Virus record (IMG/VR): IMGVR_UViG_3300044706_000059
Span: 1-64,000 of that record
Direction: 5' to 3' (one strand)
DNA length: 64,000 nt
Source: an uncultured virus (IMG/VR IMGVR_UViG_3300044706_000059)
Taxonomy: Duplodnaviria > Heunggongvirae > Uroviricota > Caudoviricetes > Crassvirales
Part shown: positions 1-64,000 of the stretch, piece by piece
How the letters are laid out: every line of letters starts with the position of its first letter
How positions within the stretch are numbered: position 1 is the first letter of the stretch
Notes under the pieces: generated by a model
What the model saw: only the letters and a program-made list of their open reading frames with translations
Database searches by the model: none
Told to the model about the DNA's origin: nothing
Translations under genes and position numbers: made by a program

Positions 1-100
1 GTCGGGCTTATTTTTTGCTAAATAACAACTATTTATTTTCATTTAGATTTAGTGCTTATTAATACTCTCTAAATGCAACTATGATGCAAACTTGCATGCA

Positions 101-556
101 CTACAGAAGCGTATCTTGGCTATATTGATCTGGCTGATTTATGGTTACTTCTATGTATCCTTGCTCTTGATTTACCCATTTTTTTGTTACCCGGACATCC
201 GCTATATAGTTATCTTCTATTAAAATCCCATCACAAAACCCCTTCGCGAGGTTGTCCCAATCCGGACGGCTGCAATGTAGCTTCATATGCATAGCTTCTT
301 TTTTATGCTTCCTCCATGATGGAGGAACTGGCATATAGAATACTATATGCATCCCTTGTTCGGTAGGTTTAAATCGCTGCTGTTTAGCAAGTGCAAGTAA
401 TGCCACTTTATATTTATTGTACCGTTCTATTCGCAATAATCGCTTCAGTCCATCCTTCCTGAGCTTATCTCTTGGTATTCTGAAAAATACAGCATCTCCC
501 TGAACTGTTCTAATTGCACTGACCGGAGTTATATTAAATACGTATTTTTTTTGCAT
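101..556 (-). CDS. rusA: RusA-like Holliday junction resolvase
   Basis: RPDWDNLAKGFCDGI..EDNYI matches the RusA catalytic motif; size is typical. Confidence 0.8.
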   Translation of the reverse strand: MQKKYVFNITPVSAIRTVQGDAVFFRIPRDKLRKDGLKRLLRIERYNKYKVALLALAKQQRFKPTEQGMHIVFYMPVPPSWRKHKKEAMHMKLHCSRPDWDNLAKGFCDGILIEDNYIADVRVTKKWVNQEQGYIEVTINQPDQYSQDTLL

Positions 557-1418
557 CTAAATAACGGTTCTTTATAGCACTTTGATGAAATAAGGCGTAG
601 TCCGATAGCCATGTTCTTGCGTCTTCAACTCGTTCGTAAATTTTCTCAATTACCGAATCATCCCTTTCTACTAAATGAGAAAAAACGCGCTCTTTTGCTG
701 GTATATCTGAATACCGTAGCTTTCGTTCTACAAATTCCCAATATCGTTCGAATTTATCAGAAACAATCCCGTCTGGGCACATTTCTGCCATTAAAATATC
801 TTTTTGCTGCTGAATAACTTCTTCCGGATGCTCTGTTAGACAATAACATATTTCCCCGTACTTTTTGCCAGATATTCCTAAGTACCCTTGCATCTGTAAA
901 TAATGTCTTTTATCCAATGGCTTATTCATAGCTCGTAAGAATGAACTCAAATCGAATGAGTTTTTTATTTCATAAACCTTATCTGACAATTCGATGGTTT
1001 TGGCATCCATTATATCTATAGCTCCAACTAAATAGTCATTTTTAATTTGTTTTTTATCTCTGTATAGGCTAATATTATACGCTTCAGATATTAAATCAGC
1101 GGCGCTTTTTTCTTTTTTCAACCCTTTAATCAATGCATCCGATGCCTCGCCACGCATAGTGTATTGCCGACCATACTTCCGAACGCGGTATAAAAACAAC
1201 AAATACGCCTGCGCTGAACTAGAAAATGATACTATCGGCGTAGTATCTCGCTTATCCAGTAATGAATTTAGTTCTTGCCGCTGTCGATCAGTCAATGGCT
1301 TTTCTTTAGTCAAGTATTTATCTATTTTATCCAATTGAGCCGTGGTTATAGCATCTTTTGAAGGTGCCATAATCATATGTATCCTAGAACAATTAATCCT
1401 TACCTGACTGAAGTCCAT
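534..1418 (-). CDS. YqaJ/lambda-exonuclease-like nuclease (paralog 1)
   Basis: N-terminal INCSRI, GLKKE, GAIDI..YEIKNS, HYLQMQGYL: PD-(D/E)xK YqaJ motifs. Confidence 0.75.
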   Translation of the reverse strand: MDFSQVRINCSRIHMIMAPSKDAITTAQLDKIDKYLTKEKPLTDRQRQELNSLLDKRDTTPIVSFSSSAQAYLLFLYRVRKYGRQYTMRGEASDALIKGLKKEKSAADLISEAYNISLYRDKKQIKNDYLVGAIDIMDAKTIELSDKVYEIKNSFDLSSFLRAMNKPLDKRHYLQMQGYLGISGKKYGEICYCLTEHPEEVIQQQKDILMAEMCPDGIVSDKFERYWEFVERKLRYSDIPAKERVFSHLVERDDSVIEKIYERVEDARTWLSDYALFHQSAIKNRYLDAKKIRI

Positions 1419-1569
1419 CGTTTTTTGTTTTTTTCTTTCTATCGCGCTCTTTAATAGCTTGCTGAATCAATTTTTCGGCAATAAAAGTAACCGGCCTTGA
1501 TTCTTGCTTTGCTAATTCAGTGACACGTTCATACGTATTTTCATCCAAATATACAGTAATTCGCTTCAT
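1393..1569 (-). CDS. Small ribbon-helix-helix (CopG/Arc-like) DNA-binding protein, 58 aa
   Basis: Manually translated MKRITVYLDENTYERVTELAKQESRPVTFIAEKLIQQAI; below the ORF-track cutoff. Confidence 0.65.
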   Translation of the reverse strand: MKRITVYLDENTYERVTELAKQESRPVTFIAEKLIQQAIKERDRKKKTKNDGLQSGKD

Positions 1570-1590
1570 GCTAATGTTTAAAGCCGCAAT

Positions 1591-2361
1591 TTACGGCAAA
1601 TTAGACAAAAAAATTGATTTCGGATAATGATTCATGTGTTTTTCATGAAATTCCTGCAACCATGCCCTCATTCTTGGTACTTTAGCCTTCATTTTCTCTA
1701 TTATTTTGTCATCCCGGTATACTTCCTGCTTAATTACTCGTTCGCGGTAGTCTATGTCAGGAAAAGTGAGTAGTTTTTCGAGATCAGCGGCTGCTTTTAC
1801 GTACTCCGGTGACATATCGGAGATCACATTCATTGAAAACAGGAGCTTTCTCTTTTCATCTTCAAGGATGCTGAAGGGACAATCTATCAATGTGTTGGCA
1901 ATACCCCCATAACCGGCACCCGAGAGGCAAAAATAGACTTGCAATTGAAGGTATTCGGAATTATCAACTTCTTCAGCCAGCTTTGGAAGGAATGTTTCTA
2001 GCTCCCAACGGGTTTTTAAGTCCCAAACTGAGTGTGCTTTATTAATTTCTTCACCTTCAAATACATCCAAATGACCTTTAAACCATTCGTTTTCAAGTTG
2101 TTCTTCATTCTTTTTGAATGGCCTGCCTTCTACACGGCTAAATAACTTGATTGATTCTTCCTCTCCTTCTGTTCCTTTTAGCATCTTATTCGTTGTAATA
2201 TCCTTTTTACGGCCATATACCTCTTGGCTGTATATTTTGATTAGTTCTTTTATGCAGGTCTTGGATAGCTTTCCTGCTTCCTTATCGGCCTTAGATTGGG
2301 GTTCAGTCATGAGATTGCCCCATGATGAAGCCCGGAATTTAATTTTAGAGAAGTCTATCAT
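1591..2361 (-). CDS. YqaJ/lambda-exonuclease-like nuclease (paralog 2)
   Basis: FRASSWG, KGTEGEE, GHLDV..WDLKT, YLQLQVY; alignable by eye with 534..1418. Confidence 0.75.
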   Translation of the reverse strand: MIDFSKIKFRASSWGNLMTEPQSKADKEAGKLSKTCIKELIKIYSQEVYGRKKDITTNKMLKGTEGEEESIKLFSRVEGRPFKKNEEQLENEWFKGHLDVFEGEEINKAHSVWDLKTRWELETFLPKLAEEVDNSEYLQLQVYFCLSGAGYGGIANTLIDCPFSILEDEKRKLLFSMNVISDMSPEYVKAAADLEKLLTFPDIDYRERVIKQEVYRDDKIIEKMKAKVPRMRAWLQEFHEKHMNHYPKSIFLSNLP

Positions 2362-2364
2362 AAT

Positions 2365-2616
2365 TTATTCATCTGATTTTACATATCCGTTGGCTTCGGC
2401 CCATTTTTCAAGTTCATTTTCAGAGAAGATATCCTGCACAGACTTATTGGCTTGTAAGTAGTCAGCTAAATCTTCTGTCTCAATTTCATCTAGAAGACTA
2501 TCAATATTGGGATCTTCAATGATCATTTGAATAGTATGAGCATTGTTAGTTTCTGTAGTTGCTGAACTATCTACTACTGTAATTCGCTTTGTCTTTGACA
2601 TGGTTATGATTTTCAA
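2365..2616 (-). CDS. Hypothetical phage protein
   Basis: ORF packed in the minus-strand operon. Confidence 0.6.
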   Translation of the reverse strand: MKIITMSKTKRITVVDSSATTETNNAHTIQMIIEDPNIDSLLDEIETEDLADYLQANKSVQDIFSENELEKWAEANGYVKSDE

Positions 2617-2975
2617 TTAGTTATACTTGTGATATCATTATCTGTATCTGGTAAATAATTAACATCATCGTTACCTTTTACTAAAACATCGAATGCTGCT
2701 TGTGTAGCATAAATGTCTATAGGGCAGCTACAATCGTGTGCATTTATTATGTCACCCAATTTGTTCATTATCGCCGTTAAATCCACTACTACTTCCGCTA
2801 ATAATTGATCTTTAGCTTCAATGCCTGGTTTGTGATATCCTTCTTTATCAGGAATAAATTTCATTTGCTCATTTACATCATTTAATGCGCAGGCCATATA
2901 ATTGATAGCGCCGGTAGCCATCATTATCTTGGCAATTGATTCTAGTTTTTGGGATTGTTGTTCTTTATCTTTCAT
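2613..2975 (-). CDS. Hypothetical phage protein
   Basis: ORF overlapping its neighbour by 4 bp. Confidence 0.65.
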   Translation of the reverse strand: MKDKEQQSQKLESIAKIMMATGAINYMACALNDVNEQMKFIPDKEGYHKPGIEAKDQLLAEVVVDLTAIMNKLGDIINAHDCSCPIDIYATQAAFDVLVKGNDDVNYLPDTDNDITSITN

Positions 2976-2977
2976 GT

Positions 2978-3256
2978 TTATTGATTTTCAGTTTCTTGTG
3001 GTGGTTTTACAAATTCGATAGGTAATGCTTGCGGGCGCACAACACCGATGAATTTATATTCAATAATCTCATAACAAGATCCAGTACCTTGACAGAAATG
3101 CGAAGCTAGTTCTACGGCTCTCTGTTCTGATTCGGCATACCAAGTGGACAGAGTGCCATCAGCAGAATTAGGGCCGATTATCATATGGCCCTCTTTTATG
3201 CGATGTCTTAAATCACCTGAAAGAATTTTATCCCATGTATTATCTTCCATATTCAT
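2978..3256 (-). CDS. Hypothetical phage protein
   Basis: Tightly packed operonic ORF. Confidence 0.6.
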   Translation of the reverse strand: MNMEDNTWDKILSGDLRHRIKEGHMIIGPNSADGTLSTWYAESEQRAVELASHFCQGTGSCYEIIEYKFIGVVRPQALPIEFVKPPQETENQ

Positions 3257-3480
3257 TGATATAGTTTTATGAGACTTATTTGGAATTGATTTGCAATAAG
3301 AAGGATTAATGTTTCTGCTGATCGTTTTGCCATAAAAGGGTCATTGTTCGCCCACTTATTTAGCTCCATCATTACTTCCATACGTTTCCTTTCTTCTTCT
3401 GATATTACGTTGGGATAGTATGGGAATGGTTTTATTGGTGGACTTACAGAACCGGCAGGCATTTCAAAATGTTCGTGCAT
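3253..3480 (-). CDS. Hypothetical phage protein
   Basis: ATGA-type overlap with the downstream ORF. Confidence 0.55.
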   Translation of the reverse strand: MHEHFEMPAGSVSPPIKPFPYYPNVISEEERKRMEVMMELNKWANNDPFMAKRSAETLILLIANQFQISLIKLYQ

Positions 3481-3573
3481 GTTGTATATGTTTTAGACTG
3501 TTTGTTTTGAATGAGTTATTCCATAAAAGAATAGATGCACTTCCTGGCTATTTGTTCTTCTAGTGATAGCATA

Positions 3574-3933
3574 TTATGGTTTTGAATTTGATTTACTTAC
3601 TTCATATCCTTGTCCGTGATGATGACCATTAAAGTATCCATAGAAGTAAGCGTAAATGTATGAGGCAGTAACGTCAGTATTGATACTCCATTTATGATCT
3701 TGTGCAAAGTTTATTATTTGAGCATCCAAGCTGCCTATGTAGTTGTAAAGCGTGTATAAGGTTTTAGTTATGGGTTTTCTGAAAAACCTTTTTATAACTA
3801 TTTTCCTTTCTTCTAGTAGGATAGTGTTATTCGACAGCGCCCTGACTTCTTGATACAATGCATTCAGATCAAGATCGGATACGTATGTGAATCTCTCTAT
3901 TTCCTCTTGACGTAAAAAGGTATGAATACCCAT
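3574..3933 (-). CDS. Hypothetical phage protein
   Basis: 119-aa ORF with A-rich leader. Confidence 0.6.
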   Translation of the reverse strand: MGIHTFLRQEEIERFTYVSDLDLNALYQEVRALSNNTILLEERKIVIKRFFRKPITKTLYTLYNYIGSLDAQIINFAQDHKWSINTDVTASYIYAYFYGYFNGHHHGQGYEVSKSNSKP

Positions 3934-3961
3934 TGTTTGATTTGCTTTTATTGGTTATTAA

Positions 3962-4276
3962 TTATTTTTTAGGTTTATCAACTTCTTCTGTTGTAAATGA
4001 CGCGCCAGATGTTTTATATAATTCGAGTATCTGTTCATAGTATTGAATACGCAATTCCGGAGGCATCCCTTTCTCTTTGTTTAATATTTCATGTAGCTGC
4101 TGGGCCTTGGTAATATTATCATCCTTATTAACTGTAAGAACAACCTTATCGGTTAATATCCCATTCATTATTATTTTAGTAGCTATTTCTTTTACTATTT
4201 CATCGCTTATTACTAGGACCGCCCCATCCTTTAACTCGAAGGCCATACCGATTTTAGTTACTTGTTCTTCTGTCAT
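3962..4276 (-). CDS. Hypothetical phage protein
   Basis: 104-aa ORF co-oriented with the operon. Confidence 0.6.
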   Translation of the reverse strand: MTEEQVTKIGMAFELKDGAVLVISDEIVKEIATKIIMNGILTDKVVLTVNKDDNITKAQQLHEILNKEKGMPPELRIQYYEQILELYKTSGASFTTEEVDKPKK

Positions 4277-4359
4277 GGTTCTACGTTTATAGCATGTTTG
4301 GTTATTAAAATATTTTCCTTACCCCTAAAATCCATAAGATTTATAAAATTTATATACTC

Positions 4360-4689
4360 TCATATAGCTTGTTTAACTGCATTTATTATTTCTTCTAAGC
4401 CTTCCTCAGAAATCTGCCAGCATAAAAGATTAAGATCAGCTAAGAGTACTGTTTCGTTCTTATTGAATTCTCTTTTGAATTGTTCCCGGTATTCGTTGGT
4501 TGTATTGTTGTGATTCAGAAAGTGAAGCTCTACATTCTTAACAGCATTAAGGACACCTTTTATTCGCATCTTCAAATCTCTTTTGGTATCATCCACCATT
4601 AACCTGGCACCATACTCTGCCAGTAAACTACCAATTATCATAATTTTAATGGCATCTACTGTATCCTGTTTTACTTGTGACTCGTTCAT
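4360..4689 (-). CDS. Hypothetical phage protein
   Basis: ORF overlapping the upstream stop. Confidence 0.6.
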   Translation of the reverse strand: MNESQVKQDTVDAIKIMIIGSLLAEYGARLMVDDTKRDLKMRIKGVLNAVKNVELHFLNHNNTTNEYREQFKREFNKNETVLLADLNLLCWQISEEGLEEIINAVKQAI

Positions 4690-4943
4690 TGGTTTGATTG
4701 TTGAGCGATATACTTTTCATATAATTGTTCTGTGGTTATACTTTCGGTAGCATCATTTATATTAGTCCATTGATCTTCATCGGTACATGAATATTCACAT
4801 TGACTTTGTAATGTCCATTTCATGAATGCAACTGCTTGTTGTTGTGCATATTCTTCCATTGCTACAACTACATTGCTGTATTCCTGAGCTTCTAATAAAC
4901 TACAATCGTTACAATGTTTATCTCGTATTTGTTCTGCTGTCAT
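4686..4943 (-). CDS. Hypothetical protein with AMEEYAQQQA-type module
   Basis: Module shared with the C-terminus of 4940..5599. Confidence 0.65.
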   Translation of the reverse strand: MTAEQIRDKHCNDCSLLEAQEYSNVVVAMEEYAQQQAVAFMKWTLQSQCEYSCTDEDQWTNINDATESITTEQLYEKYIAQQSNQ

Positions 4944-5599
4944 TGATTAGGTTCTTGGTGAATAAATTCATCATATAATTCATGGGTATTTATCCTTCCA
5001 CCGTCCCATGTGTCAATATCATGTGGTTTATGGTTGAATGCTATATAATTAGCAAATGCTATTGCTTGTTGCTTAGCAAATTCATCCATCGACTTAGGAA
5101 TGCCGCTTGCAAGATGTTCGTTTGATTTAAGGTCGAGATTAAAGCCTTCTCTAAATTCAGAAACCGTTATTTGTTTTTCGAGATATTTTTGGCACCATAT
5201 TGAGCGCCACCGGAAATACATTTTATTGGCAAGAAGCTGCCAGTTGTTAAACCTGTGATCGTGTAACCGACGCGGCTTTTTTTCGACGCTAAGATGCCCT
5301 GTTTCCCATATATAGATTAATCCGTATCGCTTATCAACTTCTTCTTTCTTAATCAAGTCCTTTGGACATACATAATAGAAGTAATTGGCGCAATTGTCGG
5401 ATTTATGTTTTTCTTTCTTTGCGTCGCTAAAATAATCTGATCTACTAATTTTTATCTCAAACTCTTTCGCTATTCCGTCAACGTCTAGTGCCCAGTAATC
5501 GGACTCCCATCCATATATGAAGGCATTAGGTACCTGGTAAGGATATTCCCGGTTATCGATCCAGCGGGCAAGCTCCTGAACAATGGATTTTTCTGTCAT
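4940..5599 (-). CDS. MmcB-like PD-(D/E)xK nuclease with a C-terminal extra module
   Basis: ESDYW..EFEIKISRSDYFSD..NYFYYVCP..YGLI. Confidence 0.7.
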   Translation of the reverse strand: MTEKSIVQELARWIDNREYPYQVPNAFIYGWESDYWALDVDGIAKEFEIKISRSDYFSDAKKEKHKSDNCANYFYYVCPKDLIKKEEVDKRYGLIYIWETGHLSVEKKPRRLHDHRFNNWQLLANKMYFRWRSIWCQKYLEKQITVSEFREGFNLDLKSNEHLASGIPKSMDEFAKQQAIAFANYIAFNHKPHDIDTWDGGRINTHELYDEFIHQEPNQ

Positions 5600-5708
5600 C
5601 GCTCCTTTTTTAATATTATATAGTTCTTTTCCTCAACCAATCCTGTGTATTCAAACCATACATTAGAGTCGCAAATTATTTGAGAATCAATAAGTACCTG
5701 CTCTTTAG

Positions 5709-5858
5709 TCATAATCTTGAAATATGTTTACCAATTAAATAAGACAAATAAAAGCCTATAAGAGAAGTTAAGGGAGAATACTCTAATGGTATATGTGTAC
5801 CTATGTAAAGTATAGTAAGAAGGGATATAGATAGTATGACTATTTTATATGGTTTCAT
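5709..5858 (-). CDS. Small two-TM membrane protein, 49 aa
   Basis: Manually translated MKPYKIVILSISLLTILYIGTHIPLEYSPLTSLIGFYLSYLIGKHISRL; coupled to both neighbours. Confidence 0.5.
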   Translation of the reverse strand: MKPYKIVILSISLLTILYIGTHIPLEYSPLTSLIGFYLSYLIGKHISRL

Positions 5859-6250
5859 TATGGTCGTGGGTATAGCGGATCTAATTGACTTAACCTTTTA
5901 TAATAAGCTTCTTCAAAACTCTTATTATTTTTTATTTGTGGATAATAAGCACGAAGAACATTTAAACTATTACATGACATAATATCTAACACTGTCAATC
6001 CTATTTCTCTATCTTCTGGTTTTACTTGTATTGAAGGTAAATAAGTATTGTTAGGAGTTACTTGGTAAGAACTTGGATGTTCATACACTCTACATCCACT
6101 TAAATACGCTTGTTGCAATATATATTCGTTGGCTTTGGCATAAGGTGGTTCTTCCGTTTCCTGATCGTAGGTCAGTTCATGCTTAAACCATTTCTTATTA
6201 CCATCAGGCAATGTAAATTCTTGGCTTACTCCTATTTTACAATCTTTCAT
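5858..6250 (-). CDS. Hypothetical phage protein (start revised to ATG at 6250, MKDCKIG)
   Basis: The track start at 6319 overlaps the upstream gene, whose stop ends at 6253. Confidence 0.6.
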   Translation of the reverse strand: MKDCKIGVSQEFTLPDGNKKWFKHELTYDQETEEPPYAKANEYILQQAYLSGCRVYEHPSSYQVTPNNTYLPSIQVKPEDREIGLTVLDIMSCNSLNVLRAYYPQIKNNKSFEEAYYKRLSQLDPLYPRP

Positions 6251-6252
6251 TT

Positions 6253-6423
6253 TTATATTGTGTTTACTAAAGCACGTTGATGCATTTTCTTTTCTTCCTC
6301 TGTTAATCCTTCCCAGCAATCCTTACAAACTACAGGATAACCGTGTTCATAACCGTTTTTAAATGGCATTACACAAAGTTCACATGCTTCTCCATTAATT
6401 ATTTGATCTGCGATATCACCCAT
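6253..6423 (-). CDS. Small zinc-ribbon protein, 56 aa
   Basis: MGDIADQIINGEACELC...GYPVVCKDCW; two CxxC pairs. Confidence 0.65.
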   Translation of the reverse strand: MGDIADQIINGEACELCVMPFKNGYEHGYPVVCKDCWEGLTEEEKKMHQRALVNTI

Positions 6424-6452
6424 AAATTATAGTTTGATTATTTTAAAATAAA

Positions 6453-6472
6453 GCTCCTATAGAAATAGGAGC
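6453..6472 (-). terminator. Intrinsic terminator-like hairpin
   Basis: GCTCCTAT/ATAGGAGC 8-bp stem followed by TTTATTTT on the minus strand. Confidence 0.55.
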
Positions 6473-6517
6473 CGTTTTATTATCACTTACCTTATGAAAA
6501 AAATATCAGTTTAAAAA

Positions 6518-6542
6518 AGCTCCGACCGAGTGCATCGGAGCT
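6518..6542 (-). terminator. Intrinsic terminator-like hairpin downstream of the RNA array
   Basis: AGCTCCGA/TCGGAGCT stem followed by a T-run on the minus strand. Confidence 0.6.
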
Positions 6543-6691
6543 ACACTAATCAGTAATACCAATAACCATAAACCTTATCCCTAAAAGAGTTAAATATTTT
6601 TCTGTAGAAAATCTCTGAGGTAGACACCCCGAGACTTTATGAGGGAGTCCCGTTCCTCATTAAACATTGCGTACCCTAAAAAAACAAAAAG

Positions 6692-6774
6692 TTAGGAGCG
6701 GCCATATTTCGCAACTCTTGCCTTTGGGTCTCCAACGAATACACTTTAGTATCCGGGCGATATTTCTCTCCTAA
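6692..6774 (-). ncRNA. Structured RNA module A of the array
   Basis: Closing stem TTAGGAG/CTCCTAA; internal hairpins CGGATAC/GTATTCG and TTGG-AGAC-CCAA. Confidence 0.55.
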
Positions 6775-6782
6775 TTAAAAAG

Positions 6783-6884
6783 TTTATTGGTTATACATGG
6801 TTCATCAGGCAGGCACTCAACTGGTAACCACAAACCTTAACCGGTATCAGCGCCCTTTCCGGGTTCGGAGTTATAACCAATAAA
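6783..6884 (-). ncRNA. Structured RNA module B
   Basis: Perfect 13-bp closing stem TTTATTGGTTATA/TATAACCAATAAA; internal GGGCGCT/AGTGCCT. Confidence 0.6.
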
Positions 6885-6891
6885 GAACGTA

Positions 6892-7042
6892 TGTATTTAT
6901 AGCTGCATTCGGTTTAGCTTACATAGTTTATTGTCGCTCACTTTCGGACTACTTAACCGGAAAGCTGTCTTTGAATACAGTTAAAGCGCGGCTTCTTAGC
7001 TATTTGATCAATTCTTCGCGCTAATGCACTACTATAAATACA
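6892..7042 (-). ncRNA. Structured RNA module C
   Basis: 11-bp closing stem TGTATTTATAG/CTATAAATACA extended by TGCATT/AATGCA; internal AGCGCG/CGCGCT. Confidence 0.6.
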
Positions 7043-7050
7043 ATAAAGTA

Positions 7051-7195
7051 TGTATTGACTAAAATCTGGCGGCGATTATTTTCGTGCTGCAAATCACGGG
7101 TTTTCGAAATCAGGATTGCGTTTTAAGCAATAAAGCTACTTCCCAACTGAAGCCATCCTTCCAGAATCAGCTTGCAATACCTATTAGCCAATACA
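7051..7195 (-). ncRNA. Structured RNA module D
   Basis: 12-bp closing stem TGTATTGGCTAA/TTAGTCAATACA whose one irregularity is a G-U pair on the minus strand. Confidence 0.6.
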
Positions 7196-7226
7196 ATAAG
7201 ATGTATATTATATTTTAAAGAACTTT

Positions 7227-7386
7227 CCCGGAGGGGTCGGTCTTTCCCGACTGTATAGGCCATATAAGCTGTACCTTCTCCGTGTTTTTATCGTGTCCAC
7301 GCGCTCACGTTGTATTATTCAAGTCCCCATAAAGGAACTGCACATCTCAGAACGGGGCCAGGATATGCGACTTAATTCACCCCGGA
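7227..7386 (-). ncRNA. Structured RNA module E
   Basis: Closing stem TCCGGGG/CTCCGGG; hairpins GCATATC/GATGTGC, AGTTCCT/GGGGACT, GTCGG/CCGAC. Confidence 0.5.
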
Positions 7387-7567
7387 TGGTGGATATGACT
7401 GGTGCCGACCCAGCTATCTGACAGTTGCCCCGCCCGCATTAGCGCCGCCAATGCTACCATACCTAAGAGCAGTTGATTAAAGAGTACTGCAAAACTCTGA
7501 GTGTTGCATTTGTTTTTTGCGCCATCCACCTAAGAACGCGTCACTGGTTGAACCACACAATCTATCC
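7387..7567 (-). ncRNA. CCA-ended tRNA-like / mini-tmRNA-like RNA
   Basis: 3' end GCTGG-GTCGGCA-CCAGT-CATATCC-ACCA; H-type pseudoknot at 7469-7498; tmRNA-like resume context AAAAAACAAAT-GCA. Confidence 0.45.
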
Positions 7568-7578
7568 AATAAGTTTAA

Positions 7579-7650
7579 TGACGGATGACAGGATTTACAC
7601 CTGCACCTTTACGTGATATGTTTGTGCTAAAAGTTACACCACATCCGTCA
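7579..7650 (-). ncRNA. Degenerate tRNA (acceptor, D and T arms intact; anticodon arm collapsed)
   Basis: ACGGATG/CATCCGT acceptor, GTGT/GCAC D stem, GCAGG-TGTAAAT-CCTGT T arm. Confidence 0.55.
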
Positions 7651-7657
7651 AAAAGTT

Positions 7658-7759
7658 TATTATCCCATTGTCCATGTATTCGATGTTTGTTAGGTCTTCA
7701 ATGAGTGTCATAACTATCGCCTTCAGGATCGCTTACGCGCTTTTGTCAATGGGATAATA
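7658..7759 (-). ncRNA. Structured RNA module G
   Basis: Perfect 13-bp closing stem TATTATCCCATTG/CAATGGGATAATA. Confidence 0.55.
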
Positions 7760-7826
7760 TGGTGCCGCCGTCCTTTCGGCATTCATTACTTATGAGATAA
7801 CGAATCGTTGTTTGCAACGCGGCGGG
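7760..7826 (-). ncRNA. 67-nt cloverleaf tRNA mimic with CUCAUAA loop and ACCA end
   Basis: CCCGCCG CGTTG-CAAA-CAACG ATTCGTTAT-CTCATAA-GTAATGAAT G CC-GAAA-GG A CGGCGGC ACCA. Confidence 0.65.
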
Positions 7827-7845
7827 TTTATTTCAAAGAATGTTA

Positions 7846-7921
7846 TTGGCTATTACGGATATTCCCGACTAAGCTCAGTAATTAACCCGCATCCTTTATG
7901 GAGGGAAGGATTAATAACCAA
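7846..7921 (-). ncRNA. Structured RNA module I
   Basis: 10-bp closing stem TTGGTTATTA/TAATAGCCAA (U-G on minus); hairpins ATCCTT/AAGGAT and CGG/CCG. Confidence 0.55.
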
Positions 7922-7939
7922 CTATTTAAAGAACTTATA

Positions 7940-8084
7940 TTCCCGGAGGGGGGCCAGTACCTTCATATATACTGGCCGGAGGTTAATCAATAACACACAA
8001 CTTCTTCATTTACTAATTCAGTTTCATCAAGATTAGTATCACATTGAGCAAAAAGTGAATAGTGATATACTAAATCAACGGGAA
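7940..8084 (-). ncRNA. Structured RNA module J (first in transcription order)
   Basis: TTCCCG/CGGGAA closing stem; GGCCAGTA/TACTGGCC hairpin; 3' tail shared with module E. Confidence 0.45.
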
Positions 8085-8104
8085 ATCCTGCTAACCAATA
8101 ATAT

Positions 8105-8368
8105 TCATTCAAAATGTGCTTTTAAAATATCAAGATCATATTGATCAATATTCGCCTTTACACATACTTCAAGTGTGCCTATACCAGATTTAAATGCCTC
8201 TCTAACTTCAGTTGATATCCCGTGACTTTGAATAATGGTTGCAAGACAACATGCGTATCCTTGTATAAAAGTGTTTTTTATTAGATTGCATCCGCTTATG
8301 CAATAATTCCGGCTTTTGCCACAATTACACTTATAAGCTACAATACCTTCTGATTCTAGAGTTTTCAT
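8105..8368 (-). CDS. Hypothetical Cys-rich phage protein
   Basis: Operonic ORF directly upstream of the RNA array. Confidence 0.6.
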   Translation of the reverse strand: MKTLESEGIVAYKCNCGKSRNYCISGCNLIKNTFIQGYACCLATIIQSHGISTEVREAFKSGIGTLEVCVKANIDQYDLDILKAHFE

Positions 8369-8371
8369 TAC

Positions 8372-8617
8372 TTAATTTTTAAACTGTCCGGAGGTTACTT
8401 GATCTTGAACAATTTCATTTTCATCAATATCTGAACAAGGAATAAATAATTCCGAATTATAAACAATTCCCAAATCATGCATGAGTTCATACCATAAGAC
8501 ATCATCTTCATCAATTTCTTCGTCAACCACATTATATACTTCACCAAATTTTAAATTAAATGGTGCTTCGTCAGGGCTGAATCCATCAGGAGATGTATTT
8601 ATGCACATTACTTTCAT
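8372..8617 (-). CDS. Hypothetical protein (MKVMCI..LKFGEVYNV, SH3-like)
   Basis: Pattern typical of small phage beta-barrel proteins. Confidence 0.6.
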   Translation of the reverse strand: MKVMCINTSPDGFSPDEAPFNLKFGEVYNVVDEEIDEDDVLWYELMHDLGIVYNSELFIPCSDIDENEIVQDQVTSGQFKN

Positions 8618-8618
8618 A

Positions 8619-8906
8619 CTATAAAAAGTTTTTAAACAGTTCTTCTTTGTTTAACATTGAAATATCACCGCGTTCTGATCTTACCATAAACACATCTTCT
8701 CCACTATCACTTTTACCACATATAATTCCTTTCTGAGCCATGTAGGTAAGTAGTTCTAAACAGGTTTGTTCCATATAATAATCCATTGCATTTAATGCTG
8801 CCTGTTTAAATGCTAACGGAAATTCTTTAGGATTAATACTCGATGTACCTAACTCTGCTGTCCAAACAGTATGTTGTTCGTTTAATATTTCCTCTTTAGT
8901 TTTCAT
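8619..8906 (-). CDS. Hypothetical protein (AMDYY module, related to 4686..4943)
   Basis: Shared short motif; operonic. Confidence 0.6.
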   Translation of the reverse strand: MKTKEEILNEQHTVWTAELGTSSINPKEFPLAFKQAALNAMDYYMEQTCLELLTYMAQKGIICGKSDSGEDVFMVRSERGDISMLNKEELFKNFL

Positions 8907-9130
8907 TTACCTTTTGATTTCTTCTTTGAATTAATAGACCTAAGTAATACATTGGACATAGCGGTTGAATAGCTTTTGGCTCCATCTTCAAAACATATTG
9001 AATGATCTATAAGAACCATTTCCATGTATGCCTTTACTGACATTCGGTTTTCGATTGCATTATTAGATAATATACGCAATGTATTTTCCGGTATATCAAT
9101 TAGCTTTCTTATCTCATTCCCTTTCTTCAT
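8903..9130 (-). CDS. RHH-like DNA-binding protein (start revised to ATG at 9130)
   Basis: RKLIDIPENTLRILSNNAIENRMSVKAYMEMVL; a TATTTTTG -7 box lies just upstream of 9130. Confidence 0.55.
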   Translation of the reverse strand: MKKGNEIRKLIDIPENTLRILSNNAIENRMSVKAYMEMVLIDHSICFEDGAKSYSTAMSNVLLRSINSKKKSKGK

Positions 9131-9217
9131 ATGCCAAAAATATATACAAACTATATAGAAACAAAATTTATTTTTCACTGATTTTTAAAATACCCAATTA
9201 ATGGTATTCAAATAGAA

Positions 9218-9256
9218 AAAGCCGGACACAGATTCGACTATTATCTGCCCGGCTTT
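9218..9256 (-). terminator. Terminator-like hairpin after 9297..9548
   Basis: AAAGCCGG/CCGGCTTT stem with a T-run on minus. Confidence 0.5.
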
Positions 9257-9296
9257 GGCGGCTAAAATTGAATATATTATGAACGATAATAAAAAA

Positions 9297-9548
9297 CTAG
9301 TTCAATTCTGGGATTGTTTCATCTACTTCATCTTCTGGTACTCCTGCGTTATGTGGTAATACTAGAAATACTTCTTCTCCTTCATTTTCCATGTTTTCGT
9401 CTGGGCCCAATTTACTTATGCCAGTATTATCAGGACACGCCGGCGCGAAAGCAAACATACCTGGTTTCAAATGGTTTTCCACCATGACCATTACTTCTAA
9501 TTCGTCGGTTTCAGGTGTTAATAACGCACGTAGTTCTTTACCTTTCAT
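9297..9548 (-). CDS. Hypothetical acidic protein
   Basis: 83-aa ORF with A-rich leader. Confidence 0.6.
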   Translation of the reverse strand: MKGKELRALLTPETDELEVMVMVENHLKPGMFAFAPACPDNTGISKLGPDENMENEGEEVFLVLPHNAGVPEDEVDETIPELN

Positions 9549-9616
9549 AACTATTTTTTATTGAAGGTAGTTTATTTAACTGTTCGGTAATTCCTAAGTG
9601 TTCAGTTTACAGAGGC

Positions 9617-9644
9617 TCTCTTAATGTCTCTTAAACTCTCTTAA
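9617..9644. repeat. Three TCTCTTAA direct repeats with 10-bp period
   Basis: Copies start at 9617, 9627 and 9637. Confidence 0.7.
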
Positions 9645-9816
9645 AAAGTAGAAAAAGTATAGAATAAGGATACTATTGTATGCTTATTTTAAACGTATAG
9701 TTGCTTGAATTGGTCAGGGCATATCAAATATAACCCTAACTACTCGAAATAAAAAAAGGCTCCGCTGACTGTTAATACAAACCTACAGGGAGCCTATGAC
9801 GGAACTTTCAAAACCG

Positions 9817-10254
9817 TCAGTCTCTTTCGCCACTTGCAAATGAAATCTGGATGCTTGAAGTCCAACCCTTACCGAATGTGCCATCCAGCGCTGACAATAA
9901 GGCTTCGGCTACTTTATGAGAGCCTTTCTTTGATTGCAATTGTTTAATAAGTTCATCCTTAATAGCTTGAGAATTTGTTTTTATTTGCTCAATAAGCTCT
10001 TTTTTTACTTCTTCCTGAATGATTTTAGTAACGTGATAATCGAGCCATGTGTGTTTATTATCGCTTTCATAGCGATTCACTTGCCCGTTAGAATCAACTT
10101 TAGTGTTGCATATCTGATGAATAACACCGGCTACTATTTTTTCAGAACCGCCCAATGCCGCTAAAACTGCTTCTTGAATTTTTGCGGCAACAATAGGCTG
10201 TGTTACTTCATTTGGAATTGAAAGATTCACCAATGATGAATTGTGTGTTGACAT
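9817..10254 (-). CDS. Hypothetical phage protein
   Basis: 145-aa ORF; promoter-like TTG..TATATTG upstream; AGGCTCC/GGAGCCT hairpin downstream. Confidence 0.7.
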   Translation of the reverse strand: MSTHNSSLVNLSIPNEVTQPIVAAKIQEAVLAALGGSEKIVAGVIHQICNTKVDSNGQVNRYESDNKHTWLDYHVTKIIQEEVKKELIEQIKTNSQAIKDELIKQLQSKKGSHKVAEALLSALDGTFGKGWTSSIQISFASGERD

Positions 10255-10430
10255 TTTGAAAGTTTTTAATTGTTAATAAATGAGCCTGCAATATAACACC
10301 AACTAACACCCAAATGCAAGAGTACTTTTACTCGATCGTAGCCAATAAAACGTTAATTGACATATATCAAAGGTTACCGACATTTATGTCGTCAACATAT
10401 CACACAACCTTGATAATAAAACCACACAAC

Positions 10431-10631
10431 CTAACTAGTGTGGGTTGTGTGGTTTTCATTCATAAGCCACTTTAAACGGTCAAGATATCTTTCTAATTCT
10501 TCCCGGGTTGGCACTTTTTCATATTTTGGCCTTTCATGAAATTGGTTACCACCACAAGTATGCGGTATAGCTTTTCGTGTCTTCACACCATCCCGGGCGA
10601 AGGAACACGCTTGACAAAAGGTGCTTTTCAT
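10431..10631 (-). CDS. Small Cys/His protein (CQAC..HTC)
   Basis: 66-aa ORF with a zinc-ligand pattern. Confidence 0.55.
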   Translation of the reverse strand: MKSTFCQACSFARDGVKTRKAIPHTCGGNQFHERPKYEKVPTREELERYLDRLKWLMNENHTTHTS

Positions 10632-11335
10632 ACTATAGATAAATGCATTCAGGTTACAAAGGTTACCAACCAGGGCAATAAATATTTTCTACCACGGCGC
10701 TCATTCGAGCACCATACCCATTAAATGCAGTGCCCAATATCTCACAAAATAGCCCATAAAAAAGCCATAACCAATTGACCGACACTAAGTAAATAGCGTG
10801 CCCAAAACCCACCAATCCAGTTAAAACAACTCAGCACTTTCATTAAACATCAGCAACTAACCCTGGTTGACGGTAGGCGCGTTTGACAGCAGGGCCTCGG
10901 GCATGGGGTTTCGGAAAACTATAAGTCAATCCCGGTTTTTGCCGGTAAGGGATCGTTTTTAAAGTGCTATTGCCGTGATATGTGGTTGTCGCTGCGCGTA
11001 GCCTGCGATATTCTATTGTAGTTGCTATTCAGTGTTATCTACGCAATTAATATCAGGTGCTGGTATTGAAGACGTGGTGGGGCTACAGGGGGAAATTAAC
11101 CGCGTACAGCCACCGTTGGAAGATACCCCCGCCTCCACAGCGGAGCCGCCACCTTGGGGGAAGTCATCTTGCTGACTCGGGTGGCTCATGTTTCACTTCC
11201 TGGATTGTATGTAATGTTTTTTGCCATGGTTTTGATGGTCAATGGGTTATGGGCTAAGACTATTTTGGATGAGGAGGGTAATGATAGTATGAGTTGTTTG
11301 TTGTTCCTTTTGTATTGTATAGCGGGAGGTGGGGA

Positions 11336-11478
11336 TTAGCGTAAAAGAAAGAAGATTTGGGGAGAATGATAACGTAAAAAAGTTTGGCTAGCGTAAAGGA
11401 TTAGCGTAAATTAGCGTAAGAAATGAACTAATTTATTAACGCTAAAAATTACGGTAACTTAAATTATGATTACGGTAA
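11336..11478. repeat. Cluster of TTAGCGTAA-type repeats
   Basis: Direct copies at 11336, 11369 (variant), 11388, 11401, 11411; inverted variant at 11437; ATTACGGTAA at 11448 and 11469. Confidence 0.75.
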
Positions 11479-12650
11479 ATTGTATTGAATGCGGCAAAAC
11501 TTTCGACGCTCAACGCTCATCTGCAAAATTTTGTTCCCCTAATTGCAGGGTGAAATGGAACAATAAACCTGAAAACAAAGATAAACCTGAAGAAATCGAA
11601 GAAATACAAAAATCGGAGCCTAAAACTAAAATGGTAGTTACCCCAACAGAATTAAAAGAAGCCCCTTCTGAGGAAAGTTGGAAAGTAGTTAGGGATACTA
11701 TGGATAAGATAAATAAAGATTTTGGTGCCGGCTCAGTGATGATACTAGGAGACAAGCCTATGAAATCAATTGAATCCATCTCTACAGGCTCATTAGGCCT
11801 TGATAATGCATTAGGTATTGGCGGATTGCCTCGGGGCAGAATTGTTGAAATTTTCGGCCCTGAAAGCTCAGGAAAGACCACTTTAGCCATCCATATAATC
11901 TCAGAAGCCCAAAAAATGGGCTTGAAATGCTTTATAGTGGATGCTGAACATGCATTTGACCCTACTTATGCTGAATCTTTAGGGGTAAAAATTGATGAAC
12001 TAGGTATTTCGCAGCCAGATTATGGAGAACAAGCCCTTGAAATAGCTGATAGAATGATACTTACAGGGCAATATGCAGTAGTAATTATTGATAGTGTGGC
12101 CGCTTTAACCCCGAAATCTGAACTTGAGGGTGAAATGGGGGACAGCAAAATGGGTTTACATCCCCGATTAATGGGTCAAGCATGCAGAAAAATGACCGCA
12201 ACAGTTTCAAAAACAAATACTTTACTCATATTCATTAATCAAGTTCGCCAAACTATTGGGAATATGTATGGCCCATCTGAATTTACTCCTGGTGGCAATG
12301 CATTGAAATTCTTCTCATCTGTGCGTATTGACATCAGATGTAATGCCCTCTTAAAAGATGGAGAAGATGTATTTGGCCGAAGGTCAAAAGTAAAAGTTGT
12401 AAAAAGTAAAGTAGCCCCACCTTTTAAAAACTGTGAATTTGATATAATCTATGGCGAAGGGATTGACAAAATAGGAGAATTGATCGAAATAGCAGCAAAC
12501 TTACAGGTAATTCAAAAAGCTGGTAGCTGGTATAGTTATCATGAATCTAAACTAGGTCAAGGGAAACAACAAGTAAAAGAAATGCTGAAAGATCATGAAC
12601 CTTTACTTAATGAGATCACTCTAAAAGTGAAAGAAAAGATTAATAACTAG
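11466..12650 (+). CDS. recA: RecA recombinase with an N-terminal C4 zinc finger
   Basis: GPESSGKTT Walker [36 protein letters not shown]-terminal [15 protein letters not shown]. Confidence 0.95.
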
Positions 12651-12746
12651 AACTACTTAATATGAAAAAAGGCTGTTCCTAGTACATCTTAGTGCTTTCT
12701 CTTTTCTGTCTTATGTGCCACTTTTGTTGTAATTAAAACCATTTAA

Positions 12747-13112
12747 ATGATTGATAAAAAAGAACTTAGAATAGGTAACTGGATTCTTTCTCCAAAAGGT
12801 GAACCATTTCAGGTTTACGCCGAAATATTCAATGATATTGAAATGGGAATTAACTTCATGCCTATTCTATTAACTCAGGAGCATTTAGAAAAAATTGGGA
12901 TGATTAAAAGGTTTCCTTCACCTGACTGTAATATTTGGGATATTAAAGAAGAACTAAGGCCTCTTCCTACAAGAAATAAAACTTTTACTTTAGCTCTTAT
13001 AGATAGAGGTTGGATTTATCCTACAGCACCAGGAGCAGTTCCATTTCAGTATTTACACCAATTGCAAAACCTTTATTACGCATTAACAGGACAAGAACTA
13101 GAACTACATTAA
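12747..13112 (+). CDS. Conserved phage protein (ELRIGN...YLHQLQNLY family)
   Basis: Paralogous to 17592..18002. Confidence 0.7.
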   Translation: MIDKKELRIGNWILSPKGEPFQVYAEIFNDIEMGINFMPILLTQEHLEKIGMIKRFPSPDCNIWDIKEELRPLPTRNKTFTLALIDRGWIYPTAPGAVPFQYLHQLQNLYYALTGQELELH

Positions 13113-13270
13113 CCTAATTAAATTGTTTTTCAATGAATTGCACATATTCCTTTCCATTTGAAACGTATAGCGATACAATGATTAAATTTCATATCGAAGT
13201 AGTAAAAGCTCAACGATGGGACTTAACTACGGATAGCCGATTAACAACTGTTTATTGCTTAAACTAAACC

Positions 13271-13591
13271 ATGCACATGAACCCTTCTTTAAACATTAAA
13301 GACTTTGAAAAACTAAATTATAAACAATACCATTTAAAAATGGAAGATGAAAATAATGTATGGTCAGTGCGATACAGAAAGTCTCTCAATCCTCATTACT
13401 ATGATGAAATAGAAGTACACTGGTTTTGTGGGACTTGTCGTTATTCAATATATAGACAAACTCAACGATTACAAAATATACCATTATTTGAAGGTTTTTT
13501 ACGTACTGTAGATGACCTTCTTTTCTTAGAAACCCTTTTTGACTTAACAAAATTTTATGAGCCATTACCGAAACAACAAACAACTAAATAA
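13271..13591 (+). CDS. Hypothetical phage protein
   Basis: Operonic ORF. Confidence 0.6.
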   Translation: MHMNPSLNIKDFEKLNYKQYHLKMEDENNVWSVRYRKSLNPHYYDEIEVHWFCGTCRYSIYRQTQRLQNIPLFEGFLRTVDDLLFLETLFDLTKFYEPLPKQQTTK

Positions 13592-13599
13592 CTATTACA

Positions 13600-13920
13600 A
13601 TGAGATTCATTGCTGAGTTTATATTTGATGACGGGGCTAAACCAACTGAAACCACAATCAATTATCGAAAAGAAATGCGAGATGACGCATTAGGACAAGC
13701 CATAAGAAACTCATTCGGATTTCAAAATCCGGTCAACGGAAATCATTTACATCATAGATTGGAAATAGAAGCCTTCCCTATGGATAAATGGATAGAGTTT
13801 AAAAGTAAAATATTTGATGCCGCTGCAAATGGTACTCTTGGAGGACTTATGTTTCTACATGCAGTAAAAGAACTTGAATCATTTGGTAAACCAGCAGGAG
13901 CAACAAAAGAACAATTATGA
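13600..13920 (+). CDS. Hypothetical phage protein
   Basis: Operonic ORF. Confidence 0.6.
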   Translation: MRFIAEFIFDDGAKPTETTINYRKEMRDDALGQAIRNSFGFQNPVNGNHLHHRLEIEAFPMDKWIEFKSKIFDAAANGTLGGLMFLHAVKELESFGKPAGATKEQL

Positions 13921-14237
13921 TATACAAACAAAATGTAACCATACCATCTTCAAACCAAGTTGTTGAACTTACTGTATCTCCTTGTATTAAATGTGATTGC
14001 GATGATATACATATTGAGGAATATGAGGATAACTTTGGGTATATTTCCACTGCAAAATGCAAGTATTGCAACCAAGAAATAAAATCAAATACATCATTAT
14101 CGGGAGTTATAAAAAAATGGAACGAATCAAATAATATTATTCTAGTCATAGCTGATAGAAAACGCCTTATAAAAGAGTATCAAACAGAAATTAAATCCTT
14201 AAAAAGCAAATTAAACAACCGAAAACATAGACCTTGA
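13917..14237 (+). CDS. Zinc-ribbon protein, Lar (restriction alleviation)-like pattern
   Basis: PCIKC...KCKYC...KKWN. Confidence 0.5.
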   Translation: MIYKQNVTIPSSNQVVELTVSPCIKCDCDDIHIEEYEDNFGYISTAKCKYCNQEIKSNTSLSGVIKKWNESNNIILVIADRKRLIKEYQTEIKSLKSKLNNRKHRP

Positions 14238-14274
14238 AGTAATAAACAAACAATCATAGTAAATACTATTAGTT

Positions 14275-14586
14275 ATGAATGATATACAAGTAATGTCTCT
14301 TACAACCATTAGACCATACATTACCGTAAAAAGCCCCGTTAATGGACTAAATTTTTACCATTATTTACATATTAAAGGTGGTGCCGGTGGTTTTTATAGA
14401 AGAGATTTAGGTGGCGAATTTGACTTTATTCTATACTATTCTTCGCCTGATCAAGATGAAAAAATGGGAGATATATGCCCGCGAATAGCTTGCAGGGAGC
14501 TAAATATACCTTGTGGTGAGGGTAGTACTATAGAAGAAGCCCATGAAGATTTTCTTAAGAAACTTAAAAAGAACCCCATTAAATGA
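14275..14586 (+). CDS. Hypothetical protein with HicB-like C-terminus
   Basis: GEGSTIEEAHEDF. Confidence 0.45.
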   Translation: MNDIQVMSLTTIRPYITVKSPVNGLNFYHYLHIKGGAGGFYRRDLGGEFDFILYYSSPDQDEKMGDICPRIACRELNIPCGEGSTIEEAHEDFLKKLKKNPIK

Positions 14587-14804
14587 CAATACAAGTAGGA
14601 GATAGGGTAAAACTCATTGGGAAAGCAAAACAATGGACTATTAATAAAAATAAGGAACGCGTAGGCACAATAACTAGCGAGTGTAGAAATTGTTATAATG
14701 GAATTTGTTACCGAGTCCTTTTTGACGGTTTAAAAAGTAATCGCACAATTCATTTTTCATTTTTAGAAAAGATTCCTATAAATAATGAACCATTATTACA
14801 TTAA
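14583..14804 (+). CDS. Small SH3/KOW-like protein
   Basis: IQVGDRVK..GTI..YRVLFDG. Confidence 0.55.
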   Translation: MTIQVGDRVKLIGKAKQWTINKNKERVGTITSECRNCYNGICYRVLFDGLKSNRTIHFSFLEKIPINNEPLLH

Positions 14805-14827
14805 AACAGAACTTAAAACAATAGATT

Positions 14828-15720
14828 ATGAGCAATGGGAAAGAAAAAATGATGAGCAAGTTTTTTCAAACAATGTTTGAAGTGAATATGGCACGTACTT
14901 ATGTTGGGCTAAATGAAAAAGGTGAAGTTGAAGCTAGAGCATTAACCAGTGAAGAACTATTGAAACTTAGTGATTTATACGATAATCCTAATGAAATACC
15001 TGACGAATATACCATATATACAGAGAAAGATGTAGACAATACTAACTCCTAAACAATTAACTGATGAAAAATAAAAATGAAGTAATTGAATCACTAATAA
15101 AAGAAATCCAAAACGAATCCTTTGCATTCTCTGAAATGGCGTTTAATGACAAAAACCTTGTCAAAAGTGGCGCATCCTATCAAGACGTTATAAACGTATT
15201 CTTATATAAGAAACTAGCTGAATTTGAATGTCGATTACGGAAGCTGGAACTAGATAATATTTGTAGAACAGATAATGTTATTGGAGGGTAATATTTATGG
15301 AACTAGTAATAAAACACCTAGAAAATGAACTTAAAAAGGAAGAACAGGAGATCCAATATACTAAGATCATGGAAGGATTTAGAGATACTGAAATGGAGGT
15401 AATCACAAATAGAAATCCATATAATCCAGAATACTACAGACAAATTGAAAAAGCCATTAAAATACTCTCACTTAAACGTTGGGAAACACACTAATTAAAT
15501 GATAGTTTATCAATTCCTTTACTGTGATAATACCTGGGAATCAGGCTTCATGACAATGAGCCTTCATCTTTCAAAATCTGGTGCCTATAAAGCAATGAGA
15601 ACTCATTTATTGAACAGTTACCATAATTGGTATTCTGGAAGTACAAAGAATTTCCGTAAATCATGTTTGTTCGGTAAACACCAAGAATGGAAAGTGAGCC
15701 CTATCGAGATTCAACCATAA
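14828..15720 (+). other. Four short hypothetical ORFs (14828..15052, 15064..15291, 15297..15494, 15499..15720)
   Basis: Tightly packed co-oriented ORFs. Confidence 0.55.
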
Positions 15721-15728
15721 AAAATGAA

Positions 15729-15748
15729 CCCCGCCTAAATAAGCGGGG
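15729..15748. terminator. Hairpin between convergent operons
   Basis: CCCCGC/GCGGGG followed by CTTTCTTT. Confidence 0.6.
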
Positions 15749-15936
15749 CTTTCTTTAACCCTTAAAACAACCAACATGAAAAAAATCATTTATTGTTTTC
15801 CTCGTCAATCTTATCCAAAGCTGCCATCACTATACCAATAATTTCATAGTACCTATCTTTCTTTTCTCCTAAATAGTCATTTTCATCAAGCTCTGTATGA
15901 ATGGCTTTGCTAATTTCTGATCTACTATATTTTATT

Positions 15937-16278
15937 TCACTCATTCCCTTTGGATTTAAACGAATTATAAGCCGAATTACCGGTAAGATATTTCTCTTTG
16001 TGATTATCTTCAATTTCTTTTTCTGAACCGTCTTTATTGACTACAGTGAGTGAAATATGGGTTTTGTGATAATCTAGTGGTGGCTGGATGTTGTTTATTT
16101 TAATGTTGTCAATGTAGCTTTTTGCTTCTTCCGCCGTGTCAAAATGTTCGCCGCCCCAACTAAAACCTATTAGTTCTTTTGTTATTAGGCAGCCATTATG
16201 CCTTATGTAAATGTCATCAACTAATCTGGCAAAGGATTCAGCCATATTTTCTCTCTTAGGAAGCATAGATTCCATCAT
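15937..16278 (-). CDS. Hypothetical phage protein
   Basis: 113-aa ORF, followed by overlapping 15786..16013. Confidence 0.5.
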   Translation of the reverse strand: MMESMLPKRENMAESFARLVDDIYIRHNGCLITKELIGFSWGGEHFDTAEEAKSYIDNIKINNIQPPLDYHKTHISLTVVNKDGSEKEIEDNHKEKYLTGNSAYNSFKSKGNE

Positions 16279-16359
16279 AAATATTTTCGTGGTTATAGAT
16301 TGTTATAGAATGGTAGGTCAGGGACATTCTACTAGGATGGGGTTGAGAATACATGAGTT

Positions 16360-16806
16360 TTAAAACTCCCTTAGTCCGGTAATTAACGTCACACAATATT
16401 TGCTATCTAGTACATCTATAATAGCGGTATTACCTGAATTTCCATAATTGGCTACCCAAATTGGGGTATTTTCATTCATTACAAAATCACCGCCTTTATA
16501 GCCTTCAAATGTGGCACCTACGGCATCTTGTAGCATTTTTAAAAATGCGGAGACTGACATATATTTCCCTGTAGTTTCAAAATTTAACGCTAATTCTGCA
16601 TAACTACCTCTCCAACTCATTAATTCAGTAGGAAAAAGGTATTCAAAATCATATTTGACTATTGGTTCGTCTTTTTCCTCCTTATATTTCTCTTTAATTT
16701 TAGTTATTCGTTCAATAAGTTCTCCTAGTGTTAACTGATCAGAATTTCGCATTCTTTCCTCTCTTGCTAACTGAATTGATTTATTTACATATTCTTGTAA
16801 ACCCAT
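16360..16806 (-). CDS. Conserved phage protein (SWRGSYAELA..FEGYKGGDF family)
   Basis: Recognisable phage motif. Confidence 0.7.
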   Translation of the reverse strand: MGLQEYVNKSIQLAREERMRNSDQLTLGELIERITKIKEKYKEEKDEPIVKYDFEYLFPTELMSWRGSYAELALNFETTGKYMSVSAFLKMLQDAVGATFEGYKGGDFVMNENTPIWVANYGNSGNTAIIDVLDSKYCVTLITGLREF

Positions 16807-16809
16807 AAA

Positions 16810-17079
16810 TTAATGTTTTTTAACTGTTGAATCCTTTTGTTTAGGTGGTGCTGATTGCATTTGAGTTTGAATCTGCTGGATTATAGAGTTTATTATTGGT
16901 GCTGATTGATCATACGGTAACTTACCCAGTCCATCTATGGTAGTTTGCCATGCTTCCTGTTGTAGTGTTACTGTATATACTTGTGGTGGCTTTATGGGCT
17001 TTAAGGAACCAATGTAATAAGCGCCGGCAGAACCAATTAAAATAGAGGAAATTAAGACTGTAAGAATTGTTTTTTTCAT
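16810..17079 (-). CDS. Small exported or membrane-anchored protein
   Basis: MKK + hydrophobic stretch + AGA; LGKLPYDQSAPIINSIIQQ core. Confidence 0.6.
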   Translation of the reverse strand: MKKTILTVLISSILIGSAGAYYIGSLKPIKPPQVYTVTLQQEAWQTTIDGLGKLPYDQSAPIINSIIQQIQTQMQSAPPKQKDSTVKKH

Positions 17080-17224
17080 TATTATTTGATTGTAGCAGTG
17101 TGAAATATGGTTTTTGTTCCTGGGAACCTATGATTTTTTGTGCCATCCTTTTTTAAAGGAGATTCGACAATGATTTGAGTAAATTCTTTACGGGTTAATT
17201 TCCCGCGTTTGTTTCTTTGCTTTT

Positions 17225-17563
17225 TCATCTTTTAATTTTGATTGATGTTAGGGATTTAGAACTGCCACAAACAGCAGCCCCATGGTCTTTATAATCAAAT
17301 ACTACTTTTTCTCCTACATATTGTTGGAGTGAATCGAATGCTGGCTTATCAATCTTAATATCCTGCGTGTTTTCGTAGGCAGATTTATCACCAGCCCCAA
17401 CCATTTTACCTCCCTCATAAGCTACTGAAATTTCATAATAATCACAGGGGAATGTTTTATGGCTCACTTTCTGTAACAAGCCAAACTTTAAACCTTCTGA
17501 TGTTTCACAGGCTGAAATATAGCCTAATGTAAAGAACCCGAGAATAATTGTTAGTTGTTTCAT
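17225..17563 (-). CDS. Putative lipoprotein
   Basis: Signal peptide ending in lipobox-like ISAC. Confidence 0.6.
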   Translation of the reverse strand: MKQLTIILGFFTLGYISACETSEGLKFGLLQKVSHKTFPCDYYEISVAYEGGKMVGAGDKSAYENTQDIKIDKPAFDSLQQYVGEKVVFDYKDHGAAVCGSSKSLTSIKIKR

Positions 17564-17591
17564 GTTTTTAAATTGTAATTGATATATTGTT

Positions 17592-18002
17592 TTATAGGTT
17601 AGTTATTGCTAATTCTTTCCTACTTATAGACTGAAATATATTTTGAAGTTCATGTAAATACTGAACATCTTCAAAATAAATAAAATTAATGTCCGAATCT
17701 TGAATACCACAAGTATTTATCCTATTAACTCCCATTCCTATTTCTACAAAAAGTTCTGACGCATTACCTATGGGAAGTGGTATTCTAAAATCAATTCCTT
17801 CTGAATTATGATCAAAAAAGCCATATTTAAGTAAAAGATCAATGCTTAATTCGACTGGGTCAAACAAATGAGGGTTACTATCAATATCCCTATAAATATC
17901 AGCGTCAACTGTTACATGTTGGCCAATAACTTCTTTATTCCAATAATTATTGTTAGCATATTTTACTACATTACCTTGTTTAATTTCAAGTATATTTATC
18001 AT
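17592..18002 (-). CDS. Conserved phage protein (paralog of 12747..13112)
   Basis: EIKQGN...YLHELQNIF. Confidence 0.7.
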   Translation of the reverse strand: MINILEIKQGNVVKYANNNYWNKEVIGQHVTVDADIYRDIDSNPHLFDPVELSIDLLLKYGFFDHNSEGIDFRIPLPIGNASELFVEIGMGVNRINTCGIQDSDINFIYFEDVQYLHELQNIFQSISRKELAITNL

Positions 18003-18024
18003 TGATCAGTATTTGTATGTTGTA

Positions 18025-18258
18025 TTATTTAGCTTTTAGCATTGATACATGCAAAGTAATTTTTTTTACTAGCTTTTGCCGGCATTTTTCTACTTGGCCC
18101 ATAGGCAGGATTCCCCGTACTGACAGTTGAACAATGGCATCAGCATCCCGTTGAAAATGTACAATTTCTTCTGCTTTATATTTAAGGTTTTGTTCTTCCA
18201 ATTGCTCAGAAAGTCTAGGAGCCAAAGCCCCGAACCTAATTATACAATTTAAACCCAT
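18025..18258 (-). CDS. Hypothetical phage protein
   Basis: Operonic ORF. Confidence 0.6.
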   Translation of the reverse strand: MGLNCIIRFGALAPRLSEQLEEQNLKYKAEEIVHFQRDADAIVQLSVRGILPMGQVEKCRQKLVKKITLHVSMLKAK

Positions 18259-18264
18259 TGTTGA

Positions 18265-18792
18265 TTATTTTAAGAGTTGTTTAACCTTATTACTATAATA
18301 GGATATTAGTTGTTTTAATTCCTCTTTTGACCATTTGTAGATCGTTCGGCTTTCTTCCATAAGAATATCAGTTATACCGGGGAACTCTTTTTCTAAATTT
18401 TGAGTGTATACAGCCATGTTACCATGTTTAAGACTATTACATACATTACATTGTGGACGGCAATTACGATCATCCCAACGTAAAAACATATGTTTTCGGC
18501 TAATATAGTGCCCATTTTCAATTATTGCAATAGGCTCAATTGAGGAACATGTATAGCATTTAACCATTCCATCTTTATTCGCATATTTATGCCGAATGTA
18601 TTTAGAATACACAGCGTCAAGATCACCAACTAATTCTGCAAATTCTATTTCCTGTTCTTTAGCATCATTTTTAGCAACGCCCTCTAATTTTGCACATTCC
18701 TGACAGCGCCCTTTGCTGAATATATACTTCTGCCTACCACAACGTTTACAAATCTTTCGCTTAACTGTTATAAGGCTATTATGCGCTCTCAT
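18265..18792 (-). CDS. ninG: NinG/Rap-like recombination endonuclease
   Basis: YSKYIR..CYTC..GHYISR..LRWDDRNCRPQCNVCN. Confidence 0.85.
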   Translation of the reverse strand: MRAHNSLITVKRKICKRCGRQKYIFSKGRCQECAKLEGVAKNDAKEQEIEFAELVGDLDAVYSKYIRHKYANKDGMVKCYTCSSIEPIAIIENGHYISRKHMFLRWDDRNCRPQCNVCNSLKHGNMAVYTQNLEKEFPGITDILMEESRTIYKWSKEELKQLISYYSNKVKQLLK

Positions 18793-18794
18793 AA

Positions 18795-18959
18795 TTATTT
18801 GCTTTTAACTCTATTTAATTTTTCCCTCAATGCTTCGGTACCAAAAAATGAGACAATAATGCCATTTTTTTTACAATACTCTTTTGCCTCATTTAATACA
18901 GATGGGTCTATCTTTAATGAACCACTTGGCGTTTTATCTAATTTCTTTTTGTCTTTCAT
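18795..18959 (-). CDS. Small RHH-like regulator, 54 aa
   Basis: Manually translated GSLKIDPSVLNEAKEYCKKNGIIVSFFGTEALREKL. Confidence 0.6.
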   Translation of the reverse strand: MKDKKKLDKTPSGSLKIDPSVLNEAKEYCKKNGIIVSFFGTEALREKLNRVKSK

Positions 18960-18961
18960 GG

Positions 18962-19045
18962 TACAATATTAATCCGCTTTGGTTATAAATCCAAAAAAAT
19001 CCAAAAATATATTTGCAGATGTAAAAAAGTTGTTATCTTCACATT
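18962..19045. promoter_or_regulatory. Divergent Bacteroidota-type promoter pair
   Basis: Minus strand TTTG...TAATATTG; plus strand TTTG...TATCTTCA; located at the transcription switch. Confidence 0.55.
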
Positions 19046-19061
19046 CGTAACAATAGATCAT

Positions 19062-19445
19062 ATGCGTGAATCCATAGTAGACATATCCCTTTATGAAATG
19101 AAGCGGCGTTTCCCAGATAAAAAGGAAGTAACATTAGAGGATATATTTAATGATATGGAGCGGGTATTTCGGTTTAATCCGGTAATGGTCAAATCCCGTA
19201 GTAAAAAGGGTACTTTAGTATTGTATCGTACTATTTTCTGTTACGTAGCTCGCTTTCATGCCAAATTTAAATTACAAAGAATAGGAGAATTTTTAGATGA
19301 CCGCGATCATACAACTATCCTGACTAATACCCAAAATGCTACCAAGTATTTATTTACAAAGGATTATGATTTTATGATACAATGGAATAAATACATAACC
19401 AACTCAACTCTTTGGAAAGAACATTTATCAGTTAAAAATATTTAA
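19062..19445 (+). CDS. Stand-alone DnaA domain IV-like HTH protein
   Basis: KSRSKKGTLVLYRTIFCY..LQRIGEFL.DRDHTTI. Confidence 0.75.
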   Translation: MRESIVDISLYEMKRRFPDKKEVTLEDIFNDMERVFRFNPVMVKSRSKKGTLVLYRTIFCYVARFHAKFKLQRIGEFLDDRDHTTILTNTQNATKYLFTKDYDFMIQWNKYITNSTLWKEHLSVKNI

Positions 19446-19448
19446 TCA

Positions 19449-19688
19449 ATGGCAAGTTTAAGTGTTAAGGAATTTGTAACGGCAGGTAACTTTGTAACAT
19501 TTGATAGTTTCAGGGCCGGAATATTTTATTATAATATTTCTCATAGAATATCTCTGGAAAGATACCAGTTTCAGGTACCTATAGAAGATATTGGTGGTTC
19601 TACATTACTGAATAGGGATAAATCAGTCACATTTATGAGATGGATACGTAAGTCAATTGATAGTGGTACGATGGTTAAAATCAAATAA
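19449..19688 (+). CDS. Conserved small phage protein
   Basis: FQVPIEDIGGSTL..FMRWIRK motif. Confidence 0.65.
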   Translation: MASLSVKEFVTAGNFVTFDSFRAGIFYYNISHRISLERYQFQVPIEDIGGSTLLNRDKSVTFMRWIRKSIDSGTMVKIK

Positions 19689-19696
19689 TTAAACAG

Positions 19697-20107
19697 ATGA
19701 ACAGGGAAATTAAATTTAGAGTTTGGGATGCTAAGGCAAAGTTTATGTGTGATTCGGGTAGAATCCCCGATGGCGTACCACATATGAAATATGAAGTTGG
19801 ACTGTCTGTATCACCAAAAGGTTGGCATACTGGTATTGATGGGTTACATGTACCTTGGAATGATCCAGATTTACCAATAATGCAATGGACAGGTATCGTT
19901 GATAAATTTGATACTGACGTATATGAAGATGACTTCATTGAAATAACATGGAAAGATAACGATACTACAATCGAACGAATAACATGGGATGACAAATATG
20001 CCTATTGGAAATATGGTAATAACCCGCTTTGTGAAATTATTGAAGATAAGAATGATTTTAAAGTTATTGGAAACACACATTCAAACCCTGAATACCTAAA
20101 CAAATAA
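19697..20107 (+). CDS. YopX family protein
   Basis: REIKFRVWD..MQWTG..DVYEDD..VIGNTHSNPE. Confidence 0.85.
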   Translation: MNREIKFRVWDAKAKFMCDSGRIPDGVPHMKYEVGLSVSPKGWHTGIDGLHVPWNDPDLPIMQWTGIVDKFDTDVYEDDFIEITWKDNDTTIERITWDDKYAYWKYGNNPLCEIIEDKNDFKVIGNTHSNPEYLNK

Positions 20108-20110
20108 AGC

Positions 20111-20545
20111 ATGGATAATTCACGATTTAAGTTCAGAGCATGGGATAAAGCTACAAATAGAATGCTTGAAACTGGTTTTCATATCTTGGGTGAAGTAACT
20201 TGTTTTGATATTATTACACAGAAGTTAATGGAGGAACCTTTAGGTAAAACCACGTTAGAAAGAATAGGTGATGTAGTTATAATGCAATGGACTGGATTTA
20301 AAGACGACAAAGGAATTGATATATATGAGGGGGATATTATAAAAGGATTTTCGTCTTCCGTAAAATATTATGAGGTATTTTTTAAAAATGGCACTTTTCG
20401 GCTAAGATACCAATTGGATTCTGGTGAATTTTATGATTGGGGGCCATTATTTAGATTATTTGAAATAGCCACGGAAAAAGATATTCAAACAACTATTGAA
20501 GTTATAGGTAAAATATACTCTAACCCTGAACTCTTAAATAAATAA
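20111..20545 (+). CDS. YopX family protein (tandem paralog)
   Basis: FKFRAWD..MQWTGFKD..IYEGDI..EVIGKIYSNPEL. Confidence 0.85.
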   Translation: MDNSRFKFRAWDKATNRMLETGFHILGEVTCFDIITQKLMEEPLGKTTLERIGDVVIMQWTGFKDDKGIDIYEGDIIKGFSSSVKYYEVFFKNGTFRLRYQLDSGEFYDWGPLFRLFEIATEKDIQTTIEVIGKIYSNPELLNK

Positions 20546-20548
20546 TGT

Positions 20549-21261
20549 ATGTACCAAGAAATATATGAGATACCAGATAGCGTAAAAGATTTATTTGCAC
20601 AAGGCGAAAGTAGTTATCGTATTATAAACTATAATCCAGGAATGGAAATGGACAATATACAATCTATGCAACATTTCCTTGTCTGTATTGGAGCTTCTAG
20701 CGAAAATATAGAATGTGATGACGGTACCCAAGTAACATTAAAGCATCCAGATTATCCTAATTGGATGGTTATTGATGCAGGAGGTTTAGGAGACTTCTTT
20801 TCTCATAGTTTTATGGTTACTAAATATATCCCCGGTTAAAAATAAAAGTTATGACTGACAAAGAATGGGAAGATAAAATAAGAGAATTTATTTCTGACAT
20901 TGAAAAGGTAAGGGATGAACATAAACAAGATTCATCTATGATAGTAGGTTTAAGTGAAATTACTTTTAGAAAAAAATCCGAACACGATAACAAAGCGAAA
21001 GCATATGACTTTGTAGTAAGAAAACTTAAACGTCAATTTAACCTAAAATAAAACAATATGGCACATCCTTGTATACTCTGTGGTGGCGAATGTGATTGCA
21101 ATTTTGATATTGATGATTGCATAGTTAATAAAACTCCAAAAAACTGTGAAGGTTGTGGTTGTACACAATTTGCAGAAGATCAAGGTTGGAATGAAGATGA
21201 CTACGATGACTTTGATTACGAAGAAGATTTAGAAATACCAGATTCACCAAATAAAGTATAA
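20549..21261 (+). other. Three short hypothetical ORFs (20549..20839, 20851..21051, Cys-rich 21058..21261)
   Basis: Co-oriented packed ORFs. Confidence 0.55.
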
Positions 21262-21311
21262 CATAGTACTTGGTTAGCATTACCTGATTAGTTTCTAAAA
21301 TATTGTAGCGT

Positions 21312-21656
21312 ATGAACCTTACAACTGCTTTGGCATTGGCTTTTTTGCAGGGCCGTGTCTTATCAATCAAAACGGCTTTTAAAGAATTTGGCGTAACTAA
21401 TCTGCCCAGGGAAGCAAGTAGATTAATAGAAAAGAAATTCAATGTTGAATTAAAACGTGTACGTAGAGAAGGAATTAGTAAATATGGTGTACCAATTTAC
21501 TGGTATGAGTATCGTTTGCCATCAACTGTTTATAATGCAGAAGGAAGAAAGAAAATGGTAGAATACGTTCAGAAGCACTCCCCTACAATAAACGAAGCAA
21601 GAACAAACAAAGAATTATCAATAGCTAATACTGTTAAACAACTTAATTTATTATAA
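21312..21656 (+). CDS. Winged-helix-like DNA-binding protein
   Basis: FLQGRVLSIKTAFKEFGVTNLPRE..YEYRL. Confidence 0.55.
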   Translation: MNLTTALALAFLQGRVLSIKTAFKEFGVTNLPREASRLIEKKFNVELKRVRREGISKYGVPIYWYEYRLPSTVYNAEGRKKMVEYVQKHSPTINEARTNKELSIANTVKQLNLL

Positions 21657-21952
21657 TGATCAAAATAACTCTATATCCTACCAATGGGATTGGTATTATT
21701 GGTAAATCTTGGGACTTTTTACATGCATTATGCGATCATGTAAAAAAGTACGGTGAAAATTTACACTCTTTAATGGAGTACGCTGTTAAATTACCTGAAT
21801 TTCTTAAAAATATAGAATCAGATATGGTGTGGAAAGTTCAATATTGTGATAATTCAATTAAAATATTTAGCAACATAGACTGGGATAAAAGATTTCACCA
21901 AGACGTTAATCCTATTATATTGATTCAATTAAGCGATAGTATACCATTTTGA
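21656..21952 (+). CDS. Hypothetical phage protein
   Basis: Translationally coupled ORF. Confidence 0.55.
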   Translation: MIKITLYPTNGIGIIGKSWDFLHALCDHVKKYGENLHSLMEYAVKLPEFLKNIESDMVWKVQYCDNSIKIFSNIDWDKRFHQDVNPIILIQLSDSIPF

Positions 21953-21990
21953 CATTATTTTGTTCGAACTAAACAACTTAATTTACTTTT

Positions 21991-22263
21991 ATGACTATAT
22001 GGAGACGTTATCGTTTTAGAACTAAGTCAGTAGATGACGAACGACCCTTAATATTTAACCCTGCATACCCTTGGTGGTGTTCTGGATATGGGTTAGGAGG
22101 AACAATTGATTAACCTATATATAATTCAGCTATTATCATAGCCTTTTTACCTTCTAACGAAGATTTAAATAAATATTGGCCAGATGCTTATGAAGTTGAA
22201 TATACCGAACATGAAAAAATTGAATTTAGCGATCGTTTTCCAAAGCCATCTTATTACCAATAA
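21991..22263 (+). pseudogene. 91-codon gene interrupted by one in-frame TAA (22111-22113)
   Basis: MTIWRRYRF..YPWWCSGYGLGGTID*PIY..YWPDA..FSDRFPKPSYYQ reads as one protein across the stop. Confidence 0.6.
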
Positions 22264-22278
22264 TTAAATTCAAAATAA

Positions 22279-22563
22279 ATGATACTAGAAGATCAAATAT
22301 TCATATGCCCATGTTGTGGTGGAGATGGAAAGGAAACTTGTAACAATCCAGACCACGGTTTTATAAACGCTTTGTCTTTTCATGAAGTCGGAAGATTAGG
22401 TTGTCCTGTATGTGGCCATGACCCTAACCATAAAGTAAAAAATGCGGGCCCTTGTGATATTTGCAATGGCTCGGGAAAGGTATCACAAGTTCAATTTGAG
22501 AACTATTGTCAAGATACTGGATATGATGAAGAACCGCAATTAATACCAGAATTCGGAAAATAA
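22279..22563 (+). CDS. DnaJ-type CxxCxGxG zinc-finger protein
   Basis: CPCCGGDG, CPVCG, CDICNGSG. Confidence 0.65.
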   Translation: MILEDQIFICPCCGGDGKETCNNPDHGFINALSFHEVGRLGCPVCGHDPNHKVKNAGPCDICNGSGKVSQVQFENYCQDTGYDEEPQLIPEFGK

Positions 22564-22568
22564 CTTAA

Positions 22569-22958
22569 ATGAAAATAAGCAAGCGCCAACGTAGATTAGA
22601 AGCCCAACGACTGCTTAATAAACCAGAAACCAAATTTGAGGCGATAGATTTAAGTGAGCCTGCATTTATTCCTGATGGCATGACCAGGGCATTTAGAAAC
22701 AATAGGTACACCGTAATGATCTACGATAACTGCAAAACAACTCATGGAACAGCAATACAAGTGCTTATCCAAAATCATTTCGACGAACCGATAAAGAACC
22801 ATTGGGGCGAAATACAGCGTATTAAAAATGAAATATTTGGGCCCGAAGTAATGGCCATTGAATATTATCCCGCAGAATCAGAATTAATAAACGACCATAA
22901 TATTTATTGGATATTCATTTATCCACAAGGAGTTATCCCCATAAAACTATTTACATGA
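22569..22958 (+). CDS. Conserved phage protein
   Basis: WGEIQRIKNEIFGPEVMAIEYYPAESELI motif. Confidence 0.7.
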   Translation: MKISKRQRRLEAQRLLNKPETKFEAIDLSEPAFIPDGMTRAFRNNRYTVMIYDNCKTTHGTAIQVLIQNHFDEPIKNHWGEIQRIKNEIFGPEVMAIEYYPAESELINDHNIYWIFIYPQGVIPIKLFT

Positions 22959-23066
22959 AAAACCACACGATCAATAACCGTCCCCAGTTCCAATTTCCTA
23001 GCTTCCTCTGAAATAAATTTTGTAATGCAAATCACATACCATAACATTGTGAAATAATTTCCCCTC

Positions 23067-23276
23067 ATGCAAATGACCCCATATAAATTAGCCAAACTAA
23101 AAACTGAAGTGGAACAGATCGGTGAAGCATTAGATAAAACTAATGGGAAAGTAGGTGAGGCGGCTAAGTTACTGCAAATAGACCGAAAAACAATCTATAA
23201 CAAACTTAAAACATATAATAAGTGGATAAAATCTCAATCCAAGAAGAAGGCTATTCCTAAAGCAGAAGCCCCGTAA
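23067..23276 (+). CDS. Fis-type HTH protein
   Basis: IGEALDKTNGKVGEAAKLLQIDRKTIYNKLK; TTTG..TAACATTG promoter upstream. Confidence 0.8.
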   Translation: MQMTPYKLAKLKTEVEQIGEALDKTNGKVGEAAKLLQIDRKTIYNKLKTYNKWIKSQSKKKAIPKAEAP

Positions 23277-23673
23277 TAACGGGGCCCCAAATCAAATAAG
23301 TCCGGTGTTTTTAAAGTCTTTGACCGGAGACAGCGCTTACAACGCTATACAATCTCAAAGTTACAAATACTTTTTGGTATTCTTACCGACTGCTCGGGGC
23401 AATGTTATACGAAGAAATATCCCCTAAGATTTAAAGGCACCCCTCGTCACTCCGGGGTCTATGGGCGGTCATCCAATATGCTGTACGGGATTTAATGACC
23501 TCAGGAGAGGGCCGTATAGCTTAATATATACTGAGTGGGGAGAGAAGGGTTTTTGTGTTGGTGCCCTGTATATATGAAGGTGGTATTGGTAAAAAGGTAG
23601 TTACATATCAGCACCATAAAAGGTGCCGGTATCTACCCTTTGTATTGTATTACAAATTAGTAAATAATATAAT

Positions 23674-24108
23674 ATGAAAGTTAAATGTTACTTTGACGGA
23701 GCCTGTGAACCAAAGAACCCCGGTGGTAATATGGGTACAGGCGCTTATGTTTTAATTAACGATAAAGAAGTTTATACTCATAGTAATTTTTATCCCGCGA
23801 ACGATTGGAATACCAACAATGTGGCCGAATACTTAGCACTGCATGAAATTTTGCTTTATTTACGTTCGGCTGAACTTCATGCTAAAGAAATATGGATTCA
23901 TGGCGATAGTAACTTAGTCATTCAACAGATGTCCGGCAAATGGAAAATAAAAAATGGCTTTTATAAAGACGCTGCTCGTGAATGTGTAACCATCATTAAG
24001 GAACTCCAAACCAAATATGTACTTAACTTTAAATGGATACCACGTGAATTAAATGGAAGGGCCGACAAACTTAGCAAACAGCATCTTTTAAGCGAAACAA
24101 CCCATTAA
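23674..24108 (+). CDS. rnhA: Ribonuclease HI
   Basis: YFDGAC..NPG, TNNVAEYLAL, GDSNLV, WIPRELNGRADKLS. Confidence 0.9.
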   Translation: MKVKCYFDGACEPKNPGGNMGTGAYVLINDKEVYTHSNFYPANDWNTNNVAEYLALHEILLYLRSAELHAKEIWIHGDSNLVIQQMSGKWKIKNGFYKDAARECVTIIKELQTKYVLNFKWIPRELNGRADKLSKQHLLSETTH

Positions 24109-24118
24109 ACCAATCTTT

Positions 24119-24466
24119 ATGAGAAGATCAAGCAACCCAAAGGGAAATGGGGTGCAACTCCCCTTTAATCACGATGGTTTTATTCAAAAATGGCAAGAAT
24201 GGCTTCAATACCGAAAGGAAAGGCGATTGGCAGCCTATGCGCCAACAGGTCTTAAAGCCACCTTTACCAAATTGATACGAATCAGTTCTAATAATCCAGA
24301 ACTAGCTATGCAAATCATAGACCAGTCCCTCGAAAATGGATGGCAGGGACTATTCGAGCTTAAATCTATAACCAATGGAACAGCGAATATCCCAAATCCT
24401 ACAAATAGCGTTAACCAAAACCGAGGAACATCCGGTAACAGAATCCAAGCCGCCAAAGACTATTGA
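24119..24466 (+). CDS. Replication initiator C-terminal-like protein
   Basis: WQEWLQYRKE..IIDQSLENGWQGLFEL. Confidence 0.55.
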   Translation: MRRSSNPKGNGVQLPFNHDGFIQKWQEWLQYRKERRLAAYAPTGLKATFTKLIRISSNNPELAMQIIDQSLENGWQGLFELKSITNGTANIPNPTNSVNQNRGTSGNRIQAAKDY

Positions 24467-24913
24467 AATTGAAGAATTTGAATTGGCCTTGGGTAATGGT
24501 AAAATAGTGGAAAGGCCAGAGGAAGACTTAAAGCAGGCATTACGTTATATTTTTATACTTATCGGGCTAAAGGCCCAAAATTACCCGGTAGACCTTGAAA
24601 AACAAATGCTTCATGCATATATATTCAAAAACTATGGCGGCCATCGGCCAGAAGAATTACGGTTAGGGTTTGAAATGGCAATCCAGGGAAAGCTAAATTT
24701 AGAGCCAAAGGATGTGAGTTGCTATGAAAACTTTTCAATAGCCTACTTCACAAAGATAATGGAAGCATACCGAGAATGGGCAAGAGAACAGATCAAGCAT
24801 TTAAACAAACCAAAGCCTAAAATTCCAACAGCCCGTGAAAAACTTGATATAGACCTTGACTATGCAGTCTTTCTATTAAAACAAATTGATAAACTACCTG
24901 TAAAGATTTTAAA

Positions 24914-24917
<4 letters not shown>
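24375..24917 (+). CDS. Putative helicase loader / replication partner
   Basis: Overlaps the initiator-like gene; ELRLGFEMAIQGKL..YENFS. Confidence 0.45.
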
Positions 24918-27457
<2,540 letters not shown>

Positions 27458-27865
27458 CCATGAGTTCTTAAACAATGATGCTATAATAGAAATAATGCAG
27501 AAATTCGCCAAACATAAAATTGAAGAGCGAGATAACCAGTGGGAAAATGAATTGGCCTTAAATAGTACTGTAACAAGATGTACAATAAATAAATTAGAGT
27601 ACTAAAATATATGTATCTTCATTACCAAAATATAACTCTAAAATGAGAATGTTACTAACCCCTGATCAAGAGTCTGCTTTGTGGCATTTAGGAGAAACTA
27701 TTAAAACTCCATCTGGTAAAACAATACAATATTTCCCCTATTATATGCAATCTGTTGCGCCTGGTGAATATGAAAGGCTGACATTTGAACAACTCCCCTC
27801 TGATGCAAAAGACATGCTTTTAGCTAACAAAGGAATCAATATAAACACAAAAGAATCATATTAAC

Positions 27866-29284
27866 ATGATTATTTTAGATAAGGTTACAATGATTTGTGC
27901 AGACTGTTATAATCATGGATTAGCAATAACAGCATTAAAAAAAAGTTTATCACAAGTTACGCCAGCAAGAACAATTTTATTTACAGATAAACTTTTTAAT
28001 ATACCTGGGATAGAAACTATAATTATTGAACCAATTCGCTCCAAAAGAGAATATTCAAGATTTATAATCAAGGAACTACACAAATATATTGAAACAGAGT
28101 TTATTCTTATCGTTCAAGGTGATGGTTATGTACTTGATGCTAATCAATGGTCGGAAGAATTTTTAAAATATGATGCTATCGGTGCACCTTGGCCTTATGA
28201 CCATGATAGACGAGTAGGAAACGGGGGAGCAGCAATAAGGAGCCAAAAATTACAAAAAATATTAGGTACTGATGAATTAATAGATGTAGTGCATCCAGAA
28301 GATCAATCGGTTTCAATTATATACAAGTTTTATTTAGAAGAAAAATATGATATTAAATTCGCGCCCGAAGAACTGGCATCTAAATTTTCTTTTGAATTAA
28401 TAGAACCAACCTCCCCGACCTTTGCTTTTCATAGTTTTCATTGGCCGCCTTATCGGAAAACAGTAGTTATATCAAGACACGCTAGCTTGGGAGATGTAAT
28501 CATGTGTGAGCCAGTTTTACACCATTTTTATTTAAAAGAATATAGAGTAGTACTCGATACACTTCCACAATTTTATGAACTATTTAGAAACCATTATTTT
28601 CCTGTAGAGTATTACGAACACTTTAATAAAAAGGTAAAACATGAAGTTATAAATCTGAATATGTCATATGAGTCCGATCCCCAAAAACTTCATTTAAAAG
28701 CATATTATGAATTTGCTGGTGTACCAGAAGATGAACAAGTAATACGAAATCCAAAATTAAACTATCAAGTAGAGGCAAACTCAAAGCTATTTAATAAATA
28801 CGCTGTAATTCATATTGATAAACGTCCCGATGGGCATAGAGACTGTAACGGGATTAATTGGAAAGAAATAGTAGAATTATTAAATCAAAAAGGATATACG
28901 GCTATCCAAATAGGAAAGGGAGAACATGAAAATACCGGTGCTATTGAAATGAAAACTGTTACCCAGGATTTATTATGCTATCTTATTGCAGGTTGTGATC
29001 TATTTATCGGTATTGATAGTGGGCCGTCAAATATTGCATTAGCAACCGGTAGAAAAATGATAACATTTCATGGCTCCGTAAATCCAGATTATATTTATCC
29101 AGAAACTAATAACGTTTATCCAAGGAGTAACCATTATGGGAAAGTAAAACCATGTAATACTCCTTTTTGCTGGCATAATGCAATAGGATGTGAAGGAATG
29201 AAATGTGTAGTAAATGAAAAAAATCCTCCTTGTGCCATCTATTCAACCGAATCTTTAATATATAAAATACTTCACTTGGAGTAA
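27866..29284 (+). CDS. Two-domain glycosyltransferase (DUF5672-like plus GT9 heptosyltransferase-like)
   Basis: VQGDGYV..YDAIGAPW..VGNGG; SLGDVI...FIGIDSGPSNIA. Confidence 0.8.
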   Translation: MIILDKVTMICADCYNHGLAITALKKSLSQVTPARTILFTDKLFNIPGIETIIIEPIRSKREYSRFIIKELHKYIETEFILIVQGDGYVLDANQWSEEFLKYDAIGAPWPYDHDRRVGNGGAAIRSQKLQKILGTDELIDVVHPEDQSVSIIYKFYLEEKYDIKFAPEELASKFSFELIEPTSPTFAFHSFHWPPYRKTVVISRHASLGDVIMCEPVLHHFYLKEYRVVLDTLPQFYELFRNHYFPVEYYEHFNKKVKHEVINLNMSYESDPQKLHLKAYYEFAGVPEDEQVIRNPKLNYQVEANSKLFNKYAVIHIDKRPDGHRDCNGINWKEIVELLNQKGYTAIQIGKGEHENTGAIEMKTVTQDLLCYLIAGCDLFIGIDSGPSNIALATGRKMITFHGSVNPDYIYPETNNVYPRSNHYGKVKPCNTPFCWHNAIGCEGMKCVVNEKNPPCAIYSTESLIYKILHLE

Positions 29285-29289
29285 ATTCA

Positions 29290-29934
29290 ATGAGAGAACT
29301 AACCGATGCAGAATTAATGGTAGCTACGGAAGAAGAAATAAACTTCTATAATAAATGCATAGAGGGGTTGCCTTCTATAAATGGCTTAAATGGTGATGGC
29401 CTTGGTGAAAATGGGGAGCCATTGGTATACGGTTCAGGGCCACACATCGTCAAGCATTTTATTGAAACCGTAAAAATAGTTCAGCCAAAACGAATATTTG
29501 AAATTGGATTCAATTTGGGCTATTCCGCTGCTATATGGATGGAGGTGAGTGAAGCGGAAGTTTGTAGTTGCGATATAAGCGAAAGAGAGGAAACCATTAA
29601 AGCCGCTAGATTCTTGGAGCATAAATATAGGTTTCATGATCGGTTTACATTTAATCATAGGTATGATTTAGACGATGAGAACGGTGGCGTAAATCCGTTC
29701 CATGAATTTTATTTCGATCTTGCTTTTATTGATGGCGGTCATGATACTTCAAGCATAATAAAGGATATTGTGCTATGTAAAAAATGGAGGATACCATTTC
29801 TTTTGTTTGACGACTGGTATCCGCGTTTTGCAGACACTCAAATAGCGGTAGCACAATTCCCTGAACTAGAACTAGTAAAAGATATGAATAATCTCAGACT
29901 TTATAAAGTAAACCATGGGAGTAACAAGGTATAA
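29290..29934 (+). CDS. Class I SAM-dependent methyltransferase (Methyltransf_24-like)
   Basis: IFEIGFNLGYSA..FDLAFIDGGH..LFDD. Confidence 0.85.
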   Translation: MRELTDAELMVATEEEINFYNKCIEGLPSINGLNGDGLGENGEPLVYGSGPHIVKHFIETVKIVQPKRIFEIGFNLGYSAAIWMEVSEAEVCSCDISEREETIKAARFLEHKYRFHDRFTFNHRYDLDDENGGVNPFHEFYFDLAFIDGGHDTSSIIKDIVLCKKWRIPFLLFDDWYPRFADTQIAVAQFPELELVKDMNNLRLYKVNHGSNKV

Positions 29935-30184
29935 GAAAATAGTAGAATGCGAATGCGGGTGTAATTATGGTAGCCCATGCGGCAGAAAGATCGCTTATTT
30001 ATTCTGTTACAATCGCTCTGTAGATATTGGATCACTATACATAAAAGATCATGCAGAAAAAGAGGAAAGTAAATACCAGCATATTAAAAGCATGGGCGAT
30101 AACGAAATATCTGCATTAATTGAAGTATTAACAGCAAACGATACAATTGAAGAAATTACGGATGAAGAACGAAAATTAATATAA
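29915..30184 (+). CDS. Hypothetical protein
   Basis: Operonic ORF. Confidence 0.5.
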   Translation: MGVTRYKKIVECECGCNYGSPCGRKIAYLFCYNRSVDIGSLYIKDHAEKEESKYQHIKSMGDNEISALIEVLTANDTIEEITDEERKLI

Positions 30185-30198
30185 TTAACTTAAAATCA

Positions 30199-30864
30199 AT
30201 GACAACTGAACAAAAAATAGAAGCTATTCAATTGGCTATTAAAAAAGCAAACAATCTTGAATCTAAAATGGATGATGTGGCGTGGTCAGTGCCGGCGCTA
30301 TCTTCTTTGCGTATACGGCATTTAATGAATAACCTGGGGGCAATATCAACAAGGTATATGGAACACGGCACACACAAAGGGGGGCTTTTTTGTTCTGTTT
30401 TAAGGAATAATCCTAATATTGAGATTGCCTATTGGGGGGACAGTTTTGCTTCGGATAAAATCACAGGCGAAAATGTGGAAGAACAATTCGAGATAAACTA
30501 TTTAAAATGCATAGAGGGAACGGATGTTCTTATCCTTGGTGCCGTAGATGATACCTTCAATTTATACCCTAATTTCGGGGATGGGGTTGATTTATATTGC
30601 TTTGATGCAGATCATTCATATGAAAGCCAGAGAAAGGCTATGAGCCATTTTTTGCCATCAATGGCAAGCGTCTTTGTTGTGTGTGTTGACGATTGGCAAT
30701 ATGGTGATGTTAAGCAAGGAACCTTGGATGGTATAGCGGACAGCAAGTGTGAGGTGTTGTTTCATCAGGAATTATTAAATTCAGAACCGTATAATGAAAA
30801 TGAACATCGGAATGATGAATATTGGCGCGGGTTTGCAATTTTCTTATTAAGAAAACCAGAATAA
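30199..30864 (+). CDS. Class I SAM-dependent methyltransferase (Methyltransf_24-like)
   Basis: YMEHGTHKGG..DLYCFDADH..VDDW. Confidence 0.8.
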   Translation: MTTEQKIEAIQLAIKKANNLESKMDDVAWSVPALSSLRIRHLMNNLGAISTRYMEHGTHKGGLFCSVLRNNPNIEIAYWGDSFASDKITGENVEEQFEINYLKCIEGTDVLILGAVDDTFNLYPNFGDGVDLYCFDADHSYESQRKAMSHFLPSMASVFVVCVDDWQYGDVKQGTLDGIADSKCEVLFHQELLNSEPYNENEHRNDEYWRGFAIFLLRKPE

Positions 30865-31367
30865 TGGAAATTATTATTACCTCTGAACTGTATGGTAGTC
30901 ATAAGGTTTATTATGACGATGAAGATCATAATTTAGTGAGTCAATTCAATTGGCATATTGCAAAGGGGAAGAGGGATGTTTTTTATGTAAGGGCAAGAGT
31001 GCCAAATAAATTAAGGGGGAAATTTGGCTTTAACTCAATTCGGATGCATAGGTTGATTATGGGGGCGAATGAAGAGCAGGTGGTAGATCATATTGATCAT
31101 GACGGTTGCAATAATAAAAAAAGCAATTTACGGTTTGTGTCAAGCAAAGAAAGCATGGCAAACACAAGAAAACATTCAGATGGCCTGACCGGTTTCAAGG
31201 GTGTTACTTTTCAAAAGAAGAAAGGTTTATATCATGCCAGGATAAGGGTGGATGGCAAATTAATATCACTTGGTAGAAGTAAAAATCCTATAATAGCAGC
31301 CGAGAAATATAACAAGGCCGCCTTAAAGTATTTTGGTGAATTTGCTCATTTAAATGCTATACCATAA
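30864..31367 (+). CDS. HNH-AP2 homing endonuclease (start at ATG 30864)
   Basis: MHRLIM..VDHIDHDGCNNKKSNLR; AP2 domain FKGV..ARI..LG..AAEKYNKAA..FGEFA. Confidence 0.85.
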   Translation: MEIIITSELYGSHKVYYDDEDHNLVSQFNWHIAKGKRDVFYVRARVPNKLRGKFGFNSIRMHRLIMGANEEQVVDHIDHDGCNNKKSNLRFVSSKESMANTRKHSDGLTGFKGVTFQKKKGLYHARIRVDGKLISLGRSKNPIIAAEKYNKAALKYFGEFAHLNAIP

Positions 31368-31576
31368 TGAAGACTATACCCCAATACAAGGGAAAAGACC
31401 TGATTGAAAATATTCACCTAATGAATGACGACGACTATAATGTTGTGAGAAATAGAGAAATAATATTTCATTCACATGATTTATACGAGGCTCAAAATGT
31501 TGCAGCAAAAGAAAAGGGCGTTATTTTCGGGAAGGGGATTATATATTTTTTCAGCATAATCAATTGTAATGAATAG
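31367..31576 (+). CDS. Hypothetical protein
   Basis: Coupled ORF. Confidence 0.5.
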   Translation: MKTIPQYKGKDLIENIHLMNDDDYNVVRNREIIFHSHDLYEAQNVAAKEKGVIFGKGIIYFFSIINCNE

Positions 31577-32321
31577 AACATTAGGCGGTAGCCTTTTTAT
31601 ACGGAATGGAGAAAAGTTTGACTTTTGCTATAAAGAGGCAATACGATGCTTGCTTGAATTTTGCGATAGAGTAGCGGTATGTGTAGTCCCTACCGATGAC
31701 AATACTGCATCAGGTGTGTACGATACCCTTGTTGGTAGAGGAATTATAAGATATGTTTCAAATATAGAGTGGGAACATATGCAGTTTCATGGCAAGCATC
31801 GACTTTCTATTTTTACTAACTACGCCATAGAAATGCTGGACACAGACTATGTATTCAACTTGCAAGGCGACGAGATAGTAGACCCTAGCAGTTATGAATG
31901 GATTCGCAGGGCAATACAAGAGGGCCAAGAAGGCTACTTATGTAGCCGGGTGAATCTATGGAGTAGCCCCTACACTCAACTTAACGTGCCACACGCTCGT
32001 AAACCATGTAGCACCGAGATCGTAAGACTTGCCAAAACGTGTTATAGGGCTTATGACGACGCTGAAAGCATCGCGGCACCAGTTGATAGCAAATTCTTGG
32101 ATAAGATCAAGATATGGCATATGGGCTTTGTGCGTAAAAGAGAAGTGCACCCGGCTAAGATCAGGGAAATGCAAAGTAATATTTTCAGGTGTGGGGTTGA
32201 CGAAAAGCTAACTGGCATGGAGGTATTTGATTCAACTAAATGGTTCAGCCCCGATGATCTTATACCTATTCAGGGTGAATTGCCTCCACTAATTCAAAAA
32301 TGGGCAAAAGAAAGAGAGTAA
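31569..32321 (+). CDS. GT2-like glycosyltransferase
   Basis: GSLFIRNG..TDDNT..FNLQGDE..IWHMGF. Confidence 0.75.
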   Translation: MNRTLGGSLFIRNGEKFDFCYKEAIRCLLEFCDRVAVCVVPTDDNTASGVYDTLVGRGIIRYVSNIEWEHMQFHGKHRLSIFTNYAIEMLDTDYVFNLQGDEIVDPSSYEWIRRAIQEGQEGYLCSRVNLWSSPYTQLNVPHARKPCSTEIVRLAKTCYRAYDDAESIAAPVDSKFLDKIKIWHMGFVRKREVHPAKIREMQSNIFRCGVDEKLTGMEVFDSTKWFSPDDLIPIQGELPPLIQKWAKERE

Positions 32322-32354
32322 CTATAACGTTTTAGTTCCACGTGGAAACAAATA

Positions 32355-32381
32355 ACCCCTGATTTTTAAAACATCAGGGGT
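32355..32381. terminator. Hairpin between convergent genes
   Basis: ACCCCTGAT/ATCAGGGGT 9-bp stem. Confidence 0.6.
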
Positions 32382-32412
32382 ATGCAAAAACTAACCCATT
32401 AAGACACAGAGT

Positions 32413-32682
32413 TTATGCACCGTTGCTTACTAACTGACTAGTGGTGCTGTCCGTATAAAATTTAATAGGGTTGGCTGAAACACCAGAGGCTGATTGCTCA
32501 ATTATAGAGTTCATAATTACTCCATTTGAGGTAATACCAAGAGGTGCGGGATAAAATTTTAATTGAGCTACATTGAGAAATGTATTTGCTCTACCGTTGG
32601 TTGCTCCAGGAAGGTCGCGTAAACCAAATCCTTTATCGTAGCCATAAATTGATGCTACAATACGTGGTGCTGTTAAGGCCAT
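32413..32682 (-). CDS. Small reverse-oriented protein, virion-like composition
   Basis: 89 aa, rich in A/G/S/T/N; only minus-strand gene in the right half. Confidence 0.65.
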   Translation of the reverse strand: MALTAPRIVASIYGYDKGFGLRDLPGATNGRANTFLNVAQLKFYPAPLGITSNGVIMNSIIEQSASGVSANPIKFYTDSTTSQLVSNGA

Positions 32683-32786
32683 AACTCATTAATTTTTAGT
32701 TATTAATAAAACTTTTTTGTCCCATTACGGGATTTCTGTAATATAAAAATAAACAAATAACTAATTGCTACAACGTTTTAGTTTTT

Positions 32787-33599
32787 ATGGGTCTGATTAG
32801 CGTAAAACATAGTATGCCGGGGGGCGATTTGGTAAGCCTGCTTCCGTCCTTAAAACATCTATATGATACAACCGGTAATAAATCCGTCATATATCAACGG
32901 GTGAACTTATCATATGCAGATTTTGGGGGCGCTTACTTGGGGGCGACTTATTCCATAAAGGATGAAAATAAAATGCCGGTATCAATGAATAGTGCAGTTT
33001 TTGAAGCACTGAAACCTTTATTGTTATATCAATCTTACATCGAGGATTTCAAAGAATGGGGGACAGAAGAAGTGGACTACGATATGGATTTACTTCGCTC
33101 TATGGAAACAACAATGCCAATGGGCAATATTCAACGATACCCTGGTTATGTATTCCCTGAAATGCAATGTAATTTAAGCGAGCAAAGTGTTTTCTTGCCT
33201 AATAAATTCAACAATGAAGCATTTGGGAAAATCTTAATAAATAGGACTGAGCGGTATAACAATATGTTTATAAGCTATACATTCCTAAAAAAATATAAGG
33301 ATGAAGTATTATTTATTGGGTTGCCCCATGAACACGAAATATTCTGCAAGCAAAACAAATTGGATATCCAACACTTATATTTGGGAAACTTCTTAGAAAT
33401 AGCTATCGCATTGGAAAGTTGTAAGGTATTCATTGGGAATCAAAGTATGTGTTTTCAAATAGCTGAGAATCTTAAAATACCTAGAATTTTAGAAGTATGC
33501 AAGCAGATTCCAAATGTTATCGGTAATGGCCCCTATTTCTATGATTTCCTTTATCAAAAAGGATTAGAATGCTGGACGGATAAATTATATAATAAATAG
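32787..33599 (+). CDS. GT9-like glycosyltransferase
   Basis: HSMPGGDLV..INRTERY..FIGL..FIGNQS..AENLKIPRILEV. Confidence 0.75.
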   Translation: MGLISVKHSMPGGDLVSLLPSLKHLYDTTGNKSVIYQRVNLSYADFGGAYLGATYSIKDENKMPVSMNSAVFEALKPLLLYQSYIEDFKEWGTEEVDYDMDLLRSMETTMPMGNIQRYPGYVFPEMQCNLSEQSVFLPNKFNNEAFGKILINRTERYNNMFISYTFLKKYKDEVLFIGLPHEHEIFCKQNKLDIQHLYLGNFLEIAIALESCKVFIGNQSMCFQIAENLKIPRILEVCKQIPNVIGNGPYFYDFLYQKGLECWTDKLYNK

Positions 33600-33625
33600 G
33601 TAAATTTGATAAACCACATAACTAC

Positions 33626-33850
33626 ATGGCTGTCAAAATAAAGACATCAAAAAACAAAGGCCCGATAGAATATCCTGATGATCATAAACCAGGGATCAGA
33701 GTGCCGCTCAATGGCTCATGTTGTTTAACATGCGAATATTACAAGGGGAGTGATCTCTGTAGTAACGAATATTTCAAAAAGTGGAATGGTTCTGAAAAGC
33801 TACCTTATCCAGCTGAGGAATACTGTTCTGATTGGTATGAACAAAAATGA
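33626..33850 (+). CDS. Small Cys-rich protein
   Basis: SCCLTCEYY..C..YCSDWY; TAAATTTG -7 box upstream. Confidence 0.6.
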   Translation: MAVKIKTSKNKGPIEYPDDHKPGIRVPLNGSCCLTCEYYKGSDLCSNEYFKKWNGSEKLPYPAEEYCSDWYEQK

Positions 33851-33856
33851 TAAATA

Positions 33857-34129
33857 ATGACAATCTTAGAAAAAATAAATCAATTGCATCCTAATGGTGG
33901 CTTTGTTGGTGGGCTAACAAGTTTAATTGTAGGGCCAGTAGGAATTGGATTTCAGGTATATCATAGTAGTGATGCTAAAAGTCAAATATGGTTTAAAGAA
34001 AATGATGCAATTCCAATAACCAATATAAAAGATGGGAAGGTATTTATTCGCCCATTTTTAAATGAAATCCCTGTATCTATTGATGGTAAATTTAAAGGGC
34101 TAAAATATTCAATTAAGAGCCATGAATAG
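33857..34129 (+). CDS. Hypothetical protein
   Basis: Operonic ORF. Confidence 0.5.
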   Translation: MTILEKINQLHPNGGFVGGLTSLIVGPVGIGFQVYHSSDAKSQIWFKENDAIPITNIKDGKVFIRPFLNEIPVSIDGKFKGLKYSIKSHE

Positions 34130-34256
34130 ACGTTTTTTAATAAAAGGCATTTTAACCCTAGTAGCCGCGCCAAAGATATTGAGTGAGATAGATTTTAAGC
34201 CACCTTTAGTGATGAAGGCCGGAGCAACAATTTTATGAAATTAAAAATGTAATTAA

Positions 34257-34937
34257 ATGAGCAAACTAACCCATGTAGAAGATAGGATAGTAGTAAAAAT
34301 AAATATGAGTTATAAGGATAGTCATACATTCTCCAATGGTATGAAGATCTCGTTAGAGCGTAAATATAATAACTTCGATGAAAAATATACCAAACCGGTA
34401 AATGCTATCGTAGTATCTGCTAAACATATACCAGAAGGATCAGAAATATTAATTCATCATAATTGCACACACGATACTAATAGGCTTTTTAATTATCAAA
34501 AACTATCTGGTAAAGTTGAAGCAGATGATGTTCGTTATTTTTCTATATCTGAAAATGATGCATTTGTATGGAGAAGTAATGGAGAATGGCAACCATTACC
34601 TGGATATGATTTTGCTTTAAGGGTATTCAGGCCATATAAAGGAAGTCTACAAGGCATCGAACCAGAAAAAATACTTTCAACCCTTCTCGTAACTACTGGT
34701 GAATATAAAGGATTAATTTGTCATACCATTAAAGCAGTTGATTATGAATTAATTTTTCAGGATGTTACAGGTAGGGAAGCTCGTTTAATACGAATACGTA
34801 CGCATGGAGATGAAAAAACACAAAGAGAGGAAGAAATAGTCGCCATTAATCATAGTTTAACTAAACTGTATAATGAAGGAAAACTTCTAGCTGGCCTTTC
34901 AAAATCTGATGCTAAACCAATAAAGGAATACGGATGA
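34257..34937 (+). CDS. GroES-like extended phage co-chaperonin
   Basis: DRIVVK..GMKI..AIVVS..GSEILIHHN; lies just ahead of the terminase genes. Confidence 0.5.
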   Translation: MSKLTHVEDRIVVKINMSYKDSHTFSNGMKISLERKYNNFDEKYTKPVNAIVVSAKHIPEGSEILIHHNCTHDTNRLFNYQKLSGKVEADDVRYFSISENDAFVWRSNGEWQPLPGYDFALRVFRPYKGSLQGIEPEKILSTLLVTTGEYKGLICHTIKAVDYELIFQDVTGREARLIRIRTHGDEKTQREEEIVAINHSLTKLYNEGKLLAGLSKSDAKPIKEYG

Positions 34938-35161
34938 AAAATTATATAGATAAAGTAGATAACAAAACCAGGTGCGATCACCCACAAGTAATTAAGTTTT
35001 ATGAATGGGGTGGCTGTTCCATGACAGATGCATCAAATAAAATATACCATTACGCCACTATTATATTAAAAGATGGAACTCGTAGAGATTTTGGGCCTAA
35101 CGAAGATCACGAGGTGTCCTATTATGATTGTAATACTTTTTTAAACCAAATAGGCGAATAA
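34934..35161 (+). CDS. Hypothetical protein
   Basis: Coupled ORF. Confidence 0.5.
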   Translation: MKNYIDKVDNKTRCDHPQVIKFYEWGGCSMTDASNKIYHYATIILKDGTRRDFGPNEDHEVSYYDCNTFLNQIGE

Positions 35162-35163
35162 GT

Positions 35164-35496
35164 ATGTCTGATGAAAAAGAACTACTCAAGAAAATAAAAG
35201 AACTAGAAACAAAGGTTAGGATATATGAAGATAATGGAGCGGCAAAACTATACTACGCACTTAACCGAAAAATGAATGAGATGGGAGATATGCTAAATGA
35301 TAATTCTCTAAATAGCATAAACTTAGATGACCCTAAAGACAAGAGCTTTGATAGAATATTCAAGTTATTAGAAAAAAGTGAAACGGTTGCTAGTTCCGCC
35401 AAAGTATTAGGAACTATTGCAGGCATTACTGGAGATGAAGAAAAAGACGTGGCCCGAAAACCATTTATTGAAACCGTTGCAACTAGGAGGGATTAA
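35164..35496 (+). CDS. Putative terminase small subunit
   Basis: Small helical protein coupled to the large terminase. Confidence 0.55.
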   Translation: MSDEKELLKKIKELETKVRIYEDNGAAKLYYALNRKMNEMGDMLNDNSLNSINLDDPKDKSFDRIFKLLEKSETVASSAKVLGTIAGITGDEEKDVARKPFIETVATRRD

Positions 35497-37571
35497 TGTT
35501 ATCTGTTGATATATATGGTTCACTTATTTATACCGCCGATAATCCATTAGAGACATTAATTGAAGGATGGGGCAGAGAAAGACATGAACAGATTTGGAGA
35601 CGGCGTGAATTACCATCCTTTTTTAATAATGTAGAGTATGATAAAGATGACAATGCCATTCTTACTCCACAACAAGAACAATTTGCACGGGAAGAAGTAA
35701 TTAAATGTAAGGAGGGTTATTGGTTCTTTAATAATGGAGTTCCAACCTATATAACTGGTAAACACTATTTTTATCTTAACTGGTGGAAGCTAGAGGATGA
35801 TATTTATCCTGAATACCGAGACACTGACCGCCGGTATTTTTTATTTTTAAATCATTGGGAAAATGTACTATGGTGTTTAGGTATTTTTAGGGGTAAAAAA
35901 CGTCGTGAGGGAGCTAGTTCACAAGCGACTTCTAACTTAGTATATGAATGTATTTTCTTTACTAACAGTAATTGCGGGCTTGTAAGTAAAACTCAAATTG
36001 ATAGCCGAGATACGTTTACCGACATGGTAAGGCATGGATACACTCAATGCCCCATATTTTTAAAACCAAGACAATTAAATCGGGCAGATAGTGTAACAGA
36101 ATTAGTATTTGCAGCAAGATTGAAAAATGGAGAGGCTGTAGATGGGGGACAGAAATCAAAAATAAATTATAGGGCACCTGTTTTAAATGCTTACGATAGA
36201 GGTCGTATGACTCGAATATTAGCTGATGAGGGTGGGAAATGGCCGACTGAGGTAGATTTTGCTAAATTTATTTCAATAGTAAGTAAAACTATGGTGAAGG
36301 GAGCTAAGCGGGTAGGCTTTTGTGAGGCACCATCCACCGTCAACGAAATGACTAAAGGTGGAGGTGCAGCTTTCAAAAAAGCGTGGGATGGAGCTAATCA
36401 ATTTAAATATCCAAATAGACCAACTCCCAACCGATTTGTTACTTACTTCTCTCCAGCATATGATGGATATGAGGGCTTTATTGATCGACATGGTATGTCA
36501 GTTATAGGAGAGCCAACCCATGAGCAATTCCAATACCTGGTTGACAAATGGGTTAAGAAAGACCCCATTACTGGTATAGTTGTATCCGAACTTACAGAGG
36601 AGGATATAAAGATGGGCGCTCGTCAATATGTAATGGTTAAAAGACGAGAAGGATTGACAGGTGATTTGTTAGAAGAAGAAATACGCATGAACCCTTGCAC
36701 AGTCGAGGAAATGTTTGAAGCTGCTAATATAGGTTGCGTTTTTAATTCATACAATATTACAAAAAGAGAAAAAGTTTTAGAAGAAAATCCTATTTATAAG
36801 AGAAAGGTTATCTTCTACCGAGATTTAGATGGAGTAGTAAAATGGCGAGATATTCAAGAAAGCGAAAAAAACTTCCATTGGTCTATAACTGCATTCCCAC
36901 CAAAAGGACAAGAAAATAAATATAGGTTTGAAAATAAACTACGATACCCTGGAAGAACTGAAATTGGCGCTATTGCAGTAGATGGCTATAGCAACAGCCA
37001 AGGTGGAAGAAAATATGGTTCAAAAGCATCTGCGTGGATTGGATTAAGACCAGATATTTTAGACCCTTATAATACAGGCAAAGCCATTGGGCACCTTTAT
37101 GGACGACCGGCTGTAAAAGAGACATTACATGAACAAGTGATGCTGGCCGCAGAATACTTTGGATTTAAAGTATGGTATGAACATAATAGCGACGATTATT
37201 TGTCATATTTTAGAGATAGGGGGAAAGTAGGATATCTGGGAACTTACCCATTAAGTACAATTGATCCAACAAAAAGAGCGGATGCAGACCGTTTTAAAGG
37301 GTTCCCTACTACGCCCTTTAGTTTAACCAAGCAATTAGATTGCGGGATAGCTTATTTTGAACATTATTGCGATTTAATAGATTTTGAGGAACTTTTACAA
37401 AATGCCAAGCTGTTCGATCCATATAATCGAACTGCCTACGATACTGTAGTTTCTTTTTTAATGCTTTTAGTATGTTTAATGGAACCAATACGCAAGCCTA
37501 AACCACCAACAGAACCATTAGTAAGAAGCTATATTAATACCTACGGTAATCAAAATTTTTTAGGTAATTAA
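35496..37571 (+). CDS. terL: Terminase large subunit
   Basis: KKRREGAS Walker A-like, ILADEGGKW Walker B, IAVDGY nuclease motif. Confidence 0.9.
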   Translation: MLSVDIYGSLIYTADNPLETLIEGWGRERHEQIWRRRELPSFFNNVEYDKDDNAILTPQQEQFAREEVIKCKEGYWFFNNGVPTYITGKHYFYLNWWKLEDDIYPEYRDTDRRYFLFLNHWENVLWCLGIFRGKKRREGASSQATSNLVYECIFFTNSNCGLVSKTQIDSRDTFTDMVRHGYTQCPIFLKPRQLNRADSVTELVFAARLKNGEAVDGGQKSKINYRAPVLNAYDRGRMTRILADEGGKWPTEVDFAKFISIVSKTMVKGAKRVGFCEAPSTVNEMTKGGGAAFKKAWDGANQFKYPNRPTPNRFVTYFSPAYDGYEGFIDRHGMSVIGEPTHEQFQYLVDKWVKKDPITGIVVSELTEEDIKMGARQYVMVKRREGLTGDLLEEEIRMNPCTVEEMFEAANIGCVFNSYNITKREKVLEENPIYKRKVIFYRDLDGVVKWRDIQESEKNFHWSITAFPPKGQENKYRFENKLRYPGRTEIGAIAVDGYSNSQGGRKYGSKASAWIGLRPDILDPYNTGKAIGHLYGRPAVKETLHEQVMLAAEYFGFKVWYEHNSDDYLSYFRDRGKVGYLGTYPLSTIDPTKRADADRFKGFPTTPFSLTKQLDCGIAYFEHYCDLIDFEELLQNAKLFDPYNRTAYDTVVSFLMLLVCLMEPIRKPKPPTEPLVRSYINTYGNQNFLGN

Positions 37572-37580
37572 GCTAAATCG

Positions 37581-37610
37581 TTGTAGATCAATTAAAAAAT
37601 CTTACATTTG
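37581..37610 (+). promoter_or_regulatory. Bacteroidota sigma-A-type promoter for the portal operon
   Basis: TTG (-33) ... TACATTTG (-7). Confidence 0.6.
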
Positions 37611-37627
37611 ATTAACTTTCTTGATTA

Positions 37628-40069
37628 ATGCCTGATAATCAAAACAATAGTATTGGAATTTCCGGCCAATCGTATAAAGATTTTCTTCTTACAAAGAATA
37701 TCCAAGATAAACTTGACCCTAAATACGGCAAACAGTTGGCTATGGATATTGAAGCTAAATATTCGGCCGGGGTTGCAAACGGATATTCGTTTTTAAGAAA
37801 TGATCGTTTTAAGACTAATATTTTATGGTCTGCTGGTAAAATAAATGCCTATGCTTTATTCGCTGATCTTTTAAACTTCAATGGAAAAATAAATTACGCA
37901 AACATTGATTGGAAACCTTTAATGATAATTAATAGAATTATCAGTGGGTTAGTAGGTCGATGGATGCAACGAATAGAAAAGGTTCATGTTACTGCTATTG
38001 ACCCTATATCTGTTAATGATAAAAAAGAACAATACGAACAAGCTGAATTTGTTTTATACAATCGAAAACAACTAGAACAATTACAACAAGAATCGGGAGT
38101 ACCTATGATACCTCCTGATCAATTTGTAGCAGAAGATAAAGATGATTTAGAAGAATGGGCAATAACGGGGCAGAAATTACCAGAAGAAATAAAGTATGAA
38201 ACAGGGACTAATGATATTCTACAGTCACAGGGATTTTTTGATGTTTTAAAGAAAAAATTACTTCATGATTCAGCCGAATGTGGCCTAGTGGGTACCTATG
38301 TTTGGATGGATGAATATGGTGTAATTCATGTAGAATGGGTAAAACCTTTGAACACATTCTATTCATATTCAGAATACGATGATTTCAGAGATACTGCTAT
38401 GCGTGGTTATGTGAAATCTATGAAGATTTCAGAGCTACGCAGGAAATATGGGAAGGAATTTGGGGGTAAGTTAACAGAAGAAGAAATATTTCAAATAGCC
38501 CAAACATCTTACGAATATCAACGATTCGATAAACTTACATGGAATTATGATTGGTTATTAGCATATATACGACCATATGATGAATGGAACGTAGAATGCC
38601 TTGTATTCTGGATTAAATCAGTAGATGAAGATGGTTATTTAATGACTGTTACTAAACAGAATAAAAGAACCATCATTGAACGAAGACAACAAGCTCCAAC
38701 TAATTTAGATGAAAATCAAGAGTTCGTAAAAAAAGATAAGTGGAATCTGTATAAAGGAGTATATGTTAGATATGCTCAAAAGATGTTGGAATGGGGGTTA
38801 GATAACAATATGATTCGGCCTCAAGACCCAAAGGAATGTGGTGATGTAGAGTTTCCAATAAGTCTTTATATGTATCAAAATCAGGATATGCGAAATATTG
38901 CACTCCCTGAAAAAATAGAAGTGCCAGTTAAGCAAATGATGGTTATTTACTTTAAGATGCAACAAGTAATAGCCACAATGATACCTCCAGGCGCTGCAAT
39001 TAATATAGATGCATTGCAAGAAGTTCAATTGGGGTTAGCTGCGGATGGAGAAAGCTCAATAAACGTACAAAAACTATATGAACAAACCGGCAGATTATAT
39101 TACCGTGGCCGAGATGCCGAAGGGAATGCATTACCAGTTCCAATTACAGAACTGCAAAATGCAGGATTTATTGGAGCAATGAACGGGTTAATTGATCAAT
39201 ACCAATTTCAGTATGGAGTTTTAAAGGATCAATTAGGGGAAGACCCAAATCTTATTACTCAGGCCGTTCAACCACGTGTTACATCGGAAAATGTTGAAGC
39301 ATCCCAACAAGCCGCGGCATTCGCTACCGATTATATGTATGATGCTTATTCTGCTGTGATGGCTGAAACTGCAAAAAAAGTAGCATGCTTACTTAATAAT
39401 TCAGTCCGGTTCGGCAGTAAGGCTTATCATCATTTAATGCAAGAGGAAGATGTAGCTGATCGACAGTTTGCAACTAGATTTGAAATGCTTCCAGATCAAT
39501 ATGAATTAATGGATTTAAAGAATTTTATGAATCAGTCATTGGCTGCCAATCCTCCATTAATTCAGTATTTAGACCCGTTTAGAATAATGAGAATAGCTAA
39601 AGAAAACGTAAAATTAGCATCTCTTTATTTAAGAAATGCCATGAAACGAATGAATAGGGCAGAATCTGAAAAGGCGCAACAACTTAGTCAGCAAAATGCC
39701 CAGGTACAAGCAATGGCGGCTCAACAGAAGGCGCAAGGAGATATGCAGTTACAAACTCAGAAATTGCAAGTAGAAAAGGAATTAGAAGAATATAAAGGGT
39801 TACAAGCCATGAAGCTGGCTATAGTGCAAGGTGCGATGCAAATCGCAGCTAAATCCGAAAATCCTCAAATGCCTACTTGGCTAGCTCCTGTTTTAAATCA
39901 ATTGGTGCCCAATTTAACTATACCAATCGACCAAGAAAATCAACAAATGGCTCAATTAATTCAAGGGCAAGCTATGCAACAACAGCAAAAGCAACAAGAA
40001 TCTCAAGAGCCAGCAAGCGAAGAAATGCAAGAAAGTCCTGAAATGGTACAACAAGAACAAATTCAATAA
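37628..40069 (+). CDS. Portal protein
   Basis: 813 aa after TerL; NYANIDWKP, VTAIDP, LYEQTG; Q-rich C-terminus. Confidence 0.85.
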   Translation: MPDNQNNSIGISGQSYKDFLLTKNIQDKLDPKYGKQLAMDIEAKYSAGVANGYSFLRNDRFKTNILWSAGKINAYALFADLLNFNGKINYANIDWKPLMIINRIISGLVGRWMQRIEKVHVTAIDPISVNDKKEQYEQAEFVLYNRKQLEQLQQESGVPMIPPDQFVAEDKDDLEEWAITGQKLPEEIKYETGTNDILQSQGFFDVLKKKLLHDSAECGLVGTYVWMDEYGVIHVEWVKPLNTFYSYSEYDDFRDTAMRGYVKSMKISELRRKYGKEFGGKLTEEEIFQIAQTSYEYQRFDKLTWNYDWLLAYIRPYDEWNVECLVFWIKSVDEDGYLMTVTKQNKRTIIERRQQAPTNLDENQEFVKKDKWNLYKGVYVRYAQKMLEWGLDNNMIRPQDPKECGDVEFPISLYMYQNQDMRNIALPEKIEVPVKQMMVIYFKMQQVIATMIPPGAAINIDALQEVQLGLAADGESSINVQKLYEQTGRLYYRGRDAEGNALPVPITELQNAGFIGAMNGLIDQYQFQYGVLKDQLGEDPNLITQAVQPRVTSENVEASQQAAAFATDYMYDAYSAVMAETAKKVACLLNNSVRFGSKAYHHLMQEEDVADRQFATRFEMLPDQYELMDLKNFMNQSLAANPPLIQYLDPFRIMRIAKENVKLASLYLRNAMKRMNRAESEKAQQLSQQNAQVQAMAAQQKAQGDMQLQTQKLQVEKELEEYKGLQAMKLAIVQGAMQIAAKSENPQMPTWLAPVLNQLVPNLTIPIDQENQQMAQLIQGQAMQQQQKQQESQEPASEEMQESPEMVQQEQIQ

Positions 40070-40077
40070 CAACAATT

Positions 40078-40206
40078 ATGGATACTCAACAATTAGCAGA
40101 AATAAAAGCATTAGCCATTAGATTAGCATATGAAATCAAGCCTACCGAAGAAATAGCAACAATATTGACAGATGCTGATATTATTTATCAATATTTAATT
40201 AAATAA
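40078..40206 (+). CDS. Small hypothetical protein, 42 aa
   Basis: Manually translated MDTQQLAEIKALAIRLAY..ADIIYQYLIK; fills the gap between genes. Confidence 0.5.
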   Translation: MDTQQLAEIKALAIRLAYEIKPTEEIATILTDADIIYQYLIK

Positions 40207-40208
40207 AA

Positions 40209-40487
40209 ATGGCTACAATAAATTGTACAAACCGAGGAGCTTCTCAAGCTATTAAAGGATCAAGCGTTGAAATTATACTTAATGGAGCAGAATCTTTAAG
40301 CGTATTGCCGGTGTTAGCCGTAGGACAATTAGCTACCGTTAGCAGCAATGGTGCGACAGGGAGGATAGACTTCGTTGATACATTGGGACATCTATTTCGG
40401 GTTAAGCCAACGCAACCAAATTTACAATTTAATTCAGGAACAACCAATACATTGAACGTCAATGAATTGATAACAATCACTTATTAA
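40209..40487 (+). CDS. Small putative virion protein
   Basis: Beta-rich; in the head module. Confidence 0.55.
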   Translation: MATINCTNRGASQAIKGSSVEIILNGAESLSVLPVLAVGQLATVSSNGATGRIDFVDTLGHLFRVKPTQPNLQFNSGTTNTLNVNELITITY

Positions 40488-40498
40488 CATATTACAAA

Positions 40499-40852
40499 AT
40501 GGTAAGTAAGGTAACTGAATATTCATTTTCAAATAATAAGTTAGTCATTGATATAGAAATGGCTAGGACTATTTCTATTCAAATAATTGGCGGGAGTGGT
40601 ACTCGTTCACTTCAAGGCACCAATGATGGAGGTGCAGTAACAGGATCTACTATTAATAACGCAGGCGATGCAACAAATTTTAGTACTATTCAGGCCGTAA
40701 AATTATCCGATGGGACATCGGTAACGTCTATTACTGATGCCGGGCTTTATAAAATTGATCCTGTAGCTTTTCAATATCTTCAAATAGGAGATGGTTCAAC
40801 AGCCGCCGCAACAAAAATATTAGTTTATAGGACTTTTGGAACTGGATTATAA
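40499..40852 (+). CDS. Small putative virion protein
   Basis: G/T/S-rich; in the head module. Confidence 0.55.
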   Translation: MVSKVTEYSFSNNKLVIDIEMARTISIQIIGGSGTRSLQGTNDGGAVTGSTINNAGDATNFSTIQAVKLSDGTSVTSITDAGLYKIDPVAFQYLQIGDGSTAAATKILVYRTFGTGL

Positions 40853-40860
40853 TTTTTTTA

Positions 40861-40883
40861 TATTTTTGCTACAACGTTGTAGC
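40861..40883 (+). promoter_or_regulatory. -7 box TATTTTTG followed by the perfect 16-bp palindrome GCTACAACGTTGTAGC
   Basis: Seen directly; related sites at 32321 and 32767. Confidence 0.6.
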
Positions 40884-40900
40884 TTTAAACAAATTTATGT

Positions 40901-42082
40901 ATGCCTGAAAATGTAGCAACAGTAGATCAGCCTCAAATATTGGAACAACAGCAACAAGCCGCGGTTGATAATGTAAATCAACAAATAGCAGAAAGTTTAT
41001 GGAATAATGTGCCGAATGCCTATCAATCGTCGGAGCAACCAGACCAAAATGCTGCCAATACTGATCAACCAAAACCTAATGAAGTTGCTACACCAGATAT
41101 TGATTCTCAAGAGTTATTAGGCGAGGATGAATATTTTCAAAAAAACTTTGGATTAAGCCTTAATGACTTTAAATCAAAATGGGAAACATTCAATAAACCG
41201 CAAGAGGCCGTACAGCCTCAAGAAGTAAAGTGGACATACGATGAATCCAAAGAAGATGAAATATATAATTATATTCATCAAAAAAGAGAGTTAGACCGCC
41301 TAGAAAAATATGATATCGCAGACGCAAACCAAGCAGCAGAAATTCTACGTGCAAATCTCCAATATAAATACAAGGGCACTCTTTCATCTCAAGAAATAGA
41401 TCGCTTATTTTCAAAACAGTATTCACTACCTACAAAGCCCATCCAAAGTTTAGAGCAGACAGACGAGGATTATGCATTGGCTACCCAAGCATGGGAACAA
41501 CAGGTAAGTGAAAAACAAATGGATATGATTATAGAGGCTAAAATGACAAAGCCTGAATTATCCAAATTAAAAAGCCAAATAGTTCAACCAGAGATACAAA
41601 AGCCACAACTACAGCAACAAGGTCCAACCCAGGAAGAACTGGCTGCCGCAGAAGCTGGACGTAAGGCTTATTTAGGAGCATTGGAAAGTGGATATCAAAA
41701 TTTTAAAGGATATAGTGTAGTAGCAAAAGACGGAGAAGTTCAATTGCCAATTAACTATACTGTTACCCCCGAAGAATTAACTGCTTCCAAACAAACGCTT
41801 GAAAATTTTAATATTAATGATTTTTTCGGTTCACGCTGGTTTGATGAAAGTGGAAATCCTAAAGTAACTGTCATGCAAGAAGATTTGTATGATTTGGTTA
41901 ATCGGGATAAAATTCATCAAAAAATAGCTAATGAGGCGGCTGCTCAAATGAAAGCCTACCTTATTAAAAACCAAAATAATATTAATCTTAATTCAGTAAA
42001 TCAGAATATGGGGCCAACTGCAAATCAAGCACCTCCAAAAACTGAAAGTCAATCGTTAGCTGAGAATATTTGGAAGTTATAA
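40901..42082 (+). CDS. Putative capsid scaffolding protein
   Basis: Acidic, Q-rich helical protein directly before the major capsid gene. Confidence 0.65.
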   Translation: MPENVATVDQPQILEQQQQAAVDNVNQQIAESLWNNVPNAYQSSEQPDQNAANTDQPKPNEVATPDIDSQELLGEDEYFQKNFGLSLNDFKSKWETFNKPQEAVQPQEVKWTYDESKEDEIYNYIHQKRELDRLEKYDIADANQAAEILRANLQYKYKGTLSSQEIDRLFSKQYSLPTKPIQSLEQTDEDYALATQAWEQQVSEKQMDMIIEAKMTKPELSKLKSQIVQPEIQKPQLQQQGPTQEELAAAEAGRKAYLGALESGYQNFKGYSVVAKDGEVQLPINYTVTPEELTASKQTLENFNINDFFGSRWFDESGNPKVTVMQEDLYDLVNRDKIHQKIANEAAAQMKAYLIKNQNNINLNSVNQNMGPTANQAPPKTESQSLAENIWKL

Positions 42083-42108
42083 ACCTTCACAATTAAAAAT
42101 TAAAAACA

Positions 42109-43548
42109 ATGGCAGGCATTCCTACCAGTAATATATTGCAACCCGGTAATATTTCAGTTTCCGGTGGTGCAAATAGAACACTCGTTTCCAATTTACAATT
42201 ACTTACTCCACAGTACTATAAAACATTTGTTGAAAAATATGGGCCTGAAAACTGGACATGGTGGTTAGCCACATATGGAGGCATGGAACAAGTTTACAAC
42301 CGTAATTTCTTCTGGTTTGAAAGCAGAGGTAAATTGCAAATTGGTATTCAACTTGCTTCCGATGTAACAGGGTTATCAGCAGGTTCAACTGCTGCTTGTA
42401 CTTTGGCGGCTGGCTTCCATTATAATTCAGGTACTCAAACTCCATTAAGGGTTGGTGAAACAGTATATATCGCTTCTACAAACGTTGGAGCTGAAATTAT
42501 AGCAATCACAGGAACTACCCCGAATGCTTTTACCTTTAATTTACGGCCAAAACAATCTACTCAATCATTAGCATCTGCTGGTCAGGCATCTACCCTGCAA
42601 GCTACAGATGTATTAATTTTTGGTGGTCGTACGGACGTGGGGGAAGCATCTGGTACAAGCGATCCTCAAGTTTATTTAACTCAACCGTACAATAATAACA
42701 TTACTGAGTTTCACGATACCTGGTCAGCTACTGACTTGGGTGAAATGACAGATGTATATATTGATACTGGCGTAAGTGGTTCGCCTATTGGCGGTGCTGC
42801 ACAAGCAGGCACAAGCTACTTTACATACATGGGGTTAACAAAAGCATCTCAACGTTTCGTTAATAACGTAGAACGTAAATTGATGTTTGGTGATGCAGTT
42901 ACAAATACAGGATTAGGGACTACGACATCCGTCGGTTCACAAGGTGTTTTACCATTTATTTTAGCTAACGGGGAAACTGTAAACTATTCAGTAGGTAATT
43001 TGGATATTGGATTTTTACATACTATGACGCGTGTAATGGATGTAAATGGATGTGTGAAACAAAATATGTGGATGGCAGATATTTTCCAACGCCAAGACTT
43101 TTCTGATGGTATTTTTACTCAATTCCCTGCTGGTTCTTTTGTTTGGGGATATGGTGAAAAGTCAGAAGAAGCTAGTCTAGCTTATGGTTTTAAAGTAATT
43201 GATATAGACGGGTATCGTTTCCAAATTTCTAAATACAGAAACTTTAACTCGGAAGCTTATACGGGTCTTACTCCTGTCAATGACTATTTCCGTAACTACG
43301 GTTTCCTGTGTCCAATGGGTGAAACCCCGGACGCTAAAACTCCATCAAGAGTATATAAGAATATTACCATAATGGCTCAACAACCCCCAAAAGGTGGTTC
43401 AGTCGGAAATGGTATCCGCGTATGGAACTGGGGTGGTGGTTCAACCAATCCAACTGATGGAACATTGCGGGATAATATTGAAATGGCAACATATCGCGCA
43501 ACACGTGTAGTTGCAGGCAACCAGTTTATCAATATTGTAGGAAGTTAA
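42109..43548 (+). CDS. Major capsid protein
   Basis: 479 aa; LPQYY..EKYG-like start, FFWFE, ERKLMFG, SQGVLPFI; followed by a strong hairpin. Confidence 0.85.
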   Translation: MAGIPTSNILQPGNISVSGGANRTLVSNLQLLTPQYYKTFVEKYGPENWTWWLATYGGMEQVYNRNFFWFESRGKLQIGIQLASDVTGLSAGSTAACTLAAGFHYNSGTQTPLRVGETVYIASTNVGAEIIAITGTTPNAFTFNLRPKQSTQSLASAGQASTLQATDVLIFGGRTDVGEASGTSDPQVYLTQPYNNNITEFHDTWSATDLGEMTDVYIDTGVSGSPIGGAAQAGTSYFTYMGLTKASQRFVNNVERKLMFGDAVTNTGLGTTTSVGSQGVLPFILANGETVNYSVGNLDIGFLHTMTRVMDVNGCVKQNMWMADIFQRQDFSDGIFTQFPAGSFVWGYGEKSEEASLAYGFKVIDIDGYRFQISKYRNFNSEAYTGLTPVNDYFRNYGFLCPMGETPDAKTPSRVYKNITIMAQQPPKGGSVGNGIRVWNWGGGSTNPTDGTLRDNIEMATYRATRVVAGNQFINIVGS

Positions 43549-43552
43549 TTAT

Positions 43553-43591
43553 ATAGGTAAAGCCCATATAAAATATATGGGCTTTACCTAT
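43553..43591 (+). terminator. 18-bp perfect hairpin after the major capsid gene
   Basis: ATAGGTAAAGCCCATATA-AAA-TATATGGGCTTTACCTAT. Confidence 0.75.
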
Positions 43592-43660
43592 CTTATTTAT
43601 TAATAGCGTAGTCCTGAAAAGGAGGTCACCCAAGCCTTAAATGCGCATAAAAATTACTTT

Positions 43661-44566
43661 ATGGCAACCTTAAGAGATGTTCAATTCGCTATGCATGGCG
43701 AACAAGATGTGGTAAATAGTAACCACGATGATGATTATGTACCAGAGTTAAAAATAAAAAAGACAGATAAGCCTGATGAAGATAATGGCTATGTAATTTT
43801 TAAATTAGTAAGAAAAAATAGTAATGGAGTTTATATACAGCCTATTGACTATGTAATAAATCCTAAAGAGCCAGAAAAAGGATTACAAATGATTCGACTT
43901 TTGGAAGGAGTTTCTTCTATATGGGCATCAGATCAAAAAGATATTCCAGAAGCTAAGGCGGGAAAGATGATGCGGTTCATAGAATGGCCTAAAGGATCAA
44001 GGTTTATGTCAGTACCTAAATGGGATAAGGCTAAGCTAGAATTTTTAGAATTGTGCTGCCATAATAGATTAAATCCAAATCGTACCAAAAGTAGTAAAAC
44101 CGAGTTTTTTAAATATGACCCCGAGCATGTAGCGAAAGAAAAGTTAGCTCAGGAAACTAAGGAAATTGAAATGTTATTAAAGGCACAGCAACAGCCTTTT
44201 GAAAAAATGAAAAAACATGCCTTTTATTTAGGTATCAAACTTACCCATGATTTAACAGGAGCACCCAAATCAGAGGAAGCAGTAAGAATGGAATATCTTA
44301 TTTATGCTAAAAGAAATCCATCCGATTTTGAGGCAAGTTTTGATTCTAAAGAAGTAGACATATACTATAAAATAAGGCAAGCAGTTATTGATAGTAAATT
44401 GGATATAGCACGTGGGGACGGCCGAATATATTGGGGTAAAAATGGTGGTGTAGTTTGTAATATACCAAAATCAGATAATCCGATTAAATATTTAACAGAA
44501 CTAGCATTGACCAATACAAAGGAAGGTAAAGAATTTAAGCAAGAACTTGAACGAATTGTAACATAA
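43661..44566 (+). CDS. Conserved post-capsid protein
   Basis: YAKRNPSDF..IRQAV motif; position between capsid and tail genes. Confidence 0.6.
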   Translation: MATLRDVQFAMHGEQDVVNSNHDDDYVPELKIKKTDKPDEDNGYVIFKLVRKNSNGVYIQPIDYVINPKEPEKGLQMIRLLEGVSSIWASDQKDIPEAKAGKMMRFIEWPKGSRFMSVPKWDKAKLEFLELCCHNRLNPNRTKSSKTEFFKYDPEHVAKEKLAQETKEIEMLLKAQQQPFEKMKKHAFYLGIKLTHDLTGAPKSEEAVRMEYLIYAKRNPSDFEASFDSKEVDIYYKIRQAVIDSKLDIARGDGRIYWGKNGGVVCNIPKSDNPIKYLTELALTNTKEGKEFKQELERIVT

Positions 44567-44580
44567 AAGGGAGGTAGGTT

Positions 44581-45252
44581 TTGGATATAAATCAAATGTA
44601 TCAACTTATACGTTTTATTATTAGAAAAAACCAGAATGGTAATTTAAATCCTTCTGATTTTAATAATATTATTAACGTTGCACAAAGTGGGTACATGGAT
44701 TACCTCCTGGGAGAATTTCAAAAATACACCCCTGGAAGACCGTGGGCCGCTGTAGAATTTGGCCAAAACCAAGATATTCGGCAGCGGCTTACACCTTTTA
44801 TATCTTCACCAGTTCCATTAACTATTGATGGTAATGGAAAATCTACATACCCCATAGATTTTATAAATGCTGATGCAATGTATTACGGCATTTATAATAG
44901 GCGTGTAAAATTTATTCAACAAGACAGGGTAGATAGTCATTTAAATAGTTATATCGACCCAATATCCAATAATCCTGTGTATTTAGTGATTGATACAGGC
45001 TTTCAATTTTATCCTAAAAATTTAGGATCAGCTTCATTGTCATACATAAAAAAACCGGCTACATTATTTTGGAACTCAACTACTGACATATATGGTCGTG
45101 TCAGTTATAATCCAACAGGAAGCGTACAACCACAATGGAATGACTTGGACAGTTTAGAAATCGTTGTTCGTGCTTTAATACAAGTAGGTGTCAATTTGCA
45201 GTTAAGAGATGTTGAGCAATATGCTAACCTTATTAAACAAGGAGGCCAATAA
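44581..45252 (+). CDS. Head-tail adaptor / tail ring protein (TTG start)
   Basis: KNQNGNLNPSDFN..AQ, YIKKP; GGGAGG upstream. Confidence 0.65.
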   Translation: MDINQMYQLIRFIIRKNQNGNLNPSDFNNIINVAQSGYMDYLLGEFQKYTPGRPWAAVEFGQNQDIRQRLTPFISSPVPLTIDGNGKSTYPIDFINADAMYYGIYNRRVKFIQQDRVDSHLNSYIDPISNNPVYLVIDTGFQFYPKNLGSASLSYIKKPATLFWNSTTDIYGRVSYNPTGSVQPQWNDLDSLEIVVRALIQVGVNLQLRDVEQYANLIKQGGQ

Positions 45253-45896
45253 TGATAAGAGGTGCATTTTTGGAATCCATTTTAATGCAGATATATGGCG
45301 AGAAAATAACAGATGATGCTGAAATTACCTATAACCTGGTAAATCTATATTGTCAGGAAGGAATTGCAGTAGCGGCACAAGCATCCTATAAAACTGCTAT
45401 ACAATTAGATGGGGTAGGATATATTAATAGTGGTTTTTATAGTACCTTTTCTGGATTGCCTATAGTTCAAGATAACACTGATAATCTATGTTATAAGTTT
45501 GTACTTCCAGAAATTCCAGTAGGTATTGCCGCAAATATGGGGGTGGCTGAGGTAAGATTTAAAGGTTCAGATGGTTTTACTTCTTTCCCAGGTATCCCGT
45601 TAAGCATGAATCAATGGTCGTATTTTGATAGTATGCCTCCGATTGCTAATAAGGTTCTTTATTTACCAGAAGGGAAAACAGTAAGAGCCAAAACACCACT
45701 AATATTAAGTCTATATACAGCAACGGTAAAAATAATTAGTGGAGGAGATACAACCGATCTAAACTCTGAGTTAAACGTTCCTCCCGATTCTATTCCTGTT
45801 ATTCGTCAATATATTATAGAAAAACTTTTAGCCCAACGTTCAATATCAACTGATGATGTAAATAATGGAAAAGATGATAATTTAAAACAATTATGA
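45252..45896 (+). CDS. Tail ring / tubular protein
   Basis: Coupled gene in the tail module; C-terminal DDVNNG. Confidence 0.55.
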   Translation: MIRGAFLESILMQIYGEKITDDAEITYNLVNLYCQEGIAVAAQASYKTAIQLDGVGYINSGFYSTFSGLPIVQDNTDNLCYKFVLPEIPVGIAANMGVAEVRFKGSDGFTSFPGIPLSMNQWSYFDSMPPIANKVLYLPEGKTVRAKTPLILSLYTATVKIISGGDTTDLNSELNVPPDSIPVIRQYIIEKLLAQRSISTDDVNNGKDDNLKQL

Positions 45897-46162
45897 TAAA
45901 ACCTATAAGAGATAATATTGTAGTACAAGCATTCCCATCAGATGAAATTTCAGATGGCGGTATTTTTGTTTCAGAAGCACATAGAGAAGTAAGTTGCAAA
46001 ATGAAGGTAATTGCAGTAGGAAATGGAACTAAAAAAGAGCCCATGAAACTAAAACAGGGAGATGTCGTATTTAGAGTAAAGGGAATGGGAACAGAAATAG
46101 AAATTAATAAACAGACCTATTTTATAGTTAAACAATCGTGGTTAATTGCTCAATTAAATTAA
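45893..46162 (+). CDS. groES: Co-chaperonin GroES
   Basis: IKPIRDNIVV..SDGGIF..VIAVGNG..LKQGDVV..GTEIEIN. Confidence 0.85.
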   Translation: MIKPIRDNIVVQAFPSDEISDGGIFVSEAHREVSCKMKVIAVGNGTKKEPMKLKQGDVVFRVKGMGTEIEINKQTYFIVKQSWLIAQLN

Positions 46163-46163
46163 T

Positions 46164-46931
46164 ATGAGCCAACATCAACAATGGTGTGTTTTGGATGAGT
46201 GTATAAATTCCTATTTAGATGAGTCGGAACAAAGCATTCATAAATTCTACAAAATATGGCAATTAGCTTTCAGGGTTATGACAGATCTTGGGATAGATTT
46301 TTTCTATCAAATTAAATCTGTAAAGCTCCCAGTTAATCCAAACTTCACTGTTAATTTACCATCAGATTGTTTAAAGTGGACAAAAATAGGAGTACTTAAT
46401 GATATAGGTGAAATAATTCCTTTAAAGTACAATGATAAACTAACATCCTATGGACAGTTTCCCGGTAATAGGTTACAGAAAACACAGGATGATACATTAT
46501 TCAATTTATTTCTTTTTAATACTCCTATATGGTATAACTATTGGACTGGTAACTCATTTTCTACGCTTTATGGAATGCCAAGTGGGGCACCCTTTGTAGG
46601 AAATTTTAAAGTAGATAATAATACTGGAATAATCCTTTTAAATGAAACATTTACCTATCAATATATAATGGTTGAATATATTGCTAATCCGCAACAAGAT
46701 CAGCAATACTTTATTCCAATTCAATTTAAAGAAGCTATTATAGCAGGGTTGGCATGGTTGGATATTAGATCAATTCCATATTCTCGTAGAGGTAATTTAG
46801 GCGATAAGCGTGATAGGAAACATGAGTTTTATAATCAAAGGCGTCTAGCTTGGGCAAGATATCGACCACTTTACCTGACCGAAGCATACGAATGGGCGCA
46901 AACCAATACACGACTTACGGTAAAATTGTAA
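46164..46931 (+). CDS. Tail ring / tubular protein
   Basis: LPSDCLKWTKIG..MVEYI; position before the stabilisation protein. Confidence 0.6.
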   Translation: MSQHQQWCVLDECINSYLDESEQSIHKFYKIWQLAFRVMTDLGIDFFYQIKSVKLPVNPNFTVNLPSDCLKWTKIGVLNDIGEIIPLKYNDKLTSYGQFPGNRLQKTQDDTLFNLFLFNTPIWYNYWTGNSFSTLYGMPSGAPFVGNFKVDNNTGIILLNETFTYQYIMVEYIANPQQDQQYFIPIQFKEAIIAGLAWLDIRSIPYSRRGNLGDKRDRKHEFYNQRRLAWARYRPLYLTEAYEWAQTNTRLTVKL

Positions 46932-46934
46932 AAT

Positions 46935-49900
46935 ATGGTTCAGGCATTCCCTTTTGGTGGTGTATTAAATACGGACGATCCTGATGAAGTAATACCAACT
47001 ATTCATCACAGGAATGCGTCCAATATTATATTCAAAGGAAGCCAGCCACATCTAAGAATAGAAAATGTTCCAGGGACAAGAGAAAAAACAAATCCATTTT
47101 TAATTAACGATGGTAATAATCTAACCATAGGAAGATTTTACGACAGTGTAAAAAAGAGAATATTCTTTTTTAATTATCGGGGAGATTACAATAAGGCGAT
47201 TTATATGTATGATACAGTAGCTTTATTGTTTTACAGGTTGGTAGAGGGAACGGTTAATGCAGATATAAACGCATTAGCTTTTACACAAAATGTTATAAGT
47301 AATATCAATATTATTTATGGCGACAGTGCGCAGGGAGATATATTGTATTGGATAGATGGTGACGGAACTCCAAAAAAGATTAATATTGATCGCGCTATAA
47401 GTGGTGGCTATGGAACTATAAAAAAATCATACTTAGAGGTAGCGAAAGAGCCAGCATATATTCCCCCTTATGTAGTATATGAAGATGATCCATCCAATAC
47501 AGTAAATAACTGTAGGAAAAAATTATTTAGATTTAAAATAAGATGGGTTTTTGATGATCACGACAAATCGGTAACAAGTAGCCAAAGTGAAATGCCTTTA
47601 CCTATAAATGCTTTTGATCAAGCTACAGATTCCGATCCAACAAAAAACTGTCGTATAGCTATAGTTTATCAAACAGGAGCATCTAATGTAAAAAAAATAG
47701 AAATATTAGCATCGAACTCGTTGGGAACAACAATGTCTGATTTTTATTTAGTAGCCTCTCTGGATAAAAGTGTAAATAATATAGCTGACAATGATGTTAA
47801 TACGTTCCTATTTTATAATGATCAAGGGTATTCAAACATTGATATAACTGAAAGTGATCAAATTTTTGATTATGTTCCTATTCAGACTACTGTACAAACT
47901 GTATTAAACGGTAATGTTTTAGCGTATGGTAATATAACTGAGGGGTATTCAAATCTTACTAATTTTAGTGATGGTTCTAATACTAGTAATATATCGAGTA
48001 ATCAAGCTACCTATTATACCGGAATTTATTTTACTAAATTAATTGCTAATCAGTCGGGTGACAGTGGTTTTGGTTCAGGATCTATACATATAGTAATACG
48101 AGGGACTGTACTTTCATTAATAGGAACCCTTGATACCTATAGTGTATATTTAACCGATGGGACTAGCTTAGATTATACGGTAAATAATGGAGATGGAGTT
48201 GCAGATGTAATAAACGGATTAAGAAATGCTGCAATATCTGCTGGATTTACAATTTTAAGCACTGGCAGTAATGATTTGTACATAACTAGAATCGCTACAT
48301 CTCTTGCTAGAGCTATAATAACATCACCGAACTACCAATATAATTCTTTATTTAATACATCCTTGAATGCTTATGATTGGTCGAGCAAATATGGGTTTGG
48401 GTTAGTATATTATGATCAAAAAGGCAGAACTAATGGAGTAGTTTATACTACGGGGTTTTCTATACAGACTATCCCTTATTCCGAAAGTTCAAACATCACA
48501 CAAACGCCCTTATTGAATGCCACTATATATCATCAACCACCCATTTGGGCATATTATTATCAATGGGTAAGGACAAAAAATTTAAGCAAAGATTTAAAAT
48601 TACAATGGATAACAGACAGAACGTTTAAAGATACAGCAGCGGTTTCAGGAGTATCTCAATATGCTTACATGAGTATCGAATCTGTAAATGTATTTGTTAG
48701 AAATAATCCCGGAAGCCCTTTAGGATACACCTTTGCAGCAGGAGATAGAGTGCGATTTTTTAAGAGGTATAATGATGATACAACTACAGCTAATCTGTAT
48801 GGTAATTCCAAGGATTTTGAAATTACCGGTTCGGTAACAGACCCTACTATCAATGGAGCAACACAAGTAGGACAATTTATAAAAATATTGTTGCCTCCTA
48901 CAGATGGTTCATTTGATTTTGGAACAGGCTTTAATAATTATTTTATAGAACTTTATACTCCTGCTCAACCCGTAGCTAATAATTTAAATCTATACTATGA
49001 ATTTGGAGAAAGGTATACGATTCAAAACCCAGGGTTATTAAATAGAACCCATCAAGGACAAACTCAAAATCAAATACAATCACTTCAACCAGCTTTATTC
49101 TCCCTTATAAAAGGGGATTTTTATGTAAGGTTAAGGTCTATACAGACAGGAAATATTTATACCTGGAATATACCATTATCGCCAGCAACAGGATTTAGAT
49201 TTTTGGTTCCATTAAATTTTGTCGGGTCTAGTTATAATAACTCAAATGTAACAGCTCATAGCGTACCATTGGTAGGGATAGGAAACACCTTCGATGCATC
49301 TACAGATACAAGATGGTTAATATCAGTAGGAGGGACTGCTACCACTTTTAAGGTAGGTGGTTCTATATCCTTAAATTTTCCATCTTCCAGAACTGGTGAT
49401 ACGTGGACTATAATAGCCGTTAATAAATACCATGATATTTACCAATTAGTAGCCCCATTTGATTGTAGTGCAGCCGGAACTTATACGTTTGCAATTACTT
49501 CTGTATTTCATATAAATACAGGAGAAATAAGTGATTCTATAACACTTCAAAACGACAATCTATTTTTAATTGCTGAATCAGTTAATAACCTAAGCGATAG
49601 GCAAGTAACATTTCTATCTTCTACCTTTACCCTTACAATAAATCACATTATTCCTCAAAGGATAATAGACCCTAATTTTTCTGATTTCTATATAAGTTCA
49701 GTAAATTCAAACGGTAGAGCATTCCCATTTGACGAAAATGCAAATCAAGTTAATTATCCCACGATGTATCGGTGGTCATTAGCATATCAAACTGATACAA
49801 ATATTAATCAGACATGCCGTTTTTATGCTCAGAATTTCGACACATTATTAAGAGATTACGGGGCGATAATGAGAATGATGATATGGGATAAAAGACTAAC

Positions 49901-50861
49901 TATATTCCAGGAAAGAAAGTGTGGACAAGTTGGTGTATATATGAAATTCATTACTACAACCACAGGTAGCCAACAATTAATAACTAGTTCAGATATTATT
50001 ACTACTAATAATGTTCAATATTATGCCGGAGAATATGGGGTGGGTAATCAAGGTGATAGTGTGGTTCAAAGTGGCTTTGTTTATTATTTTGTTGACCCAG
50101 TAAAAGGAGAACAATGCAGATTAAGTGGAGACGGCATAATACCTTTATCTACGCTTTATAAAACTAAAACATGGGCATCATCAAACATATCAAAGTATTT
50201 AAATACTTATAATTATACATATGGTGGGCCCGCTAGAATAACAGGGACATTCAATATAAGAAAAGATAATGTAGGAGAATATTTATGTGTATTACAAGCA
50301 GGAGTATTAGGAGGAAATACTTTAATAGGGCAAACAATATCATTTGATGAAACGAAAAATTGTTTTACATCGTTTTATTCATTTGCACCCGAATGTATTG
50401 TGTGTGCAGATACTACATTGTATAGTTGGGTTAATGGTAAAATGTACATTCACGATGTAATAACTAATGGGGGTATGAATGACTTTTATGGAATCAAATA
50501 TGAGTCAAATATAAACAGGATATTCAATGAACATTTAATGCAAAAAAAATCATGGATTAGTGTAACTCAACTAGGTAATGTTATTTGGGATTGTCCGGAA
50601 ATTTATACAAACGAAATGAGTTATGCAAATACACCACAACAAAGTAACCTTATAACTCAGGACTTCAATAATACAGAGGGTCAATTTAATGCTAGTTTTC
50701 TTTCTGATATTAATTCACAAGGGGGCATTAGCGATGGTGATTCTTTAAAGGGGTCATTAATATCTATAACATTCAGATTAAGACTAGATGATGCCGGTAA
50801 TTATTCATTTTTATCCGGTATATATATTAAGTTTATTGATTCTCCATTAAATGCACAATAG
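46935..50861 (+). CDS. Tail stabilisation / muzzle protein
   Basis: 1308 aa beta-rich; GVLNTDD, ILYWID, YGNITEGY, FGLVYYDQKGR, EGQF..DGDSLKG. Confidence 0.75.
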   Translation: MVQAFPFGGVLNTDDPDEVIPTIHHRNASNIIFKGSQPHLRIENVPGTREKTNPFLINDGNNLTIGRFYDSVKKRIFFFNYRGDYNKAIYMYDTVALLFYRLVEGTVNADINALAFTQNVISNINIIYGDSAQGDILYWIDGDGTPKKINIDRAISGGYGTIKKSYLEVAKEPAYIPPYVVYEDDPSNTVNNCRKKLFRFKIRWVFDDHDKSVTSSQSEMPLPINAFDQATDSDPTKNCRIAIVYQTGASNVKKIEILASNSLGTTMSDFYLVASLDKSVNNIADNDVNTFLFYNDQGYSNIDITESDQIFDYVPIQTTVQTVLNGNVLAYGNITEGYSNLTNFSDGSNTSNISSNQATYYTGIYFTKLIANQSGDSGFGSGSIHIVIRGTVLSLIGTLDTYSVYLTDGTSLDYTVNNGDGVADVINGLRNAAISAGFTILSTGSNDLYITRIATSLARAIITSPNYQYNSLFNTSLNAYDWSSKYGFGLVYYDQKGRTNGVVYTTGFSIQTIPYSESSNITQTPLLNATIYHQPPIWAYYYQWVRTKNLSKDLKLQWITDRTFKDTAAVSGVSQYAYMSIESVNVFVRNNPGSPLGYTFAAGDRVRFFKRYNDDTTTANLYGNSKDFEITGSVTDPTINGATQVGQFIKILLPPTDGSFDFGTGFNNYFIELYTPAQPVANNLNLYYEFGERYTIQNPGLLNRTHQGQTQNQIQSLQPALFSLIKGDFYVRLRSIQTGNIYTWNIPLSPATGFRFLVPLNFVGSSYNNSNVTAHSVPLVGIGNTFDASTDTRWLISVGGTATTFKVGGSISLNFPSSRTGDTWTIIAVNKYHDIYQLVAPFDCSAAGTYTFAITSVFHINTGEISDSITLQNDNLFLIAESVNNLSDRQVTFLSSTFTLTINHIIPQRIIDPNFSDFYISSVNSNGRAFPFDENANQVNYPTMYRWSLAYQTDTNINQTCRFYAQNFDTLLRDYGAIMRMMIWDKRLTIFQERKCGQVGVYMKFITTTTGSQQLITSSDIITTNNVQYYAGEYGVGNQGDSVVQSGFVYYFVDPVKGEQCRLSGDGIIPLSTLYKTKTWASSNISKYLNTYNYTYGGPARITGTFNIRKDNVGEYLCVLQAGVLGGNTLIGQTISFDETKNCFTSFYSFAPECIVCADTTLYSWVNGKMYIHDVITNGGMNDFYGIKYESNINRIFNEHLMQKKSWISVTQLGNVIWDCPEIYTNEMSYANTPQQSNLITQDFNNTEGQFNASFLSDINSQGGISDGDSLKGSLISITFRLRLDDAGNYSFLSGIYIKFIDSPLNAQ

Positions 50862-50863
50862 AT

Positions 50864-51298
50864 ATGGTATCAAAATATATAAACCAAGAGGAATTTAAAC
50901 AAGCGATCAAGGTGGCATTTGTGAATGATACCGCCGTGTTCACCTTATATAATCCTAATACACCCGTACGAACAGTAGAAGATATAATAAAAGATATTTC
51001 TACAAGAATACATGCAGATGTAACAAATGCAGAAATTAAGGGCGTATATGATAAAAATACATTAGTAGGATACTATGTAATAGATATGCCTCATAAGACA
51101 TTAGTGAGCTTTGGGTTGAATATAGGTTATAGAAAAAGGAAGTATTTGAAGAAATTTTGGTCCTTAATACGTACGGATTTAAAAGGTATATTTCAGTGCT
51201 TTTTATGGAGCAGAAATGCACGTGCATGCAAATGGTTACAAAAAAATGGAATGAAAATAATAGCAGCAGATAATTTGCTAACACATTTAACTTTTTAA
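50864..51298 (+). CDS. Putative GNAT-fold protein between tail and ejection genes
   Basis: YRKR..NARACKWLQKNGM; position analogous to T7 gp13. Confidence 0.5.
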   Translation: MVSKYINQEEFKQAIKVAFVNDTAVFTLYNPNTPVRTVEDIIKDISTRIHADVTNAEIKGVYDKNTLVGYYVIDMPHKTLVSFGLNIGYRKRKYLKKFWSLIRTDLKGIFQCFLWSRNARACKWLQKNGMKIIAADNLLTHLTF

Positions 51299-51300
51299 AG

Positions 51301-51984
51301 ATGCCTGTTACAAGTTCAGCAATCATAGGAGCAGCAAATTCTGCCAAACAAACATTAGGAGGAGAAATTCAAGCTGCAATTGGATTTTTTGGAGGGAGGA
51401 AGGCTAAAAAGGAATTGGAAAATCTTCAAACGCCTACTTATACTCCAAGTAAAAGTATTACTGATTACTATAATGAAGCATTGAGACGATATCAGGAATC
51501 TCCATATCAAAGTAATTTGTATAAAATGCAAGCGCAAAATATTATGCGCGGCACTCAACAAGGACTTGCAGGATTGCAAGATAGAAGAAGTGCTTTGGCA
51601 GGGGTGTCGGGATTAGTACAGGCGCAAAATGATGCTCTGTTGAAAGCTGGAGTTGCGGCTGAACAGCAGCAAAACCAACGTTTTGGACAATATGGAGCCG
51701 CATCTAATGCAATGGCTGGTGAGCAAAGGCAAGCATTTAACATAAACCAAATGTTGCCTTATCAAAAACAGTATAACATATTGTCACAAAAAGCTGCCGG
51801 ATATAGTCAATTACTAAATGCTGGATTACAAAATATGTGGGGAGGGGGGCAAGCTGCTAGTACTTATGGCTCAGGTTTAGGAAGTATGAGTAGTTTAACA
51901 GGAAGTAATAATCTAAATAGTTATGGACAGGATAGATATTTACCTCCTGATACATATAAAATTCCTTTAGCATCAATATCATAA
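51301..51984 (+). CDS. Internal virion / ejection protein
   Basis: A/G/Q-rich helical protein. Confidence 0.6.
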   Translation: MPVTSSAIIGAANSAKQTLGGEIQAAIGFFGGRKAKKELENLQTPTYTPSKSITDYYNEALRRYQESPYQSNLYKMQAQNIMRGTQQGLAGLQDRRSALAGVSGLVQAQNDALLKAGVAAEQQQNQRFGQYGAASNAMAGEQRQAFNINQMLPYQKQYNILSQKAAGYSQLLNAGLQNMWGGGQAASTYGSGLGSMSSLTGSNNLNSYGQDRYLPPDTYKIPLASIS

Positions 51985-51991
51985 AAATATA

Positions 51992-53458
51992 ATGGCAGTA
52001 GCTACTATAAATCCTTGGGCAGCGGGAGCTGTTGTATTTGATCAGCGTCCATTTTTACAGTTCTATGAGCAACAAATGGCTCGTAAACAAGCAAAAGATG
52101 ATGCTTTAGATAATTATTTCCGTGACCTTAATAAAAATGTTACATCTGCCGGCATGCGTTCACAAGATGTATCTAGTTTATTGAAAAAGCAACAGGATGC
52201 ACAGCAGTATTATTTTCAAAATAAGGCTCAGATATTAAATCCAAAATTAGATAATGGAGCAGCTTATTCCGAATATCAGGCACGGCATCAAGACATGCTA
52301 GGGTTAATTGATCAAAGCAAAGAAGCTGCTAAATCTATGGATGAGATAGGTAAAATGAAGTTAAACCCTCAGATGTCATACATATTTGAAGACCCAAAAT
52401 TCATGGATCAATTACGATCCCATGAATTACCAATAGGTGATCCAAATAGGAAGGGTATAACTTTAGCTTCATTAACTGTTCCAGATAAACCAGTTGATAT
52501 TAAAGAATGGGATGCGTATAATAAATATTTAACAGGAGGAATACCACATGATAAAATACCTGGAGAAACAAAAAGTATAGGTAATTTCAAAACAAGCACC
52601 CCTATTTATCAGCAATACAGTCCTGAAAATCAAAAAGTAATTGCCGAGCATGCAATGAATGCTTACGAAAGTGATAGAAGATGGCGTACAGAAGCTAACA
52701 AAACATTTCAGGATATTATGCATGATCCTATGAAATATGATCAGTATAATAAAATGTATAAATCTATATACGGGAAAGATATTGATACTCCTAAAGAAGC
52801 ATGGGCAGCAAAAGGGATTATAGATAATAATATGAAGGCGGTGGAATACAAAGAAGGAGAAGACTTTGTGGCTAAGGAAAGATTCAAAGATGCTTTAAGT
52901 AGAGCAAGCCAAGAAGAATTGATAAAATTCAGGAAAAATATTGATCCTAATGATATGGAATTGAATAATCAATGGATTGATCGGTATTTACAAAACAGAT
53001 TGCAAACCGCAATGTCAGATGAAGCCAATTATAGAAAAGTTTATACACCACATACAACAAAGTACGGATATGAAATAAGCATGGATCCGGTTTTGGCAAA
53101 GTCATTTTCAAGGGGAGGCAGTGAACCAGATAGACTATATGTAACAGATGATGGACAAAAAATATGGCCTATCTTCTATAAATACGAAAAAGACCCTAAA
53201 ACAAAACAAACCATTCTTGTTAAAAATGATAAAGGCGATCCAGTGATAGATGAAGATATTAGTAAACCTTTAGAAATGGATCAAGCTAAATTAGCAATGG
53301 GATATAGAGGAGAAACAAAAAAACAGTTAGGCAAGACTATGAGTTCCAAAACTAAATCGACACAACCTAAATATCCTTTGCCGGCAGGTAAACCTGCAAC
53401 AGTAAAACAAAACGGATATACATATCATTGGAATAGCGAAATAGGATCGTATGAGTAG
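51992..53458 (+). CDS. Internal virion / ejection protein
   Basis: 488-aa helical protein; C-terminal QNGYTYHWN..YE. Confidence 0.6.
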   Translation: MAVATINPWAAGAVVFDQRPFLQFYEQQMARKQAKDDALDNYFRDLNKNVTSAGMRSQDVSSLLKKQQDAQQYYFQNKAQILNPKLDNGAAYSEYQARHQDMLGLIDQSKEAAKSMDEIGKMKLNPQMSYIFEDPKFMDQLRSHELPIGDPNRKGITLASLTVPDKPVDIKEWDAYNKYLTGGIPHDKIPGETKSIGNFKTSTPIYQQYSPENQKVIAEHAMNAYESDRRWRTEANKTFQDIMHDPMKYDQYNKMYKSIYGKDIDTPKEAWAAKGIIDNNMKAVEYKEGEDFVAKERFKDALSRASQEELIKFRKNIDPNDMELNNQWIDRYLQNRLQTAMSDEANYRKVYTPHTTKYGYEISMDPVLAKSFSRGGSEPDRLYVTDDGQKIWPIFYKYEKDPKTKQTILVKNDKGDPVIDEDISKPLEMDQAKLAMGYRGETKKQLGKTMSSKTKSTQPKYPLPAGKPATVKQNGYTYHWNSEIGSYE

Positions 53459-56400
53459 TAAAACATTTCCATCTAGTGGCACAAAGCCAAAATTTAACCC
53501 AGATGCAGATTATGAAGCTGTAGCAGATGCTCCTACGCCGAAAAGTAATAAACCCGCTTTTAATCCAAATGCTCATTTTGAACCAGTTCATGAAGAAAGA
53601 ACAGAGCCGGTTGCACAACCGGCTTTTCATGTTGAATTATCAACCCCTACATTTAAATCAGCACCTGCACAAACAGGGCCTAATACCTTTCAATATAATG
53701 CACCCGCAGAAGCAGGCGACATTATTAAACTAGGAGGTAAAGCTAGAGTAGCACAAGAAAATCTACATAAAGAATTATCTACCAATAAACAAGCATTAGG
53801 CAGAGTTATAGTTAATGATAGGATAAAGCAACAAGAAAAAAATAGACAAGCGGGCATAGTCGGCCCACAATTAACTGATCCATTATTTATAACTGATGAC
53901 GATTTAAATAAGGTAAATACCGAAGCTACAACTAATAGAGATAGAGCTAACCAAGTACTTAGTGCTGCCATGCAAATAAATCCTGAAAAAGCTCAGGAAA
54001 TACAAAAGAATGCTTACATGGTGGATGCCTTTAATAATGCTGCTCAGGATGTGAACGGAAATGAAAGGGTTAATAAAATAGAAGAAAACGCAAAGGCTAT
54101 TAGCAAAGGAGAATTGAATTATGACCATCACAACCAAATATTAAGTAAGCCGGAAGGATTCTTTGGAAGTTTAGTTTCTGCAAGAAATGAATTGAATAGA
54201 TTATCTGATGCCTACGATTATACCAAAAAAATGGAAGATGGAGGAAATGAAGCAGGTATAATAATGGAATTGAATAATAGAATAAAACGTGATCCAGATG
54301 AACCTGTTAAAATGCCAACAGGGTTATTGGGACATTTAGGCGCTAATATTGGAGGAATGCCCATTAAGGGATTAGCCGCCGGTACTGTAGCAGGTATTGG
54401 TACCTCACTGTTAGGTAATCCAGAAGCATCCGAAGCTGCGTTTAATATGGCAAGTGCAGGGGTAAATGCTAATGATATGTACAAAATAGGATATCAAAAT
54501 GCATTAGAGCAAAACTATGCCCTATTAAAACGGGATCATCCAGATATGCCAGATTATACCGCTTTTAAACAAGCTCAGGATTTAGCAGGTAAACAAGCGG
54601 TGGTTGATGCTGCATCGGCAGCAGCAATGCAATATTTAGGAGGCAAAGCCGGTTTTGGGGCAAGTAAACAATTGGCAAAGGGAATATCGAGTGGCTTATC
54701 ACAAGTAAAAGATGAATTGGGTAAAAAAGCATTTGAATCATTAGGGGTAGGTGCTATAGGGGCTGGCGGCCAAACTATAAAAAATCTGATGGCTCAAAAT
54801 GCAGGATTGAATGTACCCACATCCGAAGGCGCAATGGATCAATTTACTACAGGATTATTAATGACAGGTGCAATGTCAATGTTAGGATTAGGTAAAGATA
54901 TTTTGAAACCATTCACAAAAGCCAAATTAGCAAGTGGTATAGCTAAATTACCTGATAATGTAGTTGAACAAGGATTAAATAAAGTAGAGCAAGCAGGTCA
55001 TTTAACACCAGAACAGTTACAGAATGTAAAAGATATAATTAGCGAACAAAAAGCATTAGAAAATTCAATACCAGAAACGCTGCCGGAAAGCGATAGACAA
55101 AAAATAGGTGACAAGATAAAGGAGCGTTCACAACTAAAACAGCAATTAGAACAAGTAGATGAAGCGTATCATCCTGAATTAAAAGATAAAATAAAAAAAC
55201 TAAATGAAGATATATTAAGCATATCGAAAGGTTCAGAACGAGGTGAATTGCAACAGTTAGTTCATGGCGAAATTAACAAAGGGAATGTGCAAGGATATTT
55301 AACCGATATCCTACGAAATGCCAACGAAAAGGAATTAGAGCAATATATGAAGGAAATTTCCGAGCAAGCACATGATCCAGCATCCGAAGAAAATACAATT
55401 AAAACCTTCGGAGAAAAAATAGTTAATAAGGCTAAAGAATTATATCCGAAAAAAGAATCAGCCGTTTCAGTAATACAACCTGGGGAAATAAAACAACCTG
55501 AAACTATTACAATTGCACCACGCGAAAGGCCATCAGATATAAAATCTACTGAAAATGTATCAGTAATAATGCCTAATGAGGCAGGAGCCGGTAAGGTAGT
55601 TCCCGACAATATTGGTCATGTGGAAGTTAGCGAACATGGGGAAGATACCAAAACGGAAGCTGGTCAAGAAAATGGTACTCAACCTTCCAAACTTTCCGAA
55701 GATGGAATTAAGGAAGCTAAAGAACTGGGCAATTATTTAGCAGAAAATAATAAAACAAAAATAATTACCAGTGAAGTTCAGCGGGCGCAAGAAACGGCCC
55801 ATACTGCTGCTGCGGAAGTCAAAAATGCAACTGGTAAAGAAATACCAGTAGAAACTAACCCTTTGTTAAATACATGGAATATTGGTGAATATGACGGTAA
55901 GCCAGAAGGATCATTCAATGAAAAAGAATGGATAGATAAACCCAATGAAGCCCCAAAAGGCGGGGAAAGTTTTAATGACTTTAAAGGTCGTATGGAGCAA
56001 GCATATCAATATGTAAAATCATTACCAGAAGATAATCACGTCGTTTCTCATTCAAAAGTAATGAGAGCATTAGAAGCCTTAAAACAAACAGATGGTAAAT
56101 GGACAGACGAAACAACAAAGGAATTTTTAAACAATAAAGAATTACCCAATGCCGTTCCAATCCAAAGCACAAATGGCCTGGATGTTCGCCAACAAACCGG
56201 CAATGGCGAAACGATGGGCGAAGGAAACACCCAACCCGAAATCATTACCGGAACACAAGGAGGAAGCACCGAAGAAAAAAGTAATGATCAAGGTGAGGAA
56301 AACAAAATAGAAAATCTTACCATTGATGATGCATACGGATTACCATTTATTGATGAACCGGGAGATAAAAGAACAGGGGTTAAAAATAAAATTTCTGACC

Positions 56401-59036
56401 AAATAAGATTTGAGAGAAAACTACCGGAAGTGCCAATTATAAAAATGGGCTCGGATGTAGAAAAATTACAATTAGGGAAGGAGTTAGTAGATAGTGGTAA
56501 AATAAATCCATTAGATATTGTAAATAGAGTATTGAATGCGCCAGAAGGGGAACATGGAGTACAACCGAATGAAGTATTAGCATTACAATATTATATGCAT
56601 CAATTAAATAAACATGAGACTAATTTAAGGGAACAAAAAGCTAGGGCGGAAACTCCCATAGAAGAAGCTGAAATAAATGGGCAATTGCAACAATTGTCTG
56701 ATGAAATAGACGCTGCTACTAGAGCAAATAAAATAAGTGGGAATGCATGGCATTACGTGGGAGATTTTAGACAAATAGAGGTAGATACTGGTTATAATCC
56801 TCACAGAGACGTAGATTTAATTAGAGACGCGTATGGAGGAGAAATTCCTTCGGAAGTAAAAGCTCGGTTGGATAAAGTATTGAAAGAAAGAGATGACGCA
56901 TTAAATAAATTAGCTAAACTTCAAATAGAACAGACTAAGCAAGCCGCGGATGAAACTATAAAAAAGGAAAGTCCGCCAAAGAATCCTAAAAAATCAGCTA
57001 CTGACTTTAAGAATGAACGTACAGAAATAAAAAAATCCATTTCAGATAAATTAAAGAAAGGAAGAACAGGTGAAAGTGGGTTGACTGCCGTTCCATTACC
57101 ATTTGCAAAAGAACTTATTTCGATAACGCCTGAAATATTCCAGTTAATAAAAAGCTATGCAGAAGAAGGGGTGCAGAAAACAGAGGAAATAATTAACCGT
57201 TTACACGAAGTATTAAAAGATGAATTGGATGGTATTCAAAAATCAGATATTGTTAACTTATTGGCTGGTAAGTATAAGGCACAAGGTGAAGAAGTTGACC
57301 CGATAGCACAACGAATAAGAGATTATAGAACGGAAGCTAATATTTGGACTAAAATTGCTGCCGCGCTTAAAATGGAGGAAGATACGCCTAAGAAAAAAGA
57401 GGAAAAGAATAAAAAATTACAGGATTTACGAGATCGGTTAAATGACATACGGAAGCGCAATAAGGAAGCAGTTAAAGAAATACAATCCATTCTGACACCG
57501 GAAATGGCTAAAAAAGAATTAACGGATGCCGAAAAGGAACTAAATAGGTTAGAAAAGTTAAGAAAGTCAACAGAAACCAAATTTGCTAATAAAAAATATC
57601 TACAACCAGAAACTAAAAAAAGTACAGCTCTTAATACTGCTATAGTAAAAGAAAAACAACGTATAGCGAATGCCCAATATAATATTAGAGTAGAAAAAAG
57701 AAAGGCATTTGAATCTCAAAAGAACTTTTACCAAAAAGCATTAATGTGGACAGGCAGAGCTATAAGACTTTCTATATTGTCAGGGTATAATGTATTAGGT
57801 AAATTGGCTGCTGCTGCTACTATAGGTGGTGCAGGAAAGCGTATTCCAGAACAAGCAATCGGATTTATTTATGGTCAAGCATTCAGAGGAATAGCCGAGA
57901 AAGCGCCAATTGAAGGATTTACAAATGCAAAGGCAGAAGCTAAATTTTATAAAGAGTTCTTTAATCCAAAAACCTTTGCAAAAAATGCATGGCAAATATT
58001 AAAAACTGGAGAATCACCACTAAGCAAACAATTTTCAAGTGGACAATATGAACATATTCCCGGCTTATATTTGCCTACTGATTTGCACCAGATTATTAAA
58101 GACCCATTGAAACGTGCTACTTATGAAGCATCATTGAAAAATGCTATGGTGTGGGCTGAAAGACAAGGGTTAGATATTAACGATGACTTGGTAATGCAGT
58201 CATTGCAAACAGCGGCTTACAAACGGGCCCAGTATGAAATATTCCAAGAATCAAACGTTTTGTCGCGCAAATTTGGTGAATGGAAAAGCAATATGGAGAA
58301 AAAGGGTAATTGGGGAGCGACAGGTAAATTTTTGGCTGATTTCATGGTGCCGGTAAGTACAGTGCCTACTAATATTGCCCGGCGTGTTGTAACTACCTCA
58401 CCATTAGGACTAATACGCGGGGGAGTTAAAGTTGTTGAAGCCTACAGAAAAGGAATAGAAAATCTCACCCCAGAAGAGGCCGATTCAGTAATGAAGCAGC
58501 TAAAACAGGGTACATTGGGTACGGCTTTATGGTTAATAGGTTGGTATGGTGCTTCTTATTTTGGTGGTTTATATAGTAAATTCAACCCAAATAAAAGCCG
58601 TGATCAGGGCGAATTAAAATCGGATGAAATGTCGGTAGGAGGGAAAATGATTCCAAAGCCAATACAACACGCGTTACCATTAGAAGTGATTCAATTTGCG
58701 GCAACAGCCCGACACGTTTATGATCATTATAGTGATAAAGGTGCATCCACAGCGGAAACAATTGAGAAAGCAGGCTTAGCAAGCATAGGGGGATTAACTG
58801 AACAAATTCCAATCCTTGAATCAGCAGTGCACGCTATTGGCGCAACTACCGATCCGTACGAAGCTAAAAAACTAGAAGATGACGCAAAACGTAGGTTTGA
58901 ACCACAAATTTTGAAAGAAACAGGAATAATAGGAAAAGAATCTGGTGGTAGCGGAGGTGGTGCCGGCGCTACCGGAACAGTAAGCAAACCAACTAGAGAA
59001 CATAGACCTACAAGAACACATAAAACTCATAGATAA
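53451..59036 (+). CDS. Giant internal virion / ejection protein with a histidine-phosphatase-like domain
   Basis: 1861 aa; N-terminal FNPxAx(Y/F)ExV repeats; G/A-rich helices; EHG..LSEDG..SEVQRAQET..GESF..VSHS. Confidence 0.7.
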   Translation: MSSKTFPSSGTKPKFNPDADYEAVADAPTPKSNKPAFNPNAHFEPVHEERTEPVAQPAFHVELSTPTFKSAPAQTGPNTFQYNAPAEAGDIIKLGGKARVAQENLHKELSTNKQALGRVIVNDRIKQQEKNRQAGIVGPQLTDPLFITDDDLNKVNTEATTNRDRANQVLSAAMQINPEKAQEIQKNAYMVDAFNNAAQDVNGNERVNKIEENAKAISKGELNYDHHNQILSKPEGFFGSLVSARNELNRLSDAYDYTKKMEDGGNEAGIIMELNNRIKRDPDEPVKMPTGLLGHLGANIGGMPIKGLAAGTVAGIGTSLLGNPEASEAAFNMASAGVNANDMYKIGYQNALEQNYALLKRDHPDMPDYTAFKQAQDLAGKQAVVDAASAAAMQYLGGKAGFGASKQLAKGISSGLSQVKDELGKKAFESLGVGAIGAGGQTIKNLMAQNAGLNVPTSEGAMDQFTTGLLMTGAMSMLGLGKDILKPFTKAKLASGIAKLPDNVVEQGLNKVEQAGHLTPEQLQNVKDIISEQKALENSIPETLPESDRQKIGDKIKERSQLKQQLEQVDEAYHPELKDKIKKLNEDILSISKGSERGELQQLVHGEINKGNVQGYLTDILRNANEKELEQYMKEISEQAHDPASEENTIKTFGEKIVNKAKELYPKKESAVSVIQPGEIKQPETITIAPRERPSDIKSTENVSVIMPNEAGAGKVVPDNIGHVEVSEHGEDTKTEAGQENGTQPSKLSEDGIKEAKELGNYLAENNKTKIITSEVQRAQETAHTAAAEVKNATGKEIPVETNPLLNTWNIGEYDGKPEGSFNEKEWIDKPNEAPKGGESFNDFKGRMEQAYQYVKSLPEDNHVVSHSKVMRALEALKQTDGKWTDETTKEFLNNKELPNAVPIQSTNGLDVRQQTGNGETMGEGNTQPEIITGTQGGSTEEKSNDQGEENKIENLTIDDAYGLPFIDEPGDKRTGVKNKISDQIRFERKLPEVPIIKMGSDVEKLQLGKELVDSGKINPLDIVNRVLNAPEGEHGVQPNEVLALQYYMHQLNKHETNLREQKARAETPIEEAEINGQLQQLSDEIDAATRANKISGNAWHYVGDFRQIEVDTGYNPHRDVDLIRDAYGGEIPSEVKARLDKVLKERDDALNKLAKLQIEQTKQAADETIKKESPPKNPKKSATDFKNERTEIKKSISDKLKKGRTGESGLTAVPLPFAKELISITPEIFQLIKSYAEEGVQKTEEIINRLHEVLKDELDGIQKSDIVNLLAGKYKAQGEEVDPIAQRIRDYRTEANIWTKIAAALKMEEDTPKKKEEKNKKLQDLRDRLNDIRKRNKEAVKEIQSILTPEMAKKELTDAEKELNRLEKLRKSTETKFANKKYLQPETKKSTALNTAIVKEKQRIANAQYNIRVEKRKAFESQKNFYQKALMWTGRAIRLSILSGYNVLGKLAAAATIGGAGKRIPEQAIGFIYGQAFRGIAEKAPIEGFTNAKAEAKFYKEFFNPKTFAKNAWQILKTGESPLSKQFSSGQYEHIPGLYLPTDLHQIIKDPLKRATYEASLKNAMVWAERQGLDINDDLVMQSLQTAAYKRAQYEIFQESNVLSRKFGEWKSNMEKKGNWGATGKFLADFMVPVSTVPTNIARRVVTTSPLGLIRGGVKVVEAYRKGIENLTPEEADSVMKQLKQGTLGTALWLIGWYGASYFGGLYSKFNPNKSRDQGELKSDEMSVGGKMIPKPIQHALPLEVIQFAATARHVYDHYSDKGASTAETIEKAGLASIGGLTEQIPILESAVHAIGATTDPYEAKKLEDDAKRRFEPQILKETGIIGKESGGSGGGAGATGTVSKPTREHRPTRTHKTHR
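56149..56310 (+). CDS. Nested out-of-frame 53-aa basic protein (MPFQSKAQ type)
   Basis: MPFQSKAQMAWMFANKPAMAKRWAKETPNPKSLPEHKEEAPKKKVMIKVRKTK in the +1 frame of the giant gene. Confidence 0.65.
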   Translation: MPFQSKAQMAWMFANKPAMAKRWAKETPNPKSLPEHKEEAPKKKVMIKVRKTK

Positions 59037-59545
59037 TGGCTAAAAAGATAATGATAAAAGTAGCTCCTCCATCGGGTGACCCAAAAAATCCTACTGTTGA
59101 TCAGGGACCAGTTATTTTAAGCCCTGGTAAAACACCAATAGATCAAAACTTTGATTTAAGGGACAGGATTTATGAATTAATTGGAAGCCAAAACAATCTA
59201 AAACCCGGCGATCAGGCGGCCATTTATGCTAATTTAACTCGAATGCTGGGAAAGGATAGGGCAACAAAAGTAATGGATCATACGTATCTGTTCAATGCTA
59301 AACCAGAATACCAAAAATTGCCAATTGAGGAAAGAATTAAGCATTTTTACGATATTGGCTCCAATGATCCAGATGTACAAGACATAATGACTAAAACTAA
59401 GGTATTAGGCTATGGAACAGGGCAGGGATTCCGAACTTCACAAAGCCAAATAAATCAAGCATTGGCTGGCCGCATCCCCATTACCGAAACAACCGATATA
59501 ACGCCTGACGTTCAGAAAAAAATAATGCTTAAAGTAACCAAATAG
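59036..59545 (+). CDS. Hypothetical virion-region protein with KKIM(I/L)KV at both ends
   Basis: Coupled to the giant gene; followed by a TAGCAC/GTGCTA hairpin. Confidence 0.65.
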   Translation: MAKKIMIKVAPPSGDPKNPTVDQGPVILSPGKTPIDQNFDLRDRIYELIGSQNNLKPGDQAAIYANLTRMLGKDRATKVMDHTYLFNAKPEYQKLPIEERIKHFYDIGSNDPDVQDIMTKTKVLGYGTGQGFRTSQSQINQALAGRIPITETTDITPDVQKKIMLKVTK

Positions 59546-59598
59546 CACTTTAAAATGTGCTATTTTTATTATATTATTTTGTTAAAGCCTGATTTTGT

Positions 59599-60108
59599 AT
59601 GGCATTCAATGGAGCCTTTACAATCACTAGCGTTATTACGCCGGGGTCATTTATTTTAAATGATACCACTACTGGTTCAGATTCTAATCTGACTGATAGG
59701 AAAATTTCTTTATATCAAGCTGATGGAACTTTATTAGGTGGAGTACCAATTGATTTCCCTTACACTATGGGCAATTCAATTACTTTAAATGTATTGAATA
59801 TTGATTATTGCCTTCTTATTGCAGTTCAATGGATAAGTTCATCACCATTACCGCCTCCTTCATCTTACTCAGCATCAGGACTATATAATTTCCTCGGTAA
59901 CTCTTATTACTTTCTAAACAATTTAATAGGGGCCATTCAATCCAATCCTAATATTTTAAATGATGTAGGGTTTGATACCAATCTGAGTAAGTTACAAACA
60001 GATATAGATTGTAGTAGTCAAGCATCTTCTACTGGACAACAGGCAAGTGCGCAAGCAGCCTTATCAAGAATACAATCATTGATTGTTAATCAAAACTATT
60101 TTTTCTAA
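59599..60108 (+). CDS. Putative tail-fibre-associated structural protein
   Basis: LNDTTTGSD beta-rich N-terminus; TATTTTTG promoter box upstream. Confidence 0.55.
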   Translation: MAFNGAFTITSVITPGSFILNDTTTGSDSNLTDRKISLYQADGTLLGGVPIDFPYTMGNSITLNVLNIDYCLLIAVQWISSSPLPPPSSYSASGLYNFLGNSYYFLNNLIGAIQSNPNILNDVGFDTNLSKLQTDIDCSSQASSTGQQASAQAALSRIQSLIVNQNYFF

Positions 60109-60680
60109 TGTCAGTAGACGTTGCCTCATATATTCAAATAGCAAAGATTTGCCAATACTTAGCCGCAGATAAAGAATCAACTCAAAATTTATTATTTGGT
60201 GGTTATATACGGCCAAATCTTAGTAGGCTATTATATATTGTAAGAAATGGGGTTCAATGGTTGTATACTGTTAATCCCGCAGACCCAACTCTTGATGGGA
60301 AGGCCATTTATATGTATTCTTTATGTCAGCCATTTGTCGGGCAAGCGTTGCAAATAATAGGTAGTGGTGGTAGTGGTACAATAATAAATCCAGCAACGGG
60401 TGTAATTTCAACTATTCTTTCTAAGAATATTGAATTTAAGGTAGGCGACCCAGGGTCGCCCATGAATAATGGAGATACATCTTTAACACTAAATTATTCC
60501 TTTATCCTAAATTCAAGTATAATAATATCAGTAGATGGAGTTGACATGCCTATTGGGGTGACAGATAGAATTTCATTTACTCCTTTTTATAGTTCATTAA
60601 GCAGTAGCATATCATTTAACAATCCAGTTTCTACAGGTCAGTTATATAACATCAAATTCTTACAGTATATAAGTGTATAA
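60108..60680 (+). CDS. Putative tail-fibre-associated structural protein
   Basis: Helical N-half, beta-rich C-half; coupled to the fibre gene. Confidence 0.55.
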   Translation: MSVDVASYIQIAKICQYLAADKESTQNLLFGGYIRPNLSRLLYIVRNGVQWLYTVNPADPTLDGKAIYMYSLCQPFVGQALQIIGSGGSGTIINPATGVISTILSKNIEFKVGDPGSPMNNGDTSLTLNYSFILNSSIIISVDGVDMPIGVTDRISFTPFYSSLSSSISFNNPVSTGQLYNIKFLQYISV

Positions 60681-63600
60681 ATGAAACGTTTATTAACCAT
60701 ATTGTTTTTAATAATAAGTATCGTTTGTAATGCACAATTACCATTTAATCCGGTTGTAACTCAAACCTCTACAGGTAATTTTAAATGGGGATGGCCCCGA
60801 GCAGATTCAGGATTTATAAATGCTGTAAGAGATACATTTAATGCCAGGTATTCGGGCTCTCAAATAATTAGAATACAAAACGGCGATACCTCTTTATGGT
60901 TTGGAGCAGGTGGGCATTTATGGTTCAAAAATTTGCAGGGGAAAGATACCAATTCATTAAGTACAAGAATAAACTTTAAATTAAATACTATAGATACCAC
61001 TAATAAATGGATTGGGTTGGGTCGGAGAATACAGGATACGATGTATAGAATAAATGATTCTACAATAGGCTACACAATTAACCAGGTATTACATACCATC
61101 CAGATTTTGGGAAGATCGCAAGGGGGAGGGGGAGGTTCTGGTACTGTTACCAGCGTGAATATGTCTGTTCCTGCTGCATTAACAGTGAGTGGCGGCCCAA
61201 TTACTGGAGCAGGTACATTTAATTTATCGGGAGCCGGCAACTCAGGGCAATATATAAAAGGCAATGGAACATTAGGAACTACTGATACTTCAATGATTAC
61301 CAATTTCTATTTGAAATCAAGAGGGTTATTATCTGGTAATTCGCCTTTATCATACAATAACATAACTGGCATTTTTAGTATTCAAAATGCTAATACTACA
61401 GGTCAAAAAGGTGCGGCTACGTTTGTTAACGCATCCTTTTCGGATAATGGCAGCGGCTTAATTGATCTGGCTGATGTAGTTACAGGTGGCGTTTGTTCTA
61501 ATTGCAATGTTACATTCGATTCAAAAGGAAGGGCAACTACCTTCACAGATGGGACGGGAGCAAGTGTAAACGCTAGACGTTCAGTAACCAAAGCTACCCT
61601 TGATTCTTTACAGCTTGTTAATGACACTACTTTAAATGTAGCTACAGGGAGAAAATATGATTATCAATTAGATACTACAGGTCGGCGCGCCTATTATGAA
61701 GATAAATATGTTATAGGTAAAAATTATGGTGAAATAAGAGGTTTGCGACTTCCTGATACTTCTTATGTTTTTAGAGCAAATTCCTCCCAAGTCGTAGGCG
61801 ATTATGTCTATGACCCAACAGACGTAACTACTACGGATGATACTGTGGTTACAATTGTTTCGGGAACTTATAGATACAAGAGATATATCCCTGACGGAGT
61901 ATATGACCCGCATTGGTGGGGTGCAAAAGCTAACGGCACCTATGATGATACATGGGCAGTGCAGCAGGCCATAAACGCAGCAAATAAATACACAGGCAAC
62001 AATGGTACTGTGATACGCTTGACTGGTAATTATAAATTTGACCCATCAAACTTTGTATATAATACAGGCAGGGGAATGGTATTTGAAATAACAGGTAATG
62101 TACAGTTATTGAACACTTGGCGTATAACAAGAGGGGTGAGTATAATTGGTAAGGGTGGGGCAACAGCGGAAGCATCATTTGCATGGTCGAACATAGCATC
62201 GATTCAATATACCGTGGTAAATACAGGAGCTCCCAAAGCTGCTGTTGAGTTGACATATGGCGGCAATACTTTGAGAAACCTAACCATTGGTAGTTATGGA
62301 GGGATAGGAGTTAAATTAAATGGAACATTTTTTATACCAGCAGCATTAGCATTGTTGGATAATGTTAGTGCTAGTGTAGGCTCGTATACTGGCAAGCAAA
62401 CAGGGTTGCTGGTATCGGACTGGTTTTGGTTTAAATTGGATAACTGTTCGTTTAGCGTGGATGGCACATCTGCGGCAGGCAGTTCGTCTATAAAGCTGGA
62501 AGGTAAAACATATTTCCCCGACATCAACTTGTGCTATCTGGGCGAATTTAATAATTGCACTGCCCAGGGTAGACCAATTAGAATACAAGCCGGTGACACA
62601 GCAGACGCAAGTCTAAATGTAGGCATTGTAAATATAACTTTTAGAAACTTAACGATAGAAAATGTAGCTCCTGATACTGCCGCCATCATGTTAAACAGTA
62701 CACGTATTCCCATAGATAATATAGTATTTGAGCGTCCAGTAATGGTAGATACCTATAACATGGGGTTCTTCATTTATAACGCGGGTAATAATACCACAGG
62801 AGTAAAATTACATGATGGTGATTTGTTAAGTGGACAATTAAAGAAAATATTCGGGGGTGCCGCTATAGTTAATAAGTATTTCACAAGCACTGCTAAACCC
62901 ATCAATAATTTTGTCTTTAACCCAAATTCAAGGCAATTGTACGATGATTTTGGTATTAATGGTTCTACAGATAATATAAACATGAATAGGGGATGGAAAC
63001 CACCATTGGAATTACAGTTGTACGATGGCGGCCAAATTGCACGAAATGCTGCACGACTAAAAGATTCAGTAATAACTTCGGCCTCGGTTGTAACTGAACC
63101 CTTTACTGGATATAATGGAGATACGGTAGCAATCAAAGTAACCCCCGATGGAACTAATAGCAACCCTACTATCCAAATAAAACAATATGAGCAAGTTTGG
63201 CATACTGGCGATCAAATATATTTCGGTGCATGGGTTAAAAGCGATATGATGGACAGCATCTTTTCAACGGCTTTAAAGGCTCAAATAGATGGTGGATATC
63301 TTTGGCAGAATACATCTTCGTCCACACTTGTTTCGGACATAACTTTTATTTCACAACCTAATAATGGATGGAGGTTTTTAATATGCTCAGGGTTAATTGA
63401 TGCGTCGGCATCAGACCATTCTTCACATAAAATGTATTTATACATTAATAGCAACGATACCAATAGAACACACCCATACTATGTTTCTCACGCTTTTGCT
63501 TACAAAATAGACAGTGCAACCGCCATAAACCAAAATGAATTTCTTTCGTGGGTTAAGATGAATGCCGGTGGTCTTTACGCTGTTCCTTCAAAGAGTTATG

Positions 63601-64000
63601 GGATAAGAGATGATTTGCCATTCTATGTTGGAGATAGTACGCGCTTTTTAAAAGGGGTACTGCAACGAATGGATGGTACGGGTACATGGCAGTCAGTGGG
63701 AGGTGGAGGCGGTAGTATTACCTTGGCTCCGATAGGTTCTAGCCCAAACGCAGACGGCGCTTCCTTTAGCTCTGGAACGCTAACATTACAACCGGCTAAT
63801 GGTTCATTCGGTGGCGTGGTAACTACGGCTTCTCAAACATTTGCTGGAACAAAAACATTTAATAATGAAATAATTGTTAGTGGTAATACACCTAATAATC
63901 CTACAGGTCTATTCGGAAACATGAATATTCAGTCGTTTCAAAATCTGAATGGATTTGTTGCCAATAATCTTTATTACAACAACGGAGGTAGCGGATATAC
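60681..64000 (+). CDS. Tail fibre/spike with N-terminal signal peptide and pectate-lyase-like beta-helix (truncated by window end)
   Basis: Not in the ORF track because it runs off the end; MKRLLTILFLIISIVCNAQ, GGGGSGTVTSV, WWGAKANGTYDDTWAVQQAINA, QTFAGTKTF. Confidence 0.8.
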   Translation, partial: MKRLLTILFLIISIVCNAQLPFNPVVTQTSTGNFKWGWPRADSGFINAVRDTFNARYSGSQIIRIQNGDTSLWFGAGGHLWFKNLQGKDTNSLSTRINFKLNTIDTTNKWIGLGRRIQDTMYRINDSTIGYTINQVLHTIQILGRSQGGGGGSGTVTSVNMSVPAALTVSGGPITGAGTFNLSGAGNSGQYIKGNGTLGTTDTSMITNFYLKSRGLLSGNSPLSYNNITGIFSIQNANTTGQKGAATFVNASFSDNGSGLIDLADVVTGGVCSNCNVTFDSKGRATTFTDGTGASVNARRSVTKATLDSLQLVNDTTLNVATGRKYDYQLDTTGRRAYYEDKYVIGKNYGEIRGLRLPDTSYVFRANSSQVVGDYVYDPTDVTTTDDTVVTIVSGTYRYKRYIPDGVYDPHWWGAKANGTYDDTWAVQQAINAANKYTGNNGTVIRLTGNYKFDPSNFVYNTGRGMVFEITGNVQLLNTWRITRGVSIIGKGGATAEASFAWSNIASIQYTVVNTGAPKAAVELTYGGNTLRNLTIGSYGGIGVKLNGTFFIPAALALLDNVSASVGSYTGKQTGLLVSDWFWFKLDNCSFSVDGTSAAGSSSIKLEGKTYFPDINLCYLGEFNNCTAQGRPIRIQAGDTADASLNVGIVNITFRNLTIENVAPDTAAIMLNSTRIPIDNIVFERPVMVDTYNMGFFIYNAGNNTTGVKLHDGDLLSGQLKKIFGGAAIVNKYFTSTAKPINNFVFNPNSRQLYDDFGINGSTDNINMNRGWKPPLELQLYDGGQIARNAARLKDSVITSASVVTEPFTGYNGDTVAIKVTPDGTNSNPTIQIKQYEQVWHTGDQIYFGAWVKSDMMDSIFSTALKAQIDGGYLWQNTSSSTLVSDITFISQPNNGWRFLICSGLIDASASDHSSHKMYLYINSNDTNRTHPYYVSHAFAYKIDSATAINQNEFLSWVKMNAGGLYAVPSKSYGIRDDLPFYVGDSTRFLKGVLQRMDGTGTWQSVGGGGGSITLAPIGSSPNADGASFSSGTLTLQPANGSFGGVVTTASQTFAGTKTFNNEIIVSGNTPNNPTGLFGNMNIQSFQNLNGFVANNLYYNNGGSGY

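Follow-up and report, generated by a model that had tools for sequence, protein, structure and literature searches.

A gene-free island at the tRNA site of a soil phage

The window, i.e., the whole 64,000-nt stretch of DNA analyzed here, comes from a soil phage and contains a 1.5-kb gene-free stretch at the site where its relatives carry transfer RNA (tRNA) genes. The locus looks real and unusual, and judging from its sequence it resembles a string of different folded small RNAs. A preliminary description had found no credible ORF in the region, and we agree for positions 6583-8104, where the longest ORFs encode 74 aa on the plus strand and 50 aa on the minus strand, the latter with a GTG start (7377-7529, within M5-M6). 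Alternative genetic codes (TAG=Q or TGA=W) yield no convincing ORF in the island, and a PHROGs search with three small island ORFs retrieved 0 families. The GC content of the island is 0.39-0.48 versus 0.30-0.35 in its flanks; structural RNA genes typically stand out by raised GC when the genome is AT-rich. The elements of the island, in transcript order, are:

7940-8084, minus strand: M11, first module past the stop of ORF 8105-8368; closing stem 7940/8084, 6 bp
7922-7936, minus strand: array-specific motif, AAGTTCTTTAAATAG
7846-7921, minus strand: M10, 76 nt; closing stem 7846/7921, 10 bp (9 plus one G-U), and two inner hairpins
7760-7845, minus strand: M9, hairpin cluster GCCGCCG..CGGCGGC without an end-to-end stem
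7658-7759, minus strand: M8, 102 nt; closing stem 7658/7759, 13 bp, perfect, around 76 nt
7579-7650, minus strand: M7, degenerate tRNA-like element and minimal member of 'family A'; closing stem 7579/7650, 9 bp
7227-7578, minus strand: M5 and M6, the GC-richest part (0.48); closing stems weak or absent (M5, 7227/7386, 6 bp plus two G-U)
7196-7225, minus strand: second motif copy and long linker, AAGTTCTTTAAAATATAATATACATCTTATTG
7051-7195, minus strand: M4, 145 nt; closing stem 7051/7195, 12 bp plus one G-U
6892-7042, minus strand: M3, 151 nt; closing stem 6892/7042, 11 bp perfect, 16 bp with three G-U pairs
6783-6884, minus strand: M2, 102 nt; closing stem 6783/6884, 13 bp, perfect (TTTATTGGTTATA), around 76 nt
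6692-6774, minus strand: M1, 83 nt; closing stem 6692/6774, 8 bp with one mismatch, at chance level
6510-6582, minus strand: copy of a host-family small-RNA gene, GGATAAGGTTTATGGTTATTGGTATTACTGATTAGTG, with terminator hairpin 6542-6518 and T-run; 3' end of the island
6452-6502, minus strand: second boxed element, TTTTTCATAAGGTAAGTGATAATAAAAC, with terminator hairpin 6473-6452

The proposal that the folded molecule would be the minus-strand RNA is in line with the G-U pairs, of which seven form on the minus strand and three on the plus strand. The folding energies of the modules add up to -344 kcal/mol for the minus strand versus -312 for the plus strand (-35.8 and -28.0, respectively, for M4). 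For M10, the folding z is -2.05 (minus strand) and -0.46 (plus strand). The terminators expected at the end of the array are present on the minus strand (6542-6518 and 6473-6452), and the sole minus-strand terminator inside the array is a weak 5-bp one at 7819-7806. The U-rich linkers described earlier were confirmed. The host-type promoter TAnnTTTG is absent from the minus strand within 6300-8500, and the idea that the short linkers are promoters was dropped on this ground. Direct repeats in the array are only short and two-copy (7-28 nt, mostly linkers), which upholds the view that this is neither CRISPR nor a simple repeat. GNRA tetraloops number 5 against 1 at a background of 2-3 per 1.5 kb, an enrichment that is not significant, and a search for antisense targets in the phage genome returned only matches of 13-14 nt (E >= 0.36).

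Closing stems and folding compared with chance

All nine end-to-end stems of the preliminary description were recovered at their coordinates, but only those of M2, M3, M4 and M8 exceed chance. Perfect inverted repeats of at least 10 bp with a spacing of 40-200 nt occur three times versus 0.23 in shuffled sequences, a number reached by 3 of 500 shuffles. Similarly, stems scoring at least 12 are found four times (M2, M3, M4, M8; 11-16 bp) versus 0.42 in shuffles, a count reached by one of 300 shuffles and none of 80 other tiles of the window. At the weaker score of at least 8, shuffled sequence is itself 72% tiled, with ~8 modules, and it yields the same 6-9 bp stems. Because weak stems tile shuffles too, M1, M5, M6, M9 and M11 have no individual support; the closing stem of M11 is at chance level. 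The earlier count of about ten discrete RNAs was thus too generous, since stems or models rise above chance in only five to six modules.

With module boundaries picked by stems, the minus-strand folding z ranges from +0.24 to -4.00 (M5, +0.24; M6, -0.12; M1, -1.66; M2, -2.24; M9, -2.30; M11, -2.74; M3, -2.76; M8, -4.00). M5-M6 represents a quarter of the island, and the folding of region 7196-7578 does not surpass that of shuffled sequence (z = +0.30). When 120-nt segments are scanned without bias, the array (mean z = -0.39) is not separated from its flanks (-0.23; p = 0.21). Thermodynamic support for the array is weak. Among individual structures, M11 contains an inner hairpin of 9 bp (GGCCAGTAC..GTACTGGCC, then CCCCCTCCGGGAA), and M3 has a competing pairing of 15 nt between 6920-6934 and the linker 7040-7054.

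M7 is related to tRNA

M7 matches the tRNA model RF00005 of Rfam with 33.4 bits, above the gathering score of 29, a match that the default-filter Rfam scan of the whole window misses. Its recognizable parts are the acceptor stem and arms resembling the D and T arms of tRNA, the T-like one reading GCAGG-UGUAAAU-CCUGU. M7 has no anticodon stem: 13 nt stand where the RF00005 model has 17, and no stem is predicted there. The T-loop UGUAAAU departs from the canonical consensus UUCRANY, through which the D-loop and T-loop make contact, and no CCA is encoded. ARAGORN calls no tRNA at M7. The island lacks a canonical tRNA, and the only one of the genome lies 61 kb away. The T-arm, 3' acceptor strand and adjacent linker of M7 align to a tRNA-like element of the related phage contig L011 (77% identity over 39 nt, E = 0.002).

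Among the arrays, RF00005 scores are 46.8 (L110 record), 33.4 (M7), 27.9 (L011) and 21.1 bits (L012), and a tRNA-Leu found twice in the inverted-repeat record of L098 scores 62.2 bits. This search covered five records, and hits of 60.4, 18.7 and 17.6 bits fall outside the arrays as extracted. No Rfam family other than tRNA matches: at E up to 10, only five weak or unrelated hits are seen in 6300-8400, and at the gathering score the 64 kb give 0 matches to GOLLD, ROOL or other large RNAs. Of the roles suggested earlier, a tRNA mimic is represented by one tRNA-like module, M7; decoys and aptamers are candidate roles.

M7 and the related elements of family A share with tRNA an acceptor-like helix and D-like and T-like hairpins in tRNA order. 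They differ from it in that the anticodon arm is absent from M7 and gives way to an insert of several helices (~100 nt) in L011, L085, L089 and L090, the T-loop is not UUCRANY, CCA is not encoded and ARAGORN rejects them.

Arrays of related phages and covariation

Arrays are found in seven related phage contigs (L011, L012, L076, L085, L089, L090, L110). Three of them lie at the same spot (L011, L012, L076), and the other four are known by shared island elements. Gene order is common to the window, L011 and L012, and the L076 array is upstream of the same exonuclease. Besides real tRNAs, the arrays of relatives hold elements derived from tRNA that carry inserts of ~100 nt, as well as further modules closed by stems. 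ARAGORN identifies true tRNAs in L085 and L089. The tRNA-Leu of L085, the tRNA-Ala of L089 and a tRNA-like gene of L110 lie in arrays that share the end element of the window island, in line with the earlier view that the island occupies the slot of a tRNA cluster. The outer stem of M2 (TTTATTGGTT..AACCAATAAA) is also present in L085 (5994-6090), and the 5' arm of M4 with its linker (18 nt, ATCTTAYTGTATTGGCTA) recurs in L012 before a different interior. A homology of M4 to the L012 module past their shared motif was discarded as too weak (MAFFT, 64% mean column identity).

In the closing helix of family A (five sequences), 98.3% of cells are paired, and in 6 of 13 pairs both partners have changed. 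Covariation scores 0.515 versus 0.204 in shuffles (0 of 500 reach the observed value) and at most 0.10 with partners slid. When the 13-bp stem of the L089 member is read on the sense strand, three of its pairs are G-U. In family B, 6 of 25 pairs are compensatory among three sequences. The interiors of the window's own modules have no homologue in ~200 fetched loci or GenBank phages, and the covariation analysis therefore covers the families of the relatives and one pair of M8.

A distant blastn search of 6400-8200 against GenBank phages gave no match, and nothing convincing was found for the modules in five and then 301 Chitinophagaceae genomes; a single 36-nt match (86% identity) in one of the 301 was taken for chance. 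Loci L001-L005, reached through a 219-aa neighbor gene, have only that gene in common with the window. The near-identical phage record G001 begins 93 nt before the RecA-like gene; it does not match the island and is uninformative on it. Exact-pattern scans re-found the own records of L012, L011 and L085 (L071 and L072 for L012/L011); hits L069 and L070, within coding sequence, and L120-L124 were dismissed as chance, as were the remaining hits of the scan that returned L085.

Module replacement in a close variant

In a variant phage that is ~90-97% identical, the module borders are kept and four interiors are replaced. It is known from contigs of one sample. At least four joints lie inside the island, on the edge of or within the closing arms of M2, M4 and M7, and also around M9. 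The interiors of M2 (joint 6789>6870) and M4 (7061>7185) are replaced, and the site of M9 (7758>7828) is filled by 107 other letters. A fifth joint (8021>8419) cuts the 5' part of M11 and the upstream ORF. M5-M6 is a single aligned block (window 7185-7576, 13 mismatches, 28 gap letters). M8 is conserved, with a double change from G-C to A-U at 7718/7682 (pairing probability 0.98). These joints suggest that the island behaves as a set of exchangeable cassettes, a feature that had escaped the preliminary description. Contigs of sample X9, which is labeled metatranscriptomic and probably DNA, represent the same variant DNA as in sample X6; sample X10, labeled in the same way, is probably DNA as well and yielded no aligned contig. 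None of the listed runs is recorded as RNA.

A shared motif and a host small-RNA copy

Two further features had gone unnoticed. The motif AAGTTCTTTAAATA / AAGTTCTTT has two copies on the minus strand of the window, both in the array, and none on the plus strand. It occurs in nine copies in six of eight arrays and in none of five Chitinophagaceae genomes, and by these counts it is array-specific. A AAGTTCTTT-like match in G005, outside the island, lies antisense inside a gene and is hence attributed to chance. A 30-nt match to L011 spans the motif at 7922-7936, and 7196-7225 is 82% identical to L012 7012-6982 over 33 nt. The proteins encoded next to the array are only 31-86% identical across the phages sharing the motif. 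In L011, a 63-aa ORF follows right after it. The motif could serve either as a promoter within the island or as a signal for processing or cleavage.

The second feature is the end of the island, which, judging by its box and hairpin, is a diverged copy of a small-RNA gene present in multiple copies in genomes of Chitinophagaceae, the probable hosts of the phage. Like the members of this family, 6510-6582 carries the box GGATAAGGTT..TGGTATT..TGATTAGTG, then a GC hairpin and a T-run. The same box is found in genomes at 66 places past the prefix filter in 80 fetched loci; ~59 of the 66 show the full box and hairpin as judged by eye, and the family is not a curated one. Host copies consist of a Bacteroidota -7 box, a nearly invariant single-stranded box and a terminator. 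They carry TATATTTG upstream, and at equal distance the window has AATATTTA, which matches at six of eight positions; no exact -7 box, sought as TAnnTTTG ~10 nt upstream, is present at the window copy. Compared with multicopy small RNAs of Bacteroidota, the difference is that a diverged copy lies at the end of a phage island. The box TTTTTCATAAGGTAAGTGATAATAAAAC of the second element recurs in L011 and L089, and inspection by eye shows it in L076 and L110 too; one similar 5' box occurs in a Niastella genome.

Alternative explanations

An unlikely alternative to an array of functional RNAs is a graveyard of decaying tRNA genes and recombination scrap with no present function, in which recombination of tRNA-like inverted repeats and repeated linker motifs (TTTATTG / CAATAAA) would maintain the stems. 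The tRNA scores of the arrays, graded from canonical to weak (62.2 to 21.1 bits), are what such decay would leave, as are the lack of an anticodon stem and canonical T-loop in M7, of a folding signal in M5-M6 or the sliding scan, and of homologues for the window interiors, together with the wholesale replacement of interiors in the close variant. However, decay would not be expected to leave two perfect closing stems of 13 bp and one of 11 bp, and compensatory changes are seen in M8, family A and family B. The GC content is well above that of the flanks, the motif and punctuation are conserved among phages whose neighbor proteins share only 31-86% identity, and 1.5 kb of scrap would rarely be kept at the same place in several phage lineages. 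It appears quite improbable that the island acts at the DNA level, with hairpins at a replication or recombination site or attC-like sites of cassette exchange, and RNA being irrelevant. M2, M3, M7 and M8 have arms that pair without flaw in either strand, the perfect 13-bp arms being strand-symmetric and so compatible with a role in DNA; variant breakpoints fall in or beside arms, and L012 shares the 18-nt linker and arm ATCTTAYTGTATTGGCTA with a different interior. Against this, G-U pairs are biased to one strand, both in the window (7 versus 3) and in the 13-bp stem of L089, related islands include real tRNA genes that point the same way and have terminators at their ends, and raised GC of this sort typifies structural RNA genes. 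There is also no integrase or recombinase beside the island, 21 neighboring ORFs having given only RusA in Pfam.

One or two large multi-domain RNAs of the GOLLD/ROOL kind, instead of many small ones, would agree with the near absence of internal minus-strand terminators (the weak 5-bp one apart) and with the alignment of M5-M6 as one ~390-nt block in the variant; GOLLD and ROOL are known from phages near tRNAs. Yet no large RNA gave an Rfam hit even at E up to 10, region 7196-7578 does not fold better than chance, and the domains close on themselves and are replaced singly with their neighbors untouched. The latter behavior is hard to reconcile with one tertiary fold, and we regard this possibility, too, as improbable. 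More doubtful still is a partly coding island, with very small protein genes such as the 50-aa ORF and some modules serving as untranslated spacers. That ORF does contain a hydrophobic, membrane-like segment, and the ORF after the L011 motif would suit a coding role, but the former starts with GTG and accounts for only 153 nt of the island, and none of the three ORFs searched belongs to a PHROGs family.

Proposed model and comparison with known systems

The best reading is that the island would be this phage's version of the fast-changing tRNA island of related Chitinophagaceae podophages. It stands at about even chances, in our estimate, that it is a cassette-like minus-strand RNA island derived from a tRNA island and processed into stable small RNAs that serve as mimics or decoys. 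Transcription, processing and function of these RNAs are all inferred, and the scenario would be as follows. Region 6452-8104 would be read on the minus strand together with a block of small leftward genes, and the transcript would stop at the terminators at 6518 and 6452. It would fold into a row of self-contained domains, of which the better supported ones (M2, M3, M4, M7, M8, M10) would each be closed by a helix formed between their 5' end and their 3' end. Single-stranded A/U-rich punctuation (ACAUAC-N-UUCUUUAUUG, AACUUUUU) would provide cut sites for host endonucleases, with RNase P cutting at the tRNA-like M7 and an enzyme of RNase E/G or Y type elsewhere. Exonucleases would then trim the products to the closing helices, leaving stable RNAs of ~70-190 nt, a maturation like that in tRNA operons and the T4 tRNA/RNAC/RNAD cluster. 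The last product would be a look-alike of the host small RNA, and AAGTTCTTTAAATA would act as an island-specific signal, either internal promoter or cleavage site. The RNAs would work in trans, mimicking host RNAs or serving as decoys of them, and would titrate tRNA-directed defense or processing factors and partners of host small RNAs, and the modules would be swapped between phages like accessory genes.

Phage tRNA regions hide small RNAs of unknown role, and to our knowledge RNAC and RNAD of T4 have remained unexplained for decades. They are presumably matured by the tRNA-processing machinery. The island appears to resemble the T4 cluster: in both cases small RNAs, predicted here from sequence, stand beside tRNA or tRNA-like genes. 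According to PMC3014915, two stable small RNAs of unknown role are transcribed from the tRNA region of T4. Compared with two non-tRNA RNAs in T4, the island has up to about ten non-tRNA modules and no canonical tRNA. It also differs in the long end-to-end helices of its modules, the cassette exchange and the host small-RNA copy at its end, and the two have no sequence relationship, as compared through Rfam only.

GOLLD and ROOL are non-coding, GC-rich phage RNAs that are found near tRNA genes and have no known function. The island is likewise phage-borne, non-coding, GC-rich and located in a tRNA-gene neighborhood, but each of them has one conserved fold, whereas the island comprises self-closing, individually replaceable units without an Rfam match. 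In rRNA processing stalks and T7 RNase III sites, flank pairing encloses the product and marks its excision. Island modules are similarly enclosed by flank pairing, although classical RNase III substrates are longer than the 9-16 bp stems predicted here. Several other systems were considered and rejected. ARAGORN found no tmRNA in the window or the scanned related loci, nor did Rfam at E up to 10. Bacterial Y RNA (YrlA)/Ro60 gave no Rfam hit, and no TROVE or RtcB was found in 61 Pfam-scanned ORFs. A CRISPR or ToxI-like array would show tandem near-identical repeats at regular spacing, which are missing, and an integron cassette array is contradicted by the lack of an integrase in the 21 neighboring ORFs and of ORFs in the modules.

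Implications

A broader interpretation, which we offer tentatively and consider doubtful as it stands, is that Chitinophagaceae phages carry an accessory RNA island of unrelated, self-closing small-RNA cassettes, derived from a tRNA island, with conserved exchange junctions and shared excision punctuation. It would serve as an RNA-only toolkit for counter-defense and host takeover, made of tRNA-shaped decoys, host small-RNA mimics and aptamers. If true, such islands would be the RNA counterpart of the fast-evolving islands of anti-defense protein genes. Next to the T4 RNAs, the island would represent a richer, comparative case, with distinct modules, tRNA-derived elements with large inserts, cassette turnover and a small RNA captured from the host. 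Both the family of this host RNA and the island motif provide directly testable handles. Should the island RNAs be produced and work as mimics, phages would diversify non-coding RNAs as they do anti-defense proteins, and the island would point to host factors in Bacteroidota, a phylum with poorly known RNA biology.

Folding and coding content of the island

The most economical reading of the locus at 6452–8104 is a minus-strand RNA island descended from a tRNA island. Its lack of a credible ORF was confirmed: nothing convincing lies between the stop of ORF 8105–8368 and the terminators, even when TAG or TGA is recoded as sense, and the three small island ORFs tested have no PHROG matches. GC content is 0.39–0.48, versus 0.30–0.35 alongside. 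The G-U pairs assigned to the minus strand are indeed more frequent there (seven versus three on the plus strand), and the module folding energies sum to −344 kcal/mol on the minus versus −312 kcal/mol on the plus strand. The terminator hairpins reported at the island end correspond to minus-strand terminators at 6542–6518 and 6473–6452. The strongest folding signal in the scanned 5.4 kb comes from outside the island, from a gap between two minus-strand ORFs (9549–9816), where z at 9700–9819 is −5.6 for one strand and −5.3 for the other; one hairpin of the gap, GGCTCC..GGAGCC with a T-run, resembles a terminator.

The preliminary description divided the island into about ten stem-enclosed structured RNAs. 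All nine closing stems are present (M1, 6692/6774; M2, 6783/6884; M3, 6892/7042; M4, 7051/7195; M5, 7227/7386; M7, 7579/7650; M8, 7658/7759; M10, 7846/7921; M11, 7940/8084), but those of 6–9 bp also arise in shuffled sequence, which at this level is 72% tiled by about eight ‘modules’. Perfect inverted repeats of at least 10 bp number three versus 0.23 expected, a count reached in 3 of 500 shuffles. Four stems score at least 12 versus 0.42 expected; four are reached in one of 300 shuffles and in none of 80 other window tiles. The stems of M2 and M8 are both perfect over 13 bp and enclose exactly 76 nt. Comparison of folding with shuffles in a 120-nt sliding scan did not set the array apart from its flanks (mean z −0.39, versus −0.23 in the flanks; p = 0.21), and the GC-richest part, 7196–7578, shows no folding advantage over shuffled sequence (z = +0.30). 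Since long stems are enriched, short stems are at chance level and the scan is flat, only part of the modules is supported, namely M2, M3, M4, M8, M7 (by a covariance model match) and perhaps M10, whereas M1, M5, M6, M9 (a hairpin cluster at 7760–7845) and M11 are individually unsupported.

A tRNA-shaped module and covariation

Searches against known RNA families gave a divided answer: M7 matches the tRNA model, whereas ARAGORN finds nothing in the window. At gathering thresholds Rfam has no match in the 64 kb; a sensitive search of 6300–8400 yields one real match, a tRNA at 7580–7648 on the minus strand (33.4 bits versus a gathering score of 29), aligned over the acceptor stem, a D-like arm and a T-like arm. 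As modelled, M7 is a tRNA-shaped element that could hardly decode, because it has 13 nt where the model has a 17-nt anticodon arm, and its T-loop is UGUAAAU.

M7 was grouped with elements of four related islands (L011, L085, L089, L090) as family A. Its larger members have a closing helix of 10–13 bp, a 5′ D-like hairpin and then an insert of about 100 nt with several helices. Directly next to the 3′ strand is a T-like hairpin, GCAGG-loop-CCUGC, most clearly in L085, L089 and L090. Among the five sequences, two of which have the same stem, the closing helix is 98.3% paired and 6 of 13 pairs are changed on both sides. The covariation anticipated in homologues is thus found in this family: the score, for the same five sequences with two sharing a stem, is 0.515 versus 0.204 in shuffles, none of 500 reaching it, and falls to at most 0.10 with partners slid. 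In family B, with members from L011, L089 and L085, 6 of 25 pairs are compensatory.

Islands in related phages and a close variant

Three starting points led to relatives: the RecA-like gene gave 49 loci, an exonuclease gene lying 4 kb downstream gave 19 metagenome loci, and the small-RNA element terminating the island gave 27 IMG/VR loci. Seven further islands were found (L011, L012, L076, L085, L089, L090, L110; L085, L098 and L113 are one record). They span 0.7–1.4 kb in the orientation of the exonuclease gene and have almost no sequence in common with the window modules; their construction is alike. Gene order around the island is common to the window, L012 and L011, and in L076 this exonuclease gene is found downstream of the array. 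True tRNAs occur inside two islands, tRNA-Leu(UAA) in L085 (62 bits) and tRNA-Ala(UGC) in L089 (69 bits), together with an odd tRNA in L110 (46.8 bits), weaker tRNA-like elements (27.9 and 21.1 bits) and stem-closed modules of other kinds. By eye, about 450 nt upstream of the small-RNA box in L110 (IMG/VR 3300005719_000009), an apparent 3′ tRNA half (T-arm GGTTCGAATCC and 3′ acceptor strand) precedes an apparent 5′ half (acceptor, D-arm), followed by the motif AAGTTCTTTTAAATAG; this stretch is possibly a permuted or rearranged tRNA gene.

Contigs from one soil sample, about 90–97% identical to the window, represent a variant phage, whose 13.5-kb contig aligns in blocks.

Joints in the alignment of the variant contig to the window
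6789>6870, inside M2
7061>7185, inside M4
7588>7650, inside M7
7758>7828, M9 replaced by 107 letters
8021>8419, joint

M3, M5–M6, M8 and M10 align. Judging from the blocks and joint positions, the variant keeps closing arms and linkers, with interiors exchanged or diverged beyond 90%. Among the differences listed for this one sample's contigs, six fall in the conserved M8: a G-C to A-U double change at 7718/7682 (pairing probability 0.98), three in loops and one opening an A-U pair at a short-helix end.

Island signals and the probable host

Two boxed elements end the island.

6510–6582, minus strand: divergent copy of a roughly 70-nt small-RNA gene, with box GGATAAGGTTTAATGGTTAATGGTATTTGATTAGTGC, terminator and T-run
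6452–6502, minus strand: second boxed element, with box TTTTTCATA(A/T)GGTAAG.., then a terminator

The small RNA is not in Rfam. Its gene occurs by itself in about 15 of 27 IMG/VR loci and is multicopy in Chitinophagaceae genomes, with three copies in one Niastella genome; the pattern has at least 120 matches in this family, 66 places passing the filter in 80 fetched loci, and a TAnnTTTG box precedes every host copy by about 10 nt, each of these copies also having a terminator. The second box is conserved directly behind the first small-RNA copy (L011 5182–5100, L089 1095–1160), and one Niastella genome has a similar 5′ box in front of a gene (L261 1495–1520).

The motif AAGTTCTT(T/A)..A(A/T)(A/T)TA has two copies on the minus strand of the window (7936, 7225), both in the island, and none on the plus strand. 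Across islands it has nine copies in six of eight, whereas five Chitinophagaceae genomes (about 40 Mb) lack it. Its position behind a terminator-like hairpin where the islands of L090 and L076 begin suggests a promoter, though one unlike the host −7 box; a cleavage signal is equally possible. A shorter punctuation motif, ACATAC-N-TTCTTTATTG, is repeated in the window, L089 and L090 and altered in L012.

Since the conserved end element is present in many Chitinophagaceae genomes, this family is the probable host on sequence grounds. The window DNA is found in soil and rhizosphere metagenomes. The IMG/VR record containing it is linear, with 76,331 bases and an estimated completeness of 62%, and PHROGs identify terminase, portal and a RecA/UvsX-type recombinase. 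Compared with the terminases of Flavobacterium and Cellulophaga podophages, this terminase shows about 26% identity, and all 85 matching records fall below 60% identity. The sole canonical tRNA of the record lies outside the window (69,169–69,245; L259 5169–5245, minus strand; 60.4 bits). ARAGORN types it as a tRNA-Ser whose anticodon, ACT, is odd, and it adjoins an IS1595-type transposase of 385 aa with a NUMOD-like C-terminal domain (L259 3962–5119). Within the virion block, residues 729–874 of a protein of 1861 aa (53451–59036) form a histidine-phosphatase (His_Phos_1) domain. Six independent related contigs (L007–L010, L014, L022) stop 90–500 nt upstream of the RecA-like gene, two being flagged for inverted terminal repeats, a pattern that points to either a physical end of the genome or a repeat that breaks assemblies there; the window's record continues through this point.

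Origin and possible role

The main rival explanation is a functionless tRNA graveyard, favoured by the good part of the island that has no folding signal. The compensatory changes, the perfect long stems and the conservation of island-specific signals all argue against such decay. Under the RNA-island reading, self-closing domains would be cut out at A/U-rich punctuation and would persist as stable small RNAs, like the products of tRNA operons. The T4 tRNA region is likewise a source of small RNAs, yielding RNAC and RNAD, whose roles are given there as still unknown (PMC3014915), and a large IMG/VR screen also reported that phages hold many candidate tRNA-like structures (PMC10690425). Searches of open-access text turned up no account of this type of array. 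The locus is real and akin to the known RNAs of phage tRNA regions, and its architecture is new. Because family A is of tRNA ancestry, cassette turnover is typical of conflict loci and a host small RNA has been captured, we infer that the island may serve in mimicry or titration of host RNA-binding factors.

Follow-up and report, generated by a model that had tools for sequence, protein, structure and literature searches.

A putative small RNA resembling both ends of a CAU tRNA as an exchangeable unit of a noncoding array in a soil phage

We describe a small element, module C, that lies within a noncoding array of a phage genome (Table 1). We consider it likely that C is a real, strand-specific, and self-contained small RNA, presumably transcribed from the minus strand. 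Our best reading, which we hold tentatively and with less than even confidence, is that C is an accessory mimic of tRNA ends, probably matured like a tRNA, whose CAU loop would serve as a decoy or as an antisense element resembling the phage C4 RNA. C is also one exchangeable unit of a modular array.

All positions refer to the window, the 64,000-nucleotide stretch of DNA that was analyzed, which represents the first 64 kb of a 76,331-base IMG/VR virus record. Flavobacterium and Cellulophaga phages encode terminases that share 26% identity with the one of this genome; of the 85 records matched, none reached 60% identity. The source appears to be a soil phage distantly related to Flavobacterium and Cellulophaga podophages, and its host is likely Bacteroidota-like.

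Table 1. Positions of module C and of the other features of the array in the window
Feature	Positions	Strand	Description
Whole array	6440..7980	minus	No credible ORF in about 1.5 kb; same orientation as the early genes on either side
Array head	7925..7977	minus	G+C-rich hairpin 7977-7952, then CCTCCGGGAA-N4-GTTCTTTAAA at 7949-7925
Module B	7845..7922	minus	Three-way junction in which a 10-11-bp stem encloses two hairpins; immediately upstream of C
Module C	7760..7826	minus	67-nt four-way junction; from sequence, RNAfold, and unit replacement in the variant (joints 7758/7828)
C closing (acceptor-like) helix	7826-7820/7770-7764	minus	CCCGCCG/CGGCGGC, 7 positions
C hairpin 1	7819-7806	minus	5 bp, CAAA loop
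C 9-bp stem-loop	7805-7781	minus	Two G-U pairs; CUCAUAA loop at 7796-7790
C mini-hairpin	7779-7772	minus	CC-GAAA-GG, 2 bp
C 3' end	7763-7760	minus	ACCA directly after CGGCGGC
Module D	7658..7759	minus	Perfect 13-bp closing stem 7759-7747/7670-7658 around 76 nt (inverted repeat I4)
Module E	7580..7648	minus	tRNA-like; 33.4 bits against RF00005 of Rfam (gathering score 29), with E 1.2e-4 / 1.1e-6
Second motif copy	7214..7234	minus	CCTCCGGGAA-AGTTCTTTAAA, preceded by a GTCGG/CCGAC hairpin
6783-6884 module	6783..6884	minus	Perfect 13-bp closing stem around 76 nt (inverted repeat I3); z -1.84
Array end	6452..6542	minus	Two hairpins followed by T tracts that resemble intrinsic terminators (6542-6518 and 6473-6452), before ORF 6423-6253

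Fold, strand, and tRNA likeness of module C

Read 5' to 3', module C is CCCGCCG / CGTTG-CAAA-CAACG / ATTCGTTAT-CTCATAA-GTAATGAAT / G / CC-GAAA-GG / A / CGGCGGC / ACCA. Its closing helix comprises six pairs with a C1 x C72 mismatch at the top, after which the ACCA follows. A first-pass annotation of this DNA had listed these features by eye; we found every one of them, and RNAfold returned exactly that four-way junction as both the minimum free energy structure and the centroid (-22.3 kcal/mol, 43% of the ensemble). The fold of the minus strand had a z score of -3.25, and none of 200 shuffled sequences folded as well. The plus strand adopted another fold in which both G-U pairs were lost, with a z score of -0.78 and 43 of 200 shuffles as good. 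In being specific to the minus strand, the fold suggests that an RNA would be transcribed from that strand; the flanking genes read in the same direction.

The fold is real and, as the same annotation proposed, resembles a CAU tRNA in its acceptor end and its anticodon loop. As in tRNA-Met or tRNA-Ile2 (CAU; RF00005), a seven-position acceptor helix, here six pairs plus the mismatch, leads into A73 and CCA, the CUCAUAA loop has U33 and a purine at position 37, and four helices meet at one junction; C also adjoins an element that scores as a tRNA. On this model, C seems to imitate both business ends of a CAU tRNA, namely, the acceptor helix with ACCA and the CUCAUAA loop on a long stem. Unlike these tRNAs, however, C has neither the U8 nor the position-9 linker and is only 67 nt in total. 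Its "D arm" is a 5-bp hairpin that joins without a linker and has the 4-nt loop CAAA instead of a loop with G18-G19, its anticodon stem has 9 bp with two G-U pairs rather than 5 bp, and its "T arm" consists of 2 bp capped by GAAA. The 9-bp anticodon-like stem, the zero-length junction linkers, and the 2-bp "T arm" are unlike any tRNA.

Because it is devoid of a D/T elbow, C is not a standard decoding tRNA, as the annotation had also considered probable. In agreement with this, neither ARAGORN nor Rfam made a call on C. ARAGORN detected no tRNA genes in the window and none in relaxed bacterial modes over 6301-8200; in mitochondrial mode it returned only a plus-strand D-loop mtRNA-His(atg) at 7765-7826 and nothing on the minus strand. 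A search of the whole window at Rfam gathering scores called nothing at C, and lowering the threshold to E <= 10 over 6200-8200 gave five matches, none of which overlapped C and none of which was to the C4 model. Models for large RNAs of the GOLLD/ROOL type, for YrlA, and for tmRNA were likewise unmatched in the window and at E <= 10 over 6200-8200.

Bacterial initiator tRNA-fMet is distinguished by a C1 x A72 mismatch and by an anticodon stem whose lowest three pairs are all G-C. In C, C1 is opposed by C rather than by A, and the pairs nearest the loop are U-G, A-U, and U-A; the initiator hallmarks that had been ascribed to the element are weak. Armless mitochondrial tRNAs, which lack the T or D arm, resemble C in being short and elbow-less while keeping an acceptor stem and an anticodon loop; unlike C, they retain an anticodon stem of 5 bp and rely on dedicated factors for decoding. 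The ARAGORN model for such tRNAs left C uncalled on the minus strand, and no armless mitochondrial-type tRNA in a phage was reported in the literature that we searched.

We then considered how often a fold of this kind arises by chance. For this, we wrote a descriptor consisting of six inner acceptor pairs and NCCA enclosing three hairpins, and we called a match tight if its core reached -11 kcal/mol or lower with at most 3 unpaired junction bases. The real window contained two loose matches, of which C was the only tight one. Equally tight folds appeared in 11 of 150 dinucleotide shuffles of the window, and 170 more shuffles yielded a further 25 matches; a compact cloverleaf with CCA is thus not rare by itself. 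Among these 25 tight matches, the middle loop measured 7 nt in six, and no loop had U as its second and a purine as its sixth base, an anticodon-type arrangement that was present in 1 of the 302 loose shuffle matches. We estimate the chance of a C-like element at a few in a thousand per window. Since such a chance, although low enough to merit attention, would still yield look-alikes across very many windows, the context of C matters. That the tRNA likeness of C was selected or inherited rather than accidental strikes us as possible, although we would not put it as high as an even bet.

These counts bear on the alternative that C is functionless and unrelated to tRNA, either a set of chance hairpins in a fast-turnover, recombining spacer or a decayed relic of a tRNA-Met, with its CAU and ACCA coincidental. 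We regard this as unlikely. The occurrence of tight cloverleaf-plus-NCCA folds in about 7-15% of shuffled windows is in line with it, as is the failure of the tRNA detectors to recognize C. However, a tight fold and an anticodon-type loop were never found together in the shuffles (0 of 25), and the fold of C dominates its ensemble in a strand-specific manner. Decay would also be expected to cost the element pairs; a perfect 9-bp stem, zero-length linkers, and a GNRA tetraloop would not be expected to arise from it.

Searches for homologues of C were negative. An exact 32-mer of C retrieved no homologue from IMG/VR, and a single-sequence covariance model found none among 49 related loci (51 sources, 919,225 bases). 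A pattern fixing the CUCAUAA loop and the GCCGAAAGGA junction matched 1 locus in IMG/VR and 81 loci in GTDB genomes, the latter being, by our estimate, about the number expected by chance; rescoring of the pattern loci with the covariance model gave noise, with a best score of 17.6 bits, another of 11.9, and many pairs broken. In the absence of a homologue, there is no covariation support for the fold, the CAU, or the ACCA, and the expectation that related sequences would conserve the CAU loop and the ACCA fails. To judge from the sequences compared, this missing conservation marks C as accessory, and it does not imply that C is inert.

A modular array and its exchange between close relatives

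The array sits between an ORF ending at 8105 and an ORF starting at 6423. We found no convincing minus-strand gene in it under alternative genetic codes: reading TAG or TGA as sense gave 65 and 104 codons, and reading TAA as sense gave 130 codons from stop to stop. A plus-strand frame at 7812-8036 (74 amino acids, TTG start) was rejected because it is cut in a variant phage described below, in which 69 nt are exchanged for 107 nt and the two lengths do not differ by a multiple of three. None of the eight ORFs flanking the array belonged to a PHROGs family. A neighboring 130-amino-acid protein had no relative in IMG/VR and a match in one of five related genomes (G006).

At the head of the array, a hairpin and motif may represent a promoter-like or processing-like element. 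The motif occurs twice in the window, compared with no occurrence in 100 shuffles, and is also present in the related sequences G005, L061, and L062. A promoter of a known type was not found directly upstream of C with promoter models that do not cover Bacteroidota. Downstream of the head, C is the second of four adjoining structured modules, B, C, D, and E, with z scores of -2.75, -3.25, -4.83, and -2.60, respectively. The fold of B was equaled by 1 of 200 shuffles and its plus strand had a z score of -1.26, whereas none of 200 shuffles equaled the fold of D, which begins one base past the ACCA of C. Module E has acceptor, D, and T arms, with 13 nt in place of a 17-nt anticodon arm, and was not called by ARAGORN in bacterial mode; its flanks extend the helix to 7568-7661, and its z score refers to this extended stem. 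C lies among other tRNA-like RNAs: module E exceeds the tRNA threshold, and subthreshold tRNA-like elements are present in the arrays of relatives.

Farther along, the module at 6783-6884 is homologous to a module in G005 and L061, with which it has TTCTTTATTG ... ACCGGTTAA ... CAATAAACT in common. A search with its closing-stem pattern, TTCTTTATTG-N60-90-CAATAAACT, returned 120 loci, all of which proved on reading to be unrelated sequences. Other parts of the array were without excess structure (7060-7186, z +1.05; 7440-7566, z +2.12; 7292-7440, z +0.87), and these positive values would fit the view that C is a chance fold, whereas the structured modules next to C count against it. Taken as a whole, the sequence suggests that RNA modules with closing stems, some of which resemble tRNAs, follow one another head to tail between a conserved promoter-like motif and two terminators.

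A RecA/UvsX search identified 49 related loci in IMG/VR. A record 99% identical to this phage is a fragment whose first bases lie immediately ahead of the recombinase gene, and the array region is absent from it. The framework motifs of the array were common only to G005, G006, and the metagenome contigs L061 and L062. A 19-nt motif gave five metagenome loci, of which L064 and L065 were chance matches and L063 was G005 again; a framework 23-mer returned G005 only, and the closing-stem pattern of D matched no locus in IMG/VR. BLAST of 6400-8100 gave no match among INPHARED phage records and only short motif matches in five related records.

The arrays of these relatives carry tRNA-like elements of their own. 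In G005, a subthreshold element of 27.9 bits has 40 nt in place of the anticodon arm. The array of G006 contains a likewise subthreshold element whose 8-nt loop carries CAU and which scores 21.1 bits (E 0.12 in 900 nt), together with a second acceptor/T-arm element. A CTCATAA stem-loop followed by a T arm was present in 8 of 60 sequences (59 loci plus the window), all of them more distant relatives; these eight elements lie downstream of the recombinase, and one scores 33.3 bits as a tRNA. ARAGORN called none in the four CTCATAA relatives on which it was run (L021, L025, L036, and L037). CAU tRNA-like genes are thus present in this phage group, and their recurrence makes tRNA-Met ancestry, or a tRNA-Met model, for C more plausible than it would be from the loop alone.

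A variant of the phage became visible when contigs from four runs of one soil sample were aligned with 4000-11000. Two runs labeled metatranscriptomic are flagged "probably DNA," and their contigs cover 7251-7576 and 7650-7758 of the variant; C, which is missing from the variant, is not among the parts covered. No sequencing run from RNA was listed as containing this DNA. The variant is approximately 95-97% identical in the aligned pieces, with 51 changes in 1,487 bases over 4363-5849 and 5 changes in 194 bases plus one gap over 7828-8021, and it is collinear with this phage apart from sharp replacements. Between 7758 and 7828, 69 bases are gone and 107 unrelated letters stand in their place, as seen in contigs of two runs. 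These joints bracket C within one base on each side, so that the boundaries of the replaced unit coincide with the predicted 5' end and with the ACCA. The variant also replaces 7588 to 7650, corresponding to module E; has 204 letters between 6789 and 6870, the interior of the 6783-6884 module; has 64 letters between 7061 and 7185; and shows two further changes in ORFs farther up. Modules B and D are kept. Within D, one compensatory change separates this phage (G000) from the variant, with the pair 7718/7682 going from G-C to A-U, which may reflect selection on this neighbor of C.

The same pattern was seen independently between G005 and L061, in which framework blocks that are 97-100% identical, comprising the motif, the spacers, the closing-stem strands, and one whole module, alternate with unrelated interiors. 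Together, the replacements at sharp joints and the G005/L061 pattern argue that the locus is modular and that close relatives exchange its RNA modules, C among them. As the closest variant lacks C, C is dispensable. That it is an orphan as well as dispensable speaks for chance hairpins or a relic, but a chance fold would hardly be expected to match the ends of the replaced unit within one base or to sit beside a module with a compensatory change.

We also weighed the idea that C is a peripheral domain of one large GOLLD- or ROOL-like RNA that takes up much of 6440-7980, with conserved helix bases as the core and swapped interiors as the tips. Closing stems and spacers are indeed conserved and interiors vary, both in G005 versus L061 and in this phage versus the variant at 6789/6870, and the aligned noncoding pieces (7828-8021 and 6870-7061) are as conserved as coding sequence, at 97.4% compared with 95.0-97.0% in the ORF-bearing pieces. 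However, C and E were replaced along with their own closing stems, no Rfam family of large RNAs matched, and a global fold gave no convincing long-range framework. We consider a single large RNA very unlikely indeed.

Possible workings of C and comparison with known RNAs

Bacterial RNase P and the 3'-end machinery recognize an acceptor-like helix that is followed by RCCA. By means of these features, the tRNA-end machinery of the host could excise C from a precursor and keep it stable, with RNase P cutting the 5' side at 7826/7827 and trimming or CCA repair taking place at 7760. The active surface would be the exposed CAU-type loop on its long stem. The loop could occupy a host protein whose ligand is the anticodon arm of tRNA-Met or tRNA-Ile2, making C a decoy or competitor, or it could pair with start regions of the UUAUGAG type in the manner of the C4 RNA of phages P1 and P7. 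Transcription and processing of C, as well as any target it may have, we infer.

The CI RNA of phage P4 is a C4-like phage antisense RNA, and Hartmann et al. are said to have found in 1995 that C4 relies on a 3' CCA. The C4 RNA of P1/P7 is described in PMC5320573 as an RNA of about 77 nt with three stem-loops, which RNase P releases from a longer transcript and which works via its exposed loops, whose sequence sets the target; RNase P processing of C4 RNA also figures as a title in the reference list of PMC4919922. Because this RNase P route is known for C4, we read C as a small RNA that may be released from the array transcript. Both are phage RNAs in a size class of about 70-80 nt with a closing stem and stem-loops. 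C differs in its lack of a Rfam C4 match, in its four-way rather than three-stem layout, and in a host lineage that is Bacteroidota-like rather than proteobacterial, and no target pair has been identified and no immunity genes lie near it.

If C were an antisense regulator of the C4/CI type, excised by RNase P, its loops would pair within the same operon or at gene starts bearing UUAUGAG. In addition to the size class and logic shared with C4 RNA, this could draw on a UUAUGA at 7713-7708 in the adjoining module D, which is complementary to six of the seven loop bases of C. Two of the six listed differences in D between this phage and the variant (of eight counted) fall in this UUAUGA, at 7710 and 7709, and the variant is without C. 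The full 7-nt complement is present at three real gene starts, 14828, 24119, and 18792. However, an AUG-bearing complement of 6 to 7 nt is common in this A+T-rich genome; TTATGAG occurs at 15 sites, 12 of them off gene starts, and the 6-nt UUAUGA complement by itself is not significant. The other two loops of C have only 4 nt, a 25-codon frame from the AUG at 7711 is not kept in the variant, and the Rfam C4 model remained unmatched even at E <= 10. We consider an antisense regulator of this type quite improbable.

The first-pass annotation had instead proposed that C acts as a decoy for a tRNA-targeting defense or toxin of the VapC or AtaT type, or as a ligand of MetRS, formyltransferase, or TilS, and would thereby protect or manipulate the CAU tRNA pool. 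The CUCAUAA loop and the A73-CCA that such a decoy would offer are present in C, and a cassette-like turnover of modules would fit an arms race. Nothing points to the named partners, however. We scanned 121 of the 123 ORFs of at least 55 codons with Pfam, leaving out 60681-64910 and 70056-70223, and found RecA, RusA, NinG, YopX, RNase H, a Rv2179c-like exoribonuclease domain, Cpn10, and an IS1595-type transposase; in these 121 ORFs there was no tRNA-processing enzyme, synthetase, Ro/Rsr (TROVE) protein, or recognizable toxin that could act as a partner. Other points against a decoy are that C is not conserved, that the initiator G-C pairs are missing from its stem and its mismatch is C x C, and that no cognate nuclease can be named. 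To our knowledge, the counter-measures of phages to tRNA-cleaving defenses are functional tRNAs, not decoys, and no tRNA-like decoy of a phage was described in the literature that we searched. That phage tRNAs do counter such defenses is reported in PMC10264068 and PMC11464382, which gives the decoy idea some footing; we nonetheless think it quite improbable.

A broader version of the same idea would make the entire 1.5-kb locus an array of tRNA-mimic cassettes, that is, partial tRNA look-alikes shuffled by recombination, each of which neutralizes a different tRNA-targeting defense or enzyme. E and the G005 element would keep the acceptor, D, and T arms without a normal anticodon arm, C would keep the acceptor/CCA and the loop without an elbow and thus act as a CAU-specific anticodon-arm decoy, and all members would be matured by the tRNA-end enzymes of the host. 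The 9-bp stem of C might even keep its anticodon and CCA about as far apart as in a tRNA, despite the missing elbow. We see this as a long shot.

In the vtRNAs of the herpesvirus MHV68, mascRNA, the tRNA-like domain of YrlA, and the tRNA-like domain of tmRNA, tRNA ends are borrowed for processing by RNase P and RNase Z, for CCA addition, and for stability, with no decoding. Module E, with its acceptor, D, and T arms but no anticodon arm, is nearer to this class than C, since the class mimics the acceptor-T elbow, whereas C has no elbow and keeps the anticodon loop. C is further set apart from YrlA by the lack of a Rfam YrlA or tmRNA match and of a Ro/Rsr gene in the 121 ORFs scanned. Nondecoding tRNA mimics and phage RNAs processed by RNase P are known kinds. 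In the literature that we searched, we found neither an elbow-less mimic that unites acceptor/CCA with an anticodon-type loop nor a cassette-shuffled operon of such RNA modules.

Implications for phage noncoding RNA

The fold of C and its modular context are solid, while its function as a decoy is conjecture. Phages carry working tRNAs that replace host tRNAs destroyed by defense nucleases. We know of no described phage RNA that copies only the recognized parts of a tRNA without decoding, and such an RNA, if our tentative reading of C is true, would represent a counter-measure of another kind and at lower cost. We see more promise, and more novelty, in the array taken as a whole. Bounded by terminators, it forms a presumed operon of small RNAs with closing stems, and near-identical phages swap its modules at joints precise to the base while closing stems and spacers remain 97-100% identical, a pattern that suggests noncoding RNA "morons" exchanged like accessory genes. 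Modules B, C, D, and E provide defined candidates for small-RNA work in phages of soil Bacteroidota-like hosts, and even if C proves to be a chance fold, the array and its tRNA-like member E would still be worth a look.

tRNA-like elements in the RNA arrays

Module E of the non-coding RNA array has the acceptor, D and T arms of a tRNA, while its anticodon arm is replaced by a 13-nt stump, within which a possible 2-bp stem carries the 7-nt loop AUAUCAC (U33, A37). The flanks of module E lengthen its acceptor helix by approximately 12 more positions. Two sub-threshold tRNA-like elements were found in the homologous array of G006, an IMG/VR relative that shares the framework motifs of the array. 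The first has a D loop with the canonical GG and a CAU within an 8-nt anticodon loop, and the second has an aberrant middle. In the same relative, direct repeats (ATCTTAYTGT) flank a module of approximately 180 nt, and one of them aligns to window positions 7203-7186.

Features of the phage (window; G000, whole record) and of its relatives (L067, locus of G006; L021 and L025, loci of more distant relatives)
Feature	Location	Strand	Remarks
Module E, tRNA-like element	window 7580-7648	-	above Rfam tRNA threshold; missed by ARAGORN
25-codon frame (MTLIEDLTNIEYMDNGIINFLTDVV)	window 7711-7634	-	AUG start complementary to module C loop
RecA/UvsX-like recombinase	window 11466-12650	+	extra N-terminal ~45 residues
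Cpn10/GroES-like gene	window 45893-46162	+	among head genes
1,861-aa structural-region protein	window 53451-59036	+	histidine-phosphatase domain, residues 729-874
tRNA	G000 69171-69245 (L001:1499-1575; L270)	-	Rfam 60.4 bits; outside window
tRNA-like element 1	L067:226-298	+	21.1 bits
tRNA-like element 2	L067:663-738	+	good acceptor and T arm
tRNA-Met-like gene	L021:17079-17141		CTCATAA loop and TTCGATTCC T arm
tRNA-Met-like gene	L025:16875-16954		CTCATAA loop and TTCGATTCC T arm

tRNA and tRNA-like genes elsewhere in the phage and its distant relatives

Besides L021 and L025, six further loci (L022, L023, L027, L036, L037 and L041) carry a tRNA-Met-like gene with the same loop and T arm, and in all eight it lies approximately 7 kb downstream of the recombinase gene. 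ARAGORN, run on L021, L025, L036 and L037, did not call it, and only the L025 copy received an Rfam score (33.3 bits).

The sole full-scoring tRNA in the phage lacks a long variable arm; its anticodon is ACU (A34), its T loop, TCCGAGC, is non-canonical, and it has ACC followed by T instead of CCA. An IS1595-type DDE transposase gene (G000 67962-69119) immediately adjoins it.

Recombinase gene and early-region mosaicism

The additional N-terminal residues of the recombinase match HNH-endonuclease PHROGs. Several related contigs stop upstream of the recombinase gene, at a distance of no more than a few hundred bases, and these ends may mark a genome terminus.

The 25-codon frame begins in module D and extends into module E; because its AUG is altered in the variant, a phage approximately 95 to 97% identical, it is probably not a gene. 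Alignment to the variant also revealed that 397 bases (window 8022-8418) are skipped there, removing an 87-aa ORF (8105-8368), and that 395 bases (8790-9184) are exchanged for 858 others. The early region is a mosaic not only of RNA modules but also of small ORFs.

Follow-up and report, generated by a model that had tools for sequence, protein, structure and literature searches.

A small gene of the MPF-start family nested out of frame (+1) in a giant gene of the virion module of a Crassvirales virus, with sequence evidence for dual coding

The DNA analyzed in this study, hereafter the window, comprises 64,000 nucleotides (positions 1 to 64,000) of the IMG/VR record IMGVR_UViG_3300044706_000059, from an uncultured virus of the Crassvirales. 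On its plus strand, an ORF of 1861 codons (53451..59036) lies in the virion module, downstream of the terminase, portal and structural genes, and encodes a giant protein, referred to below as the host. The Pfam search found His_Phos_1 (histidine phosphatase) as its sole domain, at residues 729–874 (55635..56072, plus strand; E=2.2e-22), and the same stretch was covered by a match to phrog_12933. Twenty-five residues past the end of this domain, a second ORF begins on the same strand (56149..56310), running from ATG to TAG over 53 codons and encoding the peptide MPFQSKAQMAWMFANKPAMAKRWAKETPNPKSLPEHKEEAPKKKVMIKVRKTK. Its offset in the host ORF is 2698, that is, 3x899+1, so that it is read in the +1 frame of the host. 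Read in the host frame, the same DNA (56148..56312, plus strand) encodes from residue 900 the sequence NAVPIQSTNGLDVRQQTGNGETMGEGN..., which is a low-complexity acidic inter-domain linker. Hence, the basic layout proposed by the first-pass annotation, a complete 53-codon ORF lying out of frame over a low-complexity linker of a giant protein, was confirmed, and the linker could be placed just past the phosphatase domain. Elsewhere in the window, the tandem ORFs of ~106 aa (13271–14586) and the two 169-aa ORFs (59036–60108) were considered as paralogues and rejected, as BLASTP found no similarity in either case.

The A-rich leader and the local rise in GC that had been remarked upon were both borne out by measurement. 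The fraction of A at −20 to −1 of the nested ATG (56129..56148, plus strand), the presumed translation-initiation region, was 0.60 vs. 0.40 in the gene, a value matched by 5.4% of the 20-nt windows of the gene. The GC content of the nested ORF was 0.469 (0.514 in its first 35 codons) vs. 0.374 in the gene, and was matched by 0.5% of the 162-nt gene windows. In contrast to these features, ORF length by itself is within chance, as shuffling the synonymous codons of the host gene produced a +1-frame ATG ORF of at least 53 codons in 689 of 2000 trials. A 68-codon +1 ORF at 53527–53733, longer than the nested one, found no support and was taken as chance. Therefore, what lifts the nested ORF above chance is not its length but homology and comparison of sequences. 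A profile search showed it to be the sole family copy in the window and in the whole record of 76,331 bases, and the DNA of 55400–57000 had no match in the GenBank phage set.

The peptide had been likened to small phage proteins that start with Met-Pro-Phe (MPF), and the likeness proved to be right. Residues 3–45 matched phrog_1375, an uncharacterised family (E=1.8e-5), and 22 small predicted database proteins matched the peptide with E values of 4.9e-13 to 2.8e-4. With a profile built from 42 members, an E-value cutoff of 1e-3 gave 4670 representative clusters, and the stricter cutoff of 1e-10 gave 888. Among the best 150 of these clusters, 128 start with MPF; by length, 68 are up to 80 aa, 35 are 81–150 aa, 37 are 151–400 aa and 10 are longer, and in the longer clusters (47 of the best 150 exceed 150 aa) the MPF module forms the N-terminus of widely differing proteins. 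The 42 aligned sequences (alignment A2) all share residues M1, P2, F3, S5 and Q8, and the nested peptide conforms at each of them. An AlphaFold2 model made from that alignment (mean pLDDT 83.6) showed, with confidence, a hairpin of two helices (residues 6–15 and 17–26) and then an extended basic tail. The net charge of the nested peptide is +10, while the small family members average +9.4. By profile match, by start and invariant residues, and by the two-helix core with basic tail, the nested peptide belongs to the MPF-start family.

Searches for a better-known relative yielded little. Pfam held no family for the nested peptide at E<=1 or for 16 of its relatives at E<=0.1, NCBIfam gave nothing meaningful on the 42 family members, a Foldseek search against viral models returned uncharacterised phage proteins only, and a sequence search of solved structures found only chance matches, to beta-propeller repeats. 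A likeness to DUF3008 (PF11450) was considered and dropped: a Pfam match was lacking, and a DUF3008-labelled cluster of the protein atlas reached 0.83, below the lead threshold of 0.9. Papyrus gp8 matched weakly (E=0.05), with the motif lying nine residues inside its N-terminus; based on this weak match, a free MPF N-terminus would not be universal.

To survey the arrangement in other phages, viral contigs were scanned with the peptide, giving 326 tblastn-confirmed stretches, and 80 loci retained from these were classified by profile; being chosen through the peptide, these loci are biased to intact copies. In 24 of the 80, the MPF gene is nested in an ORF of at least 1000 codons, and in 10 it is nested near the start of a ~400-codon ORF that has the portal gene on one side and a structural-protein gene on the other. 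Another 32 are free-standing, while 14 are ambiguous, overlapping short open frames that are mostly high in GC and probably open by chance. All 34 nested copies lie in the host+1 frame, and an ATG stands at profile position 1 in 78 of the 80 loci. When the overlap was masked, 38 nested hosts fell into six groups without a BLASTP link (E<=1e-5), and the family-invariant residues are retained across all six. Hosts other than that of the window included one with an LPD23 domain (locus L010), others matching the DarB-like phrog_10089, and members of virion structural families. Thus, the peptide search by tBLASTn and profile, proposed as a check by the first-pass annotation, recovered homologues both nested and free. 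The absence of stand-alone homologues, which would have counted against a real gene, was contradicted by the 32 free-standing loci, by the 4670 clusters and by gene 48 of the Streptomyces phage FlowerPower, an annotated family member of 72 aa. The further statement that such proteins are usually free-standing holds only in part: free copies exist, but in this peptide-selected sample they numbered 32 vs. 34 nested ones.

Existing annotation was then compared with these findings. The best tblastn matches among GenBank phages were in Flavobacterium phage elemoC_14-1A and uncultured podovirus ctfjg026. Both carry a complete ATG-to-stop ORF of 42–43 codons in the host+1 frame within an annotated giant CDS, and in neither is a small CDS annotated at the match, as expected of a gene that standard gene callers would miss. 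In 67 further elemo records of the tblastn table, the annotation under the match read only 'structural protein'. The elemo phages, whose host is Flavobacterium sp. BAL314, carry the nested ORF, and the T of its ATG falls on the third base of a host-frame Asp codon in elemo and of an Asn codon in the window.

The start region was compared across loci. Among the giants of group A together with L073 and L077, 15 of 17 loci have GGAG or GAGG at −18 to −4 relative to the nested start codon, a count that overstates the number of independent events because the loci are related; as a control, of 1562 further ATG triplets lying no more than 3 kb away, 110 (7%) were preceded by these motifs. This comparison shows a putative ribosome-binding site retained inside the host CDS in phages infecting hosts with Shine-Dalgarno sites. 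In the window, only 3 of 40 genes carry GGAG or GAGG at −18 to −4, and the nested ATG has its A-rich leader instead, which fits a phage that rarely uses Shine-Dalgarno motifs.

Since selection of loci through the peptide favors intact copies, relatives were also picked through the host protein. The only relative found of the giant in the window (locus L085) is 36% identical to it overall and carries a 58-codon ORF at the equivalent site. Between the two, the small frame was identical at 18 of 36 residues with a pN/pS of 0.42, while the host frame over the same core was identical at 6 of 36 with a pN/pS of 1.55. In the 99 host codons upstream, 78 of 99 residues were identical, pN/pS was 0.20, and differences peaked at host position 3. 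Among host-selected group A loci, the nested ORF was intact in 16 of 16. In the host-selected ~400-aa family, an intact ORF (at least 37 codons) was present in 54 of 80; the other 26 mostly miss the whole segment, and 3 of them resemble decayed remnants. Based on these 26 relatives, the nested gene is dispensable in some lineages. Another family copy was found in none of five records that lack the nested ORF, all five being fragments that are 42–66% complete, while the same search applied to the record of the window, as a positive control, recovered its nested ORF. A frame broken in close relatives had been named as the outcome that would speak against dual coding; what was found is a frame intact in the one relative of this giant, in every host-selected group A locus and in 54 of 80 loci of the ~400-aa family.

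Selection on the two frames was evaluated in three host groups. Pairwise differences per site at small-frame positions 1, 2 and 3 were 0.334, 0.269 and 0.484 in the giants and 0.179, 0.191 and 0.353 in the ~400-aa hosts. Hence, the nested copies differ most at small-frame position 3, which is host position 1, and the host third position is the least or second-least variable. The values of pN and pS were then obtained from Nei-Gojobori counts for the nested core vs. the host flank, with the reservation that standard pN/pS is biased for overlapping frames. In the ~400-aa hosts, host pS was 0.165 in the core and 0.669 in the flank, host pN/pS was 1.08 and 0.40, respectively, and small-frame pN/pS was 0.30. 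The corresponding values were 0.137 and 0.701, 1.14 and 0.69, and 0.21 in giant group A, and 0.038 and 0.384, 4.18 and 0.58, and 0.11 in giant group B. In all three groups, host synonymous diversity was therefore 4- to 10-fold lower in the nested core, where host pN/pS was at least 1, and the synonymous-site constraint that the first-pass annotation had suggested looking for is present. Host pS as low as in the core occurred in 0 of 309 sliding windows of 35 codons in the ~400-aa hosts, in 0 of 944 in group B, and in 9 of 800 in group A.

Codon choice carries the mark of both frames as well. Phe-3 is encoded by TTC in all of 32 nested copies compared, while TTT is used in 11 of 27 free copies; in a nested copy, TTT at this codon would give TAA in the host frame. 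Consistently, the host-equivalent frame contains several stops in the AT-rich free copies and none in the nested ones. By comparison of the copies, the small frame is under purifying selection while nested, and the host frame is constrained to remain open, so that both frames matter. Taken together, homology, recurrent nesting and selection on both frames support the proposal of real dual coding, and we put at about 0.88 the probability that 56149–56310 codes for two proteins, the nested one being a basic protein of the MPF-start family.

In a separate observation, the synonymous-constraint scan of one host group led to a second hidden gene: the group A giants contain a second nested +1 gene, unrelated to the MPF-start family, and an AAAGGAG site accompanies every copy of it.

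The nested ORF might instead be an untranslated relic, that is, a free gene swallowed when its flanking genes fused, whose ORF survives through constraint on the host frame or on the DNA. The 26 of 80 ~400-aa host relatives without the ORF and its unremarkable length would both suit such a relic. It would not account for variation that peaks at the small-frame third codon position, for a host pN/pS of at least 1 together with a 4- to 10-fold lower pS, or for the retention of the ATG (78/80), of the Shine-Dalgarno motif (15/17) and of the family-invariant residues across six host groups, and we regard it as very improbable. Slightly less credit is due to the proposal that the sequence is kept not for a protein but as a DNA joint, a recombination linker through which modules of giant genes are shuffled. 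In the elemo phage L001, a second, exact copy of 24 bases spanning the nested start stands 396 nt upstream, the repeats bracketing an extra module and yielding a truncated 10-codon copy, and the host similarity between the window and L085 falls directly after the ORF. But a DNA joint would not give a three-base periodicity in which the small-frame third position is the freest, and it leaves the free-standing protein-coding homologues unexplained. Such a role may be an addition to coding rather than its rival.

The third alternative concerns how the small frame is entered. A −1 slip from the small frame into the C-terminal half of the host, or a +1 slip from the host into the small frame, would make the MPF module part of a frameshift product, as the existence of long proteins with an in-frame N-terminal MPF module (the 47 of the best 150 clusters above 150 aa) and the Lys- and A-rich tails might suggest. 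However, no conserved in-phase slippery heptamer was found: X_XXY_YYZ heptamers in phase occurred in 6 of 33 nested tails vs. 7 of 27 free tails, and none in the window. In addition, among the 73 ORFs listed, the distance from the ATG back to a small-frame stop is 1 to 66 codons (6 codons in the window), and the conservation of the ATG and of the Shine-Dalgarno motif points to initiation. Frameshifting in either direction was accordingly rejected as the least likely of the three. Given the missing slippery site and the nearby upstream stop, separate initiation at the nested ATG is the simplest reading of the sequence.

On the dual-coding reading, ribosomes translating the giant virion-module gene would read the stretch as an acidic, poorly conserved linker past the histidine-phosphatase domain. 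Other ribosomes would begin in the +1 frame, at the ATG within the gene, and their product would be a 53-residue, strongly basic protein in which a hairpin of two helices at the N-terminus leads into a Lys-rich tail. The sequencing runs listed as containing the stretch were all DNA runs, which may be the source sample, and none was an RNA run.

As to how the overlap arose, the small gene is probably the older and the linker of the giant the younger reading, the giant ORFs having extended across a pre-existing small gene. This order is suggested because the small family is far wider than any host while the linker is poorly conserved. Reading-through is further suggested by the free copies, many of which start at the stop codon of the upstream gene; in L031, that gene is an ORF of 1939 codons. 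The L031 junction might, as a possibility, be a decayed nested copy, the likeness extending over only ~8 host residues. Hence, the first-pass description of a small gene overprinted in the giant is right as to the out-of-frame overlap, but its direction should probably be reversed.

The role of the small protein can be approached through its gene neighborhood and by analogy. Free copies adjoin or lie near genes for the large terminase, the portal, and virion or internal proteins, that is, in head or virion modules, and the FlowerPower copy has a peptidase gene on one side and a holin gene on the other. The product could tentatively be a small internal protein, basic in charge, of the head or virion module, or else a module for head targeting whose N-terminus must be free; we hold this to be possible rather than probable. 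A wider reading would join three proposals: that linkers of giant injected proteins generally hide small genes, that the MPF module needs a free N-terminus and may act as a head-targeting or head-assembly hairpin, and that the DNA serves as an exchange joint. This combination seems to us rather unlikely. A need for a free Met-Pro-Phe N-terminus would explain why the module never occurs in frame in the interior of a protein and has a separate start within the giant gene.

The analogy for head targeting is drawn from T4, whose internal proteins share a short conserved N-terminal capsid targeting sequence carried by diverse head-packaged proteins, as described in the available part of PMC3012670. 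The MPF module could be compared with it in being N-terminal on very diverse proteins; in contrast, the MPF module bears no sequence likeness to it and is mostly a stand-alone peptide, so that the comparison is pure analogy.

The hosts recall the polyvalent proteins, which are giant multi-domain proteins of virion modules, as far as described in the available part of Iyer et al. (2017; PMC5512222). The giant of the window shares with them its size and its place in the virion module, and hosts at other loci carry LPD23 or match the DarB-like phrog_10089; the Pfam search of the giant of the window, in contrast, found His_Phos_1 and no LPD domain. A term search of the main text of PMC5512222, so far as available, found none of 'overlap', 'frameshift' and 'linker'. 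A literature search on the peptide, on phrog_1375 and on nesting within the genes of polyvalent or virion proteins did not find the arrangement described, within a coverage that leaves most subscription journals outside.

Phages are known to carry embedded +1 genes, the classic case being Rz/Rz1. The lambda Rz/Rz1 pair shares with the present one a small phage gene that a larger one contains entirely, in its +1 frame; both lambda genes are read off the same late message, as would be predicted for the MPF copy. For the MPF gene, selection on the embedded frame shows as constraint on host synonymous sites. Unlike Rz1, a lipoprotein of the outer membrane that has a lipobox Cys, the MPF peptide has neither a Cys nor a hydrophobic signal, and a test for the o-spanin lipobox was negative. 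Moreover, Rz1 partners its own host protein, while the MPF family spans six host groups without a BLASTP link and also has free-standing copies and copies fused in frame at the N-terminus of longer proteins. According to the available part of PMC6139136, spanin gene pairs occur embedded, overlapped or separated, and no spanin family that mixes embedded with other architectures is reported there. The same source proposes a route to embedding in which the stop codon of the upstream gene is lost and the larger ORF extends across the small gene, and the extension of giant ORFs across the MPF gene would be comparable. For an embedded +1 phage gene, the nesting of the MPF family is thus of unusual breadth. 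The closest relatives remain the phrog_1375 proteins such as FlowerPower gene 48, which share the Met-Pro-Phe or Met-Pro-Tyr start, the two-helix core and the basic tail with the window copy; the former are annotated and free-standing, whereas the latter is nested and unannotated.

For annotation, the finding means that nested MPF genes are also missed in many metagenomic phages. Gene callers forbid genes within genes, which explains why the family is missing from the annotation of elemoC_14-1A and ctfjg026. As a matter of method, giant phage proteins may hold more hidden genes. For evolution, one old family that occurs free, fused in frame and nested offers a clean case in nature for examining how an existing gene comes to be crossed by a long ORF, and it shows how two frames share codons, as in the forced TTC at Phe-3. 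For function, the size of the family (4670 representative clusters) and its steady place in head or virion modules make it a worthwhile target.

The giant host proteins of group A, one set of loci in which the MPF ORF (the small phrog_1375-family gene overlapping the host in the host+1 frame) is nested, were found to carry an additional nested gene of 78–90 codons, also in the host+1 frame and unrelated to the MPF ORF. It was detected via a dip in host synonymous diversity, where the host pN exceeded pS, and it lies 1.07–1.5 kb upstream of the MPF ORF in the group-A loci, for example at L006:4639–4878, with homologous places across the group such as L010:4888–5130, all outside the window. By tblastn, the gene was present in 15/15 group-A loci, and it was also present in all 16 of the host-selected loci. 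Immediately 5′ of its ATG, AAAGGAG was found in 10 of the 11 loci among those listed, while L009 carries AAAGGAA instead. Thirty database clusters matched this second nested gene; no homologue of it was found in the window.

The window phage shares its gene order over 35496–46931 with the viral contig L080, together with the terminase (phrog_6681), portal (phrog_6547) and structural families (phrog_14543, phrog_13977). The phages with which these families and this order are shared hold the nested MPF ORF in a gene of about 400 aa; in the window it is located in the giant gene instead. Within this giant virion-module protein, a histidine-phosphatase domain (His_Phos_1) was also observed at 55635–56072. 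A subfamily of the nested peptide, found in a subset of L092–L132 and in L001 and L002, has a conserved pair of Cys residues and a weak score against the main profile; it is nested in hosts of both the ~400-aa and the elemo-type giant kind.

In L001 (Flavobacterium phage elemoC_14-1A), the 24-base stretch that contains the nested start codon has an exact second copy 396 nt upstream (about nt 3598–3621 and 3994–4017). The upstream copy leads into a truncated ORF of 10 codons, and the two exact repeats bracket an extra host module; together, these features suggest that recombination occurred at the sequence holding the nested start.

In L031, the giant ORF (179–5998) is directly followed by a free-standing MPF gene (6001–6177). 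Residues 4–162 of this giant match the stretch that in other giants lies immediately upstream of the nested ORF, and residues 221–447 match the one immediately downstream. The +1 frame of the intervening interval is stop-rich; a decayed nested copy may be present here. Among relatives of the ~400-aa hosts, L124, L140 and L144 lack an intact nested ORF, and the DAVQ motif normally seen in the host frame survives there as a remnant of the DA(I/L)R type; L144 additionally has a 25-codon stub with an MPY start.

In many loci, the Lys codons of the nested tails appeared by eye to be mostly AAG, for which the host frame reads GAA (Glu). One and the same DNA thus specifies a basic tail or an acidic linker, depending on the frame.
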